Virus record (IMG/VR): IMGVR_UViG_3300022744_000001
Location: 2,022-66,021 of that record
Direction: 5' to 3' (one strand)
From: a virus
Length of the DNA: 64,000 nt
Of this stretch, positions 1 through 64,000 are shown piece by piece. The position numbers and the translations under genes are program-made. The notes under the pieces are model-generated. The model was not told where the DNA came from. It ran no database searches and was given only the letters and a program-made list of their open reading frames with translations. How positions within the stretch are numbered: the first letter of the stretch is position 1; every line of letters begins with the position of its first letter.

Positions 1-198
1 GCTCTCCACCCAGACGTCTCCGTAGCCGCATTCGAAGAAATCGTAGCCGTGCTTGACAGGGTCAGTGAGCCCTGACGACCGAACGGCCGCTTGGAAGCGC
101 CCGCCGTCCGGACTGCACCCGCCCGACTTCGCGATTATGAAATGCATTACCAGGGCAATGCACCAGCCCCAGAACGTAGCGGATGATTCGCTTGACAT
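1..198 (-). CDS. hypothetical protein, N-terminal part only (ORF runs off window start)
   Basis: ATG at 196-198 on the reverse strand, then 66 sense codons to position 1 without a stop. Hydrophobic stretch ATFWGWCIALVMHFIIA. Absent from the ORF track because the window edge truncates it. Confidence 0.3.
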   Translation of the reverse strand, partial: MSSESSATFWGWCIALVMHFIIAKSGGCSPDGGRFQAAVRSSGLTDPVKHGYDFFECGYGDVWVES

Positions 199-258
199 AG
201 GCCAGGTGGTACACCGGATCTGCTTGATTCCTTCACTAGCTCAGGCTCTAATCGAGCT

Positions 259-504
259 ATGGCTAGGCTGAAATTCTACTACTGTGAATGTGGGTGCAAG
301 GGCGCCCAGGCTTCCGCGGGCCCTCTGCACTACTGGATCTACAACGACCTTCGCGGGACGTTTACGCTCCGCCAGGGGCATGGGCACTTGGGCACCAAGC
401 TCGGGGAGTTCAAATCCCACGAGAGCGCTACATGGGCGGCCAACGACCACGCCAAGGTCGAAGCCGAGAAGATCGTGGAGCAGCTCCAACCCCTCCTCAG
501 CTGA
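259..504 (+). CDS. hypothetical small protein (81 aa)
   Basis: ATG ORF ending in TGA with G/C-rich third positions. Cys cluster YYCECGCKG. No family recognised. Confidence 0.45.
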   Translation: MARLKFYYCECGCKGAQASAGPLHYWIYNDLRGTFTLRQGHGHLGTKLGEFKSHESATWAANDHAKVEAEKIVEQLQPLLS

Positions 505-506
505 AA

Positions 507-583
507 TGGCACCCGCGTAGGGATTCGAACCCCAAACCTCATGGTCCGTAGCCATGTGCTCTATCCAGTTGAGCTACGCGGGC
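507..583 (-). tRNA. tRNA-Arg (anticodon ACG)
   Basis: Reverse complement folds as a 77-nt cloverleaf. Acceptor GCCCGCG/CGCGGGU, D-arm GCUC-AACUGGAUA-GAGC, anticodon arm CAUGG-CUACGGA-CCAUG, T-arm UGGGG-UUCGAAU-CCCUA, encoded GCCA end. Confidence 0.85.
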
Positions 584-589
584 AGAAAA

Positions 590-666
590 TGGCGTCCGCA
601 GGAAGATTCGAACTTCCAACCTTTGGCTTCGTAGGCCACTGCGCTATCCGATTGCGCCATGCGGAC
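590..666 (-). tRNA. tRNA-Arg (anticodon ACG), second copy
   Basis: 77-nt cloverleaf. Acceptor GUCCGCA/UGCGGAC, D-arm GCGC-AAUCGGAUA-GCGC, anticodon loop CUACGAA, T-arm GGAAG-UUCGAAU-CUUCC, GCCA end. Lies 6 nt from the first Arg gene. Confidence 0.8.
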
Positions 667-668
667 AT

Positions 669-744
669 TGGTGGAGAAGAAGGGACTCGAACCCTCAGCC
701 TGTCGCGTGCAAGGCGACTGCTCTTCCAATTGAGCTACTTCCCC
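669..744 (-). tRNA. tRNA-Ala (anticodon UGC)
   Basis: 76 nt. Acceptor GGGGAAG/CUUCUCC includes the G3:U70 alanine identity pair. Anticodon loop CUUGCAC, T-arm GAGGG-UUCGAGU-CCCUU, ACCA end. Confidence 0.9.
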
Positions 745-749
745 AAACT

Positions 750-824
750 TGGCACCCCAGACGGGTTTCGATCCCGCTTGTCCTGCATGAAAGGCAGGCA
801 TCCTAGCCACTAGATGACTGGGGC
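750..824 (-). tRNA. tRNA-Glu (anticodon UUC)
   Basis: 75 nt. The 5' part GCCCCAG-UC-AUC-UAGUGGCUAG-GAU has the bacterial tRNA-Glu architecture. Anticodon arm CCUGC-CUUUCAU-GCAGG, T-loop AUCGAAA, GCCA end. Confidence 0.8.
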
Positions 825-830
825 ATAAAT

Positions 831-907
831 TGGCGTCCCTCCGGGGATTTGAACCCGCGATTTGCAACTTGAGAGGCTGCTGTCCTTGCCAACTAGACGA
901 GAGGGAC
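831..907 (-). tRNA. tRNA-Glu (anticodon CUC), T-stem imperfect
   Basis: 77 nt. Acceptor GUCCCUC/GAGGGAC is perfect, with a Glu-type D region UC-GUC-UAGUUGGCAAGGAC and anticodon arm GCAGC-CUCUCAA-GUUGC. The T-stem gives only 3-4 bp in any register. Confidence 0.6.
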
Positions 908-931
908 AAAATCTGGTGTAACTTCCGGGGC

Positions 932-1261
932 ATGCCTCGCAAGACGCAACCCCCGACCGACCTTGAACGAGCGTTCAAAGCCCAGGTGAAAAACACGCTG
1001 AACGCCCTCATTTTGGGGCGAAACATCAGCCGAAATCAACTCGCCAAACGCATGGGAATCTCGATGTCCCGTCTCACCGAGATGCTGGACATACCCTCGC
1101 TGGGCAACATCTCCCGCATCTGCGAAACTCTGAACGTCGAGCCCCAGATCCGACTCAAGGCCGCGAGCCGCAATCGCCCCCCGCCGAAGCTCGAGGAGGG
1201 GGCCCTCAAAGGACGACCCAAGAATGCGCCACCAGAGGCTGAGGATGAATGTCTCGATTGA
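932..1261 (+). CDS. XRE/Cro-type helix-turn-helix protein
   Basis: 109-aa ORF from ATG 932, just past the tRNA at 831-907. HTH-like segment RNQLAKRMGISMSRLTEMLDIPSLGNISRICETLNV. The track start at 830 would overlap the tRNA. Confidence 0.55.
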   Translation: MPRKTQPPTDLERAFKAQVKNTLNALILGRNISRNQLAKRMGISMSRLTEMLDIPSLGNISRICETLNVEPQIRLKAASRNRPPPKLEEGALKGRPKNAPPEAEDECLD

Positions 1262-1619
1262 GAGGTACCTAGCCGGGTTCGAGCAAACCATCGAACGGCT
1301 CCCCGGCATCCTCGACCGCTGGGAGAGCATCGAAGACATGCTCTGCGGCGAGTACATCGACCAGCTCGAATGGATGCTCGACGTCCGGGAAGACGTCCTC
1401 AACCTCGCCGTGGAGCAAGGCCAGGGCACCCCGGTTCGTGCCCGCATGGACCGAATCAACGCCGGTCTAGGGCGCCTCAGCATCCGGATCAAAGAGGTCA
1501 TGGGCGTCGATGTTCTCGAGACCCTGACTCCAGAGTTGGAGCCCGCAGTGGGAATCGAACCCACAGCCTCCTGTTTACGAAACAGGTGCTCAACCGTTGA
1601 GCTATACGGGCGAAAGTAA
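1245..1619 (+). CDS. hypothetical acidic protein
   Basis: ATG 1245 lies 17 nt upstream of the upstream gene's stop codon, so the two ORFs overlap (...GGATGAATGTCTCGATTGA). 124 aa. The 3' ~80 nt overlap tRNA-Thr on the opposite strand, so the true C-terminus is uncertain. Confidence 0.45.
   Translation: MNVSIERYLAGFEQTIERLPGILDRWESIEDMLCGEYIDQLEWMLDVREDVLNLAVEQGQGTPVRARMDRINAGLGRLSIRIKEVMGVDVLETLTPELEPAVGIEPTASCLRNRCSTVELYGRK
1537..1611 (-). tRNA. tRNA-Thr (anticodon CGU)
   Basis: 75 nt. Acceptor GCCCGUA/UGCGGGC, D-arm GCUC-AACGGUU-GAGC, anticodon arm CCUGU-UUCGUAA-ACAGG, T-arm GUGGG-UUCGAUU-CCCAC, UCCA end. Confidence 0.85.
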
Positions 1620-1641
1620 CAGGGGCACTCGTACCCCTGTT
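1618..1641. terminator. hairpin between convergent genes
   Basis: AACAGGGG-cactcgta-CCCCTGTT, an 8-bp perfect stem between the + ORF ending at 1619 and the - ORF ending at 1646. Confidence 0.4.
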
Positions 1642-1645
1642 GAAA

Positions 1646-2623
1646 TCAGAAGTTGTCCGAAACGACAACCCAGAAGTCGCTGGCCAACTGGGTGTTCTTC
1701 GCGTAGGCGTAGCTCATCCAGAAGTACCCAGCGAGGCCCCAGTTGACGCCCCACGAGTTGCGAACGAGGAATGCACCCGTGGTGCCGTCGGGCATCTTCT
1801 TGGCGTCGTCGTAACCGACGAGCGCGACAGCATGACCGCCCTGCAAGTGTTCCGTGGGACCCGGCAAGCCAAGAAGCGCTTTCTTGGCCATGTCTGCGGT
1901 CATGAAATAATCGTAAACTTGGAACCCAAATCCAACGAGATACCCCATCGCCAACGTGGACTTCATCGTGGCGATGTCCCCGTCCGCGATCGAGTGGTAG
2001 CTCGTGATCAGCTTCGTAGCTGCCTTGGCCCAGAGGTCCGGGGTTGGGTTGACCGTGAACTTCTGGATGTTGTAAGGCCAGCTGGCCTCGTCCAAAATCC
2101 CGTACTTGACTCCGGTCTTGATGGCATCACGAATCGTGGCGCCCGAGTCTTCGTTGACGGTACCTTCGATCTTACGGGTCGCGTAATACTCAAAGAGCCG
2201 CGACACCTGGGTGAACTTCGGGGCGGGAGTCGGGGCCGGGGTCGGCGTGGGAGCCGGAGCCGGGTTGGACACCGCCACGTTGGTCGTGAACGTGACCGAA
2301 CCGTCCGCATTGACCACGACGTTCGAGGTGGTCACCTTGGCGGTAGCCGCGGTAGCTGCCAGCTTCTTCGAAGTCGCCCCGCGGAGGTCGCTGCTCTCGA
2401 TGAGGGCCGCGAACATATTCGCAGTGCAGCTCCCGAGTTCACCTTGGTCCTCGATAGGGCTGCAAATGGGTCGATTGTCGTAAGAGGGTGGGGTAGCAAA
2501 GAAGTTGCCGGACTTGAGACGGTATCCCTCGTCTCGAGCGTCAACAAGCTGCTTCTTCCAACCACCAACATGAACCCTACGAGGGGTCCCGTCCGCATGA
2601 TGTGCAGTCTTGATCATGCACAT
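1646..2623 (-). CDS. papain-family (C1) cysteine peptidase with internal insert
   Basis: 325 aa. Motifs QGELGSCTAN (catalytic Cys), GGHAVALVGYD (His) and VRNSWGVNWGLAGYFW (Asn/Trp block). A ~70-aa insert after the Cys helix ends in PAPAPTPTPAPTPAP. Confidence 0.8.
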   Translation of the reverse strand: MCMIKTAHHADGTPRRVHVGGWKKQLVDARDEGYRLKSGNFFATPPSYDNRPICSPIEDQGELGSCTANMFAALIESSDLRGATSKKLAATAATAKVTTSNVVVNADGSVTFTTNVAVSNPAPAPTPTPAPTPAPKFTQVSRLFEYYATRKIEGTVNEDSGATIRDAIKTGVKYGILDEASWPYNIQKFTVNPTPDLWAKAATKLITSYHSIADGDIATMKSTLAMGYLVGFGFQVYDYFMTADMAKKALLGLPGPTEHLQGGHAVALVGYDDAKKMPDGTTGAFLVRNSWGVNWGLAGYFWMSYAYAKNTQLASDFWVVVSDNF

Positions 2624-2679
2624 ACGCGTGAATAAGAGGGTTAGTTAGCCCGTAAAACTAGCACTTTTGCTAGTCAAAA

Positions 2680-2754
2680 TGGCTCCGAGGGTAGGGGTCG
2701 AACCTACGACCATCCGGTTAACAGCCGGACGCTCTGCCACTGAGCTACCTCGGA
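2680..2754 (-). tRNA. tRNA-Asn (anticodon GUU)
   Basis: 75 nt. Acceptor UCCGAGG/CCUCGGA, D-arm GCUC-AGUGGCA-GAGC, anticodon arm UCCGG-CUGUUAA-CCGGA, T-arm GUAGG-UUCGACC-CCUAC, GCCA end. Confidence 0.9.
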
Positions 2755-2787
2755 ATAGACTCTGTCCCGCAGGACAGGCCGTAAAAA

Positions 2788-3429
2788 CTACCGTGGTTTT
2801 GCAGTGTCACCTTGGATGTAACCCTGCCGGTCAAGCTCTTCCACGGCGAAGTGGTTCTTCCACTTGATGACCAGGTGCTTCTGCCGGAACTCGTCAACGA
2901 CGATCCGATCCGAGAAAATCGTGACGACCGAGTCGTGGTAGCCGGTTCGGTCGAGAACCTCAACTTCCTGACCCTTGCGGTAGACACGAGAGGTCTGGTT
3001 TGACCACTCATACCCAGCAAGCTCGACTTCCTCTGGGCCGAGAAGCTCTTCCAGAGGCGGTTCGGAAGCCGTGACCGAGCTGGCGAACTTGTCGCTCTCT
3101 TTGGCGGAGTCCTCGACCTTCTTTTCGAAGTCGTGAGGGTCCATGGTCCGAATGTCGAACCACAACGACCGTGCGTGATTCAAGTTGTGGCCACCGGCTC
3201 GGCCGGAGCTGTACGAGACGTACACGGCCTGGGCCTTGAACCAAACCCGAATCGTCCCATCCGGAGACGTCGCGTGCGGCACCTTGAGCCCGTCAACCAC
3301 CTTCCAACGCTCCTTCTTCAAGTGCTCGAGGATTTCAGCTCGAGCTTCAAGGAAGGTCTTGCGCTTGGCGGTCTTGTCAGAGAAGGCCGCGGCGACGCGG
3401 AGGGCGATGTCGATGGGGTGGTTGGCCAT
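2788..3429 (-). CDS. hypothetical protein (213 aa)
   Basis: ATG ORF with TAG stop and coding-like composition. No family recognised. Confidence 0.55.
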   Translation of the reverse strand: MANHPIDIALRVAAAFSDKTAKRKTFLEARAEILEHLKKERWKVVDGLKVPHATSPDGTIRVWFKAQAVYVSYSSGRAGGHNLNHARSLWFDIRTMDPHDFEKKVEDSAKESDKFASSVTASEPPLEELLGPEEVELAGYEWSNQTSRVYRKGQEVEVLDRTGYHDSVVTIFSDRIVVDEFRQKHLVIKWKNHFAVEELDRQGYIQGDTAKPR

Positions 3430-3488
3430 GTGTTCCTCTCTCTACGGGCCGCACGAAAAGAGTAGCGCACCGAAGTGCACCCTCGAAA

Positions 3489-3573
3489 TGGCTCCAGGAG
3501 CAGGATTCGAACCTGCGATTGGGTTTCCCCGCGCGGTTAACAGCCGCGTGCACTACCACTATGCGACCCTGGA
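3489..3573 (-). tRNA. tRNA with anticodon GUU (Asn) and a long variable arm
   Basis: 85 nt. Acceptor UCCAGGG/UCCUGGA, D-arm GCAU-AGUGGUA-GUGC, anticodon arm CGCGG-CUGUUAA-CCGCG. The 15-nt variable region CGGGGAAACCCAAUC contains a GGG-AAA-CCC hairpin. T-arm GCAGG-UUCGAAU-CCUGC, GCCA end. Confidence 0.7.
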
Positions 3574-3576
3574 ATA

Positions 3577-3738
3577 GGTGCGCGCGAAGCGCACCGAAAT
3601 AAAATGGGTGGAGGATCCGAGGCCGGGCATCAAAGCACCACGACCGAAGGTTCGAAGCTCTGGCCGCAACACGACGCCAACAGACCTCGGACCCTCCACC
3701 AAGGAAGGCCCCATAAGAGCCTTCCCTCGTTTCTCTTG
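3577..3738 (+). other. structured non-coding segment inside the tRNA cluster
   Basis: Three elements: hairpin GGTGCGC-gcgaa-GCGCACC (3577-3595); a long-range inverted repeat pairing 3607-3622 with 3685-3700 (15 of 16 bp); then GGAAGGC-N9-GCCTTCC followed by CTCGTTTCTCTTG (3703-3738). ORFs in the track here look non-coding. Confidence 0.3.
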
Positions 3739-3951
3739 CCTCAAGCTAGAGTCGTATCGCCCGTCATGTCCCAGCCGCTGGAGCCCCTCAGTATAGTCGA
3801 GGGTCGATCACGCTCTGGCGCTACACGCATGGAGGTACCATGCGCGACGATTCACGCTCTAACCTGTCAGATTTTCAAAGACTTACCCGATGATTTCCAG
3901 CAAGAAGCCCGGAGGCTCGTACCCGAGGGTACCTGTGCACATCGTGTAACT

Positions 3952-4028
3952 TGGTGGGCCTGCGGGGACTCGAACCCCGAACCGTTCGCTTAAGAGGCGA
4001 CTGCACTGACCAGTTGTGCTACAGACCC
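3952..4028 (-). tRNA. tRNA-Lys (anticodon CUU)
   Basis: 77 nt. Acceptor GGGUCUG/CAGGCCC, D-arm GCAC-AACUGGUCA-GUGC, anticodon loop CUCUUAA, T-arm CGGGG-UUCGAGU-CCCCG, ACCA end. Confidence 0.85.
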
Positions 4029-4077
4029 GAAATTCGCTAATCTACGTCTTGGTACCTGTCCGGAGACAAGTGAAACT

Positions 4078-4152
4078 TGGTGAGGCCAGAGAGACTTGAA
4101 CTCTCAACCGTCGGGTTAAAAGCCCGCTGCACTACCATTGTGCTATGACCTC
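4078..4152 (-). tRNA. tRNA-Lys (anticodon UUU)
   Basis: 75 nt. Acceptor GAGGUCA/UGGCCUC, D-arm GCAC-AAUGGUA-GUGC, anticodon arm GCGGG-CUUUUAA-CCCGA, T-arm GAGAG-UUCAAGU-CUCUC, ACCA end. Confidence 0.85.
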
Positions 4153-4154
4153 AT

Positions 4155-4242
4155 TGGTGGAGGATGATGGAGTCGAACCACTCAGCCTTAATGACGCCTC
4201 GTTTACAGCGAGACCTGCCTCCCGGGGCACACGTCACCCTCC
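4155..4242 (-). tRNA. tRNA-Tyr (anticodon GUA), class II
   Basis: 88 nt. Acceptor GGAGGGU/AUCCUCC, anticodon arm UCUCG-CUGUAAA-CGAGG, long variable arm as in bacterial tRNA-Tyr, T-loop UUCGACU, ACCA end. Confidence 0.75.
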
Positions 4243-4438
4243 TCAGATTTGAGAAGAGCTGAGCTTCGATAGCGATCCAACACTCCGTTTTGTGGCTTGC
4301 TCAGCATGGTTGACCCCAGGAAACGTTGAAAAAGATGCAGAAATCCACTCACCCGGAGACACTCCGGGCGTACGAGCCCCAACCCCAAACCGTGGGTTAC
4401 GGTGCAGCTGGAACTAGATTTTTGAGCCTGAAACGACT

Positions 4439-4469
4439 GAAGCCGCCCGAGGTTTCCCAGGGCGGCTTC
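4439..4469 (-). terminator. 10-bp hairpin downstream of small minus-strand ORF
   Basis: GAAGCCGCCC-N11-GGGCGGCTTC, a perfect stem 30 nt past the stop of the ORF at 4499-4696. It lacks a strong U-tract. Confidence 0.35.
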
Positions 4470-4498
4470 GAAGGTACACGGGTTTGTCCCGGTGCTTC

Positions 4499-4696
4499 TT
4501 ATCCGCCCCTTGTTCCCTCCTCCGGCTTGGCATGGCGATACGAGGAGGGTTGCCAGGGATTAAGGGTGCTCAGATCCGTGGCAATGGATGCGACGGCGCT
4601 TTCAAAGCGCTTCGCGGTCACAAACTGACCCTGACCCTGGCCGCCAACGACGACCATCGCCAAACACAAACCAGCGGCCGACGCCATTCTTGGCAT
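4499..4696 (-). CDS. small protein with signal-peptide-like N-terminus
   Basis: 65 aa from ATG 4696, preceded by GAAAGGAACG (SD-like). N-terminus MPRMASAAGLCLAMVVVGG is hydrophobic. A hairpin lies just downstream. Confidence 0.4.
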   Translation of the reverse strand: MPRMASAAGLCLAMVVVGGQGQGQFVTAKRFESAVASIATDLSTLNPWQPSSYRHAKPEEGTRGG

Positions 4697-4949
4697 CGTT
4701 CCTTTCTGGGCTGTGGTGGTGAGTATCGTTGACATGACCGTCTCTCGGTTATCGCCCCGGCGGGGCGTCTTGACACTACAGACCCCTCATAAAAGGGGTA
4801 TTGGGCTAGTCGAGGGCCTTCAAAGCCAATCGGCTAGACACCCTCAAGCTACACCGGCCGTTCCGGGGGCCGCAACCACTTTTTTCGTCACCCCTGTCGA
4901 ATTTTCTCCCAGCCCCCTCTAGTGGAAGTTCTTGTGAACTCGCCCTAGT

Positions 4950-5558
4950 GTGCTGCCCAAGACCGCCCAAGCATTCCTCGATGACGTCTCCAAGTCCGTG
5001 AAAGCATCACGGAAATTCGAGTGCGCCGCCTTCGGCTCCGAGTGGGATCGATTCGTCGAAACTTGGATGCCCACCCTTTACGATTTCGTGGCTCAAGCTC
5101 TCGGGCCCTACGGTCGGGAGCCCCTGCCGACCATCCTTCGCATGGAGGACGGGATGCACATGAGCGGGGCGACCGCGAGCTTTCACATGGGCACGGGGCA
5201 GATCCACATTTGCCAGTCGGTCGAGGGAAACCCCGGGCAAACGCTCGAGAAACTCACCCATGAACTCGTGCATGGGGCCCTGGCCCAGTTCCCGAGCGTG
5301 GACCCGTTTTACGACGAAGGGGCAGTCGATTATTCAACTTGGGTTCTCGCACACGCCCCCATCTACGGCAACCTGCGGGAGAGGGTCATCGCCTCAGCGA
5401 GTTTCAACATCAAGATGCGTCGTGAACGGGCAATGAGGGACTTGTCCGACTATGACCGCAAACGTTGGGCCGGAGGATTGTTCTACAACCTCTCTCACGG
5501 TCCAATGCTCCTAGCCAAACTCAGGATGAAGAAAGAGGCGGGCGACTTCACCTGGTAG
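4950..5558 (+). CDS. putative zincin-type metallopeptidase (HExxH)
   Basis: 202-aa GTG-start ORF with motif LTHELVHGAL and a TAG stop. No further family assignment. Confidence 0.5.
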   Translation: MLPKTAQAFLDDVSKSVKASRKFECAAFGSEWDRFVETWMPTLYDFVAQALGPYGREPLPTILRMEDGMHMSGATASFHMGTGQIHICQSVEGNPGQTLEKLTHELVHGALAQFPSVDPFYDEGAVDYSTWVLAHAPIYGNLRERVIASASFNIKMRRERAMRDLSDYDRKRWAGGLFYNLSHGPMLLAKLRMKKEAGDFTW

Positions 5559-5574
5559 TGGTGTCACCCACGGC

Positions 5575-5979
5575 ATGGAAACCCCATACGCCGTGATCGC
5601 CATCGTGCAAAAGGGCCCACTGCTCCTCGCTGTCTCCCGGAAAAACAACCCGGAAGACTTGGGCTTCCCAGGGGGCAAAGTCGAGCCCGGAGAAGACCCC
5701 GAAGCTGCTATCCGCCGCGAGCTGCTGGAAGAGACGGGGCTCTCCTCAAACCTCGTGCACAAGGTCTACGAGGCCCTCTCCGTGCACAGCAAGCTCCCAA
5801 CCTGGGCGTACCTCATCGTCCCCGGCCCGCCGTACAAACCTCGAGCCTTAGAGGCCGGTACCTGGGTGGGTTGGGTCAACGCCACCAGGATGCTCGACCC
5901 TCGGAACTCATTCGCACCGTACTATGAGGGCTTGTTCAAAGCCTTGGGCATCAAGTACACTGCGAGGCCCTCGAGATGA
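5575..5979 (+). CDS. Nudix hydrolase
   Basis: Nudix box GGKVEPGEDPEAAIRRELLEETGL fits GX5EX7REUXEEXGU. 134 aa. Confidence 0.85.
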   Translation: METPYAVIAIVQKGPLLLAVSRKNNPEDLGFPGGKVEPGEDPEAAIRRELLEETGLSSNLVHKVYEALSVHSKLPTWAYLIVPGPPYKPRALEAGTWVGWVNATRMLDPRNSFAPYYEGLFKALGIKYTARPSR

Positions 5980-5983
5980 AACC

Positions 5984-6124
5984 ATGGAAAAGATTCGAAA
6001 CCCCTACGCGAGCGCAATGGCCCGCCGCTATGGGAAAACCACCAAGGTCATGAAAGACCGCCGCAAAGGACGCGGAGGTTCACGGAACAAGAAGCGGGAG
6101 ATCCTCCACGAGGCAGATCAGTAA
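5984..6124 (+). CDS. small basic protein (46 aa)
   Basis: ATG 5984 lies 5 nt after the upstream stop. Lys/Arg-rich: KDRRKGRGGSRNKKRE. Confidence 0.35.
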   Translation: MEKIRNPYASAMARRYGKTTKVMKDRRKGRGGSRNKKREILHEADQ

Positions 6125-6161
6125 TCCTGTTGTCCCCTATCTTGAACGGGAAGGTTTCACC

Positions 6162-6491
6162 ATGAACTTGATTCTACGCGTAGCCGCCGCCGAGGCCAAA
6201 GCCGCCGCCGAGGATGAGGCCACCTGGGAGGATGCCCAAGCTGTCCTCCGTGACGCGGCCAAGGACATGGGCGTGACCTACGCTGAGAAGGGTGGCAAGG
6301 TCATCTTGACGAACAAGAAGACCAAAGACTATGGCGAGGTCACCTACTCCGGCGGGAAGGTCCACTTCGAACTGTTCGAGGAGGATGAGGACAAGCCCTA
6401 CTCAAAGGGCACCGTCACCCTCCGGTCCTTCAAAGACAGGGACGACTGGAAAGAAAAGCTCGTGATGACCGTCGAAGGTATCGCGATCTGA
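6162..6491 (+). CDS. hypothetical acidic protein (109 aa)
   Basis: ATG preceded by GGGAAGG. Coding-like composition. No family recognised. Confidence 0.55.
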   Translation: MNLILRVAAAEAKAAAEDEATWEDAQAVLRDAAKDMGVTYAEKGGKVILTNKKTKDYGEVTYSGGKVHFELFEEDEDKPYSKGTVTLRSFKDRDDWKEKLVMTVEGIAI

Positions 6492-6510
6492 CCCCGGTGT
6501 AGCCGTACTC

Positions 6511-6903
6511 ATGTGGTACGGAAGATACGACGACAGCGACCTGGCCCCGGCTCTCCCCAAACCGTGCGCCTGCGACAACGGGCCACCTTCCATCCCGCCC
6601 GACGTCGCCATGGCTCTCTGGGCCGGAAACGACGAACCCTCCATGACCATCTGGGCGCAACCCGATCCCTACGAAGGGCAGTGGCACACGGGACACCCAC
6701 GCGCGGAGTACCTATTCCTTCCCACGGCCTCCAAGGAGGAAAAGGAACTCGAGCAAGCCATCTTCAATGCCTTAGACGCGGGGCTCGATGCCATGTTCCT
6801 ACTGAAAGCGACCCAGGACGTCGTCCAGAAGTGGGCAAGGGCTCACGTCATAAAGGGCGAGCGCCTTGCCGACTGGGAACGTCACGTCAGCTCGGATCAG
6901 TAG
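6511..6903 (+). CDS. hypothetical protein (130 aa)
   Basis: ATG ORF with TAG stop. No family recognised. Preferred over the overlapping 389-aa frame at 6513..7682. Confidence 0.5.
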   Translation: MWYGRYDDSDLAPALPKPCACDNGPPSIPPDVAMALWAGNDEPSMTIWAQPDPYEGQWHTGHPRAEYLFLPTASKEEKELEQAIFNALDAGLDAMFLLKATQDVVQKWARAHVIKGERLADWERHVSSDQ

Positions 6904-7241
6904 GGGTCTCGAGGGCAGGGGATTCCGCGCTCCACCCGATCCTTGAGGAACTCTTCGTGGGCCGCGTCCATCTCCTCTGGGGCAAGCGGAGCGCCGAACT
7001 CCCCGCCGTCCATGAGGTCGCGGATCGACATCTTTTCGATCATCATGTCCTCGACGCAGAACATGCCGTAGACCTTTTCCCCGTTCTCGACCATGTAGAC
7101 CTGAACGTAGAGATGCGGGTAGCCGTCCTTGTCGATGACAAGCTGCCAACGCCCGTCCGCAGGTCGAATGACCCCTTGAGCCTGGGGGTCTTCTTCGAAA
7201 CGACTGATCTTGATATCTTGCAGCATGGGGGACTCCTTCAC
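6897..7241 (-). CDS. hypothetical protein (114 aa)
   Basis: ATG ORF convergent with 6511..6903. Coding-like composition. The start could instead be the internal MLQDIK. Confidence 0.5.
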   Translation of the reverse strand: MKESPMLQDIKISRFEEDPQAQGVIRPADGRWQLVIDKDGYPHLYVQVYMVENGEKVYGMFCVEDMMIEKMSIRDLMDGGEFGAPLAPEEMDAAHEEFLKDRVERGIPCPRDPY

Positions 7242-7349
7242 GACCCAACACCGGGTCCGTTAGGGCCGGAGGTCATCCCCCTCACGGCTGTTCATCTACA
7301 AAGTACACCACCTGAACCGGTACCTCAACCCATTTGGTGTCAGAAAAGC

Positions 7350-7682
7350 ATGGCGTGGCTCGGCCCCCGATCGGGCATCCAGTGGTATGTGTACCTTCTC
7401 CGCTCCGAGAAGATCCCCCACCTCTACACGGGCATCACCACCGACCCTGAACGACGCCTGGCCCGCCACAACAACGGCACAGGGGCGAAGTTCACTCGCG
7501 GCCGAGGCCCGTGGTCCATCGCCTACCTCGAGCCCACCATGGACCACCGGGACGCCCTCCGCCGCGAGCGCGAAATCAAAGGCTGGAGCCGAGCCGAGAA
7601 GCTCGAGCTGATCAAGCGACCTTCCGCCGACCCTGTTTCGGCCTCTGCGCCACCGGTGCGACAACGTTCTCGAACTCGGTAA
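7350..7682 (+). CDS. GIY-YIG nuclease superfamily protein (UPF0213/URI-like)
   Basis: WYVYLLRSEKIPHLYTGITTDPERRLARHNNGTGAKFTRGRGPW...ALRREREIKGWSRAEK. The last ~70 nt overlap the convergent helicase ORF. Confidence 0.75.
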   Translation: MAWLGPRSGIQWYVYLLRSEKIPHLYTGITTDPERRLARHNNGTGAKFTRGRGPWSIAYLEPTMDHRDALRREREIKGWSRAEKLELIKRPSADPVSASAPPVRQRSRTR

Positions 7683-10600
7683 GCATGCTGTACAGCTGCT
7701 TCCCGATGCTGAGCCCCACAAGGTAGTTGTCCTCCCCAACGCCCGCCGCTTGAAGAGCCGACTCAGGATCAAGGCCATCCGTGGACACGGACACCGCGAC
7801 CTTTTGCATGAGCAGGTCGTACAGCTGCTCTTGCAGGGTTCCCGCATAGACGGGGAACAAGAGGCGCGTTTCCTTGTCCTGCCCGATGCGGTCAATACGC
7901 CCGCCCGCCTGGCGGAAAATCACCGGGTTGCAAGCAGGGTTCTCCATCCAAATTTCCGTGGAAAAATGGACAAGATTGTTGAGGCCCGTTTGAATGGCCA
8001 CCGGGTTCACGACCAGGATGCGGCGCTTTTTCTTGACGATCTCCCTCGTGATCCAGTCCTGGCGCTTGGCCGTGGGAACCTTGTCCGCGTGCAGGATCGG
8101 GGCCTTTTCCTCCGTGTACTTCTCGAGGAGGGCCGACAGGCGCGGCAACAGGTTCGTGTGCCACGAAAAGACCATCACGTTCCGACCCTCGGCCAGCTCA
8201 TCCAGCACGCGGTCAACGAGCCACTGTTCCTTCGCAAGAAGGGTGTCCCTCGAGAACGGGGCTTGCGACGTGACCAGGTCGCCGCCGACCGACTCCGGAT
8301 AGCGGATCTCGAAATCGCCGCTCTCCACGTTGCCCGTGTCACTGGTCGCCCGGTCCAAGTAGCTCGGAAGCTCGGCAAGCTGCCCAAAGAGCTTGCCCGA
8401 CAGGTCTTCCTTGAAGCGGTCCCGCTTGATACGGTTGACAAGGGCCGTCTGCAACGCCGTGTAGCGCTTGGCCAGCTCTTCACCCGGAGCGACCAGATGC
8501 TTTTCCAGGGTGCACTTGGGCAGATCGATCGCTAGGTCGCTCTTGTGCAACGTGACCGAGATGGGCAAAAGGTGCCGGAGCAGGAAGAGCGGAAGGATGC
8601 CCGGAGCGTCCCCAATCATGCGCTCCGAGCGCTGGACACGATCCGAGTTCGAGCCAAATTCAATGACTTCCCCCTTCTCATCCTTGTCCTGCAAAAGGCG
8701 CTTGCGGTAGCCGTACCGGTCCACGAAGACCGAGCTATCGTCACGGCTGAACTCTTCACGGAATGCGGGCGAAAGAGCCCACATATTCATGAACAGGGAC
8801 TTGGCGTAGCCGTTCATGATCGAGCCGGTTTGAAGGATCGTGGGGATGCCGAGAGACGTCAACCGGTGAGCGGAGATCTCCTGTGCCGAGCCCTCCGTGG
8901 CGTACTCGTGCCCTTCATCGAGCACCAAGAAGTCGAACAGGTCTGGGTAGCGTTCCTTGATGTGTTGAGCCAACGCAACACGGCGAGGCTCCGGAACCGC
9001 CTGATAGAGGTGCTCCCCGCACTCTTCCGACGTCTCGAACCGCGCCACCAAGGCGGCCGAGCGGAGCGCGTTGATCCCCGTGGTCAACCCGTTGCCACGG
9101 CTCCCGTGAACACGAAGCTCCCCGCCGAACCACGAGACCACGACCGAGCCCACCAAGACTTGCTCGTTCTCTTTGGTCACCCGTTCCGCGTTGTTCTTGA
9201 GCACCTGGACCGGAGACCACGACGAGTGCGCGTGCGGGTAAGCCTTAGCCACCTCCGCAAAAGCCGCCGCCTGAACCGGACCCCCCGGAGGCAGGAGCAA
9301 GAGAAGGTCCCGAGCGAAGCTCGAGTACGCCCCGTGACTATCCACCGGGCCCAGCTCCCGCCAAACGCTCACGATCTGCTCAGGAGTCCCGGCCGCGGCG
9401 AGCGCATGGGCCAAAGCCGACTTGACCGCGTCCCCCTGGTGTTCCTTGTACGCCTCGACCAGGAGGCCGATCATATCGTCCAGCTCCCCCGCCTTGAAGC
9501 CAGAGAACACGGGAGGCTTGACCCCATCCTTGAGCTTGGATTCGTAGTGGGTGAGAAACTTCTGGCTCATCCGCTCAGACAAGATCGAGGTCAGGGTGCC
9601 GCTAGTAGGCTTGTGCTTAGCCAGCCGAATCGCCCACTTCTGAACGAGCCGAGCAAGCTCGTTTGCGGAGGTCACCGCCCCGTGCTTGCACCGGGCCCGC
9701 TTTTTGGCCAGGTCCACGACGGGCGTCGTGTGGCCGCACTTGGGGCAACGACCGTTACCCACACCTTCCCAGCCGTGCGAGAGCTTGGCTGTCTCACGCG
9801 AAAGGATGGCGATCACCATCCGGTCACTCGTGTTGGTCGCGACCGCTTCGATGTCCGAAACCGAGGACAGAACCCGAACCTCAGCCTCGGGCACCACCAC
9901 CGCGATCTCGTCCGCCCACGACTTGAGCAAGTGCGGAGGACACATCACAAGGAGCCGACGAACGCCAACCGTCTTGGCTGTCATCAGGGCGACCGTGGTC
10001 TTGCCCGAGCCGATCTCGCCGAGCAGGATTGCACCCTTGCCCTTGCGCTGGGCTCGAGTCGCATTGAGGCCGCCCAGGAGCTTGACCAAAGCGCGCGAGG
10101 CATGGGCCTGGGCCGTGAACAGCTTGCGGGGCGACGAAGCGAGCGGGATGGAGGCCGCATCCCGACGAGGGTCGTACAGGATCGGGCACTGCCGTTCCAT
10201 GACGCCCATGAGAGACTTGCCGTAGTGCTTGAGCAGGTCTGCCACAGTCATGGTTTCGACTGCGACTTTCCCCTTGGTCTCCGACCCCGAACCCAACACG
10301 TGGTACTTGTGGGTTTCCATGTCGAGCACGGTCACAACCAGCTTGGGCTGTTGAACCTGCACAACGCCGACCACATCGCCATCCTTGTTGGTCTTTTCCT
10401 CGACCGTACGGTACTCACGATCAAAGACGCCCTTGACGAGCAGAGGCGGGAGGACCCCGGGCACGTCCGGATCGATACGCGACCCGTTGAAGAGCCCCGA
10501 CGCGATACCAGCCGCGATGTGGGCCGGGCGCGGGGGCGTCGCCACTGGGTAGCGGCGCAAAAGCAGGTCCTGGACAGGTAGAGCCGGAAGGACACCCGAC

Positions 10601-11412
10601 ACCGGGATCTTCTGGCCGCCACGGCTCGTCTGAGTCCAAGGGCGAGCCTTGCTCAGGAGCGTGGTCAGGTCCACGGGCCGGATCTGCCAGCTACCAAGCC
10701 CCGTCTCGTAGTATTCGCCCGTCGGCAGGGTGTACAAGGGCGCGGAGCCCTCTTCTGGCAGCTCCGGAATGCTCGAGGCATCCGCCGCCCAGCCTTGAAC
10801 CTGGGTCACGATGGCCGCGTCAGGCGTAGCAATTGGGTCGCACTTGCGGGCAACCAACACGACTTGCTTGAACCCCTCGAAATCAGCCCCGGGGAACCGG
10901 AAACACTGGACGTTGACGAACTCCCGCCCCAGAAGCTCCACCGAGGCGGCAAGGGCGTAGAAGGGTACAACGAACATGAGCACGCCGCCCGTGGCCAGGA
11001 CGGCCGCAAAGCGGGCCAGGAAACGATGCTCGAGGCGACCATGCACCCGGTCAGTGTCATAGGGCGGGTTCAGGTAGAGAAGCCCGATTCCCTTGCGGCG
11101 GTCGAAATCCCACACAACGCGGAAAGCATCGCCATGGAGGGCGTTTTGACCCGATGTGTAGCTGAACCGAGACAGGTTGGCTTTGGCCGCCGCCGCTCGG
11201 ATCGCTTCCATCTCGCAGACGTACACTTCACTGCTTGCAGCCTGGAGGTGCTCTTTGATGGCCAGGATCGCCGCCGCGTCGCCCGCACAAGGGTCAGCGA
11301 ACGATGTCCGCGCCTCTTTCCCCACCGGCGAGAGAAGGCCCGCGATACGCGGAAGAAGATGGGTCGGGGTTGGGTAATACCCCGCGACTGCTATGGATTC
11401 AGGGCGTGCCAT
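7612..11412 (-). CDS. N6-adenine DNA methyltransferase fused to SNF2-family helicase
   Basis: 1266 aa. The N-terminus has AdoMet motif FADPCAGDAAAIL followed by catalytic LNPPYD. The C-terminal part has GEIGSGKTTVAL (Walker A), LVLDEGHEY (motif II) and QAGGRIDRIGQ (motif VI). A CPKCGH...C zinc ribbon lies between. Confidence 0.85.
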   Translation of the reverse strand: MARPESIAVAGYYPTPTHLLPRIAGLLSPVGKEARTSFADPCAGDAAAILAIKEHLQAASSEVYVCEMEAIRAAAAKANLSRFSYTSGQNALHGDAFRVVWDFDRRKGIGLLYLNPPYDTDRVHGRLEHRFLARFAAVLATGGVLMFVVPFYALAASVELLGREFVNVQCFRFPGADFEGFKQVVLVARKCDPIATPDAAIVTQVQGWAADASSIPELPEEGSAPLYTLPTGEYYETGLGSWQIRPVDLTTLLSKARPWTQTSRGGQKIPVSGVLPALPVQDLLLRRYPVATPPRPAHIAAGIASGLFNGSRIDPDVPGVLPPLLVKGVFDREYRTVEEKTNKDGDVVGVVQVQQPKLVVTVLDMETHKYHVLGSGSETKGKVAVETMTVADLLKHYGKSLMGVMERQCPILYDPRRDAASIPLASSPRKLFTAQAHASRALVKLLGGLNATRAQRKGKGAILLGEIGSGKTTVALMTAKTVGVRRLLVMCPPHLLKSWADEIAVVVPEAEVRVLSSVSDIEAVATNTSDRMVIAILSRETAKLSHGWEGVGNGRCPKCGHTTPVVDLAKKRARCKHGAVTSANELARLVQKWAIRLAKHKPTSGTLTSILSERMSQKFLTHYESKLKDGVKPPVFSGFKAGELDDMIGLLVEAYKEHQGDAVKSALAHALAAAGTPEQIVSVWRELGPVDSHGAYSSFARDLLLLLPPGGPVQAAAFAEVAKAYPHAHSSWSPVQVLKNNAERVTKENEQVLVGSVVVSWFGGELRVHGSRGNGLTTGINALRSAALVARFETSEECGEHLYQAVPEPRRVALAQHIKERYPDLFDFLVLDEGHEYATEGSAQEISAHRLTSLGIPTILQTGSIMNGYAKSLFMNMWALSPAFREEFSRDDSSVFVDRYGYRKRLLQDKDEKGEVIEFGSNSDRVQRSERMIGDAPGILPLFLLRHLLPISVTLHKSDLAIDLPKCTLEKHLVAPGEELAKRYTALQTALVNRIKRDRFKEDLSGKLFGQLAELPSYLDRATSDTGNVESGDFEIRYPESVGGDLVTSQAPFSRDTLLAKEQWLVDRVLDELAEGRNVMVFSWHTNLLPRLSALLEKYTEEKAPILHADKVPTAKRQDWITREIVKKKRRILVVNPVAIQTGLNNLVHFSTEIWMENPACNPVIFRQAGGRIDRIGQDKETRLLFPVYAGTLQEQLYDLLMQKVAVSVSTDGLDPESALQAAGVGEDNYLVGLSIGKQLYSMLTEFENVVAPVAQRPKQGRRKVA

Positions 11413-11656
11413 TGGCCTTCACCTTATCGCGGTAGATTTCAGCACAACTGACACAGGTGTGGTCGAGGTGTTTCTCCGTGATCGGAACCTCAAGATCCCA
11501 ACCCTGCCCCGCCTTCGGGTGACCACAAAGAGCCGCGGTCTGGATGCCGCCCCCGAACTTGAGGGGCATGCCTTCCGAAACCGGTCGGATGTGCCAACGA
11601 GCCAACGGCCCCGCATGGATACTCTCACAGAAGGAGTAGGTAACCTTGTTCGACAC
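11399..11656 (-). CDS. hypothetical small Cys-containing protein (85 aa)
   Basis: Its stop overlaps the start of the helicase gene by 14 nt, consistent with an operon. Contains HTCVSCAEIY. No family recognised. Confidence 0.5.
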   Translation of the reverse strand: MSNKVTYSFCESIHAGPLARWHIRPVSEGMPLKFGGGIQTAALCGHPKAGQGWDLEVPITEKHLDHTCVSCAEIYRDKVKANGTP

Positions 11657-11701
11657 TTGAACCTCTACCCCTAGAACGTGCGAGCCCCAGAGAATCTATA
11701 C

Positions 11702-12523
11702 TCAGACGTGCTCGAAAAACAACGACACCTGCTCAGCCAGGACTTGCTCGATCTGGGCATGGTTCGCACTGAAGGCTACACCTCGGCTGTAGCCCAAGGT
11801 CTCGGCGCGCTCGACACGGAACCCGAGCCGGGATGCCTCCCCGAAAGGAGGCGAGCCGTAGTGATGGCCCGAATTTGGGTAGGAAGCGAGCCCCTGCCCC
11901 AGGCAGGCGATGAGAAGCTGTAGGTAAAACCGCCCGTCCTGCAAGATGGGGCACCGAGTCCGCCGATCCAGGTAGGCCACGAACAGGAAAGCCGTGGGCA
12001 CGAGCTTGGCCAACGCCTCTTCGGACAGGGCCTCAGCCTCCCGCGCCTTCTCAGGCAGCATGGCCCGAACGTGCTGAACGATGGGACCCACCTCCACCCG
12101 CTGCTGAGCAGCCCACGTATCGGTAGGCAGCACGATGAATTTCGCCCCGGCCGGATCCACCATGCCAGGCTCCAGCTCGAACAGCTCAGGCAGGAAAAGG
12201 GTCGCAATTGTGCCCTCCGCCTCTTTCTGCCAAGTCACCTTGAACCCGCTCGACTTCAAGACCTCGAGCCGGTCTTCCTTCTTGCGGTACGAGTGGTCTT
12301 TCTGGGTGAAAGCCGCCTTGCGCCCCGACAGCAGGTTCATGACGAAGGGGCGTAGCTCAGCTTCCGACCCCGCAAAGGACACGTGCACCGGCCGAACGTT
12401 GTCCGTGTCGGTCGCGCCACCCTCCCACAAGGCATCCGCCTCGACCAAGGTCAGGCACGAAGCCGAGAAGGATCTGGACTTCCCCTCTTGTTGCGGCGCG
12501 ATGACGATTTCACGGTGGTTCAT
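11702..12523 (-). CDS. hypothetical protein (273 aa) between the two methyltransferase genes
   Basis: ATG ORF on the same strand as its neighbours with tight spacing. No motif recognised. Confidence 0.6.
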   Translation of the reverse strand: MNHREIVIAPQQEGKSRSFSASCLTLVEADALWEGGATDTDNVRPVHVSFAGSEAELRPFVMNLLSGRKAAFTQKDHSYRKKEDRLEVLKSSGFKVTWQKEAEGTIATLFLPELFELEPGMVDPAGAKFIVLPTDTWAAQQRVEVGPIVQHVRAMLPEKAREAEALSEEALAKLVPTAFLFVAYLDRRTRCPILQDGRFYLQLLIACLGQGLASYPNSGHHYGSPPFGEASRLGFRVERAETLGYSRGVAFSANHAQIEQVLAEQVSLFFEHV

Positions 12524-12578
12524 TTCCCAGACAAACTACTAGGTATTTGACTACCTGGCAATAGGGTAGACCGTAAAT

Positions 12579-14231
12579 TCAATCGTCGGATAGCGCGAGG
12601 TCGAGGATGGAGGTCTCGTTTTGGTCGATGGGTTTGGGTACCTCTACCGGGGCGGGTGGAGGTGCTGACTCCGCTCTCTTTTCGGGGCTTGAGGCTTCGA
12701 TGATGCGGTATTGTGCTCGAGCGATGTACCCCTCGTGCTTCTCGATGGCCACGAAGTTCACCCCCTCGAGAATGGCTGCCACGGCCGTTGTGCCCGAACC
12801 CACGTAGGGGTCGAGGACCACGCCGCCCGGGGGCGTCACGAGGCGCACTAGGTACCTCATCAGCTTGAGAGGCTTCACCGTCGGGTGCTGCTCCGCTCCC
12901 TCGACATCGACCTTCTCCGACGAGGGTGCTTTCGCGCAATAGGTGAACGGGGCATCGGGCTCGAATTGGGCGAAAAAGCGGGAGGCCCCGCCGGAGTCTC
13001 CGCGAGCAATAAAATAAACAGCCCCCTCAAAGGATCGACTTGACCCTCCGCCATGCGAGGTAAGAAGTCCGCTTTGATCATCCAGCTCTTTGCTCGGGCA
13101 CCCAGGGGCGCACTCGTAGACCGGGACTTGCTCTTCCCCGTTCTCATCTCCCGTCTGGGTGCTTGTGTACTCGTGCCCAGCCCCCTCACCAAAGGGTTTC
13201 ATGCCGTCGTCGAACCGGTTGATCACCGGGGCCTTGACCCTCTTGGTACCTACGACTTTGCACCCGTCGCTGTGCACGAGGATGAAGTTCGCAGGCCAAC
13301 GACCCAAAGCCTCAGCCTTGGCAACTTTGGCCGCCATGTCCTGCTTGTAGTCGTCTTTGCGGCCCTCATCGTGCATCCAAGGGCGGTCCCACTCGGGACC
13401 ACCGCACGTGTTGGTCATGTCCGTAGGGCCGCCGAGCCGACCGCCACCCAGAGCGTCGTTTGTCCTGACCCGACACCCGTCGATGTTGATCGCCCCCGTG
13501 CCCGTCGCGAGCACCTGGGCCACCACGGACTTCTCCGCAATGGGCTTGCGGAACACGAGGATGGGCTCCCAGCTCGGCTTCAACGCCGTGCCCCAGCCCT
13601 CCCACTTTTTCGCTTCCTCAGTCGCGGGCTCCGTAACCGGAATGTCGATGCCCACCTGCTTGGCCCCGACCCCATAGGCCCCCACGCCTTTACCGCCCTC
13701 ATCGGTCGTCTGCCGGACCTCTTTACCGTTCACGATGTCATTGAGGTTCTCGCCCCCAACGCCACGCTTGGTACCCACGACCTTGCGCTTGGCCCCCTTC
13801 TTCTTGTCGATGGCCTTGTCGATGCTGTGGGACTTCGGGAAGCCCTGCGACTGCACCCACTGCATGACGCTTTGAGGTCCAAACTGGGTTGCAATCGTGT
13901 CGCGGTTCTCGAACCCCGCCATGCGAATGCCCATCGACATGAGGTCGAAGGTTCGAGTGCCCGCGAACGCGAGAAGATGGCCCCCGGGCTTGAGCACGCG
14001 GAAGCACTCCTTCCAAACCGAGACGGGCGGGATGTCCCACGGCTTGTTCATGAAGTCGCCCGTTTTCAGCTCCGCGCCTTGAAGGTAGGCGATGAGTTCT
14101 TCGGGCGTCGGGTGCTCGTTTCCAAGCCCGTACGGCGGGTCGGTACAGATGGAATCAACCGACTCGTCTGGTAGGGTTTTGAGTATGGCTAAGCAGTCGC
14201 CATGATGCAGGGTGTTCAGCTCGAGGGACAT
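12579..14231 (-). CDS. DNA methyltransferase (beta-order N6A/N4C type) with large insert
   Basis: 550 aa. N-terminal catalytic motif CTDPPYG and C-terminal AdoMet motif VLDPYVGSGTTAVAA. GRWPAN and HPTVKPLKLMRYL blocks are present. A ~250-aa insert lies between the motifs. Confidence 0.85.
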   Translation of the reverse strand: MSLELNTLHHGDCLAILKTLPDESVDSICTDPPYGLGNEHPTPEELIAYLQGAELKTGDFMNKPWDIPPVSVWKECFRVLKPGGHLLAFAGTRTFDLMSMGIRMAGFENRDTIATQFGPQSVMQWVQSQGFPKSHSIDKAIDKKKGAKRKVVGTKRGVGGENLNDIVNGKEVRQTTDEGGKGVGAYGVGAKQVGIDIPVTEPATEEAKKWEGWGTALKPSWEPILVFRKPIAEKSVVAQVLATGTGAINIDGCRVRTNDALGGGRLGGPTDMTNTCGGPEWDRPWMHDEGRKDDYKQDMAAKVAKAEALGRWPANFILVHSDGCKVVGTKRVKAPVINRFDDGMKPFGEGAGHEYTSTQTGDENGEEQVPVYECAPGCPSKELDDQSGLLTSHGGGSSRSFEGAVYFIARGDSGGASRFFAQFEPDAPFTYCAKAPSSEKVDVEGAEQHPTVKPLKLMRYLVRLVTPPGGVVLDPYVGSGTTAVAAILEGVNFVAIEKHEGYIARAQYRIIEASSPEKRAESAPPPAPVEVPKPIDQNETSILDLALSDD

Positions 14232-14255
14232 GCGCGCCCGGAGGTTTACACCGGG

Positions 14256-15548
14256 TCAGTGCCCGCGAAGTTTCGCTTCCCAAGCCTCACGGCAATAGAG
14301 GGCGATGACACTGGGGGAAGCCTGCACAGCGGACATGCTCTTCTTGAGAATGGGGGTCCGGTTGCCCATCACCAGCTCGATGTCCACCTTGTCCCCGAAC
14401 TTGATCTGGACATTGAGGTTCGCATCAAGGTCCTGGTCGGGCAGGATCGGGCTGCTCTTCAACCACACGCGGATCGACCACGTGTCACTTTGCTGGCGAG
14501 GCGACCCGTAATCCCAGTTGAGGAAGCCCGAGACGTTCTCGTACTTCTCGACCCGGCTGAGTTCCTCGTGCAGGGAACGAAGCTGGTTGTTGAGGTACTC
14601 CCCCAGAACGCTCATGAACGTGGACTGGAGCGTAATGAGCTGCGCTTCGTAGTTGAGGCGAAGGACGCTCGAGGGCTCGAGCGCGGTCTTGACCACCAGG
14701 CTGGCAGCAATGTCCTGAGTCGTCTCCGACGCAGTCAACGTGTCCGCCTCATCCAGATCACGCACGTGAAGCGAGGCGGTCTTGAGTTCACGCTTGACCG
14801 TCTCGATGATCTCTTTCTTGTACTTCGTCCAAGCGCCCGGGGTGAACGACGACCGGTCATGCAGGAACGGAAGCATCTTCTGGGAGATGATTTGGCTGTC
14901 CGAGTAGTCCTCGCTGATCAGGTGCAGGTACGTACGAACGTCCTCTTCCGTGATCCCCGCATCCGGCCACTGCCGCTGAATCGCCTTGGCCGCCTCAATC
15001 GCCGCGTGGTCAATCTCCGACTCCGACGCTTCCCCAGGGCCGGAGATGAGGTCCCCCATGTCCGAGAGGTCGTTCTTCACCACGCCACGCTGGCGAACTT
15101 CCTGCCTGCGGTAGGAGTCGCGAAGGTGGTTGATCAGAGTCGTTCGAAGAAGCCTTTGGGCCTCGTCGTAGGTCTTGCCTTCCCAGTGCAGCATGCCTCG
15201 CTTGGCTTTGTCGATGAGCATGCCCATGGCTTCAACCAAGAAGTCCTGGGCCGCTTCTTTGCCCCCCACGTTCTTGATTGCCCACTTGAGCGCCGAGATG
15301 CCGACTTCCCGCCCGTACGTCGGAGGCACGTGGCGGTTGTCGATCTGGCGGATGTTCTGCGGGGGCGTTGCAAGCGGAGGCAGCTCCGTAACGCCCAGGA
15401 GATGGAAGAGCCCCATCGCCACCTGGCCAAAACCATCCGCAACCGACGTGACCGCGATGCGAAGGTGGAAGTACATATTGGCAGTACGTACGCTCCACGG
15501 AGAAGTAGAGGCAGTCCTGCGGAGGAGGTCGGTGGTGAGGTCGAGCAT
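14256..15548 (-). CDS. hypothetical protein, weakly sigma-70 region-2-like
   Basis: 431 aa from ATG 15548, 24 nt downstream of the upstream stop. Segments AAQDFLVEAMGML and TLINHLRDSYRRQEVRQR resemble sigma regions 2.1-2.4. Otherwise unrecognised. Confidence 0.5.
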   Translation of the reverse strand: MLDLTTDLLRRTASTSPWSVRTANMYFHLRIAVTSVADGFGQVAMGLFHLLGVTELPPLATPPQNIRQIDNRHVPPTYGREVGISALKWAIKNVGGKEAAQDFLVEAMGMLIDKAKRGMLHWEGKTYDEAQRLLRTTLINHLRDSYRRQEVRQRGVVKNDLSDMGDLISGPGEASESEIDHAAIEAAKAIQRQWPDAGITEEDVRTYLHLISEDYSDSQIISQKMLPFLHDRSSFTPGAWTKYKKEIIETVKRELKTASLHVRDLDEADTLTASETTQDIAASLVVKTALEPSSVLRLNYEAQLITLQSTFMSVLGEYLNNQLRSLHEELSRVEKYENVSGFLNWDYGSPRQQSDTWSIRVWLKSSPILPDQDLDANLNVQIKFGDKVDIELVMGNRTPILKKSMSAVQASPSVIALYCREAWEAKLRGH

Positions 15549-15571
15549 CACTTCGGCGATGAATAAGAAGA

Positions 15572-15817
15572 TCAGTCGGGGTCTGACTGCCCCGTCGTCT
15601 GTTGCCAGAGCTGGTCTCGAGCCCGGAGCTTCTTGATCTCCGCCACGCACCAGGCCAGGTGGTTGTCGTGTGCCTCGTCCTCGATGCGACCCGTGCCGCT
15701 ACAAGTCGGGCAGGTCCCTTCCGGCTGCCCATACGGACCCAGATAGCCCTCCCCGCCGCAACGGGGGCAGTCAACGGCGAGGAGGGCTTGGATAGCGGGG
15801 AGCCGGTCGTCACTCAT
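15572..15817 (-). CDS. small DnaJ-type CxxCxGxG zinc-finger protein
   Basis: CPRCGGEG and CPTCSGTG repeats. 81 aa. The start overlaps the upstream stop by 4 nt. Confidence 0.6.
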   Translation of the reverse strand: MSDDRLPAIQALLAVDCPRCGGEGYLGPYGQPEGTCPTCSGTGRIEDEAHDNHLAWCVAEIKKLRARDQLWQQTTGQSDPD

Positions 15818-16881
15818 CCGGTGTGGGCCTGGAGCACCTTGGGTCGAATGTTCATCTTGCGAGCCACATCCTGGATGGACTTGCCCGCATCGAACATCTC
15901 GATGACGTCGTTCTCGTTCTCAGGGGTGGACTCGTCGGGGTCGCCGCTACCGGCGAGGTACTCGACCGTCATCTTCAACTCGACGATAGACTCCTGACGT
16001 GCACCGAAGGGGTCACCCAAGGTGTCCTCCCACGCGCGACCCGTCGCCTCGTCGTTGCCCTTGTACTGCTCCTGGTAACGACGCGAACGGGTCCGGCACC
16101 AGTTGGCGTAGATGTTGTGCACGCTGCGCGCGAGATACTGCTTGAACAAGGACTTGGAGAGTACCGAGGCCGGGTCCGCGTTCGGATCCACCGCGTTGTC
16201 CTTCTCGTACTCGAGCACGAGTTTGAGGCGCTCGACGTCCTCGCGATCGTACATGGCAGTTCGGCTCGCCCAGCTGCCCTTGGCAGGCACGGGATACCAG
16301 CGGAACAGGGCCGCCTTGAGGCCGCGGCGTTTTGCACAGAAAACACAAAGGGTCTTCGCCCCCGTGTTGCCCTCGTCCGCGACCCAATAACGCTGAGGAA
16401 GCGAGTCGAGGTCGAGACTTTTCCTCAGCCTGTCCACAACCACCGGGAACACGTCCGGGTTGTTCTGGCGGAGGTGCTCGAGGGAGGCCGCGAACTTGAC
16501 CGTGTCGCACCCGCAGGAGCCGCACACGCCCTTCTCACGACGGTAGATGTCTACTCCGAGCTTCTCCTTCATGGCGCCCCTGTGCACGCGCTGGAGGAAC
16601 GTGAACCACGAGATACGAAGGTAGCTCGCAGCCTGAGCGCCGGTGAGCTGCTTGGGCAGGTGCCCCAGCGAAGCCCGGTGCTTCTCGATGACCCTGTTCT
16701 CGAAGAGCTTCATCCACACGTGTTGGAGAAGATCGTCGAAGTTCGAGTTGACCCGGTTGTGCCTCGTGACGAGACGAGCAACGTAGGTGCCGTAAACACG
16801 AACGAGGTCTTTGTTGTCAACAGGAATGTAGTCGTCCTGGTCAACCAAACCCGTGTCGTTCGCCACTGCCGATGCAAGCAT
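15814..16881 (-). CDS. sigma-70/ECF-like factor with ~200-aa Cys-rich insertion
   Basis: Region-2-like YVARLVTRHNRVNSNFDDLLQHVWMKLFE. Region-2.4-like LFKQYLARSVHNIYANWCRTRSRR. Region-4 HTH-like DVIEMFDAGKSIQDVARKMNIRPKVL. The insert carries CGSCGC and CVFC. Confidence 0.5.
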   Translation of the reverse strand: MLASAVANDTGLVDQDDYIPVDNKDLVRVYGTYVARLVTRHNRVNSNFDDLLQHVWMKLFENRVIEKHRASLGHLPKQLTGAQAASYLRISWFTFLQRVHRGAMKEKLGVDIYRREKGVCGSCGCDTVKFAASLEHLRQNNPDVFPVVVDRLRKSLDLDSLPQRYWVADEGNTGAKTLCVFCAKRRGLKAALFRWYPVPAKGSWASRTAMYDREDVERLKLVLEYEKDNAVDPNADPASVLSKSLFKQYLARSVHNIYANWCRTRSRRYQEQYKGNDEATGRAWEDTLGDPFGARQESIVELKMTVEYLAGSGDPDESTPENENDVIEMFDAGKSIQDVARKMNIRPKVLQAHTG

Positions 16882-16989
16882 GCAGTCCCCCTATGACCAG
16901 CCTCAGCTCCCCTATTTACCCCGCGGGAGCGCCCCAGAGGGGACACCTTTAGCTGATCTGGCGAACACCCGTCAAGGTGTATTTGAGGG

Positions 16990-17601
16990 TTGGACTACAT
17001 GCGTAGGAGAGTATCGGTGGAATGCCCAAACCTCATATCCCATGAGGACCTCCCTGATATCCACGGAGATGTGGAAAGTGTGCTTGCGGAGATGGAAGCC
17101 CAGCGGGTTTTTTTCGACGCGAGCCTTGGTCTAGTTTCAAGCGAAACCGTAAGCGAAACAGCCATTTACGCCCTACGTGTCCGAAGCCAGGACGAGTCCC
17201 TTATCGACCGCCTCACCACCTTTTGTCTATGGCATAGTGTGGGGAGGGTAAAGTTCGACCTTATCCCACATAGGTGGTCACGTTCCACACGGTGGGCGAA
17301 ACGTACAACGGAAGACCTCATTACCTCTTGGATGAGGTGGGTTGCACACGAGGACACGGAGGCCGTTACCCACGCCCTTCATCGGATGGAGCGCGATCGC
17401 GAAGATGCCTCCATTGAGGCACTGCCCCTTCAATATTGGGCAACCGCGATTCAAGCGCTGACTCAATCGGACCAGTTGACCTCGAAACGCTTTTTTGAGC
17501 GTGCCATGGAGGTCTCCTCACAATTCGGTTTCCCGTCCAACCCGCCTATCTGCTGGACGTACGCGCTCAGTTTTCTCCCTCGAGAGCCTCTTTGCGTTTA
17601 G
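16990..17601 (+). CDS. hypothetical protein (203 aa) in lower-GC island
   Basis: ORF with visibly lower GC than the flanks. No family recognised. Confidence 0.4.
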   Translation: MDYMRRRVSVECPNLISHEDLPDIHGDVESVLAEMEAQRVFFDASLGLVSSETVSETAIYALRVRSQDESLIDRLTTFCLWHSVGRVKFDLIPHRWSRSTRWAKRTTEDLITSWMRWVAHEDTEAVTHALHRMERDREDASIEALPLQYWATAIQALTQSDQLTSKRFFERAMEVSSQFGFPSNPPICWTYALSFLPREPLCV

Positions 17602-17935
17602 ACCCTCGGCGATAGCCCGCCAAAAACAACCGGTTTCTCCACGCATGGCCAGGAGGATAGGGGCGAAGGATTTCCTCCAACTCCCTCTCCGCTTGCCCCT
17701 TTGGCCATCCCGCTTGGATGTACGGCCGCCCCGTTTGGCGATCGTAGATAGCCCAAAGCGGAACGCTTTCAACCTTTTGCGTCCGATTTACGCCTCCGCC
17801 CGGAGGGCGTCGGCCAAAATGACTTGGTTTCGGGAGCCATGGCTTCTCAAGAGGCTCTTCTGAGCCTTCACCCTCATTGAGGCTTGACAAGTCCTCGGGA
17901 TCTCCAAGAAAGCCCTCTTCGTCTTCTGGCTTCAT
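17567..17935 (-). CDS. hypothetical protein (122 aa)
   Basis: ATG ORF with an acidic N-terminus and basic C-terminus. Convergent overlap with 16990..17601. Confidence 0.4.
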   Translation of the reverse strand: MKPEDEEGFLGDPEDLSSLNEGEGSEEPLEKPWLPKPSHFGRRPPGGGVNRTQKVESVPLWAIYDRQTGRPYIQAGWPKGQAERELEEILRPYPPGHAWRNRLFLAGYRRGSKRKEALEGEN

Positions 17936-18162
17936 GAACGCTAGTACACCTCGGTTGGTACCCTTTTGGATGTAACCAACCCTCCATCAGGCGCTCCCTC
18001 GCAAGGAACCCTTCCAGATCTCAACCTCCCCTATGGAGGCCCTTTACCAATGAACCCTATGGTTCTCGCTCCATCCCCTGGAGCCCGTTACCGTTTACCG
18101 TACCTGTTGCTTCTACTGTACCTGCATCGTCATCTACTAGGGGTGCATCTTCTGTATCTGCT

Positions 18163-18216
18163 ACGGTTACTGAATCATCTACGGTTACTGAATCATCTAC
18201 GGTTACTGAATCGGTT
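18163..18216. repeat. 18-bp tandem repeat, 3 copies
   Basis: ACGGTTACTGAATCATCT at 18163-18180 and 18181-18198, and ACGGTTACTGAATCGGTT at 18199-18216. Further ACTGA(A/G)TC boxes extend to about 18260. Confidence 0.9.
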
Positions 18217-18295
18217 ACTTCTGAATCTACTGAGTCTGGATCTACTGAATCATCATCTGAGTCTGTTTCGGTTTTTTGTTCCTTAGCTTCACTAC

Positions 18296-18390
18296 TGATC
18301 CCCTAACGGGGATCATATGGATCAAATTAAGATCCTTAAGGATCTAGATCTAGTAGGGATCCATATTGAGCTACTTCGTATCCGGGGATC
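18296..18390. promoter_or_regulatory. GATC-dense palindromic AT-rich segment
   Basis: 8 GATC sites, starting at 18297, 18311, 18320, 18331, 18341, 18347, 18358 and 18387. Hairpin TGATCCCC-taac-GGGGATCA (18296-18315). Palindromes GATCCTTAAGGATC (18331-18344) and GATCTAGATC (18341-18350). Confidence 0.6.
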
Positions 18391-18470
18391 AGAGGGGCTA
18401 CTACCTTCTGTCGCCCGTTACCCAAGGGGTGGTTCCTAAGATCCGATTGCTTCTCTTAGGAGCAGAGCCT

Positions 18471-19028
18471 ATGGGACGGTTCTCGAGAGATACAAACGTG
18501 TCCTTCTCGAGCCAAGGTAACCGGGTCTTTTCTGCTCGCTATGGTTCCAGGGAAGCTCCTGGTAGCGGGATCGATCCGGAGACCGATCGAGGGACCCTAT
18601 ACCCTCACCCCCTTGGACACTTTGGGGGCTGTGACGGACTAGAACACCGAGGGGGACAGGTCAATGGGAAAATTCTCCTATGCCGCCTCTGGGGTAAGAG
18701 GAGCATGGTACCAAGCATCGTTACCTTCTCAGACGTAAAGGACGCTCCTTCTATCCGCATGGAGCTTCCAGCTCTCTTGCCTCTTGGGGAACGAATCAAG
18801 CTCCGGGTGACCCTCCGAAGGAAAAACGGGCACCGTACCGAAGAGCTTCGGGTGGATGGCGAGTACAGGGTCGCAGAGACCTCTGTGGACGCCACGTACG
18901 CCCCTCCCAAGCAGATCGTGAAGGTAGAGGCCACCAAGGTCGCGCCCGCCTGGAAGGCGGTGCGTAACCCCTCCCCGCTTCGTCGGCTCCTCCCTCCCAC
19001 TCACTCGAAAGCGGTCCTAGACGAATGA
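18471..19028 (+). CDS. hypothetical protein (start ambiguous)
   Basis: ATG 18471 lies 8 nt after AGGAG. An in-frame ATG at 18705 follows AAGAGGAG and would give a 107-aa product. The C-terminal half looks more protein-like. Confidence 0.45.
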   Translation: MGRFSRDTNVSFSSQGNRVFSARYGSREAPGSGIDPETDRGTLYPHPLGHFGGCDGLEHRGGQVNGKILLCRLWGKRSMVPSIVTFSDVKDAPSIRMELPALLPLGERIKLRVTLRRKNGHRTEELRVDGEYRVAETSVDATYAPPKQIVKVEATKVAPAWKAVRNPSPLRRLLPPTHSKAVLDE

Positions 19029-19324
19029 TGAACCCGTTCCTCCCGAAAGAGTTCCTGTCCCTCCCAGAAGCCATCTGGGTGCCAAGGCTAGGGCCGAGGG
19101 TCTTCCGGGGGGCCGCAGCCGAGATCGTCCTCCAAATGGCTTCTATGAAGGGCCCACGACCCTCCACGGTGAAGCTGGCGCTCCGGCACCTGGTCGAGGA
19201 TATGTCCTCGACCAATCGCATCCGCGTGAAGATCCCCTGGGAGCAACCCGAAGCCGCCCTCGCTCGAGCATTTCTCCGAGCACTCCTTCAAGCGGGTCTC
19301 TGTTTGCCAGTTCCTTCTGCGTAG
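19025..19324 (+). CDS. hypothetical protein (99 aa)
   Basis: ATGA start-stop overlap with the upstream gene. TAG stop. Confidence 0.5.
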   Translation: MMNPFLPKEFLSLPEAIWVPRLGPRVFRGAAAEIVLQMASMKGPRPSTVKLALRHLVEDMSSTNRIRVKIPWEQPEAALARAFLRALLQAGLCLPVPSA

Positions 19325-19381
19325 GTTGTGCACGGTGTGCGGTTGTACTGAGTGTGCAAGCGGCCCGGTGTAGAGGGCTCC

Positions 19382-20095
19382 ATGCACCAACATGGCGTCC
19401 TCTCCGGCTACGAGATCGAGAAACAGCTCAAGGAGGGGCGAATCCAAATCGACCCCTTCAACCCTGACCACGTGAACCCCGCCTCCGTGGACCTCACTCT
19501 GGGGGATCAGGTTCTGGTCTACCGAGACGCGATCGACTACGAGGAGTACGACGTTACGGACGGGAGCGAGATCATCCCCTCCTTGGACAAGAACGTTCTC
19601 GACAGTCGGCAACCCAATCGCACGGTCAGCTACAAGATCGGGCCTCGCGGCTGGGTCCTCAAGCCGGGCGTCGGGTACCTCATGCACACGGCTGAGCGCG
19701 TCTTCACAGAGAGCTTTGTCCCCGTCCTCGATGGCAAGTCCTCGGTAGGGCGGCTCTTCATCAAGGTGCACGAGACGGCCGGGTATGGCGACCCAGGCTT
19801 CAACGGCCAGTACACACTCGAGGTGACCTCCGTTTACCCGGTCCGGGTCTACACGGGCATGCGCATCTGCCAGGTTCGCTTCCACTCGATTGCAGGCCAG
19901 CCGAAGCTCTACCAAGGGCACTACCGGAACGATACGGCCAAGGGTGCCGTGGCCTCCAGGTCCTGGCAGCAGTTCGAGGAGATGGACGAGGCAGCAGTGG
20001 AGCGGCGAATGCTCGAGTGCAAAGAGGACCATGAGGCCGTCCGCCGCTCCGGCTCCGATGACGGCTGCCTCAAGTGCGGCTACTACGCGAAGTAA
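19382..20095 (+). CDS. dcd: dCTP deaminase family protein with C-terminal extension
   Basis: NPASVDLTLG and GKSSVGRLFIKVHETAGYGDPGFNGQYTLEV are Dcd/dUTPase-fold signatures. About 60 extra C-terminal residues end in CLKCGYY. Confidence 0.85.
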   Translation: MHQHGVLSGYEIEKQLKEGRIQIDPFNPDHVNPASVDLTLGDQVLVYRDAIDYEEYDVTDGSEIIPSLDKNVLDSRQPNRTVSYKIGPRGWVLKPGVGYLMHTAERVFTESFVPVLDGKSSVGRLFIKVHETAGYGDPGFNGQYTLEVTSVYPVRVYTGMRICQVRFHSIAGQPKLYQGHYRNDTAKGAVASRSWQQFEEMDEAAVERRMLECKEDHEAVRRSGSDDGCLKCGYYAK

Positions 20096-20116
20096 TCTTT
20101 CGTTGCCCCGCCTCGA

Positions 20117-20593
20117 GTGATGATCCTTCGTGTCGCCCAAGCCTACCGAGCGGAGTTCGAACAGATGCTCGCCGAGGGGCGAAAGCTCCGCCGGGACTAC
20201 TACGTCCCGGAACGCTACCGGGCTGAGCCTCAGCCCCCGGGGCTCTACGAAGGCCAGCTCCTCGGCCGCAAGATCAAGCGCATGGACGGCGAATGGGTGC
20301 GCGACAACATCGACGTTGACTTCGTCGAAGGTGGGAACCCCTCCCGCTACTCCTATGTGCCCCTCGACGAGCTTTGGGTCGAGATGTCCCTCTCCCCCGT
20401 GGGTCAGACTGCAACCCTTCTCCATGAGGCAGTTGAATGCCACCTCATGGAGAACTACCAGCTGTCCTACAGCAATGCCCATGACATTGCAGCGTTTTTC
20501 GAGTCTCGCTACCGGCAAGACCCCAACACGCCCCTCGATGTTGCGACGGCCGCCGCTGTAACAGAGGCTTTAGAAACGTTAGGTTTGGTGTAA
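20117..20593 (+). CDS. hypothetical protein (158 aa)
   Basis: GTG/ATG start at 20117/20120. Contains LLHEAVECH. No family recognised. Confidence 0.5.
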   Translation: MMILRVAQAYRAEFEQMLAEGRKLRRDYYVPERYRAEPQPPGLYEGQLLGRKIKRMDGEWVRDNIDVDFVEGGNPSRYSYVPLDELWVEMSLSPVGQTATLLHEAVECHLMENYQLSYSNAHDIAAFFESRYRQDPNTPLDVATAAAVTEALETLGLV

Positions 20594-20602
20594 CCTAGCG
20601 CC

Positions 20603-21220
20603 ATGGATCTCTCTGAAACGATTTCTGCCCTTCAACCCGGCGAGATGAAAACCATCATTTCTGCGACGGTTGAGAAACCCAAGCGTGACCTGCAACTTCT
20701 CCCGCTGGTCTACCATCCGAGCCCAATCCTCAACGAGGAGTGCTTTGAGATCCCTGCGGTGACCGAGGACATCGTTTGGTTGGCCAAGGACATGCTCTTC
20801 ACGATGATGAAGCGGCATGGGGTGGGGCTCGCGGCGCCCCAGGTGGGCCACAGCCTTCGACTGTTCGTGGTGGACGTCGGCTGGGTTCGGGGAATCGAGC
20901 ACTCGGACCCCAAGGTGTTCATCAACCCCAGGGTAACTCCCGCGAGCCCGAGCCAGGACAGGGCTCCGGCCGAAATCTCCTCTACCGAGGGCTGCCTCTC
21001 CTTCCCTGGCACGAAGGCTACTTTGCCGCGCTACGAGGTCGTCCACGTTCATGCCCTGGGCATCGACGGCAGGCCATTTGAGCTGTACGCGGACGAGCTT
21101 CTAGGACGCGTGGTGCAGCACGAGAACGACCACTTGAACGGGGTTACCATCCACCCGCACCTCGGTCGCATGCAGCGCCAAGAACTCCGGAAGGGGCTCG
21201 AGAAGGCCCGCCGCGGCTAA
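20603..21220 (+). CDS. def: peptide deformylase
   Basis: All three PDF motifs are present: GVGLAAPQVG, EGCLSFPG and QHENDHLNG. Confidence 0.9.
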   Translation: MDLSETISALQPGEMKTIISATVEKPKRDLQLLPLVYHPSPILNEECFEIPAVTEDIVWLAKDMLFTMMKRHGVGLAAPQVGHSLRLFVVDVGWVRGIEHSDPKVFINPRVTPASPSQDRAPAEISSTEGCLSFPGTKATLPRYEVVHVHALGIDGRPFELYADELLGRVVQHENDHLNGVTIHPHLGRMQRQELRKGLEKARRG

Positions 21221-21241
21221 ACTACCTGTCGCCCGCCCTGG

Positions 21242-22999
21242 GTGATGGACCTCGTACTCCGCGTCGCCTCTCACTTCCTTGTCGGCGGTTTCATCCCCGA
21301 CAAGTTCTTCAAGGCCAAGACGGCCGAGCTGAAGAAGCTCATGCTCACCCCGGCCGGGATGCCCGACGTGACCTCGTTCGAGATTCACGACCGGGTCATC
21401 CCCTTCTACAAGAAGTTCGAGCAGGAGTTGCTCGAGTTCGGGGTGCACCGCTTCGCGGAGGAGTCCATCCGCAGTCGGTTCGAAACCATGCGAGGCATGG
21501 CGGAGAAGATCGCCGAGGGGGCAGCCGGGTTCCACAAGGCCACGAACCAGTTCCCTCCTCGCGGCCCCAAGACCGAAGTCCTGACATCCCTCGAGATGGC
21601 GGTACGAGGCGCCTACGGGGAGAAGGTCAAATATCTCGGGCACGCCTTCAAAACCCAGTGGTTCATCGACGGTGGCCAGCTCGAGGCTTTGGCTGACCGC
21701 CTTTTGAAGAAGGCCACGCCCGCAGAGCTTGGCGCCTTGGAGAGCGCTTCGAACGACGACTTCCGCTCCTCTGTTCTTGACCTCAAGTACGGGTTCTTGA
21801 AGCGAGTGAACGCGGAAGCCGCGGCGCTCAAGCTGGTCAAGAAGACCAAGATCACCTGGGACCCCTTCCAGCGCATCGAGATACTTCGTGCTGCGCTCGA
21901 GGCCAACTACTCGGACAAAGCGGACATGGCGCCTACCGAGTTCGACCTGTTCGGAATGAAGATCGTGGTCAACGACCAATCCGTGGACCAGGACCAGGTC
22001 AATAAGTACGTCGGCTACCTCAAGGAAGCCTACGCTCGCCTCAAGGCCAAGGGGTTTGCCAAGGTCTGGTATGGCACCGTTCTCATCGACTGCCAGCAGT
22101 GCGGGGGCGTCAACTACAACGACGGGGGCGAGGTCGGGGGCCACTACAACATCGGGAAAGACTGGGTGAAGATCTTCGAACGCCCCGGTCCTTTCATCGT
22201 GAAGTTGATGGCTCACGAGCTGGGGCACCGGCACTGGTTCAAGGGCATGTCCTCGGAGCAGCGAGCCCGGTTCAACTCCCTGGTCCGCACGCACGAGGGT
22301 CGAAACCCAAAGAAGGCTGAGGCCAAACTCATCCCTCTCTCCACCGTGGTGAAGCGTCGAAGCACCCTGGACGAAGTTCTCAACCCGCTTGCCAAGGCTC
22401 TCGACCAAGCACTCAAAGACGCTGAAGCACAACGGTTCGACAAGGAGAAGGCCAGGGAGCTTCGGTCTTTCGTCCGCGGGGACGCCCAAGCCCTTTCGAG
22501 GCTGTACCAGTTGGGCTCGAACATGGTCGAGCGGAACGGGGACCTCTACCAAAGCCGTGAGTCACTCCAGCTCGGAACCGAGTTCAGCAAGCTGCTCATG
22601 GATGTGGATGCCGAGTTGGTAGACAAGCTCAACGAGATCCTCAACACGAGCTTGGACTTCAATGAGTCAATCGAGTTCTGGGCGGGCCACTTCCTGACCC
22701 AAACAAAGAAGCTGCACGAGCTGGGCGAGCAGTACCTCATGGCCACGATGAAGGGGCACAACGAGACTGCCAAAATCGAGGCAGAGAAAGCCAAAACCGA
22801 GATCGACACGGCTTGGGGTGCCGACCCCCGCCAAGTCATGCCTGTCTCGGACTACGGCTCATCCAACATCGATGAGGCATTCGCCGAGGTGTTCATGAAG
22901 TACGTCATGGGCGACGACATGAATCGAGACCAGCTCGAGTCGTTCAAGTCTGTGTTCGCCTCGACTGAGGAGTACGACGACCACGACTTCGACGACTAG
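21242..22999 (+). CDS. large hypothetical protein with HExxH motif
   Basis: 585 aa. Contains VKLMAHELGHRHWF. TAG stop. No other family features recognised. Confidence 0.6.
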   Translation: MMDLVLRVASHFLVGGFIPDKFFKAKTAELKKLMLTPAGMPDVTSFEIHDRVIPFYKKFEQELLEFGVHRFAEESIRSRFETMRGMAEKIAEGAAGFHKATNQFPPRGPKTEVLTSLEMAVRGAYGEKVKYLGHAFKTQWFIDGGQLEALADRLLKKATPAELGALESASNDDFRSSVLDLKYGFLKRVNAEAAALKLVKKTKITWDPFQRIEILRAALEANYSDKADMAPTEFDLFGMKIVVNDQSVDQDQVNKYVGYLKEAYARLKAKGFAKVWYGTVLIDCQQCGGVNYNDGGEVGGHYNIGKDWVKIFERPGPFIVKLMAHELGHRHWFKGMSSEQRARFNSLVRTHEGRNPKKAEAKLIPLSTVVKRRSTLDEVLNPLAKALDQALKDAEAQRFDKEKARELRSFVRGDAQALSRLYQLGSNMVERNGDLYQSRESLQLGTEFSKLLMDVDAELVDKLNEILNTSLDFNESIEFWAGHFLTQTKKLHELGEQYLMATMKGHNETAKIEAEKAKTEIDTAWGADPRQVMPVSDYGSSNIDEAFAEVFMKYVMGDDMNRDQLESFKSVFASTEEYDDHDFDD

Positions 23000-23661
23000 C
23001 CCGCTGTGAGCGTGTCGCGGAGCTTCTCAAGCCCCTTCTTCAAGCGGGTCAGTTTGTCGAAGATGTTGACGTTCTTCTCTCGCTTGTCAATGTGCTCGAC
23101 GTCCTCGATGAGGGTCTTCCACTTGGACTTTTCCACGCTGTGGATCATCACTTGAGCCATGTCACTCGTGATGGATTGAACCTTCTCGTAGAAGCGATCC
23201 ATGAACTTCCGGGCCGTGTTGCCCGCGACCAGCTGCGCATCCGCGAACGCCCGAAGGATGGGCCTAGACCGCTCCGGGCGGGGATGGCCGGGACCTTCCC
23301 AGGCTTCTTCCTCCGCTAGGTCAGCTTCCGGGTCGAACACGTCGCCGTGGAAGTCTCCCCCGATGTGGTAAATCTCCCAGGCCGTGTCATCACAGGGCTT
23401 CTTTTTGAAGTCGTCGAAAGCTTTCGCCATCTTTTTGGAGGACTTTTCGGCGTACTTCACCTCGCCCTCAGAGAGCTTGGCTTGCCTCATCTTGGCGATA
23501 GCAGCCTCGAGCGAGTGCTCGGAGTTGGAGGCGTACTTCGCAAGCCACACCTTGGCGGCTTGGGTGTCTTTGTCCACCGTGGAGATCAGGCCGAGCACCG
23601 TGCGAAGGGCTTGGTCTTTGGAGGCGGTTTTGGCCACATGGAGGATCATGGACATGGTCAA
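22996..23661 (-). CDS. hypothetical protein (221 aa)
   Basis: ATG ORF with helical, charged composition. 4-nt overlap with the upstream gene. Confidence 0.55.
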   Translation of the reverse strand: MTMSMILHVAKTASKDQALRTVLGLISTVDKDTQAAKVWLAKYASNSEHSLEAAIAKMRQAKLSEGEVKYAEKSSKKMAKAFDDFKKKPCDDTAWEIYHIGGDFHGDVFDPEADLAEEEAWEGPGHPRPERSRPILRAFADAQLVAGNTARKFMDRFYEKVQSITSDMAQVMIHSVEKSKWKTLIEDVEHIDKREKNVNIFDKLTRLKKGLEKLRDTLTAG

Positions 23662-23918
23662 ACTCCGAACGACTTTCGCTTCTCTGGGTCAGCGTGCCAG
23701 ATGTTGAAGAGGCCCAACGTCTTGTCCTGTTTGCGGCCTTTGGGGACAGGCTCGAGCACAACAATGGGGACCCCACGGTCGTCCACGGAGATGGACTTGA
23801 TGATGGCCTTCTTGTTCTTGTACTTGCCGAACACGACAAGGTCGCCCGGGTTGAAGTAACCCGCAGTTTTCAGGAAGTTCGCCGCAACCCTGAGCGGGGT
23901 GGTTTTCGACGTGGTCAC
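23658..23918 (-). CDS. hypothetical protein (86 aa)
   Basis: ATG ORF. Contains GDLVVFGKYKNKKAIIKSISVDDRGVPIVVLEP. No family recognised. Confidence 0.5.
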   Translation of the reverse strand: MTTSKTTPLRVAANFLKTAGYFNPGDLVVFGKYKNKKAIIKSISVDDRGVPIVVLEPVPKGRKQDKTLGLFNIWHADPEKRKSFGV

Positions 23919-23940
23919 ATCAGGGGCAGCCTAAAAGTAG

Positions 23941-23968
23941 AAAGGGCGGAACTCTCGTCCCGCCCTTT
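23941..23968. terminator. 9-bp hairpin downstream of fibre gene
   Basis: AAAGGGCGG-N10-CCGCCCTTT, flanked by A/T runs on both sides, so a candidate bidirectional terminator. Confidence 0.45.
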
Positions 23969-24066
23969 CACTCACCACTCGTCGGTTCCTACCTGTTGCT
24001 TCCACCTCCGCAATGGGTCACTCACCGTTGTGTAAAACGCGAGTCTCTTCATGCGTCACTACCTCC

Positions 24067-24089
24067 CTGCGGGGAACGAAGCCCCGCAG
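24067..24089. terminator. 8-bp hairpin
   Basis: CTGCGGGG-aacgaag-CCCCGCAG, about 100 nt downstream of the stop of 24190..27192. Confidence 0.3.
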
Positions 24090-24189
24090 ACCCTGCGATG
24101 GGCTTTCTAATGGTGGTTACAGGTGTGAAGGGGACCGACTGAAAATCGCGATGCTCTGTGCACCTTACCTAAGAAGGGGCATAAGAAGA

Positions 24190-27100
24190 TCAGGCCGGTA
24201 CATGGGGCATGATCCACCAGTTGGTCCCGTCGCAAGCTGCATGGAATCCTTGGCGCCCAGATGCCCCGAATGCAACACCGGTAGTGGCCAAAGTTCCGTT
24301 GATGTTTCCGGAGCTGGATTTCAATGTGAAAGTGTTGCTATCCGTGGTGGTCTTCATGAGTGTAAGAGAGTGTCCACCGCTACTAGCAGGTGCAGGCAGC
24401 TGAATGTTTGCGATAGCTCCGCCTGATGTGTCGATCATAGTAAACGCGCCAGAAGACAGAGTTCCGCTGCCTCCGAGTGAGTCTACCTTTGAAAGAATGA
24501 TGGCTCCATACCCAACGCCGAACCCGGACCCGGGCCGACGCCCCACATAGAGGTCTACTGAGTTTGTGGTTAGAACTGCGGTGCCTGCTGCTGGGGCGAT
24601 AACCACTGCGCCGTGGTCGCCAGAGCCAGCAGGGGCGCCCGTGGTCAGCGTGATGTCTCCGCCGTTCTGGTTGCCGCCGACAGCCGAAGTTGCTGTGATG
24701 TTGACCGCGCCGCCGACCCCAGAAGTGGCTGTGGTGCCCGCAGAGATATTTACGGTGCCACCAACACCATTGGCGTTGTTGGCGCCTCGGACCGTGACCG
24801 AGCCAGCGGTTCCAGACCCGGTTGAGACACCGCCTGCGATAGTGATGCTTCCACCATTTTGGTTGCTTCCAGCAGCTGCACCCGCGGTAACGACGATGGC
24901 GCCACCTGTGCCTGAACCGCTAGCAGCACCAGCAGTGATAGTGACTTGGCCGCCAGCCCCCGAGGTTGAACCGCCAGCCCCCGCAAGGAGCAGAGCAGTA
25001 CCTCCGCTACCTGTAGCGCCTCCAGCTCCCGCACGAAGGGACGCGCCACCTCCCCCAGAAGAGCCTCGGCTGCTGCCTGCGGTGAAACTGATATCTCCAC
25101 CGGCGCCGGACGTAGCAGAAGCATTCGCGCTGCCTCCTGTAGCGGTGAAGCTACCGCCGTTGCCGCTACCAGTGCCGCCGGTACCTCCAGTGAAGGTAAA
25201 GGAACCGCCGACACCAGTTTGACCAGCTCCACTCGAGGCCGCTCCCGCGTTGAATGTGAAGCTTCCGCCGTTGTTGGCGCTCAAGCTTCCACCGCTGCCG
25301 CCAGTGAAAGTGATCGAACCGCCAGAGCCGCTCGATGTGCTGCCACAAGTGAGGGCGATGGAGCCACCAGCACCCGATGTTGAAGCGCCCGCAGTGATTT
25401 GAAGGGCTCCGCCAGCACCAGAGGTAGAACCGCCCACGCCTGAGAACAGCTGGAGAACAGCACCTGCTCCCGTTGCGCCCGAGGTACCGGGTTGAACCAG
25501 AAGGGCGCCCGCCGCCGAAGCACCGAAACCATCACCGGTTCGAATCGTGGTGGTTCCGCCAACCGCCGACGAACCGCCAGAGACGGCATCCGCCCCCTTG
25601 ATGGTTACAGAGCCTGCTGTGCCGCCGTTAGTCGGGGAGCCACCCGTGATGGTGATTGCACCACCAGCTTGAGTGGTACCTACGCCCGCTCCGCCCGTGA
25701 TGGAGAGGGCTCCGCCAGCACCAGACGTCGTAGCTGCACCACCCTGGAGAGAAAGGGTGCCTCCAGCTCCAGAAGTGGCACCACCAGGACCGCCTTTGAC
25801 GACTACCGAGCCGCCCGTGTTGGTACCTCCAGGAGTGCCGCCTTGGATGGTGACTGTGCCACCGTTACCCGCGGCAAGAGAGGTGCCTCCGTTGATGTTG
25901 AGGGCACCACCAGCACCGGTCAGGCCCCCGGTACCTCCCTGTGCTGTCAGGGAGTACCCAGTTCCAGCTCCGACAAGATCGGCAGGTTTGATAGTCGGGG
26001 AGGTGCCAGTGGTAACAACCACCCCGCTATCAATCAATGCTGTAGCCGCCGAGCTACTCCAGACGGGGACCCCGTTGGTGTTCCCAGAACCTGGGCCTGT
26101 GACCCCGCCCCCACCTCCGGTTCCTCCAAGAGGGAGCACTCGCCACGCGTTGCTGGTGTAGTCCCGCACTAGCAACGCCGCAGAACCACCAGTCAGGGAG
26201 TAATCGGTTGCCGAAGGGCAAATAAGCCGATTGAATGCAGACGATCCAGCATCTTGGTGTTTGAGGGTCAGTGTCGTACTGGAGCGGTTTACAAGGAAAC
26301 GCTGTGAGTAGGACAGGTCGAGGTCAGTGTCGCGGAAGAAGCCCGTAACGGTTGCACCCGAAGTGACCGCATCAAAAAAGATCGTCCGCGCAAAACGCCA
26401 CTTGTAGATGTCTCCAAGCTTGTAGTCGTTGTTGGTGCCGCTGACCGAGACCGACGCGGTCTGCTCGATGGAGGGGTAAGTGAAAAGGTTGTCACTCGTC
26501 CCGCCAAAGTTGTTGTTCGCGAACTTCGAAGCGTTGTTGTTCGTTGCGTCGGTAGTGACAGGATTGTTGAACAACACGATTGAGGCCGGGGCACCGTCGT
26601 CAACCAAGTACCCAGAGGTTCCGACGTTCGCGTTGAAGATCTGAAGGTACCCTCCGTTGGTAATGAATGGGTACCCTGTGATACCTGCCAACCAAGTGCT
26701 TGCTGGGAATTCACAATAGACGTCGAGCGATCCGCCATTGCCTGCATTAATCCACGAAGACGTTGCGGCCCCATCGGTGTAGAGCTGGGAAAATCTCCCC
26801 AAGGTAATCGAGGGGTAATCGCTGGGGCTCATCGTATAGAGGGCCCCAGACGTCTTGTGGTTGACCATCACTACGTTTTCGATTCGACGAGGCAGCTTAA
26901 CGATGACCGCGGGGTCATAGAAGTTCATGACCGCTGTGCCGAGAGGATCTGTTGACGAGCGGCCAACGATCTCACAGTCCGTGAAGTCAAAGGAGTTGCT
27001 ACCGCTAAGGGGTACATTCGTAAGCAGCGTGATTCGACACGGGCCAGGGTGCCTTGCTGCAAGAAGCAGAGCCATGTCGTTATACGTGTTGCCCGAAGGT

Positions 27101-27192
27101 GAGGCTCCCGAGTCAAACACGAAGTCAGCCACCACGATTTCCTCGAAGGTGTGCCCAGCGGCGCTCGACAAAACTGGATAGCGATTCGACAT
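24190..27192 (-). CDS. glycine-rich repeat fibre/tailspike-like protein (1000 aa)
   Basis: A ~370-aa non-repetitive N-terminal region is followed by ~500 aa of degenerate GGxG/GAGG repeats (for example GGTGGLTGAGGALNINGGTSLAAGNGGTVTIQGG). The C-terminal domain is distinct. Confidence 0.65.
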   Translation of the reverse strand: MSNRYPVLSSAAGHTFEEIVVADFVFDSGASPSGNTYNDMALLLAARHPGPCRITLLTNVPLSGSNSFDFTDCEIVGRSSTDPLGTAVMNFYDPAVIVKLPRRIENVVMVNHKTSGALYTMSPSDYPSITLGRFSQLYTDGAATSSWINAGNGGSLDVYCEFPASTWLAGITGYPFITNGGYLQIFNANVGTSGYLVDDGAPASIVLFNNPVTTDATNNNASKFANNNFGGTSDNLFTYPSIEQTASVSVSGTNNDYKLGDIYKWRFARTIFFDAVTSGATVTGFFRDTDLDLSYSQRFLVNRSSTTLTLKHQDAGSSAFNRLICPSATDYSLTGGSAALLVRDYTSNAWRVLPLGGTGGGGGVTGPGSGNTNGVPVWSSSAATALIDSGVVVTTGTSPTIKPADLVGAGTGYSLTAQGGTGGLTGAGGALNINGGTSLAAGNGGTVTIQGGTPGGTNTGGSVVVKGGPGGATSGAGGTLSLQGGAATTSGAGGALSITGGAGVGTTQAGGAITITGGSPTNGGTAGSVTIKGADAVSGGSSAVGGTTTIRTGDGFGASAAGALLVQPGTSGATGAGAVLQLFSGVGGSTSGAGGALQITAGASTSGAGGSIALTCGSTSSGSGGSITFTGGSGGSLSANNGGSFTFNAGAASSGAGQTGVGGSFTFTGGTGGTGSGNGGSFTATGGSANASATSGAGGDISFTAGSSRGSSGGGGASLRAGAGGATGSGGTALLLAGAGGSTSGAGGQVTITAGAASGSGTGGAIVVTAGAAAGSNQNGGSITIAGGVSTGSGTAGSVTVRGANNANGVGGTVNISAGTTATSGVGGAVNITATSAVGGNQNGGDITLTTGAPAGSGDHGAVVIAPAAGTAVLTTNSVDLYVGRRPGSGFGVGYGAIILSKVDSLGGSGTLSSGAFTMIDTSGGAIANIQLPAPASSGGHSLTLMKTTTDSNTFTLKSSSGNINGTLATTGVAFGASGRQGFHAACDGTNWWIMPHVPA

Positions 27193-27320
27193 GGTCCCTC
27201 AACTGGAAAACAGCTGCTACCCAAGGCTGGTTTGACAGTAGTTTATTGGGGGCTTTCGCTAACCCTTCAAGCTTCGATAAGCCTCTCATGTAGAGCGCTA
27301 GGCATGAAGGTGCGGTACCC

Positions 27321-28517
27321 ATGACTGCCTCAGCTATCTGCCAGGTCCAAGACGGCGCTGGGCCGTTCCTGACCCCTACCAACGGCCTCGACGTCACTCA
27401 AGGCAATACAGTCTCGATCACGCTCGCTTCAACGACTGACGTGTCTGTTTGGACGCTTCAGATCTTTGGCGTGGATGAAGTCACAGCGACGGCTCCAACG
27501 CTTTCAGGGGTAGACCCGGACACGCACCAAGTCACGACCCCAGGGACAACCGTCACGTTCACGGTTCCGGCTGGGGCGGGCATCGGTCGAGCGTTCCTCA
27601 TTCGCTCTTCCGTGAATGGTGGTGGGTCGAGCCTCACCACGACTTTCGGGCTGTACACGCTGACGTCTTCTGGGCGACGGGTTGGCGCAGTCGGAGAGCG
27701 CTTTGAAGGCAACAACCTTTTCGGGTGGGCCTCGACGGTCAACTCCATCATCCGTGCCGGTGGCGGGGGTGGCGGACTCCCTCCGTTGGCGGGGGTGCAG
27801 TACGCAGTTTTGATGGAAGACCCAGTCGGGGTCCTCACCTTCCAGCAACTGACTCAGAACATGATTGCCCCGGCTTTCGCGATTGCGTCTTTCGCGAAAA
27901 CCGCCCCCAGCGGTTCCGCAACCTTGGTTCGCCGCGGGCAGCTGCTCTCAGGTCTCACAGCAGCCGCGACCTACACTTCCGGGCCCCCAACCTCGGCGAG
28001 CATCGCCAACACGTTAGGGGGCAGCTCAGACGTCGGGGACAACCCCCCGGGGCCTTGGACGATCAACGCCCCTTACGCCACGGCTTCCATGTCTGGGGCG
28101 ATCAGGCGGATCGGTTCTGACCTTGGGTTGAACCCAACCTGGACCTTCACTCTGACCGCCACGAAAAACGCACTCTCGGTTCAGAGCGGCGTGACCGTCA
28201 CATGGACCCGAGACGTGTACTGGGGCGTCGGCCCGGCTGGCTTTTCCACAGAAGCGGACATCGTGGGGTTGGCGGGTAGCACGCTTCAAGTCGGGCGAAA
28301 CCGCATCATCACGGTGAGCCCCTCGAACGAGAAAGTCTACTACGCCTACCCCAAGGCAGATGGCCTCGCCACATTCACTTTGAACAACTTCCCAGCCTCG
28401 TTCCTGGCTCCGGTCGAGGTGCAAGTCACCAACGTCAACAGCGTGACGAGCACCTACTACCTCTACGAGTCAACGAACCTCCTCACCGGTTCCAACCTCA
28501 ACTTCGTGGTGACGTGA
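27321..28517 (+). CDS. structural-like hypothetical protein (398 aa)
   Basis: Divergent from the fibre gene. Thr/Ser/Gly-rich, beta-like composition. Translationally coupled (TGACATG) to the next fibre-like gene. Confidence 0.55.
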   Translation: MTASAICQVQDGAGPFLTPTNGLDVTQGNTVSITLASTTDVSVWTLQIFGVDEVTATAPTLSGVDPDTHQVTTPGTTVTFTVPAGAGIGRAFLIRSSVNGGGSSLTTTFGLYTLTSSGRRVGAVGERFEGNNLFGWASTVNSIIRAGGGGGGLPPLAGVQYAVLMEDPVGVLTFQQLTQNMIAPAFAIASFAKTAPSGSATLVRRGQLLSGLTAAATYTSGPPTSASIANTLGGSSDVGDNPPGPWTINAPYATASMSGAIRRIGSDLGLNPTWTFTLTATKNALSVQSGVTVTWTRDVYWGVGPAGFSTEADIVGLAGSTLQVGRNRIITVSPSNEKVYYAYPKADGLATFTLNNFPASFLAPVEVQVTNVNSVTSTYYLYESTNLLTGSNLNFVVT

Positions 28518-28518
28518 C

Positions 28519-29820
28519 ATGGCCATCGGGTTAACTGACATTCTCGTTGCGCTTGGCAACTTCCCGCTGCTCGAGGACATCTTCTTGAAGGGGGGTTTTC
28601 GGGCGGTAGATAACCCCGAAGCGAGAGACGACATTGACCCCAGCATGCAGAAAAGCGGGATGCTCGTTTGGGTGGAGTCCGAAGGGAAGCTCTACCAAAT
28701 GGCAGAAGGGTGGGTTGAGGTCTCTCTTGGGCCAGGCAACGGCTCTACTAACACAGTCCCCGTTTGGTCAAACCCCTCGAACACTCTGGCAAACAGCACA
28801 GATTCGATCGGGGCGGTTAGGTTAGGCTCAAGTGCCGGACAAAACATCATCGTACAACCCACAGCATCCCTTGATGCTGGAGGTGCGAACGTAGAGGTCA
28901 ACGGAGGGGCGGGCGGGCCGACTTCCAATGGAGGTTATGCCTTACTTTACGGCGGTGCTGGTGGGGAGACATCTGGAGATGGCGGCAACGCCTATGTGGC
29001 AGCAGGCGATGCGACCACCGAGGGTCACGGCGGGTACGTTACAATCAATGGTGGTTATGCCGAAGGCACTGACAAAAACGGCGGAAGTGTTCATCTTGAA
29101 GGCGGGCTCCCAACTGGACTCGGGTCACCTGGGAGTATATCGCTCCAAGCGGCGGGCAACACTTCAACAGTTGGCGGCAACGTTGTCCTTAGTGTTGGAG
29201 AGGGCTCGTCCGCCGCTAATGATGGTACCGTACTAATTGCTACCGTAGGAAACTCCAGTCGCGCAGCCCGTCTTCAGTTCCTTGGGAGTAACACTAACCC
29301 CATCAGCATCAAAGCCCCGGCAACGGTCACCACCTACGAGATGACGCTTCCTAGCTCCCAAGGCGGAGCAGGTACCGTTCTGACCAACGATGGTAGCGGC
29401 GGTTTGACTTGGTCCGCTGGTGGCGGAGGCATGGGGGACTATCAGATTAACGCTTCTGTAACGTCCCCTGACGCCACTCCCTTGACGGTTCACACTTACA
29501 CGGACCCAGTGAACACTGATCGTGCCATTATTTGCTATGACATTTTAGCGACGGCGATTGGGCCTTTCGGGAACCGCTACGCGTCGTTCAAAATCAATGC
29601 AGTGTTCGAAATGGACGCCATTTCCGAAGTGATCCACCCTCGAGAAGTCACATACCTAAACGGCCCTGTTCGGACAAACCCCGCTTGGAATGTGCAGTTT
29701 GACATCGTGGGGGCTGACATCAATCTTCAAGTGGTTGGCGAGTCCAATGGTACCGAAGGAACACGATGGCGGATCGTCGGGTTCATTACTCGCAGCGGCT
29801 TCACGTTCTCCGAGGCGTGA
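28519..29820 (+). CDS. glycine-rich tail-fibre-like protein (433 aa)
   Basis: GGAGGPTSNGGYALLYGGAGGETSGDGGNAYVAAGD repeats resemble those in 24190..27192. Also contains ISIKAPATVTTYEMTLPSSQGGAGTVLTNDGSGGLTWS. Confidence 0.6.
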   Translation: MAIGLTDILVALGNFPLLEDIFLKGGFRAVDNPEARDDIDPSMQKSGMLVWVESEGKLYQMAEGWVEVSLGPGNGSTNTVPVWSNPSNTLANSTDSIGAVRLGSSAGQNIIVQPTASLDAGGANVEVNGGAGGPTSNGGYALLYGGAGGETSGDGGNAYVAAGDATTEGHGGYVTINGGYAEGTDKNGGSVHLEGGLPTGLGSPGSISLQAAGNTSTVGGNVVLSVGEGSSAANDGTVLIATVGNSSRAARLQFLGSNTNPISIKAPATVTTYEMTLPSSQGGAGTVLTNDGSGGLTWSAGGGGMGDYQINASVTSPDATPLTVHTYTDPVNTDRAIICYDILATAIGPFGNRYASFKINAVFEMDAISEVIHPREVTYLNGPVRTNPAWNVQFDIVGADINLQVVGESNGTEGTRWRIVGFITRSGFTFSEA

Positions 29821-30262
29821 TGAGCTTCGATAGCACGTCGAGGAATCCGACGTTGTAGAGCGCGTTGGGTCGTCGCTCCTGGACGACCCGAATGCACTCC
29901 TCCCCGGTCATGCCCGTGAGCATGTGCAAGGCCAGGGCACTCACGAGCCCACTACGGTTCCACCCCATCTGGCAGGTGACCAGCACCGGTCTCTTGGCTT
30001 GGAGGGCCAGGGTGACGCCCCGAGCCCCCTTTACAGCGATGTGCAGCTCCCGCTCCGTGATGGGGCGCTCTTGGTCCTCGTTTGGGGCGTAGATGACCTC
30101 GAGCCCAGGGAACCGCTTCTCCGGGGGCTGGTTCTCTTTGGCGCAGAGAACGAGCACCTTGAACCCCACGGAAGCCAAGTAGCTCCCCTCGGGGGGCTTG
30201 GAGCCTTGCCAGAGGCCAGGGTGGATTTCGTTGACATCGAGCCCTGCGGGGTAAACCTTCAT
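29801..30262 (-). CDS. dual-specificity/tyrosine-type protein phosphatase (CX5R)
   Basis: Active-site loop VLVTCQMGWNRSGLVSA fits C-X5-R-S. 153 aa. Confidence 0.7.
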   Translation of the reverse strand: MKVYPAGLDVNEIHPGLWQGSKPPEGSYLASVGFKVLVLCAKENQPPEKRFPGLEVIYAPNEDQERPITERELHIAVKGARGVTLALQAKRPVLVTCQMGWNRSGLVSALALHMLTGMTGEECIRVVQERRPNALYNVGFLDVLSKLITPRRT

Positions 30263-30290
30263 GCCTCAGTGACACCGGTATAGAAACTCC

Positions 30291-30319
30291 AGGGCTCCTG
30301 CGTTACCAGGGCAAGGAGA
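30291..30319 (+). promoter_or_regulatory. conserved upstream motif, copy 1
   Basis: AGGGCTCCTGCGTTACCAGGGCAAGGAGA sits immediately 5' of ATG 30327. It shares GGGCTC..GCGTTACCAGGGCAAGGA with 35163-35193. Confidence 0.5.
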
Positions 30320-30326
30320 ACGAGCC

Positions 30327-30584
30327 ATGTCGAAGTGTCAAGCCGGAACCCACATCACCATCGAACGCGACGGTCGCGAAATCGACGTCCTGGTCAACGG
30401 GTTCGTCATCCTGGAAGAGGGTCAGGTTGTTGATGCGGAGTTCACCGACGCCCACGACGACAACGGCGAGATCAAGCTCACCGAGAGCGAAATCGATACC
30501 GCTACCGACGAACTGATGGGCTCCTATGACAACCATCTCGAGGACGGGGAGGAGTTCCCGGAGCATGGCTACGACCACGACTGA
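30327..30584 (+). CDS. small acidic protein (85 aa)
   Basis: ATG lies 8 nt after AAGGAG. Highly acidic. Confidence 0.55.
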   Translation: MSKCQAGTHITIERDGREIDVLVNGFVILEEGQVVDAEFTDAHDDNGEIKLTESEIDTATDELMGSYDNHLEDGEEFPEHGYDHD

Positions 30585-30695
30585 GGGTTTGTTTTAGGTA
30601 GACGATCGCAGGCATTCTGGAGTACAACATCCAGACTGATCTTTTGTGACATCCCTGTGTCAGACCATGCGCAACATATAGCGCCGCTGACCATG

Positions 30696-30721
30696 AGGCT
30701 CTACTACTCCTAGTAGAGCCT
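30696..30721 (+). terminator. 11-bp hairpin
   Basis: AGGCTCTACTA-ctcc-TAGTAGAGCCT, about 110 nt downstream of 30327..30584. Confidence 0.35.
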
Positions 30722-30742
30722 GTAAATTCGTTACGTCAAGGG

Positions 30743-30771
30743 TTGACGCGTTACAAAATGCGGGATACGTT
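30743..30771 (+). promoter_or_regulatory. sigma-70-like promoter
   Basis: TTGACG, a 17-nt spacer, then TACGTT. The -35 context TTGACGCGT recurs at 63150. Confidence 0.4.
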
Positions 30772-30777
30772 GCGGGT

Positions 30778-30874
30778 ACTTTCCAAGGTTCATTGCCACC
30801 TTGAAGCGCAAGCCCCCAACTCCAAAACCCCCGGAAAGTGAAAGCGGCTGACCCCCTCAGCCGCTTTCGTCTTT
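30778..30874 (+). ncRNA. candidate small RNA (promoter to terminator, ~95 nt)
   Basis: Downstream of the promoter: hairpin CAAGGT-N8-ACCTTG (30784-30803), the C-rich stretch CCCCCAACTCCAAAACCCCC, then AAAGCGGCTGA-ccccc-TCAGCCGCTTT followed by CGTCTTT (30841-30874). No ORF. Confidence 0.3.
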
Positions 30875-31156
30875 ATGCATGCAGGGGAAGCAAATCCGGT
30901 AGGTCGTGAACCGGCCATTGAGCGGGCGATACGCTTCTCCTTTGGCAGGGATGGCTCTCGCGCACAAGCAGCACTCCCAAGGCTTTTTGGTGATGGTCCG
31001 GGCCCAGAGGACTCGGACAGTGCAGCCCTCGACGGTCAGGTTGGAGAGGTAGGAGGTCCCGGGGAGGAACTCCTTCTTGTTCGTGATTGAGACCACAGAG
31101 TAGGTTTGGCACAGAACCGGTGTCAGTGTCACCGATGCGTGATGCCCCCGCCCCAC
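30857..31156 (-). CDS. hypothetical Cys-rich protein (start uncertain)
   Basis: 99-aa ORF containing CCLCARAIP...CFPCMH. Its N-terminal ~20 nt overlap the divergent ARH gene, so an internal start is possible. Confidence 0.35.
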   Translation of the reverse strand: MGRGHHASVTLTPVLCQTYSVVSITNKKEFLPGTSYLSNLTVEGCTVRVLWARTITKKPWECCLCARAIPAKGEAYRPLNGRFTTYRICFPCMHKDESG

Positions 31157-32049
31157 TTCTTGGTCAAGCCATCGCTGATGCCCTGGGTATGCCGTTCGAG
31201 TTGTGTGGTCCCGAAGATCCCAAGTTGAAGGACTGGGATGGGCAGACCTACCACTCGAGCGAGTACCACAAGCTCATGCCAGGGCAGTGGTCCGACGACA
31301 CGATGATGGCCAAGCTCCTGGCCGAAAGCCTTCTCCAGGTGGGCGGGTATGACCCGGAGAACGCAGCCAAACGCTACCTGGGTTGGTACAAGAGCGGGGA
31401 CCACCGGGGGATGGGGACGGCGACCAGGACCGCCCTCGGTCGCCTGGACGAGGGCAAGGATTGGTCGGAGTCCGGAGTCGAGAACGCCCAGGGGAACGGG
31501 ACCGCCATGAGGGCGATCCCTCTCGGGGTTTTCTTCCGGAACCGTCTCGACCTCCTCGTCGAGGCTGCAAGCTTGGACTCTCACATCACCCATCGGTCGG
31601 ACGAGGCTGAGGAGGGGGCGATCGCAATCGCCCTGGCTGCCGCATACCTCTACCGTGGCCTCCCGAAGGATGAGCTTCCAGAGGCTATCTCGAGGCGGCT
31701 CAAAGACGGCCCCATCAAGACCGGAGTCATGAAGTGCGAGTTCTACCTTCGCACCGGCGGAGTCTCGGTTGGGGAAGCACTCCGAGTCATTGGCACGAAA
31801 CCCCACGTGGTCCAGACCGTGCCCGCTGCCCTGGCCGCGTTCCTTTTGTCCAAGACCTACCTGGAGGCTGTCCAAGCTGCGATTCGGGCCGGGGGCGATA
31901 CGGACACCACAGCCGCCATCGCCGGTGGCCTGGCGGGCATCTACTACGGTCGCCAAGCCATCCCCGCGGACCTCATCCCTCCGCTCGAGGCCGCAGACGC
32001 CCTCAGTGGGCTCGACTTCCAACTCAACACCCCTGCCCGTGAACTCTGA
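31135..32049 (+). CDS. ADP-ribosylglycohydrolase (DraG/ARH family)
   Basis: GQAIADALGMPFE, QWSDDTMM, GNGTAMRAIPLG and GGDTDTTAAIAGGLAG blocks. ATG 31135 chosen within the track ORF that starts at 31087. Confidence 0.85.
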   Translation: MRDAPAPLLGQAIADALGMPFELCGPEDPKLKDWDGQTYHSSEYHKLMPGQWSDDTMMAKLLAESLLQVGGYDPENAAKRYLGWYKSGDHRGMGTATRTALGRLDEGKDWSESGVENAQGNGTAMRAIPLGVFFRNRLDLLVEAASLDSHITHRSDEAEEGAIAIALAAAYLYRGLPKDELPEAISRRLKDGPIKTGVMKCEFYLRTGGVSVGEALRVIGTKPHVVQTVPAALAAFLLSKTYLEAVQAAIRAGGDTDTTAAIAGGLAGIYYGRQAIPADLIPPLEAADALSGLDFQLNTPAREL

Positions 32050-32062
32050 GACCCTCCGCTGC

Positions 32063-32290
32063 ATGGGGCTGGGGATTTGCCCCCAGTGCAAAGGGCCAGC
32101 TCGGAATGAGCCACCCTCGGGCTACTTCTGGTGTCCAAAGTGCAAGCGAATTCTTTGGCATTTGCGCCGGATAGCGGCTACCACTGCCAAATCGGAGGGT
32201 TCGGGGGATGCTGGAAGACAACAAGCTGAGGATTTTCGAGAGGTTCTCGGTAGACAAGGAGCTTCCGAAGTTCCAAAAGCCGAAGGGTGA
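32063..32290 (+). CDS. possible small zinc-ribbon protein
   Basis: ATG 32063. CPQCKG...CPKCKR. The 3' third overlaps the next gene, so its extent is uncertain. Confidence 0.3.
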   Translation: MGLGICPQCKGPARNEPPSGYFWCPKCKRILWHLRRIAATTAKSEGSGDAGRQQAEDFREVLGRQGASEVPKAEG

Positions 32291-33047
32291 GAACGTAGAA
32301 CTCGTTCGAGCGGACGGGTCCACGGACCACGCCGTGATTTACGAGTTTGCGATCGACCTGGTCAATAGAGGCTGGACAGAGGGCATCGAAATCACGGAAG
32401 CCGTCGCGGACCGGATTACGTTGCGGGGCCGAGTCAAAGGGTTTCGTGGCTGGCTCCGGAAGCTGCTCCATTGGGTCACCCAGAGGCCGAGCATCACCAT
32501 CCCTCAGTTCTTCACCCTCGTGAAGGGTTCCGTGAAGGACCTCGAGATCGTGGAGGCGCGTGCCAAGGGGTACGAGGAGGCCATCTCCAACGCCCGCAAG
32601 TTCGGCCAGAAAGCCCTCGTTGAGGAGCTGACACAGAACCTGGTTGCGGTCCGGCTCGAGGCGCACTTGGTCACGATGGGGCTGACCAAGTACCTGACCG
32701 AGGACAAGCTCGTCGAATTCGTGAAGCTGTGCCCGAAGGGGCTCCGGCTCGACTGGATCGCGAACTTTGGGCGTCGCATCCCCACAGAGCTGCTCGAGCG
32801 CAAGCTCGCCTGCGACGAACGGTTCCTCTTCGACAACTACGTCATCCTCCACTACGACCCCAAAGGCAAGAGCTGGAAGGAAACGGAAGCCGAGAAGGCC
32901 GCCCGCAAAGACCCGATCCTCTTCGGGGTCATGAAGGGGCGCCGCCAGCTCTACTACCTCGGGGACTGGGTCGATGAGCTTTGCGACCTCACGCTCGACC
33001 AGATTGCAGATACGATTGGGAAGAGTGCGATCGGGGAGCTGAAATAA
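32208..33047 (+). CDS. hypothetical protein (279 aa)
   Basis: ATG ORF with TAA stop and good coding-like composition. No family recognised. Confidence 0.6.
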   Translation: MLEDNKLRIFERFSVDKELPKFQKPKGENVELVRADGSTDHAVIYEFAIDLVNRGWTEGIEITEAVADRITLRGRVKGFRGWLRKLLHWVTQRPSITIPQFFTLVKGSVKDLEIVEARAKGYEEAISNARKFGQKALVEELTQNLVAVRLEAHLVTMGLTKYLTEDKLVEFVKLCPKGLRLDWIANFGRRIPTELLERKLACDERFLFDNYVILHYDPKGKSWKETEAEKAARKDPILFGVMKGRRQLYYLGDWVDELCDLTLDQIADTIGKSAIGELK

Positions 33048-33051
33048 CCCA

Positions 33052-33729
33052 GTGGACAGTAGCGCAGAAGAGTTTGAGCAGATAGTGCGCGAGAGTTTAT
33101 CCGCTGCACAAGCCCTACGAAAACTGGACCGGGCTACCGTGGGGTCCAACTACGACTGGGTGCGTCGGGAGGTTCAACGGTTTGGGCTCGACACATCTCA
33201 CTGGGGAAGAGCTGGTGCTCGCAATACAACCCCGAACCTCGATGAGGTTTTCATTGAGAATGGTGCCTACTCAACAGGTCTTGTTAAGACGATCATTCTT
33301 CGTGAACGTTTACTCCCGGAGCTGTGTGCTGAGTGTGGATTAGGACCCTCCTGGAGGGGTAAGAAATTAGTCCTCCGCCTTGACCACAAAAACGGGAAAC
33401 GAAGTGATCACCGGCTCGGAAACTTGCGTTTTCTGTGTCCGAACTGCGACTCTCAAACAGAGACATTTTGCGGTCGCAACAAACGTCTCCCAGCCAAGCT
33501 GTGTAAATGCGGGGTGGCAATAGGGCAGCAGTCCGCAGCTTGCAGGTCGTGCACGGCAAAAAGCAGAAAACCAACAACGAAAATCGTTTGGCCTCCATTC
33601 GAGGAAGTGCAGGAAAGGGTCAAAAACACCTCCTTCCTTGCCACAGCCAAACATCTTGGTGTATCAGATAATGCAGTTCGGAAGTTTTTACGCTCCCGTG
33701 CCCGAGTGGTTGAAGGGGCAGGATTCTAA
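33052..33729 (+). CDS. HNH homing-endonuclease-like protein
   Basis: LRLDHKNGKRSDHRLGNLRFLCPNCDSQ is an HNH core. N-terminal ...GLDTSHWGR and C-terminal LGVSDNAVRKFL are HTH-like. Visibly lower GC than the flanks. The last 38 nt overlap the tRNA. Confidence 0.75.
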   Translation: MDSSAEEFEQIVRESLSAAQALRKLDRATVGSNYDWVRREVQRFGLDTSHWGRAGARNTTPNLDEVFIENGAYSTGLVKTIILRERLLPELCAECGLGPSWRGKKLVLRLDHKNGKRSDHRLGNLRFLCPNCDSQTETFCGRNKRLPAKLCKCGVAIGQQSAACRSCTAKSRKPTTKIVWPPFEEVQERVKNTSFLATAKHLGVSDNAVRKFLRSRARVVEGAGF

Positions 33730-33783
33730 ATCCTTGGGGCCGCAAGGCCCACGCCGCAGGTTCGAACCCTGCCGGGAGCGCCA
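33692..33783 (+). tRNA. suppressor tRNA, anticodon CUA (reads UAG), serine-type architecture
   Basis: 92 nt: GCUCCCG-UG-CCC-GAGUGGUUGAA-GGG-G-CAGGA-UUCUAAA-UCCUU-[20-nt variable arm G-GGGCC-GCAA-GGCCC-ACGCC]-GCAGG-UUCGAAC-CCUGC-CGGGAGC-G-CCA. The acceptor and T stems pair perfectly. Confidence 0.8.
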
Positions 33784-33784
33784 G

Positions 33785-34111
33785 TCAAGAGCGTAAAGCG
33801 AGAGGAAGCCGCTGAACAAGTCGTTTTGCGGCGGGCTCGAGCGCGATGGCGGTCACCTCGTTGTCTCGGTCCGGCTCCCGAAACAAGCTGACCCTGAACC
33901 CTCGACGGGTCGCATCCTCCGCGAGACGAGTCAGGGAAGGCTCATCAGGGCTCTCGAGGAGAGCGAGGTAGTTCGACTGCTCGAACCACTCCCGCTCGAC
34001 CTCCGGGTGCTCCGCGACGAACCCTCGCATGGCGTGAGCTGCTTGGACAGCTTGCGCGCCAAGAGGGAGGTCGCTTCGGACAATGAGGTAGAGTTTGTCA
34101 CCCATCCTCAT
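33785..34111 (-). CDS. Pth2-like peptidyl-tRNA hydrolase family protein
   Basis: 108 aa. KLYLIVRSDLPLGAQAVQAAHA... and ...NEVTAIALEP follow the PTH2 pattern (vvR.DL...aQ..HA ... T.lai.P). Confidence 0.6.
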   Translation of the reverse strand: MRMGDKLYLIVRSDLPLGAQAVQAAHAMRGFVAEHPEVEREWFEQSNYLALLESPDEPSLTRLAEDATRRGFRVSLFREPDRDNEVTAIALEPAAKRLVQRLPLALRS

Positions 34112-34535
34112 CGTCGGTACCTTCCTCGTCTTCGTCGTCGCTCAGGTGCAACCCAACCCTGTGAATGACCTCCTCTGGAATCCCGGCCGCCCGGAGCTTC
34201 CCGTCCCAGTCAGCGTAGGGGCGGTCCCCGCCACCCCACTTGCGCTCGCCCACGAAGAACATGGGAGGGTCACTGTGGATTTTCCCGTGAGGGGTCTCAA
34301 CGTAGGGCCAGATCTCCAAGGGCGAGTCGTTGCAGCACCCGCAGTTGTGCCGCATGTCGAACTTGGTCACCTGGCTGTTCACTGAGGCTGAGCAGTAGGC
34401 GACCTTGTTCCAGCGGCCGACATGCTTGCGCAGATCAGGGTAGAGTTCGGCCAGTTTGGCCAACCTCTCCGCTTCCTGGTCCTTTGCCCGGGCTTCCCCC
34501 CGGGCTTGTTGGATCTCTTCAGCGATGGTACCCAT
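34098..34535 (-). CDS. hypothetical protein (145 aa)
   Basis: ATG ORF with a coiled-coil-like N-terminus, a CGCC motif and an acidic tail. Overlaps the next gene by 14 nt. Confidence 0.55.
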   Translation of the reverse strand: MGTIAEEIQQARGEARAKDQEAERLAKLAELYPDLRKHVGRWNKVAYCSASVNSQVTKFDMRHNCGCCNDSPLEIWPYVETPHGKIHSDPPMFFVGERKWGGGDRPYADWDGKLRAAGIPEEVIHRVGLHLSDDEDEEGTDDEDG

Positions 34536-34538
34536 GGC

Positions 34539-34991
34539 TCAGGCCGCCTTCCGCTCAAACTTCGGGCGGAGACCCGCAAGCCACATACCGATGTCGTCCT
34601 CGGAGATAGCGGCTCCGCCCCCGAAGCTCTGGAGAAGGCTGTGGAGCGCTCGAGGGCTCAAGACCTCCGCGGTCGTTCGCTCGATTTGGACATACTCGAG
34701 GCCCCGGAGCATTCCGAGCAGCACCAGGTGCAGTCGGATCCAGTACCGGCCATCCCGCTTCTGGTCCCACAGGCGAGACCGGTCGTAACCGGTCTCGGGG
34801 CGGCGGTAGGGTTTGAGGGCTCGTTTGCCGTTGACCCTCCTACCATCCTCACCCCGCTGGGAGCGGAGGGTGGCGATGGCGTCGGCCGACCCGGGCGTCC
34901 AAGCCAGCTCTTGGAGCTGGCGGCGGATCCCCATCTGGGCGTCGGTCAGGGTCTTGAGTTCAGTGCGCAGCTTCTTGATAGTTTCCTTCAT
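34539..34991 (-). CDS. hypothetical protein (150 aa)
   Basis: ATG preceded by GGAGGAAATC on the reverse strand. No family recognised. Confidence 0.55.
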   Translation of the reverse strand: MKETIKKLRTELKTLTDAQMGIRRQLQELAWTPGSADAIATLRSQRGEDGRRVNGKRALKPYRRPETGYDRSRLWDQKRDGRYWIRLHLVLLGMLRGLEYVQIERTTAEVLSPRALHSLLQSFGGGAAISEDDIGMWLAGLRPKFERKAA

Positions 34992-35162
34992 GATTTCCTC
35001 CAGTTCGCGTTGTGTTCAGGTCGATGACGAGACTGAACGGCGCGTGGAGGACCACGAGGAGCGTGCGCTAAAGGATGTAGCTAGTGACCCATGACTTCCA
35101 TCCTAAACACCGGACCGCGGGGGTCAAGAGGGGAAATTCGATCTGGTCGGTTTAGGCTCGAG

Positions 35163-35193
35163 GGGGCTCGCGCGTTACCAGGGCAAGGAAGGC
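35163..35193 (+). promoter_or_regulatory. conserved upstream motif, copy 2
   Basis: GGGGCTCGCGCGTTACCAGGGCAAGGAAGG sits immediately 5' of ATG 35203. Confidence 0.5.
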
Positions 35194-35202
35194 TGGTGTC
35201 AG

Positions 35203-35415
35203 ATGGCAACGAAGAGCGGATTCGTGTTCAAGAAGGAAGGGTTCGTGATCGAGTTCAAGCAGGACGACGGTCGTTGGACCGACGACTTGGGAGGCGTGAC
35301 CCTCAACGAGTTCAGCGCCGAATCGGACGCGCAGGTTGTCCTGGACTCTCTTCGCACCCTGGAAGGGGTTTGGGCGAGCCGGGAGTACCGCATCAGCCCG
35401 GTGTGGTTCGAGTGA
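35203..35415 (+). CDS. small hypothetical protein (70 aa)
   Basis: ATG lies 10 nt after AAGGAAGG. Acidic. Confidence 0.5.
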   Translation: MATKSGFVFKKEGFVIEFKQDDGRWTDDLGGVTLNEFSAESDAQVVLDSLRTLEGVWASREYRISPVWFE

Positions 35416-35653
35416 GCTTGTAGAGGGGGTTCCGTTCCCTCTCGCGCTCGACAAGGTCACGACAGAACTCGCACTCGGCTGCATGGCCGGACAGGGGCTC
35501 GTGGCTAAAAACCACCCGCTCCAAGTTGGCGGCGGACAAATGAGAGGAGGCGTCCTGCTCGAGAGCTGAGGCCACCTTCAATAGGGCTTGGCGGAGTTCT
35601 TCGTCCATGCTCCTTAAGACGCTCGAGCCCGCCTGAAACTGAGCAGTGGTCAT
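35393..35653 (-). CDS. hypothetical protein (86 aa)
   Basis: Internal ATG 35653 chosen (MTTAQFQAG...). Contains CEFC. The N-terminal region overlaps the 3' end of 35505..36146. Confidence 0.4.
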   Translation of the reverse strand: MTTAQFQAGSSVLRSMDEELRQALLKVASALEQDASSHLSAANLERVVFSHEPLSGHAAECEFCRDLVERERERNPLYKLTRTTPG

Positions 35654-36146
35654 ACTCTTTTCTGGCCCATCGCCCCCGCTCCTCGGCCCGGTAGGCCACC
35701 AGCTCGGGGTCGCTCCCGTGCACAACGGCCCGGGTGTCGAAGTCGATGAGGTAGTCCTCCTCGTTGAAGGGGAGGGGCCATTTGATAAGGGTCTCGCAGA
35801 CCACCGGGTGGTCGTTCGCGCTCATGTTTTGGCGCAGGACCCGGTTTCGCCCCGCAAGAGCGTTAGGCACCTCCTCGTAACGCCGAACCCGTCCGCCCAC
35901 GAACACGACGCCCGATTCGTCCACACGCGACCCCTGGACTCGAGTCGAGAACCGGAAGCCATAAGGCCGCGCGCCAACCCGGGCCTCGGCTTCTTGGGTC
36001 AAATCCAAAGCCAGGCGAAGGTCCCAAACCGGAACGGGGATCGCCCGCTCCTCGATGTACATGGAGCCTTGGAAGAGAAACAGGACGTGGTGGGTCTCTC
36101 CGTACCCCACGACTCTTCCGCTATCGGGATGCAGTAGCTCGGACAA
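35505..36146 (-). CDS. hypothetical protein (213 aa)
   Basis: ATG ORF. No family recognised. The last ~150 nt overlap the next ORF in a different frame. Confidence 0.5.
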   Translation of the reverse strand: MSELLHPDSGRVVGYGETHHVLFLFQGSMYIEERAIPVPVWDLRLALDLTQEAEARVGARPYGFRFSTRVQGSRVDESGVVFVGGRVRRYEEVPNALAGRNRVLRQNMSANDHPVVCETLIKWPLPFNEEDYLIDFDTRAVVHGSDPELVAYRAEERGRWARKEYDHCSVSGGLERLKEHGRRTPPSPIEGGLSSRAGRLLSFVRRQLGAGGF

Positions 36147-36408
36147 GAGGAATCTCCTTCGGCAAAGTGTTCACGTACGCCTCGAGCTTGGAGCGCTCGG
36201 CGGCGGTGAGTTGTAAAAAGGTAGACACCTGGCGAAGGTCGGCGGCAAGGCGGTCTTTGCTGCTGAACGGAAACATTCCGCTCTCAATCATGATGGCTTT
36301 CGCCATCATCGAAACAAATCCGCCGTTGTTGTACGAGTTTGTAAGCGCGCTCCGGACACACAGCATAGGGGCCTCCGGGGGTAGGCAACCGATGACGTGC
36401 AGTAACAT
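36121..36408 (-). CDS. hypothetical small protein (start uncertain)
   Basis: 95-aa ORF. The internal start MMAKAIMIESG is equally plausible. Confidence 0.35.
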   Translation of the reverse strand: MLLHVIGCLPPEAPMLCVRSALTNSYNNGGFVSMMAKAIMIESGMFPFSSKDRLAADLRQVSTFLQLTAAERSKLEAYVNTLPKEIPLVRATASR

Positions 36409-36461
36409 GCCACAATAGCCGGAACTTCCCGAGCGCGCCAGGGCCCGGTGTCCAAGAGGGC

Positions 36462-36956
36462 ATGATCAAGTACCTCAAGGGCGACGCTACCGAACCCCAG
36501 GGCGCCGGAACCAAGTTCATCATCCACGTGGTCAACGACCGAGGCGGTTGGGGCGCAGGTTTCGTTTTGGCCCTCTCCCGCAAGTGGAAGGGGCCCGAGC
36601 AGTCGTATCGGAAGTACAGCCCACTCACTCTCGGCCAGATTCAGGTGGTGCCCGTCGAGCGACATCCGGGAGGCGTCCCGTACCTCTACGTCGTGAATAT
36701 GTGTGCCCAAACGGGGTACGGCCGCGGCAACCGGAACCTCCACCGTACCAACGAACCCGACGACCAGATCCCGTTGCGGTACGACGCCCTCCAGACGTGT
36801 CTTGAGCAAGTTGCAGAAGAGGCCACTGTCCTCGGCGCTGCAATCCACGCTCCTCGGTTCGGGTGCGGGCTCGCCGGGGGAAAGTGGGAGCTTGTCGAGC
36901 CCATCATTCAAAGTGCCCTTGAAGACCTTCCCGTTTTCATCTACGACCTGCCGTGA
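36462..36956 (+). CDS. macro-domain protein (ADP-ribose binding/hydrolase type)
   Basis: FIIHVVNDRGGWGAGFVLALSRKW... and ...APRFGCGLAGGKWELVEPII fit the viral/phage macro-like pattern. Confidence 0.7.
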   Translation: MIKYLKGDATEPQGAGTKFIIHVVNDRGGWGAGFVLALSRKWKGPEQSYRKYSPLTLGQIQVVPVERHPGGVPYLYVVNMCAQTGYGRGNRNLHRTNEPDDQIPLRYDALQTCLEQVAEEATVLGAAIHAPRFGCGLAGGKWELVEPIIQSALEDLPVFIYDLP

Positions 36957-37339
36957 TGGACACGAAAAAGCTCATGAAGCAGCTCATGGAGATGACCGAA
37001 GACTACATGCAAAAGCTGCTCTTCAAGTCGTGGTGCCTTCAGCAACGCGACGAACGGAAAGCACGCTTGGCTGCTGTTATGGAGCTTTCCGTGGAACTCG
37101 ACAAAATCCGACGGGTCAACCAGTTCGGCACAGGGTTGGCGGAGACGGTGCTCGAGAACATCATCCAAGGCGAATGGGAGCGAGCGCATGAAGGGGCTCA
37201 ACTCTTTCGCTTCAACGAAGAGAACCAAGAGTTGCGAAACCAGTTCGCGCCCCTTTGGAACAAGTTCGTTGTCTTGACCGAGGCAGCCTGCGTCTTGACT
37301 CGAGTACGGGAGCAAGTAGGGAGTGTGAAGCCGAGCTGA
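36953..37339 (+). CDS. hypothetical helical protein (128 aa)
   Basis: ATGA overlap with the macro gene. No family recognised. Confidence 0.55.
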   Translation: MMDTKKLMKQLMEMTEDYMQKLLFKSWCLQQRDERKARLAAVMELSVELDKIRRVNQFGTGLAETVLENIIQGEWERAHEGAQLFRFNEENQELRNQFAPLWNKFVVLTEAACVLTRVREQVGSVKPS

Positions 37340-37355
37340 TGGTGTACCCGCCCTC

Positions 37356-37838
37356 ATGCGACCTGCTACGCGAGAGGGTTGGAAGATCATCTCTATCACG
37401 GCTCACCGAACGTTGACCGGGCAAGACCGAACGTTCATCCGAGCTGGGATGAAGCTGCTGGTACAAAACCCCACCGTCGATGCGATCTACGTCGGGGGCG
37501 CTCGAGGGGGAGATACGATCGCGCTCCAAGCCGCCGCAGAGTTCCGAAAGGGCTCGAGGCCGCAGTTGGTTGTCGTCTGTCCCGACACAGAGGCGGCCCA
37601 ACCTTTTCAGGCCCGCCAATGGTTTCACTTGGCTGACGAGGTCATCGAGCTTGGAAACCCCATCACTCGAGAGGACGGCTTTGAGTCCTACCGCATCCGC
37701 AACAAGTACCTTGTTGATCACTGCACCACTCTCGTCGCCTTCTACAACGGAGACAAAGACACGGGCACCGGGCATGCCGTCCAGTATGCCGAGTCTCTCG
37801 GTGTTGTTGTCCGTACAGTCCCGATTGTCGGAAGGTAA
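37356..37838 (+). CDS. SLOG-fold protein (DUF2493/YpsA-like)
   Basis: IYVGGARGGDTIALQAAAE, YRIRNKYLV and LVAFYNGDKDTGTGHAVQYAESLGVVV follow the GGA.GaD ... RN ... GT pattern of DUF2493. Confidence 0.6.
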   Translation: MRPATREGWKIISITAHRTLTGQDRTFIRAGMKLLVQNPTVDAIYVGGARGGDTIALQAAAEFRKGSRPQLVVVCPDTEAAQPFQARQWFHLADEVIELGNPITREDGFESYRIRNKYLVDHCTTLVAFYNGDKDTGTGHAVQYAESLGVVVRTVPIVGR

Positions 37839-37841
37839 AAC

Positions 37842-38243
37842 ATGCTCACAGCTATCCTGCTCCTCTGCATCGCCATCGTTGCCATGGTGGGCGTTCTGAT
37901 CTTCGAAACGGCCAACCTCCGAGGGGCGTTCCACGAGATGCAGAAAGCTCTCCAAGACGCCGTTCGAACGAGTGAAGAACTCGACGCGAAGGAGGACGAA
38001 GAGGGGGATCAGCTCGAGATTGAATGGCGAGACAGGTTCAACGAGATGCAAGACACGCTGAACCGCCTCGAGTTGAACCTGGGGCGGGTCAATCAGCGTG
38101 TGGCCCGGCTACAAGCCAAGTCAAAGGCGGGCAGCACGAAGAAGAAGGCCAAGTTCGACCTCATCCAAGGGGGCCAGAAGAACCCCCAAGAGGAGCGTCC
38201 GCAGGTGATTCAGCTTCACCCTGAGCCTCGAGACCCAAGCTGA
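37842..38243 (+). CDS. membrane-anchored coiled-coil protein
   Basis: N-terminal TM segment MLTAILLLCIAIVAMVGVLIF followed by a charged helical region. Confidence 0.55.
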   Translation: MLTAILLLCIAIVAMVGVLIFETANLRGAFHEMQKALQDAVRTSEELDAKEDEEGDQLEIEWRDRFNEMQDTLNRLELNLGRVNQRVARLQAKSKAGSTKKKAKFDLIQGGQKNPQEERPQVIQLHPEPRDPS

Positions 38244-39036
38244 AAATCTTGCTCACTTGGGGGTTGCCGTAATCAGAATGCCCCGTGTAGACGGTGAGGT
38301 TTTCAAAATGCTTGTACTCCCCCGGTGAGTGCGTGTGCCCGCAGAGCACGGTGAACTTGACCTCGGGGAACAGGGACGCGACGTCCGCCAACATGGCGCC
38401 GAACGTGAGGTTCGTGAACCACGGGAGCCAGTTCTTGTCGGAGATGCGGTCCCGGTAAAAGCAGGACTCCCGAAAGGGCGGGATGTGCGTTGCAAAGAAA
38501 ACCTGCTTGTACTTCCGAGCCGCGGCGACGAGGTTCGGCCGAGCTTCCTCAGCCATTTGCTTGGCCACCTCCCTGCACTTTTCGATGTGCCCGTATCGCT
38601 CCTTGTCTCGAAACTCCTCGATGACCTTGAAGTCGTTCATGATGACGTTCGACCCTTCGGGGTCCCCCGAACGAGCGTCGTACCAACCCCCGTGGCCAAC
38701 GAGCGCGATTTCCGGAGTCAGCTCCACGACGCCCGCGGCGTTCAGCCAGGAGAGGTTCTTCACGGCTTGGCTGTCATGGAGAACCTGTGCGATCAGGCGA
38801 CCCTTCTCGAGAGAGCCGTTATAGAAGTCGTGGTTTCCGAGCACGAAATAAACGGGGATCTCAACCTTCGATGCGAACAAGACCAGGTTGAAGGCGAGTG
38901 AGGGGCACTCCGCGATATCCCCGGTCATCACGATGGCGTCCGCTTGGGTCAGTCTGCGAACGTACTTCGCGAACTTCGCGGTACCCGCGGGAGGTAGGAA
39001 ATTGAAATGGGGGTCCGTGATCCAGGCGAGGCGCAT
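38161..39036 (-). CDS. calcineurin-like metallophosphoesterase
   Basis: WITDPHFN, VMTGDIAE, VLGNHDF, GHGGW and LCGHTHSPG motifs. The 3' ~80 nt overlap the convergent gene. Confidence 0.8.
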   Translation of the reverse strand: MRLAWITDPHFNFLPPAGTAKFAKYVRRLTQADAIVMTGDIAECPSLAFNLVLFASKVEIPVYFVLGNHDFYNGSLEKGRLIAQVLHDSQAVKNLSWLNAAGVVELTPEIALVGHGGWYDARSGDPEGSNVIMNDFKVIEEFRDKERYGHIEKCREVAKQMAEEARPNLVAAARKYKQVFFATHIPPFRESCFYRDRISDKNWLPWFTNLTFGAMLADVASLFPEVKFTVLCGHTHSPGEYKHFENLTVYTGHSDYGNPQVSKIFSLGLEAQGEAESPADAPLGGSSGPLG

Positions 39037-39055
39037 GGAAGCGGGTACACCGAGG

Positions 39056-39493
39056 TCAACGAACTCGAACCCACTTCACCGAAGGCCGCAGAGTGGAAAT
39101 CCTCATCGCTCGGTCTACGGGGTCCACCGCGGTGTGAACTCGAGCGTCCCCGTTCGAGCCCGGGTAGTAGTGGATCGTGACTGCCTTCTTTGGCTCGTGA
39201 GCCGGGAGTGCGGGAGGCGGTGTCCACTGGGGCTCGAGGGATTCGATGTGTTTCTGCACCAGGACCGCAACCCGCAAAAGCTCTTGCTTCGCTTGGTCCC
39301 CTCTGGTCGCGTCTGCGTACAGGGTTTTCAGGAGTTGACGAAAGCCAACCTTGAATTTAGCTTTGAGCCCGCCAAGCAGCTTTTCTGCTTGGGCTTTCGA
39401 CTCAGCCAAACGAACCATCTCAAAGTCCCGGGGGGACAGCCCAGAGGCACGCAAAAGCCCGATCACGACTTGAGGGTTTTCGCGCTCCAACAC
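39056..39493 (-). CDS. hypothetical protein (145 aa)
   Basis: ATG ORF. No family recognised. Confidence 0.5.
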   Translation of the reverse strand: MLERENPQVVIGLLRASGLSPRDFEMVRLAESKAQAEKLLGGLKAKFKVGFRQLLKTLYADATRGDQAKQELLRVAVLVQKHIESLEPQWTPPPALPAHEPKKAVTIHYYPGSNGDARVHTAVDPVDRAMRISTLRPSVKWVRVR

Positions 39494-39543
39494 AGGGCCT
39501 CCTAGTACGCCGGTGTATCAAGAGAAACCGCAGGACAAAGGAA

Positions 39544-40431
39544 ATGTTGCGCTACACCGACCAGACCCTGAACTGTCGTGATTGCCCCTCCACGTTCGTC
39601 TTCACCGCTGCTGAGCAAGAGCGGTTCGCCAAGACGACCACTGAAGATGGCTCTCCGCTCTCCCCTCCCAAACGCTGTGCCGAGTGTCGGCAGAAGAAGC
39701 GCGAGAGAAACAACCAGCAAGGGGCGGGGTCGGCGGATACCGGAACCCAGCCGGGGCAGGTGGGCAGCACTCGGCTTCGCGTCACCCGTCCAACGGCAAT
39801 GCCCGGACACAGGCTCCTGTCATCCAGTATCGCCGTGGGGTTGGGGACAGCGCTCCGCCCCGCCAACAAGGAATGTCCGAGAGTTTTTCGCAGGGCTACG
39901 GGCGCCAAGCAGCTCCTGACCGGGGTAAGAAGGTCCAAGGAGAGCGAAGAACTGATGCCTACTCGGAAAGGCGTTCGCGCAAGCGCAACGACTGGCAAGA
40001 TCAGGACCAAGACGGCTGACAAGATCGACACGTCAGAACACGACCTGGTCATCACCTTCCGCGGCGTTCGAGTCGTCGAAAGCGGCCCTTACAAAGGAAC
40101 CAAGTCCGTAGACCGGACCGAGGTCTACGTGAAGGGCAAGAAACTCGCTATGGTGTCGCGAATCGAGTTCGTGCACGGCGCCGGGGAGCCGCTACCTCAC
40201 GTGCAGTTCACGTTCAGCACCCTCGACCCACAACTCGTGAAGGCCAACCCAGCTATCAAAGAGCTGTACGAGCGGAACGTGGAGCCCGTTAAAAGCGTGC
40301 TGCCCTGGGCCTTCTACACGAGCCCAGTGGGCAACCGTGAGCCTGGCCAGGCATTGAACGTGCTCGACTTGGGGATGGTCAAACCTGCCGCCCCCGAGCC
40401 AACCAAGGAAAAGAAACGGCGCAAGAGATGA
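39544..40431 (+). CDS. protein with N-terminal CxxC...CxxC zinc ribbon; possibly composite
   Basis: The N-terminus LNCRDCPSTFVFTAAEQERFAK...PKRCAECRQKKRE resembles small zinc-ribbon proteins. The middle ~90 aa are low-complexity. The C-terminal 160 aa, from MPTRKG at about 39955, look like an independent domain. Confidence 0.45.
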   Translation: MLRYTDQTLNCRDCPSTFVFTAAEQERFAKTTTEDGSPLSPPKRCAECRQKKRERNNQQGAGSADTGTQPGQVGSTRLRVTRPTAMPGHRLLSSSIAVGLGTALRPANKECPRVFRRATGAKQLLTGVRRSKESEELMPTRKGVRASATTGKIRTKTADKIDTSEHDLVITFRGVRVVESGPYKGTKSVDRTEVYVKGKKLAMVSRIEFVHGAGEPLPHVQFTFSTLDPQLVKANPAIKELYERNVEPVKSVLPWAFYTSPVGNREPGQALNVLDLGMVKPAAPEPTKEKKRRKR

Positions 40432-40434
40432 GGG

Positions 40435-40638
40435 TCAGTCCACGTCGTCAACCGGGCGCGGCCACACCAGGCGACCCATTTCCGAGCCGCAGGAGCTGCA
40501 CGCCCGAACCTCGTGCACAGCCCCGTCCACCGTCACCGGACGATGAGGTAGGGCGTTGAACTCGGTGCGAGAATACGGGAAACCACACTGACACAGCCGG
40601 TGGGCGATCGAGCGAAGACGTAGCGTTGCAGTACCCAT
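40435..40638 (-). CDS. small Cys-containing protein (67 aa)
   Basis: CQCG...CSSCG pairs. Convergent with 39544..40431. Confidence 0.45.
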   Translation of the reverse strand: MGTATLRLRSIAHRLCQCGFPYSRTEFNALPHRPVTVDGAVHEVRACSSCGSEMGRLVWPRPVDDVD

Positions 40639-40830
40639 ATGGACCCTCCCTTCGATGAGTCCGTTCCATCTACTGGCAAATATAAGCCATGTTCCAAAAA
40701 ATGTGAAGTGGAAAATGTCGATTTCGCTTGACTAGCTTTTTCCGCTACGTCCTGCACACGCAGGGGAGGGGTTTTCTTCCAACTGGGTTGAGATTCGGAC
40801 CCTCTCGCGCGTTCTAGGGGTGAGGAGATT

Positions 40831-41199
40831 TTGATGTCACAGGAAACAGCAATCGAGACCCGCCCTTGTGAACTGTGCAAGGGGAGCGGAAGAAGGACCG
40901 GAACCAACCACCCGTGCTTGGTTTGCGATGGGATCGCCAGATTCCCGTCTTTCGATTCGGAGCGCATCCTGGGGCTCATCTTGACCCAAGGCCGCCTTAC
41001 GTCCGAGATTCATGCGATGACCGAGGACGAGACCTTGAACAGTCGGGCCTTTTTCGTCTGGGCGACCATCAGGAAACTCAAAGGGGTGTCCGACCCCATG
41101 GAACAAGTCCACGCCGGGCTCGCCATTACAGGGGACCCCTTCCGTACGGAGCTGGAAACTTTGGCTGGAGAGCTTTACACGAAAGAGGTTGCGGCGTGA
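40831..41199 (+). CDS. hypothetical protein with CxxCxGxG-type zinc finger
   Basis: GAGGAG lies 8 nt upstream of the ATG. CELCKGSG...CLVCDG. Confidence 0.55.
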   Translation: MMSQETAIETRPCELCKGSGRRTGTNHPCLVCDGIARFPSFDSERILGLILTQGRLTSEIHAMTEDETLNSRAFFVWATIRKLKGVSDPMEQVHAGLAITGDPFRTELETLAGELYTKEVAA

Positions 41200-41840
41200 A
41201 CGCAGCACAGTACCTGGGCAAGCGGTGGGAGAAAACGTTGCAGGTGCTTCGGGTGCCTTCAGCCCCCGCCACCACGGCAATGATCTCAGAGATCCTTCAC
41301 CAGTACGCTGAGCCCGGCCGGGCCTACCACAACCTCGAGCACCTTCGCTTTTGCTTCACCGTGATAGACGACGTCATGGCGAAGCTCCCCGGCATCGGCG
41401 CCGTAGAACTCGCGCTCTGGTACCACGATTTCTTCTACGACACGCACGCTCAAGACAACGAGGAGCGAAGTGCTGCTCACGCTCGAGACCAACTCATTGG
41501 TTCTGGGTTCGGCCGCGGCTTCGCCAACCAAGTCGAAAACCTGATCCTCGCCACGAAGCACTCGAACGAGCCGAAGACACGGGAAGCCAAAGTCCTGCTC
41601 GACGTGGACATCTCCATTTTCAGCGCGACCACAGAAGAGTACGACGCCTACGAGACCGGGATTCGTCGCGAATACCACTGGGTCCCTGAAGAACAGTTCC
41701 GGGCCCGCCGTGTTGAAGTGCTCGAGCGCTTCCTGTCTCGGCAGTGGATTTATGCTACGCCCGAGTTCAGAAGCGGGCCGTACGAGACGCTCGCTCGAGC
41801 CAACCTCACGCGCGCCATTGCGGCACTGAAGGCCCCATGA
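41196..41840 (+). CDS. HD-domain-like metal-dependent phosphohydrolase (COG4339-like)
   Basis: GTG start overlaps the upstream stop (GTGA). AYHNLEHL...LALWYHDFFYD pattern. Confidence 0.55.
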   Translation: MNAAQYLGKRWEKTLQVLRVPSAPATTAMISEILHQYAEPGRAYHNLEHLRFCFTVIDDVMAKLPGIGAVELALWYHDFFYDTHAQDNEERSAAHARDQLIGSGFGRGFANQVENLILATKHSNEPKTREAKVLLDVDISIFSATTEEYDAYETGIRREYHWVPEEQFRARRVEVLERFLSRQWIYATPEFRSGPYETLARANLTRAIAALKAP

Positions 41841-41989
41841 ACAGCCCTTTGTTCAAGCACTCCGCGAAATACTGCACTCACTGCCAGAAAAACTCGAGGG
41901 AGCAGGTTCACTACCAGCGAGGCTTCAACAAGGGTGTGCACTGGCAATGCAAGATCTGTGGGAGAAAGTCCGTGCGTTGCTCTAAGTGA
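41837..41989 (+). CDS. small zinc-ribbon protein (50 aa)
   Basis: ATGA overlap with the upstream gene. CTHCQ...CKICG. Confidence 0.45.
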   Translation: MNSPLFKHSAKYCTHCQKNSREQVHYQRGFNKGVHWQCKICGRKSVRCSK

Positions 41990-43628
41990 ATCGGTGCCCG
42001 CCGGACTCCTTGGAGTCGTACATGGCGGCATCCGCGATCCGTACAAGGCTCTCAGGCTCACGCCCGTGCGTTGGGAACAAGGCCAGACCGATGCTGGCGC
42101 GAACCCCAACCTCTTCTCCGGAGGGCAGCTCGATAGGCTCCCCTACCAAGTTGAGGATCTTCGTCGCCACTGGGCCTGCATCGCCTTCTTGCGCAAGGTC
42201 GTCCAGCACAACGACGTACTCGTCGCCCCCTAGTCTGGCCACGACGTCGGTTCTTCGCACGCAAGCTCGGAGCCGGGCCGCGACCTCCTTGAGCACGATG
42301 TCTCCAGCGTCATGGCCGTGAGTGTCATTGACCTCTTTGAAGCCGTCGAGGTCGATGAACAGGACTGCGAGCTTGCTGTCGTACTGCTCTGCTCGAGCGA
42401 GCTTCGAAGCCAACGTGTTCATCAGCGTCGCCCGGTTCTGGAGCCCCGTGAGCGGGTCAGTATGGGCTGCTTTGATGAGGGCTGCCTCGGTCCTCTTTCG
42501 CTCAGTTACGTCACGGGCCACAACATAGAGCTTCCCCTCCACGTGAGCAGGGAAGTGCCAGGAGAGCCATCGCCACGTCCCATCTTTGCACCGGGCCCTG
42601 CACTCGAACTTCACCCCGTCGTAACCGCTGGCGAGCTTTGAGAGCTGCTCCTGCATGTCCATCCGGTCATCCGGGTGGAGCAGGTCGAAGATGGGGCGGC
42701 AAAGCAGCTCGTCCTCGGAGAAGCCCAGGACGCGAGTGAACGAGGGGTTCACTCGGATGAAGTAGCCGTCAAGCCGTGCGACACAGATGAGGTCAAGGCT
42801 CACGGTGAAGAGTCGATCGCGCTCTTCCTCGGCTCGTTTGCGGTCCGTGACGTCGGTGGCGGCCCAAAGGTAGCCAACGAGGTCTCCGGTGTCTTCTCGC
42901 ATGACCACCGTCTTCGCGCTGACCCAGAGAATGGATCCGTCGGGCCGAAGAAATCGGAACTCATGCTCGAACGAGAGGCCGAGGTCTGTGAGCCGCCGCC
43001 ACGCCATCATGACCGCTCGTCGGTCGTCTGGGTGCACAGCTCGAGTCCAGCCTTGCCCGTAGCACTCCTCGAGAGACAGGCCGCACATCTCCGACCAGGT
43101 TCGGTTCACAAACCCGCACCGGCCATGCTCGTTGGTCATGAGGGTGCCCGCGGGGGTCTCGTGGATGAACGCTCGGAGCTTGCTCTCGCTCTCGCGAAGG
43201 GCCCGCTCCATGTTCTTGGTGGCAGAGATGTCCCGGAAGGTGAGTAGAGCCCCGTGCGGTTTCTGCCCAGGCTTCTGAAGCGGGCGCGTGTTCGTGCTGA
43301 CCCAAACGGCAGTCCCATTCGGGCGAGCAACCTCCAGCACAACACTCGAGAGGGCGATGCCCGTGCGCAGGGACACTACGGCCGGGTGGTCATCCTTCGA
43401 AAGGAGAGACCCGTCCTCGCATGAAATACGAGGCGCATCGGACATATACTTTCCGATCAGGTCCTTCTCTGTAACCCCGAGGATCCGGGCCGCACAAGGG
43501 TTCGCCTCAACGATCTGTTCGGTTGCATCGATGACGAAGACCCCCTCCTCCATTGATTCGATCAAGGAGCGGTAGAATGCCTCATCTAACTGCAATCCCG
43601 CACTTTTGGTTACGTCTGAGTTCGGCAT
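41982..43628 (-). CDS. PAS-PAS-PAS-GGDEF diguanylate cyclase
   Basis: 548 aa. Three PAS-like repeats, each ending in a ...DVT(D/E)RK-type linker. The GGDEF domain has LFIDLDGFKEVNDTHGH, the active site RLGGDEYVV, and an RxxD (RRTD) 5 residues upstream. Confidence 0.85.
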   Translation of the reverse strand: MPNSDVTKSAGLQLDEAFYRSLIESMEEGVFVIDATEQIVEANPCAARILGVTEKDLIGKYMSDAPRISCEDGSLLSKDDHPAVVSLRTGIALSSVVLEVARPNGTAVWVSTNTRPLQKPGQKPHGALLTFRDISATKNMERALRESESKLRAFIHETPAGTLMTNEHGRCGFVNRTWSEMCGLSLEECYGQGWTRAVHPDDRRAVMMAWRRLTDLGLSFEHEFRFLRPDGSILWVSAKTVVMREDTGDLVGYLWAATDVTDRKRAEEERDRLFTVSLDLICVARLDGYFIRVNPSFTRVLGFSEDELLCRPIFDLLHPDDRMDMQEQLSKLASGYDGVKFECRARCKDGTWRWLSWHFPAHVEGKLYVVARDVTERKRTEAALIKAAHTDPLTGLQNRATLMNTLASKLARAEQYDSKLAVLFIDLDGFKEVNDTHGHDAGDIVLKEVAARLRACVRRTDVVARLGGDEYVVVLDDLAQEGDAGPVATKILNLVGEPIELPSGEEVGVRASIGLALFPTHGREPESLVRIADAAMYDSKESGGHRFT

Positions 43629-43679
43629 GCACCTACTGTCCCCACGGATGGAGCCATTTTAGCGGTGCAAAAGAAGGTT

Positions 43680-44135
43680 CTAGGCGGCGGTTTCCCACAT
43701 TAGAGTGTAGCGGAGCCGATAGCCTTTTCCGCGGACGTATTCGATCTGCCCTTCCTGAACTTGCGCTCGTAGCGCTTGCCGGAGGTAGTGCAGGAAGACT
43801 TCCCGATGTTCTACAGCTAACGTCCCGTCTTGAACGGCCCGATCAACCAAGGTTTTGGCCTCGTACGAGGGGTACGTGCCATCCGTTGCCTTGCGCCGCA
43901 GGAAAGCGATGAAACGCCACGCTTTTTGGTACGCTTGCGTCTTGATTTTTTCGCGGGACTGTCGAGGAGAAGGGCGGGGAGCGCGAGATTCCGCGTAGGA
44001 GGCGAACATAAGCGACTCGAGCACCTTATGTTCCTTGATAAGTTTCACAGCTGCTACCGCTGCGTTACGCCCCTCTTCCCCGCTGGTGGATTCGGTCAGG
44101 TCGATAAGCTTCTGGATCTTTTCCAGGATGTTCAC
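43680..44135 (-). CDS. hypothetical protein, DUF2786-like N-terminus
   Basis: ILEKIQKLIDLTESTSGEEGRNAAVAAVKLIKEH resembles the DUF2786 helix pair. Assigned from recall only. Confidence 0.45.
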   Translation of the reverse strand: MNILEKIQKLIDLTESTSGEEGRNAAVAAVKLIKEHKVLESLMFASYAESRAPRPSPRQSREKIKTQAYQKAWRFIAFLRRKATDGTYPSYEAKTLVDRAVQDGTLAVEHREVFLHYLRQALRAQVQEGQIEYVRGKGYRLRYTLMWETAA

Positions 44136-44475
44136 GTCTGTCCCCCAATTTTCGCAACGATCCCCTTACAGCCGCTGCGAGGCCATACGCAATACACCAT
44201 GTTGGCCAGCCGTCACCATTTTTCCGCGGCCTTTGTTGCGCTTTTGTTCTAAACCGTTGAAACCAAACGGTTTTGAACGAGTCACAACACGATTGAACAG
44301 GGCGGCCAGGCGTTTTTGGTGTTTTCCCTTTCGTTGCTGCTACTTACAGTGGTTTTCCACAGCTTATCGTACCATGTGGGATTATACCGATACGCGAAAA
44401 AGGGCCTGTGTCAGGATCATTTCGAGTGTGTCCCTTTGGACACACCCGTTTCAACAATTCCCTAATCATTCCAAT

Positions 44476-45090
44476 ATGGAGGCTATGCCGCAGAGCCTCG
44501 ATTGGACGCCCGTTTTTTCCCCGCCGCCCGAGCCCATTTCGGTTCGGTTGAAGGTGCCGTGGCTGGTTCAGCTCGGTGCGAAGTGTCCTGGTTGTGGGGT
44601 GCCCGTTTCCAATTTGGGCTCGATCACGCACGAGTGCGGCGAGGTTCTGGAGGTCGTCGATTCCGCTCCGGCCCTGGTGCTGTTGGTCAGGTATCCCGCG
44701 GGGTATCTCGTGGTGAGATCCGACCGTTGGGACAGGTATCTCATCAAAGTGCCATGCACGAGCCCTATCGAAGGTGACTCGCGGGTGCCGCTCAGCACTT
44801 TGCATGGCGAGCCTTGGGTTATTTGGGATCGCACTGGAACGAAAGAACCGCACTGGGAGCGAGCACACCACTGCCCTGAATGCGGAAAAGCCCACGACCA
44901 CCCGATCTCGGACACCGTGTTCAGGTGTGAATGTCGTACGAGGTTACTCCCCTTGCCCGCGGAAATCATTGTTGGATTTACCCCCGCAGACGTTGTGGGA
45001 AAACTGTGGGATGAACGCGCCCTCGTGGTCAAACATCGAGGGCGACACCTTTTGTGGTCCATGTTGAACTTCCCCCGTCCAGAGGTGTAG
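44476..45090 (+). CDS. hypothetical Cys-rich protein (204 aa)
   Basis: Internal ATG 44476 chosen after a 340-nt lower-GC intergenic region. CPGCG...HECG and CPECG...CEC pairs. Confidence 0.5.
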   Translation: MEAMPQSLDWTPVFSPPPEPISVRLKVPWLVQLGAKCPGCGVPVSNLGSITHECGEVLEVVDSAPALVLLVRYPAGYLVVRSDRWDRYLIKVPCTSPIEGDSRVPLSTLHGEPWVIWDRTGTKEPHWERAHHCPECGKAHDHPISDTVFRCECRTRLLPLPAEIIVGFTPADVVGKLWDERALVVKHRGRHLLWSMLNFPRPEV

Positions 45091-45097
45091 TCCAGTT

Positions 45098-45340
45098 GTG
45101 ACCTGTCAGCGGTGCAGCTCAGCTCGAGTAGCGTTCATGGTTGCCACCACGACGGGGGTCCGGTTCACCCAAGTAGGCGAATCCTTCGCTGAGGTCGTTC
45201 CTCACGGCATGGGCATCACGGATATGGGGGACTCGCTCCGGATGCGCTGGTGCCTTGACTGCGGTCAAATTCAAGGGCAGTGGCCGGTCAAACGAACGCC
45301 GCTCGAGCCGCCGCCCTTGAAACGCCCTCACTCGAAATAG
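45098..45340 (+). CDS. small zinc-ribbon protein (80 aa)
   Basis: CQRC...CLDCG. Confidence 0.45.
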   Translation: MTCQRCSSARVAFMVATTTGVRFTQVGESFAEVVPHGMGITDMGDSLRMRWCLDCGQIQGQWPVKRTPLEPPPLKRPHSK

Positions 45341-45561
45341 GCGACAATCTTCGACATATGGATGGGCCCTGGGAGGCCCTCCCCGTTTACTCGAACCACC
45401 CTCCAAGCCTTGATCCCAGAGGCGGTCGCTTTCTCACTGAAAGACTGAGCGGCGGCTCGAGCGGTGTTGGCCCCAACAGCGAGGGCAACTGCGCCGAGGG
45501 TAAGGGCTCCGAGAAATCCCCTTCGTGTAAGGGCTGTGGTTTGACGAGCTTGGATTTTCAT
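45328..45561 (-). CDS. small exported protein with twin-arginine-like signal
   Basis: From ATG 45561: MKIQARQTTALTRRGFLGALTLGAVALAVGANTARAAAQ (RRxFL followed by a hydrophobic core and AxA). Confidence 0.5.
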   Translation of the reverse strand: MKIQARQTTALTRRGFLGALTLGAVALAVGANTARAAAQSFSEKATASGIKAWRVVRVNGEGLPGPIHMSKIVAYFE

Positions 45562-45584
45562 ACCGCCTCTTTCGCAGCAAAGGA

Positions 45585-45776
45585 CTATAGCCGGAGAAAC
45601 TTGCGCCGCTCTTTGAGTCTCGACCTCCACAGGTCGAACTTCAACTTGCCATCGTCCCTCTTTTGCACAAGAAGGCGCTCAACGCCAGCGCCGACGAGAA
45701 GACTCGCAAACATCCAAGCCACGAGATCCATGGTTTCCCATACACCGCAGTTCCTTTGCTGGAACTGCTTAGGCAT
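45585..45776 (-). CDS. small membrane protein (start uncertain)
   Basis: Hydrophobic segment MDLVAWMFASLLVGAGV followed by a basic tail. Confidence 0.35.
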   Translation of the reverse strand: MPKQFQQRNCGVWETMDLVAWMFASLLVGAGVERLLVQKRDDGKLKFDLWRSRLKERRKFLRL

Positions 45777-46239
45777 GCAGATCTGGTTTGGTATCGGTGA
45801 CCACGAGGTTCAAATTAGCCTGCACGGCCCCGGGCTCAGGCTGTCCTTGGCCAAACCCGGACTCCTCGAGCAGGACGGGTGCTCCATTCTCCCCGATGCT
45901 GAAATTGAAGAGGGGTGGGAGTATGAGATTCGACCCATTGATCGGGGCTACCTCACTGAGGTGAACTCGCGAGGCTGGGCGTACGAGGCAAGCTATCTCT
46001 GGGTCAACCCCAACACGCAAGTCCCGGAGTTGGCTGAGACTCGGCTGGTCCTCTGCCGAGAAGAGGATGCTAGCTGGGGCCTCTACATCTACCCGGAAGG
46101 CGGCACAGACCTGGTGCTTGCGCTTCCCCTCGCAGTGGCTGAGACATTGGAAGCAGTGTTCCGGTCTTACCCCGCACCTCATGGCTTCGTTCCTGTGCTC
46201 ATTCCAGGGGGCGCATCGGAAGATGGGGCGGCCCCATAA
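45775..46239 (+). CDS. hypothetical protein (154 aa)
   Basis: Internal ATG 45775 of the track ORF 45280..46239. The upstream part of that ORF overlaps minus-strand genes. Confidence 0.5.
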   Translation: MQIWFGIGDHEVQISLHGPGLRLSLAKPGLLEQDGCSILPDAEIEEGWEYEIRPIDRGYLTEVNSRGWAYEASYLWVNPNTQVPELAETRLVLCREEDASWGLYIYPEGGTDLVLALPLAVAETLEAVFRSYPAPHGFVPVLIPGGASEDGAAP

Positions 46240-46279
46240 TTCGACCTGGCCTCGGTCGAAGTTTGGGGTAGGTAGCGGC

Positions 46280-46744
46280 ATGCCCCTGATCGCGTTGGAT
46301 GACGTTGGTCGTTTACTCCACCAGCACCCCAAACACGCATTTCTCTCGGGGGACCCGAAGGAAACGCTACCCAAAGCCGCACACTCGCTCGTTCAATCCC
46401 TGGGCCTCAAGCAGCTGTGGCAGGTGCTGACTTTCTCTCCGCGAGAGTTGCTCGCGCACGACCCCTCGAGTCAAACCCTTCTCGAGCCCATCGCAAACGC
46501 CTTGGCTCCCTACAGCTTGGCGTTGCGGGAGAACGCCCCGTTCGCGCTCCGGACGGGCAATCGTTACGTCAAATCCATCTCAGAGGGCACCAACATTTTG
46601 ATGCCCTTCTACGAGGACACGACGTTCTACTGGACACGGTGGACGGCCATGACCGCCGCTACGAAGCTGGCGATAGCCTTCCCCGGGATTACTCCCGTCT
46701 TCCGCTCAGAGACGTTGCGGCTTGGTTATGTGCTTCGCCCCTAG
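46280..46744 (+). CDS. hypothetical protein (154 aa)
   Basis: Internal ATG 46280 of the track ORF 46067..46744. Confidence 0.5.
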   Translation: MPLIALDDVGRLLHQHPKHAFLSGDPKETLPKAAHSLVQSLGLKQLWQVLTFSPRELLAHDPSSQTLLEPIANALAPYSLALRENAPFALRTGNRYVKSISEGTNILMPFYEDTTFYWTRWTAMTAATKLAIAFPGITPVFRSETLRLGYVLRP

Positions 46745-47739
46745 ACGTTCGCGACCGCGGGCCTCACGGGCATGATGGCGTTGGGCCCGTCGAACAAAGC
46801 CCAAGGCCAGAGACCGGAACGAATCGCGGCGTCTCGAGTACGCTGCCAACGACCTCCGGGGATGTTGGCGTTCCATCGTCCGAAGTTCGAGGTTCCGAGC
46901 ATCTGGAGCAGGACTCGCGGGAGCAGCTCGCGGCTACCGCTTGCCACCTTCCAGGCGTTTTGAAGGCACGTGACCGCAATGGCCGGGGCGTTCACGGAGT
47001 TCGAGTACCACACCGCGAAGGCAAGCTCGAGAGCTGGTGTTAGGGTTGCAGTGGTGACGTCCGCCCCAATCACCTGCTCGACGGTCGAGATGCCGTTGAG
47101 GTTGAGTCGGCGACTCTGGAATGCCTTCTCCATGTGCTCGAGCCCGTAGAGCCGCTGTGTGGTGAACGTAGCAGGGTCCGAGAAGAGCTGAGAGAACAGG
47201 GTCGCCCATCGAGCGGCTTGGTCCCACTGGGGTCCGTTCGGAGGAACCCGACCTCCCGCGGGCGTCAACTCGTTCCGGATCAATGCCCCATGAACCGTTG
47301 CCCCAGCTTTCACTTGAAGCTGCTTGCCTGCAACCGTCACCGTCTGGTCGGCGGCGTAGCGAAGCACTCCGGACGGGGAAAGGACCCACCCCCGGGCCCT
47401 GAAGCCCGCCTGGATGGCCGCCGCCGCAGGTGTGGTGGCCACGGCAAGGACTCGAGCGAGCAGGGCGCCTAGCGGTCCCTGGTCGTCCTCTGCGTTGAAG
47501 TCCTCATTCGCGAGTTCCTTCGGGTAGACGATGATGAACTGGTCCGGCCCAGCCGTGAGCCCCGTCCCATCGAACATCACCACGGTGCCAAAAGTCCCGT
47601 TGGTCTCTACCTTGGTAGTGAGCCAGTAGAACCGCTCCGCGGACAACTTGCTCGTTGGAACCGGGATAGCTGTAGCCCCGACAACCATCGGTCCCGAGTA
47701 ATCCCCAAACTGCCTCCATTGAACGTTCGGCATGGCCAC
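46741..47739 (-). CDS. hypothetical protein (332 aa)
   Basis: ATG ORF with good coding-like composition. No family recognised. Confidence 0.6.
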   Translation of the reverse strand: MAMPNVQWRQFGDYSGPMVVGATAIPVPTSKLSAERFYWLTTKVETNGTFGTVVMFDGTGLTAGPDQFIIVYPKELANEDFNAEDDQGPLGALLARVLAVATTPAAAAIQAGFRARGWVLSPSGVLRYAADQTVTVAGKQLQVKAGATVHGALIRNELTPAGGRVPPNGPQWDQAARWATLFSQLFSDPATFTTQRLYGLEHMEKAFQSRRLNLNGISTVEQVIGADVTTATLTPALELAFAVWYSNSVNAPAIAVTCLQNAWKVASGSRELLPRVLLQMLGTSNFGRWNANIPGGRWQRTRDAAIRSGLWPWALFDGPNAIMPVRPAVANV

Positions 47740-47768
47740 CTCACGGTGTAGGGGCCATAAGAAAGCTG

Positions 47769-47796
47769 TTGACTACGATGTAGTGGCAGCTATGCT
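47769..47796 (+). promoter_or_regulatory. sigma-70-like promoter
   Basis: TTGACT, a 16-nt spacer, then TATGCT, about 40 nt upstream of ATG 47836. Confidence 0.4.
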
Positions 47797-47835
47797 TCTA
47801 GGCTCGCCTTAAGGGCAGAAAGCGTTTCCCTAGTC

Positions 47836-48612
47836 ATGCGCCAGGACATGCCCAAAGTCGTTGTTGAACGTGGGCGCACCAACGCCACGTACAGCTACCG
47901 CGACCACCGCTCCTCTCGGAAAAAGGCAGAGGATGACCTCCCTCGCAACGAGGGGATGCGTCGTCCTTATGGCTGGGAGAAGAAGCAGCTGAACGAGACG
48001 CTCGCACCATTGCGTCGGTTCCTGCGTAGCCGAGTCGGGCAGCCGTGGGACAAGGTCTACTCCGAAATCAGCGAGAACCTGAAAGCCTCGAATCCGGTTC
48101 AGCAGCACGTCCGCGACCACCTGAAGGACTACGTGTTCTTCACCGTCGTTGTGAAGAACGGGCGTTACGAGGGACCTCGTCGTGGTGACCTCGGCTGGAC
48201 CGTTCGCCTGCGCAAGGGTGACCTTTACGTGAACGAGGCTGGCATCCTCTGCCAGCTCCGCCATGACGGGCCTAAGAAGGGCGACTCCCGGTACAAGTCG
48301 TACGTGGTCTCGGCCATCACTGAGAAGGCGGGCGGGAGCCGCCACCTTCACCGGACGAAGACGACCTACTTCCTGGCCCGGAAGAAGGACTATGCACCCG
48401 CGAGCGGTGAGGTCGTTGTCGAAACCATCGAAGCTGTGTCCTTCGAATCGGCCCGGGACCTCTTCAACGAGCGCTACCGCAAAAACCCCGTGGTGGCGGA
48501 GAGCTGGGTGTCCTCGGTCAACTGTCGCTGCACGAAGTGCATCCAATACCAGTCCGAGAGCCACCAGATGAGGCAAGCTCGCGAGCGAGAGAAGCTCAGC
48601 GCAGCTGGATAG
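47836..48612 (+). CDS. hypothetical basic protein (258 aa)
   Basis: ATG ORF. No family recognised. Confidence 0.6.
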   Translation: MRQDMPKVVVERGRTNATYSYRDHRSSRKKAEDDLPRNEGMRRPYGWEKKQLNETLAPLRRFLRSRVGQPWDKVYSEISENLKASNPVQQHVRDHLKDYVFFTVVVKNGRYEGPRRGDLGWTVRLRKGDLYVNEAGILCQLRHDGPKKGDSRYKSYVVSAITEKAGGSRHLHRTKTTYFLARKKDYAPASGEVVVETIEAVSFESARDLFNERYRKNPVVAESWVSSVNCRCTKCIQYQSESHQMRQAREREKLSAAG

Positions 48613-49153
48613 GGGCAGCCTTCTTTGTCGTGAACGCCTGCTCGGTTTCCTCGTTCGTCACGATGCCGATGTTCTTGATCTTGTCCGTGGGGAAGCCGAA
48701 GAAGCCCGAGAACATGGCGCCCATGCCTGTCTCGTATTGGTCTCGGTAGGCTTGCTGGCGCGCGATCAAGGACTTCTGGTCAGCTTCGAAGCTCTGGCGG
48801 CCCGACTGGATTTGCAGCTGGATTCGCTCATACATCTTCGAATCGAAGTTCGGGTTGTGCTCCTTGATGAACTGCACCAGGGCCTTTGACCCATCCGCCC
48901 CGTAGCGGCTTTGGATGGCCCCGTCGTAGACCTTCTTGAGGTCGTCCGTGTACATGGACGGGACCTGAGCCATCTCTTTGAGGGTGGAGAAGTAGTTCGA
49001 GTAGTTGTTCTTGTCTTGGTCGTACTGGGCAACGAGCCCGTTCTCCATGCGCACGCACGTGTTGTAGAAGCCGAACAGAACGAACGCGAAAATGATCACC
49101 ACCAGGAAAAGCCCAGCGATGCCTGCCAACAGAAACTTCATAGCCGTAGACAT
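48596..49153 (-). CDS. LemA-like membrane protein
   Basis: N-terminal TM LLAGIAGLFLVVIIFAFVLFGF followed by YNTCVRMENGLVAQ, and a C-terminal ...QQAYRDQYETGMGAMFSGFFGFP, parallel to the LemA layout. Confidence 0.5.
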   Translation of the reverse strand: MSTAMKFLLAGIAGLFLVVIIFAFVLFGFYNTCVRMENGLVAQYDQDKNNYSNYFSTLKEMAQVPSMYTDDLKKVYDGAIQSRYGADGSKALVQFIKEHNPNFDSKMYERIQLQIQSGRQSFEADQKSLIARQQAYRDQYETGMGAMFSGFFGFPTDKIKNIGIVTNEETEQAFTTKKAAPIQLR

Positions 49154-49165
49154 TGTCTCTCCTCT

Positions 49166-50056
49166 TCAACCCTCAAGGGTTTGGTAGAACTTTTCGACGT
49201 CGAGTGCGATGGTGACCGGGTAGGGCCCTGGCTCGCCCACGAACGTGAAGTCCGTATCGGGGCGGGTCCCCCACTCACCCTTTTCTCGGTAGGGGAAGCC
49301 TCGGACCCAAGTAGCGGCCGACGGGTTGATAGCCAGCGCAACTGCGATGACGTCATGCAGGGCTTTGCCGTTCGGGTGCTTCTGAAAGTAGGTGAGCATC
49401 CCAAGCTTCAAGAGGTCGAGTCCTGGGTGAGCCCCGTCCGGAAGCTGAACGCTCTGGTCGTAGATGATCCCGTGGCACACGTTCTTGGTGACAAATCGCT
49501 TGGTAGGGATGGCTTCAGTTGAGATCAGGGCTTTGGCCGCGGGAACGTCCCCGTTGAGGTTGAACGTCGGGCAGGTGATGCGGCCTTCGAATTTGGGAAG
49601 GCGGAATTCCGGCGGCACCACGTTGTCGCCTGCAAACCCGCCCTGGCAGGTCCAATTCTGGAAGAACGGTTTGGCTCCTCGAGCTTGGAGGGCCTCGTGG
49701 ACATTGGTCAGGGCGGCCCCCGTGACAAGGTGGGTTGCGCCCCCATCGAGAGCCCCGTGGATGACCTCGACCGCGGTCCCGTCTGGGATGCAAGGACCAA
49801 AGCCCCCCAACCAGTCACGGTAGAACCCAGCCACTCGAGGCGCTTCCTTCTTGGGTGTCCCAGCCCCTACAAGCACGTCTGGGCGGCCCAGAAGCGCCAG
49901 GACGTGCTTGGCCAACCCGACCTGGTCGTGACCTCCAGGGAAGACTGTGATGGCCCGCAAATCCACTCGAGGGTGGGTTGCGAGGATGCAGAGGGCCATG
50001 GCGTCATCGGGGTCGCCGGTCTCCATGTCGAAGACCATCTTGATTCGTTTGGCCAT
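49166..50056 (-). CDS. inosine/uridine-preferring nucleoside hydrolase family protein
   Basis: The N-terminal metal-binding motif FDMETGDPDDAMAL fits DxDxxxDD. ATG 50056 overlaps the upstream stop (ATGA). Confidence 0.7.
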   Translation of the reverse strand: MAKRIKMVFDMETGDPDDAMALCILATHPRVDLRAITVFPGGHDQVGLAKHVLALLGRPDVLVGAGTPKKEAPRVAGFYRDWLGGFGPCIPDGTAVEVIHGALDGGATHLVTGAALTNVHEALQARGAKPFFQNWTCQGGFAGDNVVPPEFRLPKFEGRITCPTFNLNGDVPAAKALISTEAIPTKRFVTKNVCHGIIYDQSVQLPDGAHPGLDLLKLGMLTYFQKHPNGKALHDVIAVALAINPSAATWVRGFPYREKGEWGTRPDTDFTFVGEPGPYPVTIALDVEKFYQTLEG

Positions 50057-51189
50057 CACCGGTGCCTCTTGTGTGTGGGCTTCTCGTCCCCGAACACGTC
50101 GTGGTAGTGGAACACGAACATCAGCCCAATCGAGATCGCTAACCCGATGATCACGGACACGACCCACTGGGTTGTTGTGGGTACAACGCTCGCGGCGAGG
50201 TACTCGAAGTCCTTCATGGGCTTGCGTTGGTAGTTCTGAATCACATGAGAACGAAAGAGCCCGAGGATGGGTTCGCGCTCGAGAGGGAGCCCTTGAACCG
50301 CGGCCTCCAGCTCGACTTCGAAGTTCTTCCTCACGGTCCAAGCCATGACCTCGGCCCACACGATCTGGTTCGTTTGGTCGAGACCTAGAACCAGCACCGC
50401 GTCATTTTTCTTCGCTCCAACCCAGAACTCTTCCAGGGCGTAGAAGAAGTCACGCGGCTTGTGGGACACGACCACGATGAGGTTGACCTGTTTTTTCGGC
50501 CCCACCTCGCCGTTGATTTTCTCGAGCTGCCGGTTCCACTCGTCCGCATCAGGCAAGGCCACCCCCACCTGCACGAGCCTCTTCAAGTGCCAGTAGTCGT
50601 AGACCTGGTCCGGGTAAGCAGGCAGGACATCCTGATACTTCTCCGTGAGCCCTTGGTGGCGGAATACGGAGTCGGGAGAGGCTTTGACGTAGTTCTCGTA
50701 CGAGTGGGTCCGAGCTACCGGCTCGCCCACCTTCGTGGCACCCCAACGGGGAGGCGTGATCGTGCCTTGCCGGTCGATACGGGAGATCTCGAATTGGCCG
50801 AGTGACGTGTAGACATCCCAGTCGAAATCATACGGGTGGTCGTAACACGTCTCGTAGCAGGTGTCATAGCAACGGTCGTAGCAGTAGCTGGGGTTCTTGG
50901 CCGTGCCTCCGCACTTGCGTCGGTTGCAGTTGTGCGGGTTGCATTTGTACGGGTGGCATCGGTAGCTGTGTTCGCAGCTCACCCGCTCTTGCTTTTTGCC
51001 GGTCACTGTACCGTTGAGGACTTCAACGTCGCCGGTGTCCTGGTAGTAAACGATCGCGGCCGAGCCGCCCGCTACCATGGCTTGAGCGGCCAAGTGGAGC
51101 GCGAATTCCTTCCACGTGATGCCGTGGAAGAAAGCGCGGCCAACGATAGCCGGGAGAATGGCGACTGCGAATAGAAGTAGGAAGACCAT
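50056..51189 (-). CDS. membrane protein with Cys/Tyr-rich ectodomain
   Basis: TM segments at both ends. Cluster CEHSYRCHPYKCNPHNCNRRKCGG...YCYDRCYDTCYETCYDHPYD. No family recognised. Confidence 0.6.
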   Translation of the reverse strand: MVFLLLFAVAILPAIVGRAFFHGITWKEFALHLAAQAMVAGGSAAIVYYQDTGDVEVLNGTVTGKKQERVSCEHSYRCHPYKCNPHNCNRRKCGGTAKNPSYCYDRCYDTCYETCYDHPYDFDWDVYTSLGQFEISRIDRQGTITPPRWGATKVGEPVARTHSYENYVKASPDSVFRHQGLTEKYQDVLPAYPDQVYDYWHLKRLVQVGVALPDADEWNRQLEKINGEVGPKKQVNLIVVVSHKPRDFFYALEEFWVGAKKNDAVLVLGLDQTNQIVWAEVMAWTVRKNFEVELEAAVQGLPLEREPILGLFRSHVIQNYQRKPMKDFEYLAASVVPTTTQWVVSVIIGLAISIGLMFVFHYHDVFGDEKPTHKRHR

Positions 51190-51236
51190 CGGTGCCCACT
51201 AAAGACACCGATGGTTTGACAATTTGCTGGTTTTTC

Positions 51237-51461
51237 TCACCAGTAGTCCCACCGGATGTGGCGGGGGTAGCGGTCGGGGATACGCTCGAACTGGCGGGTT
51301 CGGAGGGCGTCGTGGACGAGACGCCGAGCGCTTTTCCAGTTCATCCGTTGTGCCCACCGGCAGTAACCGATGGTCATAACGCTGTAGCCTCGCAGCTTCT
51401 TATGCCTTGAACGCTTCTTTCGACGGTAGTTCGTGTGCACTCGTCCCTCGTAGGGCGCCAA
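51237..51461 (-). CDS. small basic protein (74 aa)
   Basis: ATG ORF, Arg/Lys-rich. No family recognised. Confidence 0.4.
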   Translation of the reverse strand: MAPYEGRVHTNYRRKKRSRHKKLRGYSVMTIGYCRWAQRMNWKSARRLVHDALRTRQFERIPDRYPRHIRWDYW

Positions 51462-51470
51462 AGGGGCGTC

Positions 51471-51737
51471 CTAACGGGGCTTCGTGTCGGTCGTAGATGG
51501 TCGGCATGGGTCGTCTACACCATAGATGGTTTCGCCGCTGGCGACAAACTCTTCCGCCCACCGCACGAGAACCTGGTCCTCAACGTAGTAAAGGGCGGTC
51601 CCGTCGTTGCCCTTCTGCTGGTTGATGCTGTTCGAGATGAGCTGACCCAGGCGTAAATGAGGGCTGCTCACCCAGGCCGCGTAGAGGCGGTTGATGACTT
51701 CCTTCTTCTGTTCTGGTGTAAAGGCTCTATCTTGCAT
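51471..51737 (-). CDS. hypothetical protein (88 aa)
   Basis: Internal ATG 51737 chosen (MQDRAFTPEQKKEV...). Confidence 0.45.
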   Translation of the reverse strand: MQDRAFTPEQKKEVINRLYAAWVSSPHLRLGQLISNSINQQKGNDGTALYYVEDQVLVRWAEEFVASGETIYGVDDPCRPSTTDTKPR

Positions 51738-51758
51738 GACTACTTCCTGGAGGGTCGC

Positions 51759-52106
51759 ATGGCATTTCCGAAAAGCAAACGCAGAAAAATCACAGTGGAT
51801 GGGGTCACCTATCACTACGTGATCGTTCCCGCCGCCGCGGGCCTCACGCGCACCATGACCTTAAGAGTGCAACGGGTCGCCGACGGGGAGCACTTCGTGT
51901 TCAGGGCGATCGACACAACTTACGACCCGGGAAAAGCGGTACGCGAGTTCGTGAGCCCCATCTCGGGGGAAGTGTCGAACGACTCCAATGGGGTCACTCC
52001 GAAGGATGTGGCCGCGGCGATTCGTGGCGAACGCATCTCCGGTGTGTGGCAGCTCAGCCCGGTCACCGGTCAAAAGCAGCCTGCATCAATGGGCGGAGTT
52101 TGTTGA
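51759..52106 (+). CDS. hypothetical protein (115 aa)
   Basis: Internal ATG 51759 (MAFPKSKRRKITVDGVTYHY...). Divergent from 51471..51737. Confidence 0.45.
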   Translation: MAFPKSKRRKITVDGVTYHYVIVPAAAGLTRTMTLRVQRVADGEHFVFRAIDTTYDPGKAVREFVSPISGEVSNDSNGVTPKDVAAAIRGERISGVWQLSPVTGQKQPASMGGVC

Positions 52107-52638
52107 GGTCCTCCTCGAAACCCTCGCCCACTCGAATCTTGAATACGTTCGGGTGGGCGAAGTCCAGGTTCCAAGGAGACTCCAACATCACGCCGAGACC
52201 ACGAGGGCGCCACTGCAACCAACGCAGCATGTACGCAGGCCAGTCGTCGAACAAGACACGCCCGTAGACGAGCCCTTTGTCCTCCGTGATGGTCACAGGA
52301 ACGTTGGGTAGGTATTTGCGGCACCACTCGACCTTTTCAGTCCAAGCACTCGCTGTACGAAAAGGCCCCTTCGTCAGTACCGTGGTTTGAAACCCCATCT
52401 GCTGCATCGTGAGGACAACCCGAAAACCCTCTCGGATTGGAGGCAACCTCCGCCAGAACCCTGGTTGTGACTTGATGAGAGTTTTGCGGGCATCGAGCCA
52501 CGCTGGTATATCCTCCCCCTCGAACTTTGGCTCGCCAGGGTAAGCGATCTTCTCGAGAGCTGCTTTCATCCCGCCGTAGTAGTCGGCGATGGTGCCGTCC
52601 ATGTCTATAAGGGCGATTTTCTCAGGTGCTTGTTCCAT
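52063..52638 (-). CDS. HAD-family 5'(3')-deoxyribonucleotidase-like protein
   Basis: N-terminal motif IALIDMDGTIADY (DxDGT) and a later VLFDDW motif. 191 aa. Confidence 0.6.
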   Translation of the reverse strand: MEQAPEKIALIDMDGTIADYYGGMKAALEKIAYPGEPKFEGEDIPAWLDARKTLIKSQPGFWRRLPPIREGFRVVLTMQQMGFQTTVLTKGPFRTASAWTEKVEWCRKYLPNVPVTITEDKGLVYGRVLFDDWPAYMLRWLQWRPRGLGVMLESPWNLDFAHPNVFKIRVGEGFEEDLNKLRPLMQAAFDR

Positions 52639-52656
52639 TGGTGTAGAGGTACACCG

Positions 52657-52935
52657 ATGGAACCCACAACAAAGATGTTGCAGCTTCTACCCGCCACTCC
52701 TGAGTGGAGCGCAGCCTTCCTTGAACCCTCCAGCAAAGACGTCACCTTTCGCCCTGTACTCATGTGGGCGCTTTGCGCGGACGGCGAACGAACCAAGGTT
52801 CACGGGGTTGTTTGCATCGAGGGGCAAATCCTTCCCGTTTCAGATTGCCCAGCATTTGTCGGGTACCTTGATCCGACCCTTACCGTGACCGAACGGAAAA
52901 AACGCATCAGCATGTTTCGTGGGGTCACGGTGTAG
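52657..52935 (+). CDS. hypothetical protein (92 aa)
   Basis: Internal ATG 52657. Divergent from the nucleotidase gene. Confidence 0.4.
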   Translation: MEPTTKMLQLLPATPEWSAAFLEPSSKDVTFRPVLMWALCADGERTKVHGVVCIEGQILPVSDCPAFVGYLDPTLTVTERKKRISMFRGVTV

Positions 52936-52946
52936 AGGGGCCTATC

Positions 52947-53504
52947 ATGCCTGACCTGGACCTGACCGAGGAGGAATGGGCTGCTTTGCTTCGGGCCTCG
53001 GATGAAACCTCCCCCAAGAAACAAGAGCCAAAACCGTCCACTGGGGTTCCAACTCAACCCTTACGAACCCGGTACGAGTTGGACGAGCAGTTCCCGAACC
53101 AACGACGGGACCTCGTTTGCCCTGAGTGCGGTAGCCAAATGACGCTCAAAGACAGCCGGAATGGCGTCTTCTATGGGTGCGTGCGTTGGCATGAGACCCG
53201 GTGCAAAGGCTCGCACTCAGCTCACCGAAGCACGGGGCTGCCTATGGGCATTCCCGCGACCGCGAACACGAAGAAACTCCGGATGGATGCCCACGCCTCA
53301 TTCGACCAGCTGTGGAAGACCGGTCGAATGAAGAGACCCGAAGCATACGCCTGGTTGTCCAAACAACTCGAGCTACCCCCGGCGCAAACCCACATCTCCA
53401 TGTTCGACGATGAGATGTGTCGAAAAGTTATACGGGTAGTTGAACGTGAGTTCACACCTCAGAGTCGATTCGACTTGATGGATGAGTGGGACGGTACCCT
53501 ATGA
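52947..53504 (+). CDS. zinc-ribbon protein, DUF3268-like
   Basis: CPECGSQMTLKDSRNGVFYGCVRWHETRCKGSHSAH followed by ...RMDAHASFDQLW...AYAWLSKQL...HISMFDDEMC. Family assigned from recall only. Confidence 0.45.
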   Translation: MPDLDLTEEEWAALLRASDETSPKKQEPKPSTGVPTQPLRTRYELDEQFPNQRRDLVCPECGSQMTLKDSRNGVFYGCVRWHETRCKGSHSAHRSTGLPMGIPATANTKKLRMDAHASFDQLWKTGRMKRPEAYAWLSKQLELPPAQTHISMFDDEMCRKVIRVVEREFTPQSRFDLMDEWDGTL

Positions 53505-53701
53505 CCATTGATGAGTCAGCCAAACTGAGTAAACTACGCGCCACAGAGAACCAACGTTGGGCAGAAATGGAGAGGGCCCTAGACCGATTCAATCAATCCC
53601 TAGCTCGGTTTGAGGGTTGGGTTACCTGCGAAGCGATTCGAGTAAGGAAGTTAGCGTTAGCAACCCCGGTGGCCGAGGATAGCCCCCGCAAGAAAACTTG
53701 A
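53486..53701 (+). CDS. small coiled-coil protein (71 aa)
   Basis: ATG ORF overlapping the upstream stop region. Confidence 0.4.
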   Translation: MGRYPMTIDESAKLSKLRATENQRWAEMERALDRFNQSLARFEGWVTCEAIRVRKLALATPVAEDSPRKKT

Positions 53702-53780
53702 CGCCCTCGAGAGGGTGACTAATCAAGGTTGCCTGCGCCCCGCAAATTCCGTGTAAATTCGGCGTGTCACGTCTTTTCAG

Positions 53781-54137
53781 TTGGCGAGTTTGTGCCACAC
53801 TCGCAGGATGCTTAGGCAGCTCTTCTCCCCCCGAACCAAACTCGACAAGCCCGCTCTGGACCGCCAAACCCAAGAGGCCCTTCGCTGGGAGCGAATGGGG
53901 GAACTCTGGGCAGAGGACCAGTTCGGGAGCGTCTATGGCAGAGAGGCATCGCTGAGGCTTCTGGCTGAGCGCCTTTCGACCTCTCGAACCGCACCCAATC
54001 AACACCAGTGGTCCCGGCTCATCCTCGCCTATGAGCGGCGCTGGGACGCTTTGCGTCGAGACTGGGCTCTGCGGCGAAGCTACGAGCCCAAACCCTACCT
54101 CTACCGAGCGCTAGGGTTTCTCCGCAATCACAGTTGA
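53781..54137 (+). CDS. hypothetical protein (118 aa; start uncertain)
   Basis: Arg/Trp-rich. MLRQLF at 53808 is an alternative start. Confidence 0.4.
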   Translation: MASLCHTRRMLRQLFSPRTKLDKPALDRQTQEALRWERMGELWAEDQFGSVYGREASLRLLAERLSTSRTAPNQHQWSRLILAYERRWDALRRDWALRRSYEPKPYLYRALGFLRNHS

Positions 54138-54153
54138 AAACGAGCACGTTTGC

Positions 54154-54729
54154 GTGCATAACTCCGCCTTGATGCACGCAAATCCTACGAAATCCTCCAT
54201 CGGCTTCCTCGCAGCCCCAAGTGACGCGACCCTGACCGCGCTCTGCGCCAAGCACACCTCACTCACTCGTGTGCAATGGAATCTGCGACCTTTCGGCCCG
54301 GAGTTCATGGGACGGGTCTGGGTGGATGAGATGGAGCACCTCCAGTTCAGGAGAACTCACCACTACTTCCACACGTACTTCCGGTCTCCCAGCGAGGTCG
54401 CTGTACGTGTAGCCCTCGCCCTCGCCCTCGAAGCCACGGAACCAGCACTATCTCCCGCTCGGGCCGCCGCGCTTCTCTCCAAATCCGAGACCGTGGTCAT
54501 CCGGAAGATCGACCGAGAACTCAAGGTCAAGATCAACCGAAGTAGCCCGCTCGAGCACTTCAGCGTCTGGGTGCACCCTAAGAGCAGAGAGCAAGTGCGC
54601 GTCTCCAGTGTCAACTTCGGTGAAGTCCGCGTCATGTATGTGGGCAGAACGCTTGAAACCGACACTCAGCGTGAACCTAGCTTTGTATCCAACTTCCGCC
54701 TCCTTGGGGTTGAGCAGTTAGCGGTGTAG
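54154..54729 (+). CDS. hypothetical protein (191 aa)
   Basis: ATG ORF with TAG stop. Confidence 0.5.
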   Translation: MHNSALMHANPTKSSIGFLAAPSDATLTALCAKHTSLTRVQWNLRPFGPEFMGRVWVDEMEHLQFRRTHHYFHTYFRSPSEVAVRVALALALEATEPALSPARAAALLSKSETVVIRKIDRELKVKINRSSPLEHFSVWVHPKSREQVRVSSVNFGEVRVMYVGRTLETDTQREPSFVSNFRLLGVEQLAV

Positions 54730-54737
54730 CGTGGTGA

Positions 54738-54956
54738 GTGACTCTCGAGGAAGATGAGGATACCGGGGTTCTTGTGCAGATTGGGGCGGAAGAGGTCGGG
54801 TATTATCCTGACGGGACGCCCATGATCATGTACTTCCCTCTGGATTTTGATTACCCGCCCAAGCCCGGCACTCTGGAACACCAGGAGGCCATCGCCCCCT
54901 ACGTCCACGCTCTCATTTTCGCGTTCGCCCCAGGCCCCCAGGACATCGACTTCTGA
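54738..54956 (+). CDS. small acidic protein (72 aa)
   Basis: GTG start. Confidence 0.4.
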   Translation: MTLEEDEDTGVLVQIGAEEVGYYPDGTPMIMYFPLDFDYPPKPGTLEHQEAIAPYVHALIFAFAPGPQDIDF

Positions 54957-54958
54957 CT

Positions 54959-55621
54959 ATGAACACCCGCACGCTCTACAAGCGGCTCCGCCGCGCCAGC
55001 AAGAACCCGTTCGAGACTGCGTTTGGCAGCCGCTTCGGCATCGACATTCTTCTCCCCACCTCTCTGCTCGCAGAGCAACAACCGCCCAAGCCCGAGCTGC
55101 CTCCCGACCTCATGCAAGGGGTGTTCATCGGGGACTTTGTCCCTGCCAAGGAGGAGGAAGAGGAAAAGCCCCATACCCGAATCGTAAGCGTTTACGCGGC
55201 GGATGGCGACGGCCCGGAAAAACGAGAAGCGCTCGTCCCGGGGAGCGTGCGCGAGATTGAGCCCATCGAGGGGCGACGTCGATTCACTTGGTACGAGGCC
55301 ACTGATTGGAGAGACGATGGTTCGAAGCTTGGAACGCACACGCCCTATTTTGAACCTTGGGTTCTACAGGAGATCGCGTACCAGGAGTGGCAGCAAAAAG
55401 CACAGGATGATGTTGCGCACCCCGTGCTGGCGAGACTCAAAGAGATTCACCGGCACGCATCGAAACGAACCGTGTACGTGCTCAACGACGGGCTTCATGT
55501 GACCTACCTGTTCAAGACGTATGACAGGGACCGCGAGCACCTCATGGACATTGCTCGCACGGCGAGCCGGGCCATCCGCTTCGCAGAGCGGCAAGGGGTT
55601 CCGATTCGAGTCCGGGTCTAG
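54959..55621 (+). CDS. hypothetical protein (220 aa)
   Basis: ATG lies 2 nt after the upstream stop. Confidence 0.55.
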   Translation: MNTRTLYKRLRRASKNPFETAFGSRFGIDILLPTSLLAEQQPPKPELPPDLMQGVFIGDFVPAKEEEEEKPHTRIVSVYAADGDGPEKREALVPGSVREIEPIEGRRRFTWYEATDWRDDGSKLGTHTPYFEPWVLQEIAYQEWQQKAQDDVAHPVLARLKEIHRHASKRTVYVLNDGLHVTYLFKTYDRDREHLMDIARTASRAIRFAERQGVPIRVRV

Positions 55622-55863
55622 TTCGGCAAGCTCTGAATCCGAAGGGTCGAACGCAGCTTGAGCAGCTCCTCGTAGGGCAGCTCGACCCGGTCCCCCTCAA
55701 CGTCCAAGGCCACCGGGTAGCCGTGCACCTCGGGCATCTGCTCGACGTCTTCGACTATGTCCATGAAGACCTGCTCCGGCATCTTCACCGACTGCTCGAA
55801 TCCGTTCTCCCACACAGAGAGGACTACGTCCTCGCCCACGCGCTTGATTCGGTAGCTGATCAT
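55618..55863 (-). CDS. hypothetical protein (81 aa)
   Basis: ATG ORF convergent with 54959..55621. Confidence 0.5.
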   Translation of the reverse strand: MISYRIKRVGEDVVLSVWENGFEQSVKMPEQVFMDIVEDVEQMPEVHGYPVALDVEGDRVELPYEELLKLRSTLRIQSLPN

Positions 55864-55949
55864 TCACCCAAGGTTTCCCACAAGTGAACTAACAGGGATT
55901 TACCAGCACTTCTCGTACGTTGTAGTGCATTATCCCCGTTTTCTCCACA

Positions 55950-56168
55950 TCACCCGTTCAGACGAGCCAAGACCTGGGTGTACAGCTCCTCCGGCACCTC
56001 AACCCAGTAGTCGCCCTTCTGAGGCGCTCGCAGCTGAAGGCGGTAGTTCTTCCCTGTCACCGACTGACCGACAACCTGGCCAGATTCCCCGTAGTGGAAC
56101 TTGAGCACGTCGCGTACCTCATGGCCGACGACCAGCACTCCAACCTCTCGCATCTTCTTCTCTGTCAT
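55950..56168 (-). CDS. hypothetical protein (72 aa)
   Basis: Internal ATG 56168 (MTEKKMREVGVLVVGHEV...). Confidence 0.45.
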   Translation of the reverse strand: MTEKKMREVGVLVVGHEVRDVLKFHYGESGQVVGQSVTGKNYRLQLRAPQKGDYWVEVPEELYTQVLARLNG

Positions 56169-56200
56169 GCTCCAGTTTACACCGCGGTGTACTAGGGCGC

Positions 56201-56407
56201 ATGGGCGACGATACCGTGAGCTTGGATGACGTGGAGTGCATCCGAGAGACCAACAGTGCAATCCTCTGCCGGATCGGGGACAAGAGGAAGCGGGAGGTTT
56301 GGATACCTCAGAGCCAAGTACATGACGACAGCGAAGTGTACGCCAAAGGCCACAAAGGCAAGCTTGTGGTCACCCAGTGGTTTGCAGAACAAGAGGGGCT
56401 CGAGTGA
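56201..56407 (+). CDS. small hypothetical protein (68 aa)
   Basis: ATG ORF containing SAILCRIGDKRKREVWIPQSQV. Confidence 0.5.
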   Translation: MGDDTVSLDDVECIRETNSAILCRIGDKRKREVWIPQSQVHDDSEVYAKGHKGKLVVTQWFAEQEGLE

Positions 56408-56835
56408 ACTTTCAGTTCGGGGTTTACGCAGAGATTGAACTACTCGTTGATTTGACCTACTCGGGCGTCACTGTGGCGCTCGCGGACGGCCATGACGCTG
56501 AGGCCCAGCTCTGGATGGGGGAAGGGAAGAAGCGGAGGGTCTACGAGCCTTTTCGAGTCGATGACCGTGTCCGCCAGTACAACATCGTCCCGCTCATCCC
56601 AGATGTGAAAGAGGGTGGCGTTTACCTATGGACCTGGATCGCTCACTACTACTGGACCCCGCCAAACTCGAACGTTACGATCCGCCGCTCCGATATCACG
56701 CTCGCCCGCACCGGGAGGATGCGCTATCGGCTCGAGGTCAAGACGTGGCAAAACGAAGCGATTCAGTATCTTCTTGACAAGTACACGTCACAAATTATGG
56801 AAGAGTCCTATCGAGCCACGAACGTGCGCGGCTAA
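56404..56835 (+). CDS. hypothetical protein (143 aa)
   Basis: GTG start overlaps the upstream stop (GTGA). Confidence 0.5.
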   Translation: MNFQFGVYAEIELLVDLTYSGVTVALADGHDAEAQLWMGEGKKRRVYEPFRVDDRVRQYNIVPLIPDVKEGGVYLWTWIAHYYWTPPNSNVTIRRSDITLARTGRMRYRLEVKTWQNEAIQYLLDKYTSQIMEESYRATNVRG

Positions 56836-56843
56836 GGACGGCC

Positions 56844-57260
56844 ATGGACCTGACCATTACAGCGGTATGCGTGCTTGTCATCAACCCCAAGGGCCAGGTG
56901 CTCCAGGTAGCTCGCCGGGGCACCACCGACCAGTGGGGCATCGTTGGCGGCAAGGTGGAGCCCCCGGACAAGTCCCCAGCTCACGCCGCAGCGCGCGAGG
57001 TCCGGGAGGAGTCAGGGGTCATCGTCAAGGTGCACCACCTCATCCCGCTTTTCACGAGCATGGCGGACGAGGAGTTCGTCTGCCAAACCTTCCTCGCGCT
57101 CGAGTACGACGACACGGACATGGTGACCGAGACCGAAGAGGGGCCTGTCCAGTGGGGCTCCTACAGCAACGTCATCGAAGGTCCGTTTGGAGAGTACAAC
57201 CGTCGGCTCCTCGAGAAGTTCTCCATGGTCAAGGCGGTCCTTGGGCGATTGGCCTACTGA
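56844..57260 (+). CDS. Nudix hydrolase (second copy)
   Basis: Nudix box GGKVEPPDKSPAHAAAREVREESGV. Confidence 0.85.
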   Translation: MDLTITAVCVLVINPKGQVLQVARRGTTDQWGIVGGKVEPPDKSPAHAAAREVREESGVIVKVHHLIPLFTSMADEEFVCQTFLALEYDDTDMVTETEEGPVQWGSYSNVIEGPFGEYNRRLLEKFSMVKAVLGRLAY

Positions 57261-57289
57261 CCTGGAGGGGTAGGGGGTACACTGCGGGT

Positions 57290-57649
57290 ATGACTCGCAG
57301 CATCAACTCCCTACGCGACCTCTTCTCGGGCACCCCTGTGGTCAACCCGACGCTCCAAGAGCTGGCGAACGAACGGCCGCCGCACACCATCTACGAGCAG
57401 TCAGGGAACGACATCACGGCGCGGATGCCCGGAGAGACCGCTGAGGACCACCCAGCCTACCCGCATGAATTGGTAGCCATGGCTCGAGCCCAGCGCTCCC
57501 AAGTTCGAGGCAGGCTCGAGGCGGAGGGGGCCGGGACCTATGTGGCGCCGCCGGTACCCGAGTTCAACGAGGAGGAGTTCCACCCGCCGGTAGACCCCAA
57601 CGCTTGTCCGTTGCGTCCCGGTGATGTATGGCCTTGGCCGAAGGAGTGA
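57290..57649 (+). CDS. hypothetical protein (119 aa)
   Basis: Internal ATG 57290 of the track ORF 56615..57649. Confidence 0.45.
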   Translation: MTRSINSLRDLFSGTPVVNPTLQELANERPPHTIYEQSGNDITARMPGETAEDHPAYPHELVAMARAQRSQVRGRLEAEGAGTYVAPPVPEFNEEEFHPPVDPNACPLRPGDVWPWPKE

Positions 57650-57652
57650 CCT

Positions 57653-57916
57653 TTGGCGACCCACAGCGACCTTACCCCCGAGATGATCGCGAACGCTGAA
57701 CAGAAGCTGGCTCGACGGATCGAGTTGCTCATGGGGTTCGAGGAGGGGCGGGTCACCGTCAAGCTCTTTGACCCCGCCATGCCCGGCAAAACCGGCATGG
57801 AGTTCAACGCCACCCCTCCCCTGACCCAACAAGAGGAGGCACAGATCTTGAGCTACATCAAGGCCATGAACGCAATGATGGGTGGGAGCCCCATCATTGA
57901 ACCCGGCAAAGCCTAG
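57653..57916 (+). CDS. hypothetical protein (87 aa)
   Basis: TTG start 6 nt after AAGGAG. Confidence 0.45.
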   Translation: MATHSDLTPEMIANAEQKLARRIELLMGFEEGRVTVKLFDPAMPGKTGMEFNATPPLTQQEEAQILSYIKAMNAMMGGSPIIEPGKA

Positions 57917-59031
57917 TAGCCTCGTTCCGGGGACGTCGCGCCCTTCTTGTCGTCGCCCACGAGCCAACCGATGGAGGGTCGGATCGCCCCAGACTCCATC
58001 TGGTGTGCGCCCACGAACCCACCAAGGAACTCCATCTCGAACTTCTGGTCGAAGTAGAACCAGGTGAACGGGGCGCGCGAGAGCCCAAGAGGGAGGTCGT
58101 CTGGGCTGGGGCCGTGCCATCCAGCTCCGCCCTTGAGGTGCTCCCCAAAGGCATAGGAGTTCCTCCTCGGACTGTCGTACCGAAGGTACGGGAAGAACTG
58201 GTTGATCCACCCCGTTACGAACGGGCCGCCCGACCCACCGCTCTCCTTGTAGAGGCTCTGCCAGAACTTCGCGTTGGCGCGGCCCTCGGCCGCCCGTACG
58301 AACTCGTCGAGGGTCGGCACAAGGTCGTTGACCCACCAGCTCAGGTCGAACTCGGCCAACGCCTGGGCACGCGCTACAACGTCCTTCCAGTCCTGCACCG
58401 TCCCGAGCAACGTGATCTCGGGGATGCCGCAGCAGGTGCGGACCGCGTAGGTGAAGTACGCACTCATCGACTCCATGAGCACCACTTCGGAGGCCGCCTT
58501 CTCGACACCGCCCGTGGTCGAGAAATTCGAGCGCACAAGCTTCACCTTCTCCTGTCCGATGTTCTCCCCGATCTTCGCGGAGAACTCGTCGAAGGCACCG
58601 GGCCAGTCGTTGTGCGGGCTGCCCTTCACGAAGCCGTCTCGGCGGATCTCGATGAGCTTCTTCTCGCCCTCCTTCGAGCCCAGAACAAACCGCTGGCGAA
58701 GCGCCTCAGCGTTCTTCAGGACGTGCTGGGAGAATCCCTGGGCGATGGCCAGCCAGATGTCGTCCGGGGACAGGACGAGCGGGTAGTGGTCGGCAAACGC
58801 TATGTGGACGGCCTGCAAAAAGCCGTTCTTGGGGGCGTACACCTTGATGACGTCGGGAGTGTTCGCGCCGAACGCTTCGGCCCCGGCTTCGTTGATGATG
58901 CTCTGACCTTTGACTGCGCTCTGTGTTCTGGGGTTCACCCAAGGGGGCATTGTGAGCCGCTCGAGCACCGTTGCCGCGGGAAGCCGCTCCGTGTTTTGCT
59001 TGACGTTCGTTACTTGGAATGTGGTGGGCAT
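57913..59031 (-). CDS. hypothetical protein, DUF4419-like
   Basis: 372 aa. FLQAVHIAFADHYPLVLSPDDIWLAIAQGFSQHVLKNAEALRQRFV resembles my recollection of DUF4419. Confidence 0.55.
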   Translation of the reverse strand: MPTTFQVTNVKQNTERLPAATVLERLTMPPWVNPRTQSAVKGQSIINEAGAEAFGANTPDVIKVYAPKNGFLQAVHIAFADHYPLVLSPDDIWLAIAQGFSQHVLKNAEALRQRFVLGSKEGEKKLIEIRRDGFVKGSPHNDWPGAFDEFSAKIGENIGQEKVKLVRSNFSTTGGVEKAASEVVLMESMSAYFTYAVRTCCGIPEITLLGTVQDWKDVVARAQALAEFDLSWWVNDLVPTLDEFVRAAEGRANAKFWQSLYKESGGSGGPFVTGWINQFFPYLRYDSPRRNSYAFGEHLKGGAGWHGPSPDDLPLGLSRAPFTWFYFDQKFEMEFLGGFVGAHQMESGAIRPSIGWLVGDDKKGATSPERGY

Positions 59032-59068
59032 TCCGCCTTATACACCGCGCCGCGGATTTTGCAGCGAA

Positions 59069-59551
59069 TCAGCGACCGAGGTCGCGTTCCTTGCGCTCCC
59101 ACATGGCTTCATGGGCCAGGTGCATCTCGAGGCCGCAGGAATAACCCTCCTCCACAGCGCGACGTTCGTTGTAGTCGTAGAGCTTGTCCTGAGCGATCAT
59201 TTCGGCTGTGTCCACCCAAAGCTCGGGGGTCACCTTCTTGCCCGCCAGAGCGCGAATCACGAGAGCCTTGAACTCTTCGGCCGTTCCACCCGCGGACACA
59301 AACATTCCGCGGAAGTGCATGGCGGCGTTGCGGTGAATCCGGAGGTGGTGAGCGCGAGCTTCCGCCTCGCTGAGCCGATCCCCGTCACGGTCGTATTCCG
59401 GATGAGGGACGTTCCCGCCGTGAAAGCGGCACTTGTGCCAGGTATCAAGGTCCGAGTTGAGCCAGCCACCGCCACGGCAAGGGCACTTGGAGGGGTTGAC
59501 TTCCGCCCACATCCCGCGCTCAAGCTCGTTGTATTCGTGCTGCATGCTCAT
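59069..59551 (-). CDS. hypothetical protein (160 aa)
   Basis: ATG ORF containing CPCRGGGW...HKCRFH. Confidence 0.55.
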   Translation of the reverse strand: MSMQHEYNELERGMWAEVNPSKCPCRGGGWLNSDLDTWHKCRFHGGNVPHPEYDRDGDRLSEAEARAHHLRIHRNAAMHFRGMFVSAGGTAEEFKALVIRALAGKKVTPELWVDTAEMIAQDKLYDYNERRAVEEGYSCGLEMHLAHEAMWERKERDLGR

Positions 59552-59659
59552 CTTCGTACCCGTCCTTCCTTGCCTAAAGAACGCGGAAGGCCCTCAGAAT
59601 CTATACTGGGAGCAGCGATTTTTCGAGAGCTGTGAGCAAGCCAGCGGAATCAAAAGCGT

Positions 59660-60292
59660 TTACCGTCCAGCCTCACGAGCTGCCCGGCGGCGGTTGTCGA
59701 TGGGGATGAGTCCGGACCAACCCGTTCCCAGGGCTTCGATGGCTTTATAGATGGCCGCGGCGTGGGGTTGCAGCACGTCGTACGGGGCGTTGGCGATCCA
59801 GAACATCTGGGACGCGCAGAAGGTCCCAGGCTCTTGCACGGAGTGGTCTACCCGGAGCAGGCCCTCCATGTGGTTGAACGCCGGACTGTCGAGCATGTCC
59901 TCGGTGATCTCGGCCATCTTCTCCCCGGGTTTGAACTGGGGTGGCGGGCGCAGCATTGCGTGGCGGAACCCATTCCCACCCTCGTCGTACTCTTTGGCCT
60001 CTCCCAGGTAAATGTAAGGCTGCACGTTCTCGAACGCCCAGCGGGTCGGGTCAAGGATGCTCTTGTCCTTGAGGACGACCCAGCCGTGGTGAACCCAACC
60101 CACGTGGGAGAGATGGCCGAACACCGGGGACTCGGGGCTGACCTTGCCACGGAAGTGCCCGTACACGGCCGTTGCCCCTTCCACGAGCTTGGCGGCTTCG
60201 GTCGCGAGCCAGAAGCACTGTCCTGCCCAATACGCAGCGGGTCGCTTCGTCACCTTCTCGAGCATTTCAAGGGTGAGTTGTTCAGGTCGCAT
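59660..60292 (-). CDS. hypothetical protein (210 aa)
   Basis: Internal ATG 60292 (MRPEQLTLEML...). Confidence 0.55.
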   Translation of the reverse strand: MRPEQLTLEMLEKVTKRPAAYWAGQCFWLATEAAKLVEGATAVYGHFRGKVSPESPVFGHLSHVGWVHHGWVVLKDKSILDPTRWAFENVQPYIYLGEAKEYDEGGNGFRHAMLRPPPQFKPGEKMAEITEDMLDSPAFNHMEGLLRVDHSVQEPGTFCASQMFWIANAPYDVLQPHAAAIYKAIEALGTGWSGLIPIDNRRRAAREAGR

Positions 60293-60521
60293 TGGGAGTC
60301 TCCTTGTGGTCCTCGTGCTCTGCCATGAACTTGAGTCGCCCCCTGACGCCATGGGACTCGACCCACACCTGGCAGTGCTCGCACCAGCGCTCGACCACGG
60401 TCATCGTGGTCATGGCCAACGGACCAAGGTCAATGACTCGCCCGTCAGCTGTTTGGCATTCGAAACTCTTCCCAGGGGAGGTCTCGAGTCGGCGGTTCCG
60501 CTCTTCTCCATGCTTCGGCAT
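60282..60521 (-). CDS. hypothetical protein (79 aa)
   Basis: ATG ORF containing CEHC. Its stop overlaps the next start by 11 nt. Confidence 0.45.
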   Translation of the reverse strand: MPKHGEERNRRLETSPGKSFECQTADGRVIDLGPLAMTTMTVVERWCEHCQVWVESHGVRGRLKFMAEHEDHKETPNAT

Positions 60522-60590
60522 TCGCTCCTACCAGCCGAGGCCAATATACCTCAGCATCTTGGTAACGCGCGAGCGAATCCGAACCTAAAC

Positions 60591-60887
60591 TCAGGCGGGA
60601 CGTTTTCCGAGGATATCGATGAGCTGCAATTCCTGTATGCTGGTCAACCCCATGCAGTAGAGGTAGCCTTGCACGAACCCTACCCATTGAAGGGCTCGCT
60701 CTGGTTTGCCTCGACCCACCATGTCCCGGGCCTCCCCGAGCATCCAACGGAGGTGAGCGTAGACGTCCCGTGGGTGGGTTGAGTGAGGGTTTCTGACCGG
60801 GGCCAAGCTGTCGCCAGCGGCTTCCAAGATGATCTGGTCCATGGCGTCAATCACGCCCTCGAGCCAGCCTTCTGGGCACTCTTCCAT
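60591..60887 (-). CDS. hypothetical protein (98 aa)
   Basis: ATG 60887 overlaps the upstream stop (ATGA). Confidence 0.5.
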   Translation of the reverse strand: MEECPEGWLEGVIDAMDQIILEAAGDSLAPVRNPHSTHPRDVYAHLRWMLGEARDMVGRGKPERALQWVGFVQGYLYCMGLTSIQELQLIDILGKRPA

Positions 60888-61198
60888 CACAACCCTCCCG
60901 CTGGGCCAAGGAACTTCTGCAAGCGACGCTGGAAGTCTCGCACGGCCACCTCGAGCTTGCCTGTGGTCGCGAGGGCAGTCAGCCCGAACACGGACACGGT
61001 CGGGCCGTCCCGGCCACTGTTGGGCCCCTCGTAGGTGAGGGTCCCGCGCCACTGCTTGTCATCATAGGGCCAGACCTCGACACATTGCCCGTGGGCGATG
61101 AGTTCGTACCCACCTCCCATCTCCGCTTTCTTCATCCTACGGCCCATGAAAACCGGCGGCTTTTCCGTGGGAACCACCCGTAATGGCGTTCGCATCAC
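60887..61198 (-). CDS. hypothetical protein (103 aa)
   Basis: ATGA overlap with the upstream gene at 61195-61198. Confidence 0.5.
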   Translation of the reverse strand: MMRTPLRVVPTEKPPVFMGRRMKKAEMGGGYELIAHGQCVEVWPYDDKQWRGTLTYEGPNSGRDGPTVSVFGLTALATTGKLEVAVRDFQRRLQKFLGPAGGL

Positions 61199-61458
61199 AC
61201 ACCCACCTCGCGGTTTTCAGCTACACCGGGTAGCGCCCACAGCGGCGGGTAGATCGACCTTTTGCCAGTGGGCTCGAACTGCTCGAGCACCTCAGCAAGG
61301 GAAAGCGTCAGCTTCGAATCACCTTCGATGAGAAGGTCCAGGGTTTCTAACCTCCCCTCGCCCCAGTGAGTGCACGAAACCCACCCAACTTTGGATGTGG
61401 TTTTGTGCTGAAGGTAAGCGCCTCGATACAACCAAATAGGCGGAAGCTCGACCTGCAT
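61195..61458 (-). CDS. hypothetical protein (87 aa)
   Basis: Internal ATG 61458 (MQVELPPIWLY...). The longer track ORF would cross the divergent intergenic hairpin. Confidence 0.45.
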   Translation of the reverse strand: MQVELPPIWLYRGAYLQHKTTSKVGWVSCTHWGEGRLETLDLLIEGDSKLTLSLAEVLEQFEPTGKRSIYPPLWALPGVAENREVGV

Positions 61459-61485
61459 ACAAACGTGACCCCCAGCAATAGAACA

Positions 61486-61525
61486 CCGGCCTCTGAGCTG
61501 ACTAGGGGGCAGTCTCAGAGGCCGG
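61486..61525. promoter_or_regulatory. perfect 12-bp inverted repeat in divergent intergenic region
   Basis: CCGGCCTCTGAG-N16-CTCAGAGGCCGG lies between the minus operon start (61458) and the plus operon start (61544). Confidence 0.5.
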
Positions 61526-61543
61526 TGGAGACCACGGAGGGGG

Positions 61544-61879
61544 ATGGGTCTCCGTTCTATTACACCGGTGTCAGGGTTTAAGTGCAAGGGGGTAGTTTTG
61601 ATCCTGTATTTGGGTAAGGGGCACGTTCGAGGTCTACAGTTTGAGCTTGAGTCGCAAGAGGCCGTGCTCTGGGTGCGTGAAGGGGACGACTTTCAGGCAA
61701 CTCTGGTCTCAGACAAAGGCCCTCTTCTGCACACAGCAGTGCAAGATGAATGGCGGATCTTCGTCCTTCCAGGGCCTGGGGAATGGCGGGCCACTTTCCT
61801 TGGCCCTAAAAAAGCCCCCGAGACCGTGTTCGTTGGCGTGCGGTGTACGGATCAAGGCAAGGTTCTCACAGTTTTCTGA
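61544..61879 (+). CDS. hypothetical protein (111 aa; start uncertain)
   Basis: ATG lies only 3 nt after GGAGG. No family recognised. Confidence 0.4.
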   Translation: MGLRSITPVSGFKCKGVVLILYLGKGHVRGLQFELESQEAVLWVREGDDFQATLVSDKGPLLHTAVQDEWRIFVLPGPGEWRATFLGPKKAPETVFVGVRCTDQGKVLTVF

Positions 61880-61884
61880 GGTGT

Positions 61885-62547
61885 ATGCCAGATTGGGTCT
61901 GCCGAACGTGCGGGGAATGGACGGGAGACGGTCGCGGGGGCGACGGCCCTCCTTCGTTTTGCCGGTGCGATCGAGAGCGAATCCGCTCGAGCGGGGAGCC
62001 CATCCCGCCCGAAACTCAACGGGCCATGACTAACTCCGAGCGTGCGGCACCGGAGCCTCGTCGCCCCATCCCGCCACCCCCGCCACCCCAGGTGACCAAA
62101 AAGTGCTACATTTGCGGCTCGGACGATGTCGCCACGGAGATTGCGGCTAGGTCGGGACAAGTCCCTCTGGGGCCCGAGATTTTCTACCGAGCGGTCGAAG
62201 ACACGTGCCGCAACTGCGGGGAGACCGGGGACTTCAACCGGGAGAACGACTTCCGAATTGAGGCCGCGTACCTCGAGTCAGGGGTTCGGTTTGTGCGCGA
62301 GACCCTGGCTTGGTTTGAGTCCGAGGGCACCTCGATGGTCGAAATCGACCGCTGCCTTCGCATGAAGATCGGCACCTGCGGGAAGTGGGCTCAGGGGAAG
62401 TCCATCACGGCCGAGGCCGTAGCGCTCATGCAGATCTTGAAGACCTTCCCATGGCTGCTCAACGTGGCAGACAACGACTTCTCCGATGCGGACGGGGAAA
62501 TTGCGAAGATGCTTCGGGAGCACCTGCTGATCGACGTCCCTCAGTAG
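61885..62547 (+). CDS. zinc-ribbon + HTH protein, MqsA-antitoxin-like C-terminus
   Basis: ATG 61885 lies after the upstream stop and GAGGTG. CRTCGEW...CRC and CYICG...CRNCG ribbons. C-terminal segment GKWAQGKSITAEAVALMQILKTFPWLL. Confidence 0.45.
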   Translation: MPDWVCRTCGEWTGDGRGGDGPPSFCRCDRERIRSSGEPIPPETQRAMTNSERAAPEPRRPIPPPPPPQVTKKCYICGSDDVATEIAARSGQVPLGPEIFYRAVEDTCRNCGETGDFNRENDFRIEAAYLESGVRFVRETLAWFESEGTSMVEIDRCLRMKIGTCGKWAQGKSITAEAVALMQILKTFPWLLNVADNDFSDADGEIAKMLREHLLIDVPQ

Positions 62548-62708
62548 GGCAGGTTGTCCTGGGGGTCGGTGGGCGGGAGCGTCGGAACGCTCTGGGCGTA
62601 GCGCACCCACGCCTCGAACGAGAGAGGGGTGGTGTGCTTTTCGGCGCAGGACGAGACGTAGTCGTCGTAGGCGGCTCGGGCTTCTTGTTCTTGGATCAGG
62701 CTGGTCAT
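62541..62708 (-). CDS. small hypothetical protein (55 aa)
   Basis: My own translation; below the track size cutoff. MTSLIQEQEARAAYDDYVSSCAEKHTTPLSFEAWVRYAQSVPTLPPTDPQDNLPY, with strongly G/C-biased third positions. Confidence 0.45.
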   Translation of the reverse strand: MTSLIQEQEARAAYDDYVSSCAEKHTTPLSFEAWVRYAQSVPTLPPTDPQDNLPY

Positions 62709-62763
62709 GTCCACCTAACGCATGGGGCTCGACGATTCTGAACCGGAATCGTAGGCTCCGCCC

Positions 62764-62982
62764 ATGGATTACGACCAGCAGCCCGACCGAGACACGGAAG
62801 CACTCAAAACCGCATGGGGTTCTGTCCGCGAGGCCGCTACCGCCGTGGAGGCCGCCCAATCCGCTATGCGGTCCGTAGGGGTGCGCCTCACAGTGAACGT
62901 GAGTTTGCCACCGGGCGTGCCCCTTTACACGGAAGTTCCGGCTCCTTCCGAGCGCCCCAAAAGAGTCGGCCGGAACGATTGA
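62764..62982 (+). CDS. hypothetical protein (72 aa)
   Basis: ATG ORF. Confidence 0.4.
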   Translation: MDYDQQPDRDTEALKTAWGSVREAATAVEAAQSAMRSVGVRLTVNVSLPPGVPLYTEVPAPSERPKRVGRND

Positions 62983-63007
62983 CTTCCTTTGTTTTTACGG
63001 ATAGTTT
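62979..63007 (+). promoter_or_regulatory. sigma-70-like promoter of tRNA-like element A
   Basis: TTGACT, a 17-nt spacer, then TAGTTT. The -10 ends 6 nt before GGAAGCG at 63014. Confidence 0.5.
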
Positions 63008-63013
63008 GCGATC

Positions 63014-63099
63014 GGAAGCGTCTTGGTAGTCCAGGCCCCCGTCTTCTTCTTCGCAGCCAGCGGGGGCCTGGGGTGCAGGTTCGATTCCTGCCGCTTCCT
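63014..63099 (+). ncRNA. tRNA-like RNA A (acceptor + T-arm intact, no normal anticodon arm)
   Basis: Acceptor GGAAGCG/CGCUUCC (7/7) and T-arm GCAGG-UUCGAUU-CCUGC. The centre is an 11-bp stem CCAGGCCCCCG/CGGGGGCCUGG around the 19-nt loop UCUUCUUCUUCGCAGCCAG. No CCA is encoded. Confidence 0.5.
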
Positions 63100-63149
63100 C
63101 TTTACCCCGGCGCGAGGGTTCAGCCGCCCATAAAAAAGGGCAAGCGGGC

Positions 63150-63178
63150 TTGACGCGTGTAGGATCAATTACTACTTT
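63150..63178 (+). promoter_or_regulatory. sigma-70-like promoter of tRNA-like element B
   Basis: TTGACG, a 17-nt spacer, then TACTTT. The -10 ends 5 nt before GGAAGCG at 63184. The -35 context TTGACGCGT is identical to 30743. Confidence 0.45.
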
Positions 63179-63183
63179 CTGAG

Positions 63184-63258
63184 GGAAGCGCTCGGTGGCC
63201 AGGCGTCCCCCATGTCCCCCATGTGGCGTCCGGTGAGGGTTCGAATCCCCCGCTTCAG
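63184..63258 (+). ncRNA. tRNA-like element B (degenerate copy of A)
   Basis: Same 5' GGAAGCG and 3' CGCTTC, with a T-loop-like GAGGG-TTCGAAT-CCCCC. The centre holds the tandem 9-mer GTCCCCCAT x2 and does not fold as an anticodon arm. Confidence 0.35.
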
Positions 63259-63263
63259 CTTTA

Positions 63264-63830
63264 TCAGCACTCCTCGAGCTGTCCGTCTCGCAACCACCCG
63301 TGATACGAACCGCAGATGATGCTGGGGGTCACGGTGATGTTGGGTGGGGTCCCGGTTCGGGTCCACCAGCCGCCCCCGCTGGCAGGGCCGTCCACGACCC
63401 AATCGCCCCCGGGCGTACGCACCACCAGGACGTCGCCGTCAGGGCTCTTCGCGAAGCTTGTGCCTTTGAGCCAGCTCGCAATCCACATCGAGCCCACTGG
63501 GGCTTGTCCGAGCACCGTGAGGTCGCCCGTCCCCGGGTGCCGGTACATCCGGGTCTTGCCCACCTGCCACTGGTCCGCGGGCATGAACTCGTACTGGCAC
63601 GCCACGCAATGAGTCGGCCACCGGGGGTCGGCCCGGTCCACGCCGTCCAAGGTGTGCTCCCCCTCGAGCTGATTTGCAAAGGGGTATGGCATCTGACCGA
63701 TGGTTGCTTTTGCGTCGTGCCCCCACTCGTGAACACACGGGGTGGCGCTCGAGGAGTAGGTGAAGCGCCGCAAGGACACCTCAGCTACTTCGGTAGGTTC
63801 AAGTAGGTAACAGGTAATCTTGCGGGTCAT
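63264..63830 (-). CDS. hypothetical protein, possibly DUF6527-like
   Basis: 188 aa. The C-terminal WWTRTGTPPNITVTPSIICGSYHGWLRDGQLEEC resembles my recollection of DUF6527. Confidence 0.55.
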   Translation of the reverse strand: MTRKITCYLLEPTEVAEVSLRRFTYSSSATPCVHEWGHDAKATIGQMPYPFANQLEGEHTLDGVDRADPRWPTHCVACQYEFMPADQWQVGKTRMYRHPGTGDLTVLGQAPVGSMWIASWLKGTSFAKSPDGDVLVVRTPGGDWVVDGPASGGGWWTRTGTPPNITVTPSIICGSYHGWLRDGQLEEC

Positions 63831-63853
63831 GCCTAAGACGGTGCATAAAAAGA

Positions 63854-63881
63854 AGGAGGGGAGGCTTTCACCTCCCCTCCT
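63854..63881 (-). terminator. intrinsic terminator
   Basis: AGGAGGGGAGG-ctttca-CCTCCCCTCCT is an 11-bp perfect stem. On the minus strand it is followed by TTCTTTTT. It lies 78 nt downstream of the stop at 63959-63961. Confidence 0.65.
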
Positions 63882-63958
63882 TTGGGCTTTGTTTCAAGAC
63901 GGGATGCCAGCAGCCGCTGTCCTGAGTTCTCCCCAGGCACCATACGCCCCGGATAGTC

Positions 63959-64000
63959 TTAGAGGGTGACCTCGTCGTTGATCCCACGGAAGCCGTGGAA
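63959..64000 (-). CDS. C-terminal end of an ORF entering from beyond the window
   Basis: The reverse strand reads ...FHGFRGINDEVTL-TAA, followed by the terminator hairpin. Too short to assess. Confidence 0.3.
   Translation of the reverse strand, partial: FHGFRGINDEVTL

What the first reader, a model, noticed from the sequence alone, without database searches (positions are those of the whole stretch)
33052..34111. Serine-type amber-suppressor tRNA (anticodon CUA) between an HNH endonuclease gene and a Pth2-like peptidyl-tRNA hydrolase gene
Seen: 33692-33783 folds as a complete 92-nt class II cloverleaf. The acceptor pairs 7/7, the T-stem 5/5, and the D region GAGUGGUUGAA, G73 and a 20-nt variable arm match bacterial tRNA-Ser. 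The anticodon loop is UUCUAAA, so the anticodon is CUA and decodes UAG. Established: E. coli supD is tRNA-Ser(CGA) mutated to CUA, and some large phages carry suppressor tRNAs tied to stop-codon reassignment of late genes. Context: the tRNA sits at the 3' edge of a lower-GC HNH gene, whose TAA stop is formed by the anticodon loop itself. On the other strand it abuts a Pth2-like hydrolase. Inference: this is a mobile translation-rewiring cassette. It could serve read-through of selected TAG-terminated or TAG-interrupted genes elsewhere in the genome, or perturb host termination, with Pth2 clearing peptidyl-tRNA by-products. Caveat: within this window TAG is clearly used as a normal stop (for example at 2788, 5558, 6903, 19324, 22999 and 54729).
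Basis: partly seen in the sequence, partly recalled or inferred. Interest (0 to 1): 0.8.

Follow-up and report, generated by a model that had tools for sequence, protein, structure and literature searches.

The report
Phage amber-suppressor tRNA paired with Pth2
A huge (about 448 kb) standard-code phage carries a real serine-like tRNA that reads the UAG stop codon, and it belongs to a gene pair (stop-reading tRNA plus a divergent peptidyl-tRNA hydrolase) that recurs in dozens of large phages and that none of the papers I could search describes.

Summary
Window 33692-33783 (+) is a 92-nt class II tRNA with anticodon CUA, called by both ARAGORN and the Rfam tRNA model (52 bits). It overlaps the 3' end of an HNH endonuclease gene and lies 1 nt from a Pth2-fold gene.

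New findings:
1. The Pth2-like gene and a UAG-reading tRNA form a conserved pair. Of 52 dereplicated phage loci with a Pth2-like homologue, 39 carry a CUA or UUA tRNA, never UCA. It is nearly always just downstream on the same strand. No other neighbouring gene is conserved. The pair also occurs in Mycobacterium phages Catera and Myrna and in Lak-B5.
2. The HNH belongs to a family that sits next to tRNA genes. Syntenic relatives have a class I stop-anticodon tRNA (CUA or UUA) at this spot in the opposite orientation and no HNH. The HNH plus class II tRNA therefore looks like a replacement cassette.
3. The D-arm is serine-type (101 of 102 cellular matches), but the acceptor stem is not.
4. The window uses TAG as an ordinary stop, with no sign of recoding.

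Likely mechanism (inferred): partial UAG read-through, with the hydrolase recycling dropped-off peptidyl-tRNA. The biological purpose is unresolved.

Verdict: a new variant of a known kind, of moderate to high interest.

The parts
33692..33783 (+). 92-nt class II tRNA with anticodon CUA (reads UAG), G73 and encoded CCA. The anticodon loop is UUCUAAA.
   Evidence: ARAGORN. Rfam RF00005 at 52 bits with the anticodon-loop alignment. Fold. The class II stop-anticodon family shows 15 of 26 pairs with compensatory changes and 95% of cells paired.
33052..33729 (+). HNH homing-type endonuclease gene (225 aa) with a C-terminal HTH. Its last 38 nt, including the TAA stop, lie inside the tRNA. It has lower GC than its surroundings.
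   Evidence: PHROG 10822 HNH at 5e-42, with the match ending at about residue 215. GC 0.52. Homologues sit next to tRNA genes in most of 17 IMG/VR loci. The same overlap with a class II tRNA(UUA) occurs in L007.
33785..34111 (-). Divergent Pth2-fold protein (108 aa). It is the conserved partner of the stop-reading tRNA.
   Evidence: Pfam PF01981 at 44.4 bits. AlphaFold pLDDT 95.9. Foldseek TM 0.75-0.79 to solved Pth2 structures. The family invariants are Q23, H26, E79, P80 and D81, and the canonical GK lysine is absent. Linkage to CUA/UUA tRNAs.
34098..34991 (-). Two upstream genes of the Pth2 operon (145 aa at 34098-34535 and 150 aa at 34539-34991). They are syntenic in the closest relatives and their function is unknown.
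   Evidence: ORFs. No Pfam or PHROG hits. Homologues lie upstream of Pth2 in L053, L024, L037 and L208. A sigma-70-like site lies at 35127-35100 on the minus strand.
32208..33047 (+). 279-aa gene lying between the ADP-ribosylglycohydrolase gene and the HNH gene. It is absent from this position in relatives L208, L053 and L024, so it is part of the inserted segment.
   Evidence: ORF. PHROG 10081 at 1e-17. Synteny comparison.
31087..32049 (+). ADP-ribosylglycohydrolase gene. It is the syntenic anchor that bounds the tRNA site in relatives.
   Evidence: Pfam PF03747 at 246 bits. Orthologues lie directly beside the tRNA in L208, L053 and L024.

Best explanation
The feature is a functional UAG-decoding tRNA on a serine-like class II scaffold. 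It is encoded by a huge phage of about 448 kb that uses the standard code.

The tRNA is one half of a conserved two-gene module. The other half is the adjacent divergent Pth2-fold protein.

In the closest relatives, the same genomic slot (Pth2, then tRNA, then the ADP-ribosylglycohydrolase gene) holds a class I stop-anticodon tRNA (CUA or UUA) on the Pth2 strand. Here that tRNA has been replaced, in inverted orientation, by a segment carrying a 279-aa gene, an HNH homing endonuclease and a class II tRNA(CUA). The HNH reading frame runs into the tRNA. The HNH is a selfish passenger from a family that lives beside tRNA genes.

Inferred mechanism. The tRNA is transcribed with the HNH gene and processed out. 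It is probably charged by the host seryl-tRNA synthetase, which does not read the anticodon. It then competes with release factor 1 at UAG codons, so some ribosomes read through to the next stop. The Pth2-like enzyme hydrolyses the peptidyl- or aminoacyl-tRNA species that this perturbation of termination produces, which keeps tRNAs available.

Shown: the tRNA, its anticodon, the conserved pairing, the Pth2 fold, the HNH-tRNA association and the standard-code usage of the window. Inferred: charging with serine, actual read-through, the hydrolase's substrate and the benefit to the phage.
For: tRNA and anticodon.

Selection on the cloverleaf, including the long variable arm, across five class II CUA/UUA relatives: 15 of 26 pairs have double changes and 95% of cells are paired, against 34-53% for slid controls.

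Serine-type D-arm: 101 of 102 cellular tRNAs with the exact 18-mer are tRNA-Ser. The A36-A37-A38 run and canonical T-loop are read directly from the sequence.

Module linkage:
- 46 of 58 IMG/VR Pth2-like loci carry a stop-anticodon tRNA.
- After dereplication, and with six cultured or reference phage loci added, the figure is 39 of 52. Of these, 38 of 39 are on the same strand, 36 of 39 are downstream, and none is UCA.
- Stop-anticodon tRNAs make up 47 of 179 tRNAs in these loci, against 1 of 71 in control loci (Fisher p = 5e-7).
- No other gene family is shared by more than 8 of 53 loci.
- The closest relatives L208 (72% identity) and L209 (64%) each have a single tRNA in about 12 kb, and it is UUA, just downstream of Pth2.
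- The pair also occurs in Catera, Myrna, Lak-B5 and LR745208.

Pth2 fold.

HNH-tRNA association and replacement. In L007 a 3' half of a class I tRNA survives 14 nt downstream of the HNH-linked class II tRNA.

Standard code: TAG ends 24 of 72 ORFs. Treating TAG as sense gives no TAG-specific coverage gain. TAG-separated same-frame ORF pairs are not in excess.
Against: No gene in the accessible 64 kb (plus overlapping loci) needs or visibly exploits UAG read-through. TAG-terminated ORFs have no nearer backup stops than TGA-terminated ones: median 33 versus 22.5 codons.

The acceptor stem is not serine-like, and the variable arm has 5 unpaired 3' nucleotides, so serylation is uncertain.

The Pth2-like family lacks the lysine of the canonical GK motif and has a shortened DAGxT loop. 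It may therefore not be a conventional peptidyl-tRNA hydrolase.

In this window the pair is convergent rather than co-directional, unlike 38 of the 39 other loci that carry such a tRNA.

There are no expression, charging or activity data.
Confidence: 0.5

Rival explanations
1. Code-switch device. The tRNA exists to translate a set of late (structural or lysis) genes elsewhere in the 448-kb genome that contain in-frame TAG codons, as in TAG-recoded Lak and crAss-like phages. The Pth2-like enzyme would be an accessory to the code change.
For: The same module occurs in recoded phages. Lak-B5 locus coverage rises from 0.46 to 0.83 when TAG is read as sense. The Pth2-like genes of L051 and L061 themselves contain an in-frame TAG. 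Suppressor tRNAs are tied to recoding of late genes in the literature (10.1101/2021.08.26.457843). Only about 14% of the contig is visible, and it is mostly non-structural.
Against: The genome is 60% GC and TAG ends a third of ORFs, whereas known recoding arises in low-GC phages depleted in TAG. There is no TAG-specific ORF gain and no TAG-interrupted genes in the window, including two tail-fibre-like genes of 1000 and 433 aa. Most module-bearing loci look standard-code, including the cultured Catera and Myrna. [quoted passage not shown]
Confidence: 0.15
2. Counter-defence or rescue at UAG. The tRNA occupies the ribosomal A site at UAG (and UAA for the UUA versions). This protects phage mRNAs from RelE-type ribosome-dependent mRNA interferases, or compensates for a shortage of release factor 1. 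The Pth2-like enzyme clears peptidyl-tRNA from ribosomes that stall anyway.
For: All 47 stop-anticodon tRNAs in Pth2 loci read UAG (CUA, or UUA by wobble) and none is UCA. RelE cleaves preferentially at UAG in the A site, RF1 competes with it, and RF1-deficient cells are hypersensitive (PMC2680264). PTH2 in jumbo phages has been interpreted as part of ribosome rescue after RNA damage (PMC7824862). The module is mostly found in standard-code phages.
Against: This is purely inferential. No toxin or RF1 link is seen in the sequences. The anticodon bias can equally be explained by avoidance of the commonest stop codon. Read-through as a side effect would still extend a third of the phage's own proteins.
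Confidence: 0.15
3. The Pth2-like protein is a dedicated deacylase or regulator of the suppressor tRNA. It would keep the tRNA uncharged or correctly charged until needed, so that the pair works as a switch rather than as a suppressor plus clean-up.
For: The gene-tRNA adjacency is tight and usually co-directional. The family has lost the canonical lysine but keeps an invariant Q..H and EPD set, which suggests an altered substrate or chemistry. Acceptor stems are identical between the window and L024, whose Pth2-like proteins are 65% identical.
Against: There is no evidence of tRNA specificity, and acceptor stems vary widely across the family. The similarity can be explained by common descent.
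Confidence: 0.1
4. Passenger or decaying gene. The tRNA is merely a tRNA-Ser-like gene with a mutated anticodon, carried by the HNH element and without function.
For: It overlaps a selfish HNH gene of foreign GC. The anticodon stem has one mismatch. No read-through target was found.
Against: There is strong compensatory covariation in the class II family, with stop anticodons retained throughout. Stop-anticodon tRNAs keep their position next to Pth2 across phages ranging from 27 to 66% GC. The tRNA retains the canonical tertiary nucleotides and CCA.
Confidence: 0.05

Closest known systems
E. coli supD (serU tRNA-Ser with anticodon CGA changed to CUA), recalled from established genetics
   Same: A class II tRNA with a CUA anticodon, G73, a serine-type D-arm and C11-G24. 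The seryl-tRNA synthetase ignores the anticodon, so such tRNAs insert serine at UAG.
   Different: supD is a laboratory mutant of a cellular gene. This one is a natural phage gene whose acceptor stem is not serine-like (GCUCCCG). It has 5 unpaired nucleotides 3' of the variable stem, and it belongs to a family that alternates between CUA and UUA.
Suppressor tRNAs of stop-codon-recoded phages (Lak, crAss-like, Agate, Jade and others; 10.1101/2021.08.26.457843)
   Same: A phage-encoded tRNA with a stop anticodon. Lak-B5 and other recoded members carry the same Pth2-tRNA pair.
   Different: Those phages are low-GC, depleted in TAG stops and have in-frame TAG read as glutamine. This phage is 60% GC, uses TAG as a normal stop and has a serine-like class II tRNA.
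CUA or UCA suppressor tRNAs in standard-code jumbo phages XacN1 and Atu_ph07 (PMC5852040, PMC6102473)
   Same: Large, fairly high-GC, standard-code phages with suppressor tRNAs of unknown purpose and a peptidyl-tRNA hydrolase somewhere in the genome.
   Different: In XacN1 the suppressors lie in the terminal-repeat tRNA arrays. Its Pth2-like domain sits in a 279-aa protein with no tRNA nearby. No linkage was reported there.
Archaeal and eukaryotic peptidyl-tRNA hydrolase Pth2 (PF01981; PDB 2zv3, 3erj, 1q7s, 1xty)
   Same: The same fold (TM 0.75-0.79), Pfam membership, and the conserved RxDL...Q..HA and acidic motifs.
   Different: The loop carrying the GK lysine has a two-residue deletion, and the DAGxT loop is shortened. 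Sequence identity is 18-26%.
Free-standing homing endonucleases in phage tRNA gene regions (T4 SegB; T5 tRNA-region HNH nickases), recalled rather than tested
   Same: An endonuclease gene of foreign composition embedded among or next to tRNA genes. Here the family association with tRNAs is shown directly, and Catera has an HNH gene overlapping a tRNA.
   Different: Here the HNH frame ends inside the tRNA. The element appears to carry its own replacement tRNA with the same decoding function as the one it displaced.
'Code change module' of Jade phages (suppressor tRNA, aminoacyl-tRNA synthetase and release factor; 10.1101/2021.08.26.457843)
   Same: A suppressor tRNA physically clustered with a protein acting on translation termination or tRNA.
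   Different: The partner here is a Pth2-fold protein, not a synthetase or release factor. The module is widespread in standard-code phages.

Membership tests
tRNA (Rfam RF00005) | Covariance-model score at or above the gathering threshold, with a full cloverleaf | tested here: met
   52 bits against a gathering score of 29, covering model positions 1-71. Acceptor stem 7/7 and T stem 5/5, with one non-canonical pair at 27-43.
Amber suppressor tRNA | Anticodon CUA in a 7-nt loop with U33 and a purine at 37 | tested here: met
   The loop is UUCUAAA. ARAGORN and the covariance-model alignment agree.
Amber suppressor tRNA | Aminoacylated and active in UAG read-through | not testable with these tools
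   This needs tRNA-seq or acid gels and reporter assays.
Bacterial tRNA-Ser (class II) | Long variable arm, serine-type D-arm with the 20a/20b insertion, C11-G24 and G73 | tested here: met
   The variable region is 20 nt with a 5-bp stem. The exact D-arm 18-mer occurs in 101 tRNA-Ser out of 102 cellular tRNAs. G73 is read directly from the sequence.
Bacterial tRNA-Ser (class II) | Acceptor-stem identity pairs G2-C71 and A3-U70 (E. coli identity set, recalled from the literature) | tested here: not met
   The window has C2-G71 and U3-A70. The top-ranked tRNA-Ser matches listed all start GGA(G/A). These are the sequences printed; the full set of 101 was not inspected.
Bacterial tRNA-Ser (class II) | Variable-arm geometry with one or two unpaired nucleotides 3' of the stem | tested here: inconclusive
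   The window has 5 unpaired nucleotides (ACGCC). The phage class II relatives have 4-5 (C-R-M-C). The effect on synthetase recognition is unknown.
tRNA-Pyl (ARAGORN's label) | 3-nt variable loop, small D-loop, one nucleotide between the acceptor and D stems, and a 6-bp anticodon stem (recalled) | tested here: not met
   The window tRNA has a 20-nt variable arm, a large D-loop, the two nucleotides U8-G9, and a 5-position anticodon stem.
tRNA-Sec | 8-bp acceptor stem plus 5-bp T stem, 6-bp D stem and anticodon UCA | tested here: not met
   The acceptor and T stems are 7 and 5 bp, the D stem is 3-4 bp and the anticodon is CUA. The best clan match is RF00005, not RF01852.
Pth2 peptidyl-tRNA hydrolase (PF01981) | Pfam score above the curated cut-off, and the Pth2 fold | tested here: met
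   44.4 bits against a cut-off of 23. Profile match to PDB 2zv3 at E = 5e-10. AlphaFold pLDDT 95.9, and Foldseek TM 0.75-0.79 to 2zv3, 1q7s and 3erj.
Pth2 peptidyl-tRNA hydrolase (PF01981) | Catalytic lysine of the GK motif. I recall this as Lys18 of S. solfataricus Pth2 and could not verify it in the held papers. | tested here: not met
   The family has a two-residue deletion at this point, and the aligned position is variable (A, Q, Y, S, L).
Pth2 peptidyl-tRNA hydrolase (PF01981) | Conserved acidic residue of the DAG motif and the Q..HA motif | tested here: met
   E79, P80, D81, Q23 and H26 are invariant in both alignments, of 41 and 36 sequences.
Pth2 peptidyl-tRNA hydrolase (PF01981) | Hydrolysis of peptidyl-tRNA | not testable with these tools
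   This needs an enzyme assay.
HNH homing endonuclease | HNH/zinc-finger core and family-level similarity | tested here: met
   PHROG 10822 at 5e-42 and PHROG 14736 at 6e-24. The sequence reads CAECG...LDHKNG...NLRFLCPNCD. There is a C-terminal HTH.
HNH homing endonuclease | Cleaves an HNH-free allele and is copied into it | not testable with these tools
   The evidence is indirect only. Syntenic relatives lack the HNH, and L007 keeps a remnant 3' tRNA half.
Stop-codon-recoded phage (TAG as sense, code 15) | In-frame TAG in conserved genes, TAG rare as a stop, and a coding-density gain specific to TAG as sense | tested here: not met
   TAG ends 24 of 72 ORFs. Coverage is 0.82 under the standard code, 0.87 with TAG as sense and 0.91 with TGA as sense. 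There are no TAG-interrupted genes. This applies only to the 64-kb window.

The most novel reading that the evidence does not exclude
The divergent Pth2-fold protein and the UAG-reading tRNA form a dedicated two-component device that acts at UAG codons, independently of genetic-code change. It could be a backup or bypass for release factor 1, or a counter-measure to A-site mRNA interferases such as RelE. It is spread among large phages of very different hosts. It is also itself a target for homing endonucleases that carry a replacement tRNA.
Probability: 0.2. Interest if true: 0.85.

Novelty: new variant of a known kind. Interest (0 to 1): 0.62.

Why it matters
[quoted passage not shown] Their presence in standard-code jumbo phages has had no explanation (PMC5852040).

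This work shows that a UAG-reading tRNA is genetically coupled to a divergent Pth2-fold protein. The coupling holds across phages ranging from Mycobacterium phages Catera and Myrna to Lak megaphages and many uncultured huge phages. That gives a concrete, testable handle on the problem. The pair can be deleted or expressed in cultured mycobacteriophage-host systems.

If the pair manipulates termination at UAG rather than changing the code, it would be a new way for viruses to tune or protect translation.

The serine-like class II scaffold may also be of practical interest as a natural amber or ochre suppressor chassis.

Tried and rejected
1. Near and distant DNA searches of the locus and the tRNA against INPHARED phages and IMG/VR found no close relatives. 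The only hit was a weak one to a Rhizobium phage tRNA.

2. A single-sequence scan for Pth2 relatives in IMG/VR found nothing. An alignment-based scan was needed.

3. Apparent 1000-aa and 433-aa genes, called by the source's gene caller but missing from my GC3-filtered ORF map, raised a suspicion of recoding. Both are uninterrupted standard-code ORFs of Gly/Ser/Thr-rich repeats.

4. High-GC3 in-frame extensions after several TAG stops turned out to be antisense of real genes. One example is the 57-aa gene at 62541-62714 (-).

5. A test for backup stops after TAG showed no enrichment.

6. A test for same-frame ORF pairs split by a single TAG showed no excess in the window or in the first 50 kb of Catera.

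7. A search for a remnant of a displaced class I tRNA in the 32050-32207 spacer found none.

8. The idea that the anticodon is CUA because the HNH gene needs its TAA stop was rejected. In L007 the homologous HNH stops at a TGA in the anticodon stem, upstream of a UUA anticodon.

9. tRNA-Pyl and tRNA-Sec identities were rejected on structure.

10. ORFs between the tRNAs of the 507-4239 cluster are not HNH homologues.

12. I could not retrieve the primary papers on Pth2 catalytic residues. The lysine assignment therefore rests on memory.
Full report
**1. The observation**

ARAGORN finds twelve tRNAs in the window. Eleven form a cluster at 507-4239 on the minus strand. The twelfth lies at 33692-33783 (+) with anticodon cta at position 35. 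ARAGORN prints 'tRNA-Pyl' for any CUA anticodon, so that label carries no information.

The Rfam tRNA model scores the element 52 bits against a gathering score of 29. It aligns the anticodon loop as UUCUAAA, so the covariance model and ARAGORN agree on CUA.

The single-strand fold gives:
- a 7-bp acceptor stem;
- a 5-bp T stem with a GGTTCGAACC loop;
- a 5-bp variable stem capped by GCAA;
- discriminator G73 and an encoded CCA.

There is a C27-U43 mismatch at the top of the anticodon stem, and five unpaired nucleotides lie between the variable stem and the T stem.

- ORF 33052-33729 is an HNH endonuclease (PHROG 10822, 5e-42). The family match ends near residue 215 of 225, so the last ten codons and the TAA stop are simply the 5' half of the tRNA read as protein.
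- GC drops to 0.52 across the HNH gene, against 0.62-0.65 in the flanks.
- ORF 33785-34111 (-) matches Pfam PTH2 at 44.4 bits, and its stop codon begins 1 nt after the tRNA.

**2. What genome this is**

The exact Pth2-like protein is encoded on a 448,224-bp metagenomic contig (ENA ERZ27252002). The window is a 100% identical piece of that contig. Near-identical copies occur in three other samples. This is therefore a huge phage.

The window is 59.8% GC. It carries replication and nucleotide-metabolism genes: a helicase, a DNA methyltransferase, dCTP deaminase and peptide deformylase. It also has two Gly/Ser/Thr-rich tail-fibre-like genes.

**3. Does the genome use TAG as a stop?**

Yes. In GC3-selected ORFs the stops are TGA 39, TAG 24 and TAA 9.

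- Reading TAG as sense raises greedy ORF coverage from 0.82 to 0.87. That is less than the artefactual gain from reading TGA as sense (0.91).
- All apparent coding-like extensions beyond TAG stops overlap genes on the other strand.
- Same-frame ORF pairs separated by one stop are no commoner for TAG than for TGA or TAA.
- TAG-terminated ORFs have no closer backup stops than TGA-terminated ones.

Nothing in the visible 14% of the genome needs amber read-through.

**4. Is the tRNA serine-type?**

Partly.

The 18-nt D-arm CCCGAGTGGTTGAAGGGG was searched exactly in one genome per bacterial and archaeal species. Of the 102 matches lying inside a called tRNA, 101 are tRNA-Ser (GGA 84, CGA 16, UGA 1). 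The long variable arm, C11-G24 and G73 also fit serine.

However, the top-ranked cellular tRNA-Ser matches listed all begin GGA(G/A). The window tRNA begins GCUCCCG, giving C2-G71 and U3-A70. These are positions that, from my recollection of E. coli identity studies, contribute to seryl-tRNA synthetase recognition. The five unpaired nucleotides 3' of the variable stem are also unusual.

Serylation is plausible, because the synthetase ignores the anticodon, but it is not shown.

**5. The tRNA belongs to a family under selection**

Four other 91-92-nt class II tRNAs were found in huge-phage contigs: L209, L032 (the same contig as L007), L025 and L062. They share the D-arm and the overall layout but carry UUA anticodons. 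Their discriminators are either G73 or A73.

On the five-sequence alignment, 95% of cells pair in the cloverleaf, against 34-53% when partners are slid. Fifteen of 26 pairs show compensatory double changes, including four of the six pairs of the variable stem.

These are working tRNAs, not decayed copies. The only thing that never changes is that the anticodon matches a stop codon.

**6. The main new result: a conserved Pth2-tRNA pair**

A profile of four Pth2-like proteins retrieved 58 IMG/VR loci. Most come from contigs of 100-530 kb, with GC between 0.29 and 0.64. Forty-six of them carry a tRNA with a stop anticodon within 5 kb.

I then dereplicated and added six loci from cultured or reference phages.
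- 39 of 52 loci have such a tRNA. Of these, 38 are on the strand of the Pth2-like gene and 36 are downstream of it. By my reading of the 39 listed distances, the median is roughly 450 nt.
- The anticodon is CUA or UUA and never UCA.
- Stop-anticodon tRNAs make up 47 of the 179 tRNAs in these loci.
- In control loci the figure is 1 of 71 (Fisher p = 5e-7). The controls were HNH-homologue loci without a Pth2 hit, plus the window's own tRNA cluster.

Often the stop-reading tRNA is the only tRNA in 10-12 kb. This is true of L053 and of the two closest relatives found through the protein database: L208 (72% identical Pth2-like protein) and L209 (64%).

No other protein family is shared by more than 8 of 53 loci. 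The linkage is therefore not a remnant of general synteny.

The pair is also present in:
- Mycobacterium phages Catera and Myrna. GenBank labels their tRNAs Arg and Ser. ARAGORN and the stem-pairing logic favour CUA with a 31-39 mismatch.
- Prevotella phage Lak-B5 (UUA).
- The uncultured 485-kb phage LR745208 (UUA).

It is absent around the more distant homologues in XacN1 and RsoM2USA.

Most module-bearing loci look standard-code. A few are clearly TAG-recoded: Lak-B5, L036 and L051. The Pth2-like genes of L051 and L061 themselves contain an in-frame TAG.

I found no paper in the searchable library that mentions this linkage.
- Jumbo-phage surveys note PTH2 and interpret it as ribosome rescue, without mentioning suppressors (PMC7824862).
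- The recoding literature does not mention Pth2.
- The XacN1 and Atu_ph07 papers list suppressor tRNAs and hydrolases as separate items.

**7. The Pth2-like protein**

It has the Pth2 fold. AlphaFold gives pLDDT 95.9, and Foldseek gives TM 0.75-0.79 to archaeal and human Pth2 structures. A family profile hits PDB Pth2 chains at E = 5e-10.

The family keeps R12, D14, Q20, Q23, H26 and the EPD triplet at 79-81, either invariant or nearly so. It has a two-residue deletion exactly where canonical Pth2 has its Gly-Lys, and it has a shortened DAGxT loop.

From memory, that lysine is catalytic in S. solfataricus Pth2. I could not retrieve the primary paper to check.

The protein is therefore a member of the Pth2 superfamily by sequence and fold. 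Its chemistry or substrate may differ from the canonical enzyme.

**8. The HNH gene and how this locus was built**

Seventeen IMG/VR homologues of the HNH were retrieved. In most of them a tRNA gene lies on the same strand within about 0-120 nt of the end of the match, and the tRNAs are of many isotypes. In L007 the homologue is 53% identical and shows the same overlap with a 92-nt class II tRNA. There the frame stops at a TGA in the anticodon stem and the anticodon is UUA. The CUA anticodon is therefore not a by-product of the HNH needing a stop codon.

The syntenic relatives L208, L053 and L024 share the gene order 150-aa gene, 145-aa gene, Pth2-like gene, tRNA, then ADP-ribosylglycohydrolase on the opposite strand. 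They have a class I stop-anticodon tRNA (CUA in L024 and L053, UUA in L208) on the Pth2 strand and no HNH.

In the window, the space between Pth2 and the glycohydrolase holds a 279-aa gene, the HNH and the class II tRNA. All three lie on the opposite strand.

In L007 a 3' half of a class I tRNA lies 14 nt beyond the class II tRNA. It matches the L024 suppressor from the anticodon loop to the CCA end. This is direct evidence that the HNH-linked tRNA displaced a resident one.

The window tRNA has the same acceptor stem and discriminator as the L024 class I tRNA. An acceptor stem is an inverted repeat, so it could have served as the junction for an inverted replacement. That last step is conjecture, and no remnant was found in the window.

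**9. How it most likely works**

Shown:
- a structurally sound UAG-reading tRNA;
- its conserved coupling to a Pth2-fold protein;
- a selfish HNH element attached to it;
- a standard-code genome context.

Inferred:
- The tRNA is co-transcribed with the 279-aa gene and the HNH gene, then processed out. No promoter or terminator consensus lies between them. The only sigma-70-like site in the region is upstream of the Pth2 operon.
- It is charged, probably with serine.
- It competes with release factor 1 at UAG.
- The Pth2-like enzyme recycles the aberrant acylated tRNAs that result.

I cannot say from sequence why a phage with TAG at a third of its stops would want this. Three alternatives remain open.
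- Hidden TAG-containing late genes in the unseen 86% of the genome.
- Protection or rescue of ribosomes at UAG, against RelE-type A-site nucleases or an RF1 shortage. This would explain why only UAG-readers are found (PMC2680264).
- A regulatory deacylase.

**10. Verdict**

The feature is real. The HNH is an add-on rather than the core of the unit, and serine identity is only half supported.

Suppressor tRNAs in standard-code jumbo phages, PTH2 in jumbo phages, and endonucleases among tRNA genes are each already known. Three things appear new. The first is the conserved Pth2-stop-tRNA pairing. The second is the class II serine-like CUA/UUA family. The third is the evidence that a homing element replaces one suppressor tRNA with another. 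I rate it a new variant of a known kind, with interest of about 0.6.

Noticed in passing
window 63014-63098 (+) and about 63180-63262 (+): Two tRNA-like elements that ARAGORN does not call. The first has acceptor GGAAGCG/CGCUUCC, a canonical T arm and an oversized anticodon-arm region, and scores 34.5 bits to Rfam tRNA-Sec (below the gathering score of 47). The second has a T arm plus a 3' acceptor strand. They may be intron-containing or otherwise aberrant tRNAs.
   Followed up: partly
window 19352-22999 (+): Four consecutive genes are in the same reading frame, separated by short in-frame spacers. They are dCTP deaminase, an unknown 158-aa gene, peptide deformylase and an unknown 585-aa gene. 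The first three end in TAA, the rarest stop in the window, and the last ends in TAG. The functions are unrelated, so this is probably coincidence. It is worth a look because close relatives carry UUA (ochre-reading) tRNAs.
   Followed up: partly
L082 3605-3678 (Mycobacterium phage Catera) and L083 3466-3537 (Myrna): The tRNAs just downstream of the Pth2-like genes are annotated in GenBank as tRNA-Arg and tRNA-Ser. ARAGORN calls CUA. They have a C-C mismatch at 31-39 (effectively a 9-nt loop). Myrna's also has a 4-nt D-loop and a single nucleotide between the acceptor and D stems.
   Followed up: partly
L051 2143-2454 and L061 5001-5324: The Pth2-like genes of these low-GC phages contain an in-frame TAG. 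In L051 it is at residue 90, inside the conserved C-terminal region. The module's own protein is therefore written in the recoded alphabet there.
   Followed up: no
L007 3729-3775: A 3' half of a class I suppressor-type tRNA, running from the anticodon loop to CCA (38 of 44 identical to the L024 tRNA). It lies 14 nt downstream of the HNH-linked class II tRNA(UUA).
   Followed up: yes
L111 (Stenotrophomonas maltophilia contig NZ_RAUX01000004.1): This is the only non-Ser cellular tRNA with the serine-type D-arm. It is an 87-nt class II tRNA with anticodon CGU (Thr), A73 and a T arm like the window tRNA. It may be a prophage-borne oddity.
   Followed up: no
window 24190-27192 (-) and 28519-29820 (+): Two long Gly/Ser/Thr/Ala-rich repeat proteins (1000 and 433 aa) with low GC3, so a GC3-based gene filter misses them. 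They look like tail fibres or adhesins. They share a ...GNTNGVPVWSS.../...GSTNTVPVWSN... motif.
   Followed up: no
window 29801-30262 (-), 31087-32049 (+), 36462-36956 (+), 38161-39036 (-): A dual-specificity phosphatase, an ADP-ribosylglycohydrolase, a phosphatase-family protein (PHROG 335) and a metallophosphatase surround the module. This cluster of reversal-type enzymes recurs in relatives L024, L053 and L208. L208 also has a weak AcrVA2-like hit.
   Followed up: no
window 507-4239 (-): A cluster of 11 tRNA genes (Arg x2, Ala, Glu x2, Thr, Asn x2, Lys x2, Tyr). One Asn(GUU) copy is 85 nt long instead of 75. The interspersed ORFs are not HNH homologues.
   Followed up: partly
L209 6331-7085: Between the Pth2-like gene and the class II tRNA(UUA) lie a 137-aa gene on the opposite strand and a 58-aa ORF immediately upstream of the tRNA. 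By eye the ORF's sequence looks like a ribbon-helix-helix protein. This might be a toxin-antitoxin-like pair.
   Followed up: no

What the first reader, a model, noticed from the sequence alone, without database searches (positions are those of the whole stretch)
41982..43628. Triple-PAS GGDEF diguanylate cyclase with intact active site and I-site in a phage-like context
Seen: the 548-aa ORF has three PAS-like modules and a GGDEF domain with an intact GGDEY active site. An RRTD (RxxD) lies five residues upstream, the canonical autoinhibitory I-site spacing. Neighbours are small zinc-ribbon and HD-like phage-style genes, not a bacterial signalling locus. Established: GGDEF domains synthesise c-di-GMP, which controls motility, biofilm and surface structures, and some GGDEF-like enzymes make other cyclic dinucleotides. 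Inference: a mobile-element-encoded, signal-gated cyclase could reprogramme host surface or receptor expression (superinfection exclusion or host retention), or saturate and poison cyclic-nucleotide-based immunity.
Basis: partly seen in the sequence, partly recalled or inferred. Interest (0 to 1): 0.55.

Follow-up and report, generated by a model that had tools for sequence, protein, structure and literature searches.

The report
Sensor diguanylate cyclase on a megaphage
A roughly 450-kb phage-like genome carries an apparently working, sensor-controlled enzyme for the bacterial "settle down and build biofilm" signal c-di-GMP, and relatives of this element have kept the gene for a long time, so the virus probably uses it to reprogram its host.

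Summary
ORF 41982-43628 (-) encodes a 548-aa protein with three PAS domains and a GGDEF domain. It has an RRTD I-site five residues before a GGDEY active-site motif, and all other checked catalytic residues are present except the PleD-R446-equivalent Arg. The context is phage-like, not chromosomal. The exact protein sits on a 448-kb metagenomic contig that is rich in ORFans. That contig has an 11-tRNA array plus a tRNA(CTA), and gene families shared with about 500 large myoviruses. No capsid, terminase or portal gene was found in the 84 kb I could inspect.

Eight orthologues (48-74 % identity) exist. The four whose context I fetched, two on 470-kb and 128-kb contigs, occupy the same syntenic position. 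They diverge in step with the backbone genes, all keep GGDEY and RxxD, and are under purifying selection (dN/dS about 0.12). Their sister group is a chromosomal 3xPAS-GGDEF of a Myxococcaceae MAG (about 42 % identity), which suggests an ancient host capture.

The same contig encodes a second intact cyclase (GAF-GGEEF). The gene convergent with the DGC folds like a class-I cyclic-nucleotide phosphodiesterase.

Verdict: a new member of a known enzyme family in a still uncharacterised role, as a conserved megaphage host-signalling gene. Phage GGDEF genes have been annotated before but not studied. What the enzyme does to the host remains inference.

The parts
41982..43628 (-). PAS-PAS-PAS-GGDEF diguanylate cyclase gene (548 aa). 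The stop codon is TAG.
   Evidence: ORF. Pfam. NCBIfam. PDB sequence matches. AF2 model. Foldseek. TAG stop inferred.
43206..43580 (-). PAS domain 1 (aa 17-141)
   Evidence: Pfam PAS_8 and PAS_7. PAS fold in the model. Mean identity within the element clade is 0.49.
42834..43181 (-). PAS domain 2 (aa 150-265, S-box type with an HPDD motif)
   Evidence: Pfam PAS, PAS_3, PAS_4 and PAS_9. TIGR00229. Clade identity is 0.53.
42504..42806 (-). PAS domain 3 (aa 275-375)
   Evidence: Pfam PAS_11. PDB 8px4, the PAS domain of a diguanylate cyclase, E=1.5e-21. Clade identity is 0.60.
41994..42467 (-). GGDEF catalytic domain (aa 388-545)
   Evidence: Pfam PF00990, E=7.8e-45. 5m3c E=7e-37. 4iob rmsd 0.9 A. 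Invariant D426, K431, N434, D443, R465, E470, K490 and K540.
42246..42257 (-). Primary I-site RxxD (R458-R-T-D461)
   Evidence: Read directly from the sequence. R458 and D461 are invariant in all 16 aligned sequences.
42216..42230 (-). Active-site motif GGDEY (aa 467-471)
   Evidence: GGDEY is present in all 9 element-clade proteins, whereas the Myxococcaceae group has GGDEF. Among 120 homologues, 11 have GGDEY and 106 have GGDEF.
43680..44135 (-). DUF2786 gene (151 aa), 51 nt upstream on the same strand. Probably co-transcribed with the cyclase.
   Evidence: Pfam DUF2786. The same arrangement occurs in L003, with tblastn 49 % and 32 % in L171 and L003. No terminator-like site lies between the two genes.
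41196..41840 (+). Convergent HD-superfamily hydrolase (COG4339 family, 214 aa) with a class-I cyclic-nucleotide-PDE-like fold. It holds this position in all related elements.
41837..41989 (+). 50-aa CxxC...CxxC zinc-ribbon ORF. Its 3' end overlaps the 3' end of the cyclase gene.
   Evidence: Translation. Called as a 50-aa gene in L002.
38161..39036 (-). Calcineurin-like metallophosphoesterase, a conserved syntenic neighbour
   Evidence: Pfam Metallophos. phrog_1649 metallo-phosphoesterase appears in the pooled window-ORF scan, not assigned to a specific ORF. Identity to L171, L003, L004 and L170 is 60, 50, 54 and 51 %.
48596..51189 (-). Phage-typical block: phrog_1383 'virion structural protein' (48596-49153), a nucleoside hydrolase (49166-50056), and a phrog_2087 protein (50056-51189)
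   Evidence: tblastn finds homologues in 482 and 504 phage records, including XacN1, Atu_ph07 and Lak.
507..4239 (-). Array of 11 tRNA genes, a context marker for a huge phage
   Evidence: ARAGORN. Rfam.
33692..33783 (+). tRNA with anticodon CTA (amber-suppressor type)
   Evidence: ARAGORN. Rfam tRNA at 52 bits.

Best explanation
The gene encodes a soluble, cytoplasmic, sensor-gated diguanylate cyclase that belongs to the genome of a very large phage (contig of at least 448 kb). SHOWN: the domain architecture, the intact A-site and I-site residues, the phage-like context, and syntenic conservation with purifying selection across a clade of related huge elements. Also shown: a sister relationship to a chromosomal Myxococcaceae 3xPAS-GGDEF protein, and a second intact GAF-GGDEF cyclase on the same contig. 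INFERRED mechanism: the protein dimerises through its PAS domains and the helical PAS3-GGDEF linker. An unknown cue sensed by the PAS modules (redox state, gas or a small ligand) sets the register of the linker and brings two GTP-loaded GGDEF domains together to make c-di-GMP. Product binding at RxxD and K490 caps the output. INFERRED role: during infection the phage raises host c-di-GMP on its own terms. This would push the host, probably a Myxococcota-like bacterium, towards exopolysaccharide production and low motility, or would alter its surface structures. Possible benefits to the phage are holding the infected cell among susceptible neighbours, changing receptor display (superinfection exclusion), or blocking a developmental escape route. 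The gene was captured from a host lineage long ago and has been inherited vertically with the phage backbone since then.
For: Architecture and motifs. All 9 clade members keep D426, N434, D443, R465, GGDE, K540, RxxD and K490. Purifying selection: dN/dS 0.12 for window versus L171, with all four domains 49-64 % identical within the clade. Element context: the contig is 448,224 bp. Only 8 of 33 neighbouring genes have Pfam hits, against 14 of 18 on the Myxococcaceae chromosomal contig. There are 12 tRNAs. phrog_1383 and phrog_2087 homologues occur in about 500 large myoviruses, including 385-540-kb phages. The window also has dCTP deaminase, peptide deformylase, NUDIX, PTH2 and DNA methyltransferase/helicase genes. 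Synteny holds in four other contigs, including a 470-kb one. DGC identity (71/59/56/49 %) equals or exceeds that of backbone neighbours. Phylogeny: element clade 100/100, Myxococcaceae group 100/100, the two as sisters 85/100. GC content is 0.59, matching the element, against 0.72 for the Myxococcaceae contig. The second cyclase P0121 has RHSD-x5-GGEEF, with an orthologue on a contig of the same length (75,547 bp) and source as the one carrying DGC orthologue P0003, presumably the same contig. c-di-GMP controls EPS and development in Myxococcus (PMC4877007). c-di-GMP-dependent glycans can be phage receptors (PMC8669472).
Against: No major capsid, terminase or portal gene was found in the 84 kb inspected, so the 'phage' label rests on indirect markers. 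The motif is GGDEY, not GGDEF, and no paper in the library reports on that variant. The Arg equivalent to PleD R446 (KxxGR) is replaced ('KESGGHR'), although at least about 40 % of the wider homologues where that segment could be parsed also lack an Arg or Lys there. The host is not identified. The Myxococcaceae link rests on one source name, the gene context and a tree, and the element's GC is 12 points lower. Expression timing, the PAS ligand and the physiological effect are all unobserved. No c-di-GMP effector, EAL or HD-GYP gene and no c-di-GMP riboswitch was found in the window.
Confidence: 0.68

Rival explanations
1. The element is not a phage but another kind of giant extrachromosomal element (a megaplasmid or an unclassified element). 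The cyclase would then be an ordinary accessory signalling gene of that replicon.
For: No capsid, terminase or portal gene in the 84 kb inspected. No orthologous clade in IMG/VR. No nucleotide match to phage or plasmid collections. DNA methyltransferase/helicase proteins such as the 1266-aa ORF also occur on plasmids.
Against: There are no replication, partition or conjugation Pfam hits among 63 ORFs. An 11-tRNA array plus a suppressor-type tRNA is present. phrog_1383 ('virion structural protein', E=5e-53) and phrog_2087 (E=6e-101) co-occur in about 500 large myoviruses. The gene content is ORFan-dense with small genes. A 1000-aa fibre-like Gly-rich repeat protein is present. A relative carries a weak AcrVA2-like hit.
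Confidence: 0.12
2. The GGDEF domain is not an active c-di-GMP synthase. It would be a degenerate or receptor domain, or it would have altered chemistry because of GGDEY and the missing R446-equivalent Arg. The protein would then act as a c-di-GMP- or GTP-binding sensor or scaffold.
For: F-to-Y in the signature motif is fixed across the whole clade and rare elsewhere (11 of 120). 'KxxGGHR' replaces the canonical 'KxxGRN'. No published data on GGDEY were found.
Against: Every residue known to bind metal, base or phosphate except R446 is invariant. Tyr for Phe is a conservative change. Degenerate GGDEF domains normally lose the GGDE acidic residues. Retention of an I-site makes sense mainly for an active, product-inhibited enzyme. 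The modelled GGDEF domain is nearly identical to active YfiN (rmsd 0.9 A). The KxxG[RK] position is variable in many homologues.
Confidence: 0.12
3. The c-di-GMP made is read mainly by the phage itself. Two sensor cyclases (PAS x3 and GAF), together with the adjacent PDE-like HD hydrolase, would form a virus-owned second-messenger circuit. That circuit would time phage decisions such as replication versus dormancy or lysis timing, rather than reprogramming host behaviour.
For: Two differently gated intact cyclases lie on one contig. A conserved neighbouring hydrolase has a class-I cyclic-nucleotide PDE fold and an intact metal site. The I-site suggests tightly regulated output.
Against: No c-di-GMP receptor (PilZ or similar) and no riboswitch was detected in the window. 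The HD gene is convergent, not co-transcribed, and the whole region is syntenic, so adjacency alone is weak evidence. The HD protein's substrate is unknown, and its family is widespread in bacteria without GGDEF partners.
Confidence: 0.12
4. The window is ordinary bacterial chromosome or a mis-assembled host fragment, and the cyclase is a host gene.
For: PAS-GGDEF proteins are among the commonest bacterial signalling proteins, with 6635 homologues at E<=1e-20.
Against: No housekeeping genes appear in 84 kb. About 75 % of neighbouring genes have no Pfam hit, against about 22 % on the Myxococcaceae contig. Phage-family genes and the tRNA array are present. Five independent assemblies share the same synteny. 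The best cellular homologue is only 42 % identical.
Confidence: 0.03
5. The enzyme is an anti-defence device that floods the cell with a cyclic dinucleotide to jam CBASS-type or other nucleotide-based immunity.
For: Phages are known to manipulate immune nucleotide signals, and jumbo phages carry several PDE families predicted to do so (PMC7824862; PMC12657218).
Against: The Asp that specifies guanine is invariant, so the predicted product is c-di-GMP, not cGAMP or another immune signal. I-site feedback limits output, which works against 'saturation'. From my own knowledge, c-di-GMP activates rather than blocks bacterial TIR-STING effectors.
Confidence: 0.03

Closest known systems
Bacterial multi-PAS-GGDEF sensor diguanylate cyclases. 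Nearest are the chromosomal 3xPAS-GGDEF of a Myxococcaceae MAG (P0012 group). Structurally closest are the P. aeruginosa YfiN/TpbB and PA0575 GGDEF domains.
   Same: Same end-to-end architecture as P0012 (about 42 % identity, 95 % coverage). The catalytic and I-site residues are the same. The GGDEF fold is almost superposable on YfiN.
   Different: It is encoded on a huge phage-like element rather than a chromosome. It has GGDEY instead of GGDEF and a 'GGHR' C-terminal tail. It lacks the roughly 30-aa N-terminal extension of the Myxococcaceae proteins. No NCBIfam equivalog model reaches its cutoff.
GGDEF genes already annotated in phage genomes, for example gp350 of the 499-kb Bacillus megaphage G ('probable diguanylate cyclase DgcQ'), and GGDEF ORFs on IMG/VR viral contigs
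   Same: These are phage- or virus-borne GGDEF genes, some on very large genomes. Of the 80 best IMG/VR loci, 67 show GGDEF and 62 show RxxD. One (L075, a 164-kb contig) sits inside a tRNA array (PMC12484599).
   Different: None is an orthologue (at most 48 % identity, on the GGDEF domain only). None found in the library has been studied functionally. This one is shown to be conserved and syntenic across a clade, and to be accompanied by a second cyclase.
Myxococcus xanthus DmxB (developmental diguanylate cyclase)
   Same: It is a c-di-GMP synthase with an I-site. Its output drives exopolysaccharide synthesis through EpsI/Nla24, which gives a plausible host read-out for a phage-made signal (PMC4877007).
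   Different: DmxB is a host receiver-GGDEF protein induced by starvation. The phage protein is PAS-gated, and no orthology was tested or is claimed.
Other phage strategies that act on c-di-GMP or cyclic-nucleotide signalling: phage peptides that bind YfiN, and jumbo-phage HD-GYP and other phosphodiesterases
   Same: The phage intervenes in the host's second-messenger network (PMC8085984; PMC7824862).
   Different: Those act by inhibiting a host cyclase or degrading nucleotides. Here the phage brings its own regulated synthase, or two.

Membership tests
GGDEF diguanylate cyclase (Pfam PF00990 / TIGR00254) | Full-length match to the family model above the curated cutoff | tested here: met
   PF00990 scores 153 bits against 23.8, covering profile positions 1-160 of 161. 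TIGR00254 scores 151 bits against 37.4.
GGDEF diguanylate cyclase (Pfam PF00990 / TIGR00254) | Active-site GG[D/E]EF motif with both acidic residues | tested here: met
   G467-G-D-E-Y471. GGDE is intact and the last residue is Tyr instead of Phe. This is fixed in all 9 clade members. Whether Tyr is tolerated was not tested and no literature was found.
GGDEF diguanylate cyclase (Pfam PF00990 / TIGR00254) | Metal-, base- and phosphate-binding residues (PleD D327, N335, D344, R366, E370, K442; numbering from my own knowledge) | tested here: met
   D426, N434, D443, R465, E470 and K540 are invariant in the 16-sequence alignment. They align with the GTP-bound PA0575 structure 5m3c.
GGDEF diguanylate cyclase (Pfam PF00990 / TIGR00254) | Second phosphate-binding Arg four residues after the Lys (PleD R446, 'KxxGR') | tested here: not met
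   The sequence is K540-E-S-G-G-H-R, with Gly at K+4, and 'GGH' is conserved in the clade. The position is not universal: GR or GK was counted in roughly 60 of the ~100 homologues where this segment could be parsed, and GG[HYSN] occurs in about 20.
GGDEF diguanylate cyclase (Pfam PF00990 / TIGR00254) | Allosteric I-site RxxD five residues upstream of GGDEF | tested here: met
   R458-R-T-D461 followed by five residues. R458 and D461 are invariant. K490 occupies the position of PleD R390.
GGDEF diguanylate cyclase (Pfam PF00990 / TIGR00254) | Synthesis of c-di-GMP from GTP | not testable with these tools
   Requires an enzyme assay or LC-MS.
Hypr-GGDEF (cGAMP-producing GGDEF enzymes) | Ser or Thr replacing the guanine-specifying Asp (PleD D344 / GacA S348; my own knowledge) | tested here: not met
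   D443 is an invariant Asp in all 16 sequences.
Huge (jumbo/mega) tailed phage | Genome of at least 200 kb | tested here: met
   The exact protein lies on a 448,224-bp contig, and an orthologue lies on a 469,776-bp contig. Completeness is unknown.
Huge (jumbo/mega) tailed phage | Virion hallmark genes (HK97-fold major capsid, large terminase, portal) | tested here: inconclusive
   None was found in the 64-kb window plus about 17 kb of flanking sequence. The single 'portal' PHROG hit is really a NUDIX domain match.
Huge (jumbo/mega) tailed phage | Phage-specific gene families and typical accessory content (tRNA arrays, ORFan density) | tested here: met
   phrog_1383 'virion structural protein' E=5e-53 and phrog_2087 E=6e-101, found in 482 and 504 phage records. 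There are 12 tRNAs. 25 of 33 neighbouring genes have no Pfam hit.
HD-GYP c-di-GMP phosphodiesterase (candidate identity of the HD neighbour 41196-41840) | HD plus GYP motifs, and a match to the HD/HD_5 models | tested here: not met
   [not shown]
Class-I 3',5'-cyclic-nucleotide phosphodiesterase-like HD hydrolase (HD neighbour) | PDE catalytic-domain fold with the YHNxxH...HD...D metal site | tested here: met
   [not shown]

The most novel reading that the evidence does not exclude
A lineage of roughly 450-470-kb megaphages, possibly infecting Myxococcota, carries its own cyclic-nucleotide signalling toolkit. The toolkit has two intact sensor diguanylate cyclases with different input domains (3xPAS-GGDEY and GAF-GGEEF), plus a conserved neighbouring hydrolase with a class-I cyclic-nucleotide-PDE fold. 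The virus would thereby install a virus-controlled, environmentally gated second-messenger circuit in the infected cell. The circuit would steer host social behaviour (EPS, motility, development) or time the phage's own programme.
Probability: 0.25. Interest if true: 0.7.

Novelty: new member of a known kind. Interest (0 to 1): 0.5.

Why it matters
c-di-GMP is the main bacterial switch between motile and sessile or biofilm life. Phages are known to tamper with it indirectly, but no phage-encoded diguanylate cyclase has been characterised in the literature I could search. This gene is not an accidental passenger. It is conserved, syntenic and under purifying selection across a clade of huge phage-like genomes, and it comes with a second cyclase. 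That makes it a good experimental entry point to two questions. What do megaphages do with their many 'cellular' signalling genes? Can a virus take sensory control of host social behaviour? The gene also offers a host-prediction clue (Myxococcota). A side result is a fold-level annotation, class-I PDE-like, for the widespread and uncharacterised COG4339 HD family.

Tried and rejected
1. Megablast of 25 kb around the gene against the phage and plasmid collections gave no match.
2. tblastn of the three largest unannotated ORFs against phages gave only a partial hit to a 485-kb uncultured phage, LR745208.1. That phage shares just a methyltransferase with the window and is not a relative.
3. An IMG/VR scan with the orthologue alignment found many GGDEF genes but no orthologue of this clade.
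It returned only full-length relatives of about 27-35 % identity (locally up to about 45 % on shorter segments) from many phyla, so it neither found the clade nor recovered the Myxococcaceae group.
5. A metagenome-contig scan with the second cyclase found nothing close.
6. I extended the view 10 kb past the 3' end and about 7 kb past the 5' end of the window. One look-up failed because the start codon was called differently. The others gave no capsid, terminase or portal gene.
7. TAG recoding, suggested by the tRNA(CTA), is rejected for this window. TAG ends 17 of 61 confident genes.
8. The 'portal protein' PHROG hit is a NUDIX-domain match and is not evidence of a portal.
9. 'GGGGACAG' occurs upstream of both the DUF2786 and DGC start codons, but it is not enriched (7 matches against 4.6 expected).
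10. Promoter and terminator scans around the gene were at or below shuffle expectation.
11. The PAS domains have no close solved homologue that reveals a cofactor. There is no LOV or haem signature I could assert.
12. A literature search for 'GGDEY' found nothing relevant.
13. dN/dS for the more distant pairs is unusable because synonymous sites are saturated.
Full report

Yes. An ATG-initiated ORF of 548 codons occupies 41982-43628 on the minus strand. Pfam finds three PAS stretches and a complete GGDEF domain (aa 388-545, E=7.8e-45, 153 bits against a cutoff of 23.8). NCBIfam's PAS S-box and GGDEF domain models pass their cutoffs, but no equivalog model does.

The sequence reads R458-R-T-D461-V-V-A-R-L-G467-G-D-E-Y471.

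The best solved relatives are active or GTP-bound GGDEF domains: PA0575 (5m3c, E=7e-37), YfiN/TpbB, PleD and DosC. An AlphaFold2 model built on 16 homologues has a mean pLDDT of 86.9. It shows three PAS folds, a helical linker and a GGDEF fold. The GGDEF part superposes on YfiN (4iob) at 0.9 A over 149 columns, and whole-chain hits are multi-PAS signalling proteins such as DosP. The protein has no long hydrophobic segment, so it is cytoplasmic.

**2. Is the enzyme likely to be active?**

I aligned it with its 15 closest homologues. The residues that in PleD bind metal, guanine and phosphates (numbering from my own knowledge: D327, N335, D344, R366, E370, K442) are all invariant here: D426, N434, D443, R465, E470 and K540. 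The I-site R458 and D461 are invariant too, and so is K490, which occupies the position of PleD R390. D443 is Asp, so the Ser/Thr signature of cGAMP-making Hypr-GGDEFs is absent.

Two deviations exist:
- The last motif residue is Tyr (GGDEY).
- The canonical 'KxxGR' Arg is replaced, giving 'KESGGHR'.

GGDEY is fixed in the whole element clade but rare elsewhere (11 of 120 homologues, against 106 with GGDEF). The KxxG[RK] position is variable among homologues. No paper in the searchable library mentions GGDEY in a cyclase. I regard activity as likely but unproven.

**3. What is the surrounding DNA?**

The exact protein is recorded on a 448,224-bp ENA metagenome contig and on a 49.8-kb Logan contig.

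- **Composition and tRNAs.** The window is about 60 % GC throughout. It holds 11 clustered tRNA genes (507-4239) plus a tRNA with anticodon CTA at 33692-33783.
- **ORFan density.** Only 8 of the 33 genes called around the cyclase have any Pfam hit. By contrast, 14 of 18 have hits on the Myxococcaceae chromosomal contig.
- **Recognisable functions** are those typical of very large phages. They include dCTP deaminase, peptide deformylase, two NUDIX proteins, PTH2, a 5'-nucleotidase, a nucleoside hydrolase, ADP-ribosylglycohydrolase, a papain-like protease, an N6/N4 DNA methyltransferase and a 1266-aa methyltransferase-helicase.
- **Phage-family genes.** The product of 48596-49153 matches phrog_1383 ('virion structural protein', head and packaging; E=5e-53). 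The product of 50056-51189 matches phrog_2087 (E=6e-101). By tblastn these two occur in 482 and 504 phage records with nearly the same taxonomic spread. The records are Ackermannviridae, T4-like Aeromonas phages, Xanthomonas XacN1 (385 kb), Agrobacterium Atu_ph07 (490 kb) and Prevotella Lak megaphage (540 kb).
- **A fibre-like protein.** A 1000-aa Gly/Ser/Thr-rich repeat protein with globular ends (24190-27192) looks like a fibre or adhesin.
- **What is missing.** I found no capsid, terminase or portal gene in the window or in about 17 kb of flanking sequence. The one 'portal' PHROG hit is a NUDIX-domain match. No plasmid replication or conjugation genes and no housekeeping genes were seen either.

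I therefore call the element a huge phage with about 80 % confidence. About 365 kb of the contig was beyond my reach.

**4. Is the gene a stray passenger?**

No. The protein database contains eight full-length orthologues at 74-48 % identity. After those comes a distinct group of seven proteins at 41-43 %, and then generic PAS-GGDEF proteins at 34 % or less.

I fetched four orthologue contexts: contigs of 470 kb, 128 kb, 75.5 kb and 43.8 kb from different samples. All show the same neighbourhood: Zn-ribbon/Top1, NT5C, the phrog_2087 protein, the DGC, a convergent HD protein, Metallophos, PTH2 and ADP-ribosylglycohydrolase.

By tblastn the cyclase is 71, 59, 56 and 49 % identical across these four. 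That is as conserved as, or more conserved than, its backbone neighbours: Metallophos at 60/50/54/51 %, phrog_2087 at 59/49/45 %, and phrog_1383 at 61/54/49 %. So it has diverged along with the genome.

For the closest pair, dN/dS is 0.12, with dS near saturation. All four domains are conserved within the clade (PAS1 0.49, PAS2 0.53, PAS3 0.60, GGDEF 0.64 mean identity). The sensors are therefore under constraint as well as the catalytic domain.

**5. Where did it come from?**

In a neighbour-joining tree of 70 homologues (292 columns, 100 bootstraps):
- the element clade is monophyletic (100),
- the 41-43 % group is monophyletic (100),
- the two are sisters (85).

One member of the sister group, P0012, is named by NCBI as coming from a Myxococcaceae MAG. 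It lies among RNase J, a Ser/Thr kinase-FGE-sulfatase protein, an MFS transporter, an aminotransferase and transglutaminase-type genes on a 72 %-GC contig. That is an ordinary chromosomal setting.

The architecture is the same end to end, so a whole-gene capture from a Myxococcota-like host is the simplest history. Two things show the capture is old rather than recent. The gene's GC content equals that of the element (about 0.60), and the element clade itself spans 48-74 % identity. The host assignment remains a hypothesis.

**6. Additional c-di-GMP-related content**

About 9 kb beyond the window's 3' end the same contig encodes a 346-aa GAF-GGDEF protein. Its full sequence, P0121, has RHSD-x5-GGEEF and a canonical KQRGRN. 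A 61 % orthologue lies on a Logan contig of the same length (75,547 bp) as the one that carries DGC orthologue P0003, presumably the same contig. The lineage therefore carries at least two intact, differently gated cyclases.

The gene convergent with the DGC (41196-41840) is conserved at that position in all relatives.
- It belongs to the widespread, uncharacterised COG4339 'predicted HD-superfamily phosphohydrolase' family.
- It has no Pfam, NCBIfam or PDB sequence hit.
- Its invariant Y44, H45, H77, D78, D136 and D138, with H49 at least 90 % conserved, correspond to the PDE 'YHNxxH...HD...D' metal site (the motif is from my own knowledge).

Whether this protein acts on c-di-GMP, on pGpG or on immune cyclic nucleotides is unknown. 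The entire region is syntenic, so adjacency is weak evidence for a functional link.

No EAL, HD-GYP or PilZ gene and no c-di-GMP riboswitch is present in the window.

**7. Mechanism**

Shown: an intact PAS3-GGDEF protein with an I-site, conserved on a phage-like genome.

Inferred from established knowledge of PAS-GGDEF enzymes (for example the LOV- and phytochrome-activated cyclases that appear among the fold hits):
- The protein forms a dimer through its PAS domains and the helical linker.
- A signal sensed by the PAS domains shifts the linker and brings two GTP-loaded GGDEF domains together, producing c-di-GMP.
- Product binding at RxxD and K490 limits output.

The DUF2786 gene lies 51 nt upstream on the same strand with no terminator between the two, so it is probably co-transcribed with the DGC.

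The biological pay-off is also inferred. In Myxococcus xanthus, c-di-GMP drives exopolysaccharide synthesis and is required for development (PMC4877007). In E. coli, a c-di-GMP-dependent glycan is the phage N4 receptor (PMC8669472). A phage-controlled rise in c-di-GMP could therefore immobilise the infected cell among susceptible kin, remodel surface receptors, or interfere with developmental escape. None of this is tested.

**8. Comparison with what is known**

As an enzyme this is a regular member of the GGDEF family, and its closest relatives are bacterial multi-PAS cyclases. Phage-borne GGDEF genes are not unprecedented:
- Megaphage G lists gp350 as a 'probable diguanylate cyclase' (PMC12484599).
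- tblastn finds GGDEF ORFs in 137 phage records.
- The IMG/VR scan found 361 GGDEF-encoding stretches. Among the best 80 loci, 67 show GGDEF and 62 show RxxD, and one lies within a tRNA array on a 164-kb contig.

The literature I could search describes phages interfering with c-di-GMP indirectly, through YfiN-binding peptides (PMC8085984) and jumbo-phage HD-GYP phosphodiesterases (PMC7824862). It contains no functional study of a phage cyclase.

What is new here:
- the demonstration that the gene is a long-retained, selected component of a megaphage lineage,
- the clade-specific GGDEY signature,
- the second cyclase,
- the PDE-like neighbour.

**9. Verdict**

This is a new member of a known kind, of moderate interest (0.5). 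The main uncertainties are formal proof that the element is a phage, the catalytic competence of the GGDEY variant, the identity of the host, and the physiological effect.

Noticed in passing
L088:1-716 (-), which is contig k141_47206 at about 399847-400884, roughly 9.1 kb beyond the window's 3' end: A second diguanylate cyclase on the same contig. It is a 346-aa GAF-GGDEF protein (P0121) with RHSD-x5-GGEEF and a canonical KQRGRN. A 61 % orthologue (P0122) is on a Logan contig of the same 75,547-bp length as the one carrying the DGC orthologue P0003, presumably the same contig.
   Followed up: yes
[not shown]
   Followed up: partly
window 507-4239 (-) and 33692-33783 (+): There is an array of 11 tRNA genes (Arg x2, Ala, Glu x2, Thr, Asn x2, Lys x2, Tyr) and a separate tRNA with anticodon CTA (amber-suppressor type; ARAGORN calls it 'Pyl'). 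TAG still ends 17 of 61 genes in this window, including the cyclase gene itself. Any recoding would therefore have to apply elsewhere in the genome or late in infection.
   Followed up: partly
window 24190-27192 (-): A 1000-aa ORF with atypical codon-position GC (0.56/0.64/0.59). It encodes a Gly/Ser/Thr/Ala-rich repeat region (about aa 360-880, with repeats like 'GGSITFTGGSGG') between globular N- and C-terminal domains, so it looks like a fibre or adhesin. It has no Pfam, PHROG or phage tblastn match.
   Followed up: partly
window 7612-16881 (-): A minus-strand block of large genes. It contains a 1266-aa DUF6094 methyltransferase fused to an SNF2/ResIII-type helicase (phrog_62), a 273-aa ORF, a 550-aa N6/N4 DNA methyltransferase, and 464-aa and 355-aa ORFans. 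This may be a DNA-modification or anti-restriction module. The methyltransferase is the only protein clearly shared with the 485-kb uncultured phage LR745208.1.
   Followed up: partly
window 16881-18729, with repeats at 18161-18248: A stretch of about 1.8 kb with no convincing ORF. It contains a perfect 18-bp tandem repeat (2.9 copies) followed by a 15-bp repeat. Function unknown.
   Followed up: no
window 32208-33047 (+): A 279-aa protein matching phrog_10081 'transposase' (E=1e-17). It lies just upstream of the tRNA(CTA) and may be a mobile insertion within the element.
   Followed up: no
window 38161-39036 (-): A calcineurin-like metallophosphoesterase conserved in all related elements (50-60 % identity), about 3 kb from the cyclase. 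Enzymes of this superfamily include cyclic-nucleotide phosphodiesterases, but the substrate here is unknown.
   Followed up: no
L171:17647-19002 (+); L003, L004 and L170 upstream of the cyclase: Related elements carry a 451-aa protein with a weak AcrVA2-like (anti-CRISPR) Pfam hit, and an SspB-like ClpXP adaptor gene. The SspB gene is absent from the window's syntenic region.
   Followed up: no
L075 (IMGVR_UViG_3300035181_002522, 164 kb), GGDEF ORF at about 9916-10831: An unrelated 308-aa GGDEF protein (RGSD...GGDEF) lies inside an array of 8 tRNA genes on a large viral contig. This is an independent case of a cyclase in a jumbo-phage-like setting. A 543-kb UViG (L062) also encodes a PAS-GGDEF protein.
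   Followed up: partly
window 57913-59031 (-) and 1646-2623 (-): A strong DUF4419 protein (E=4e-75) and a papain-family (Peptidase_C1) cysteine protease. Both are unusual cargo for a phage genome.
   Followed up: no
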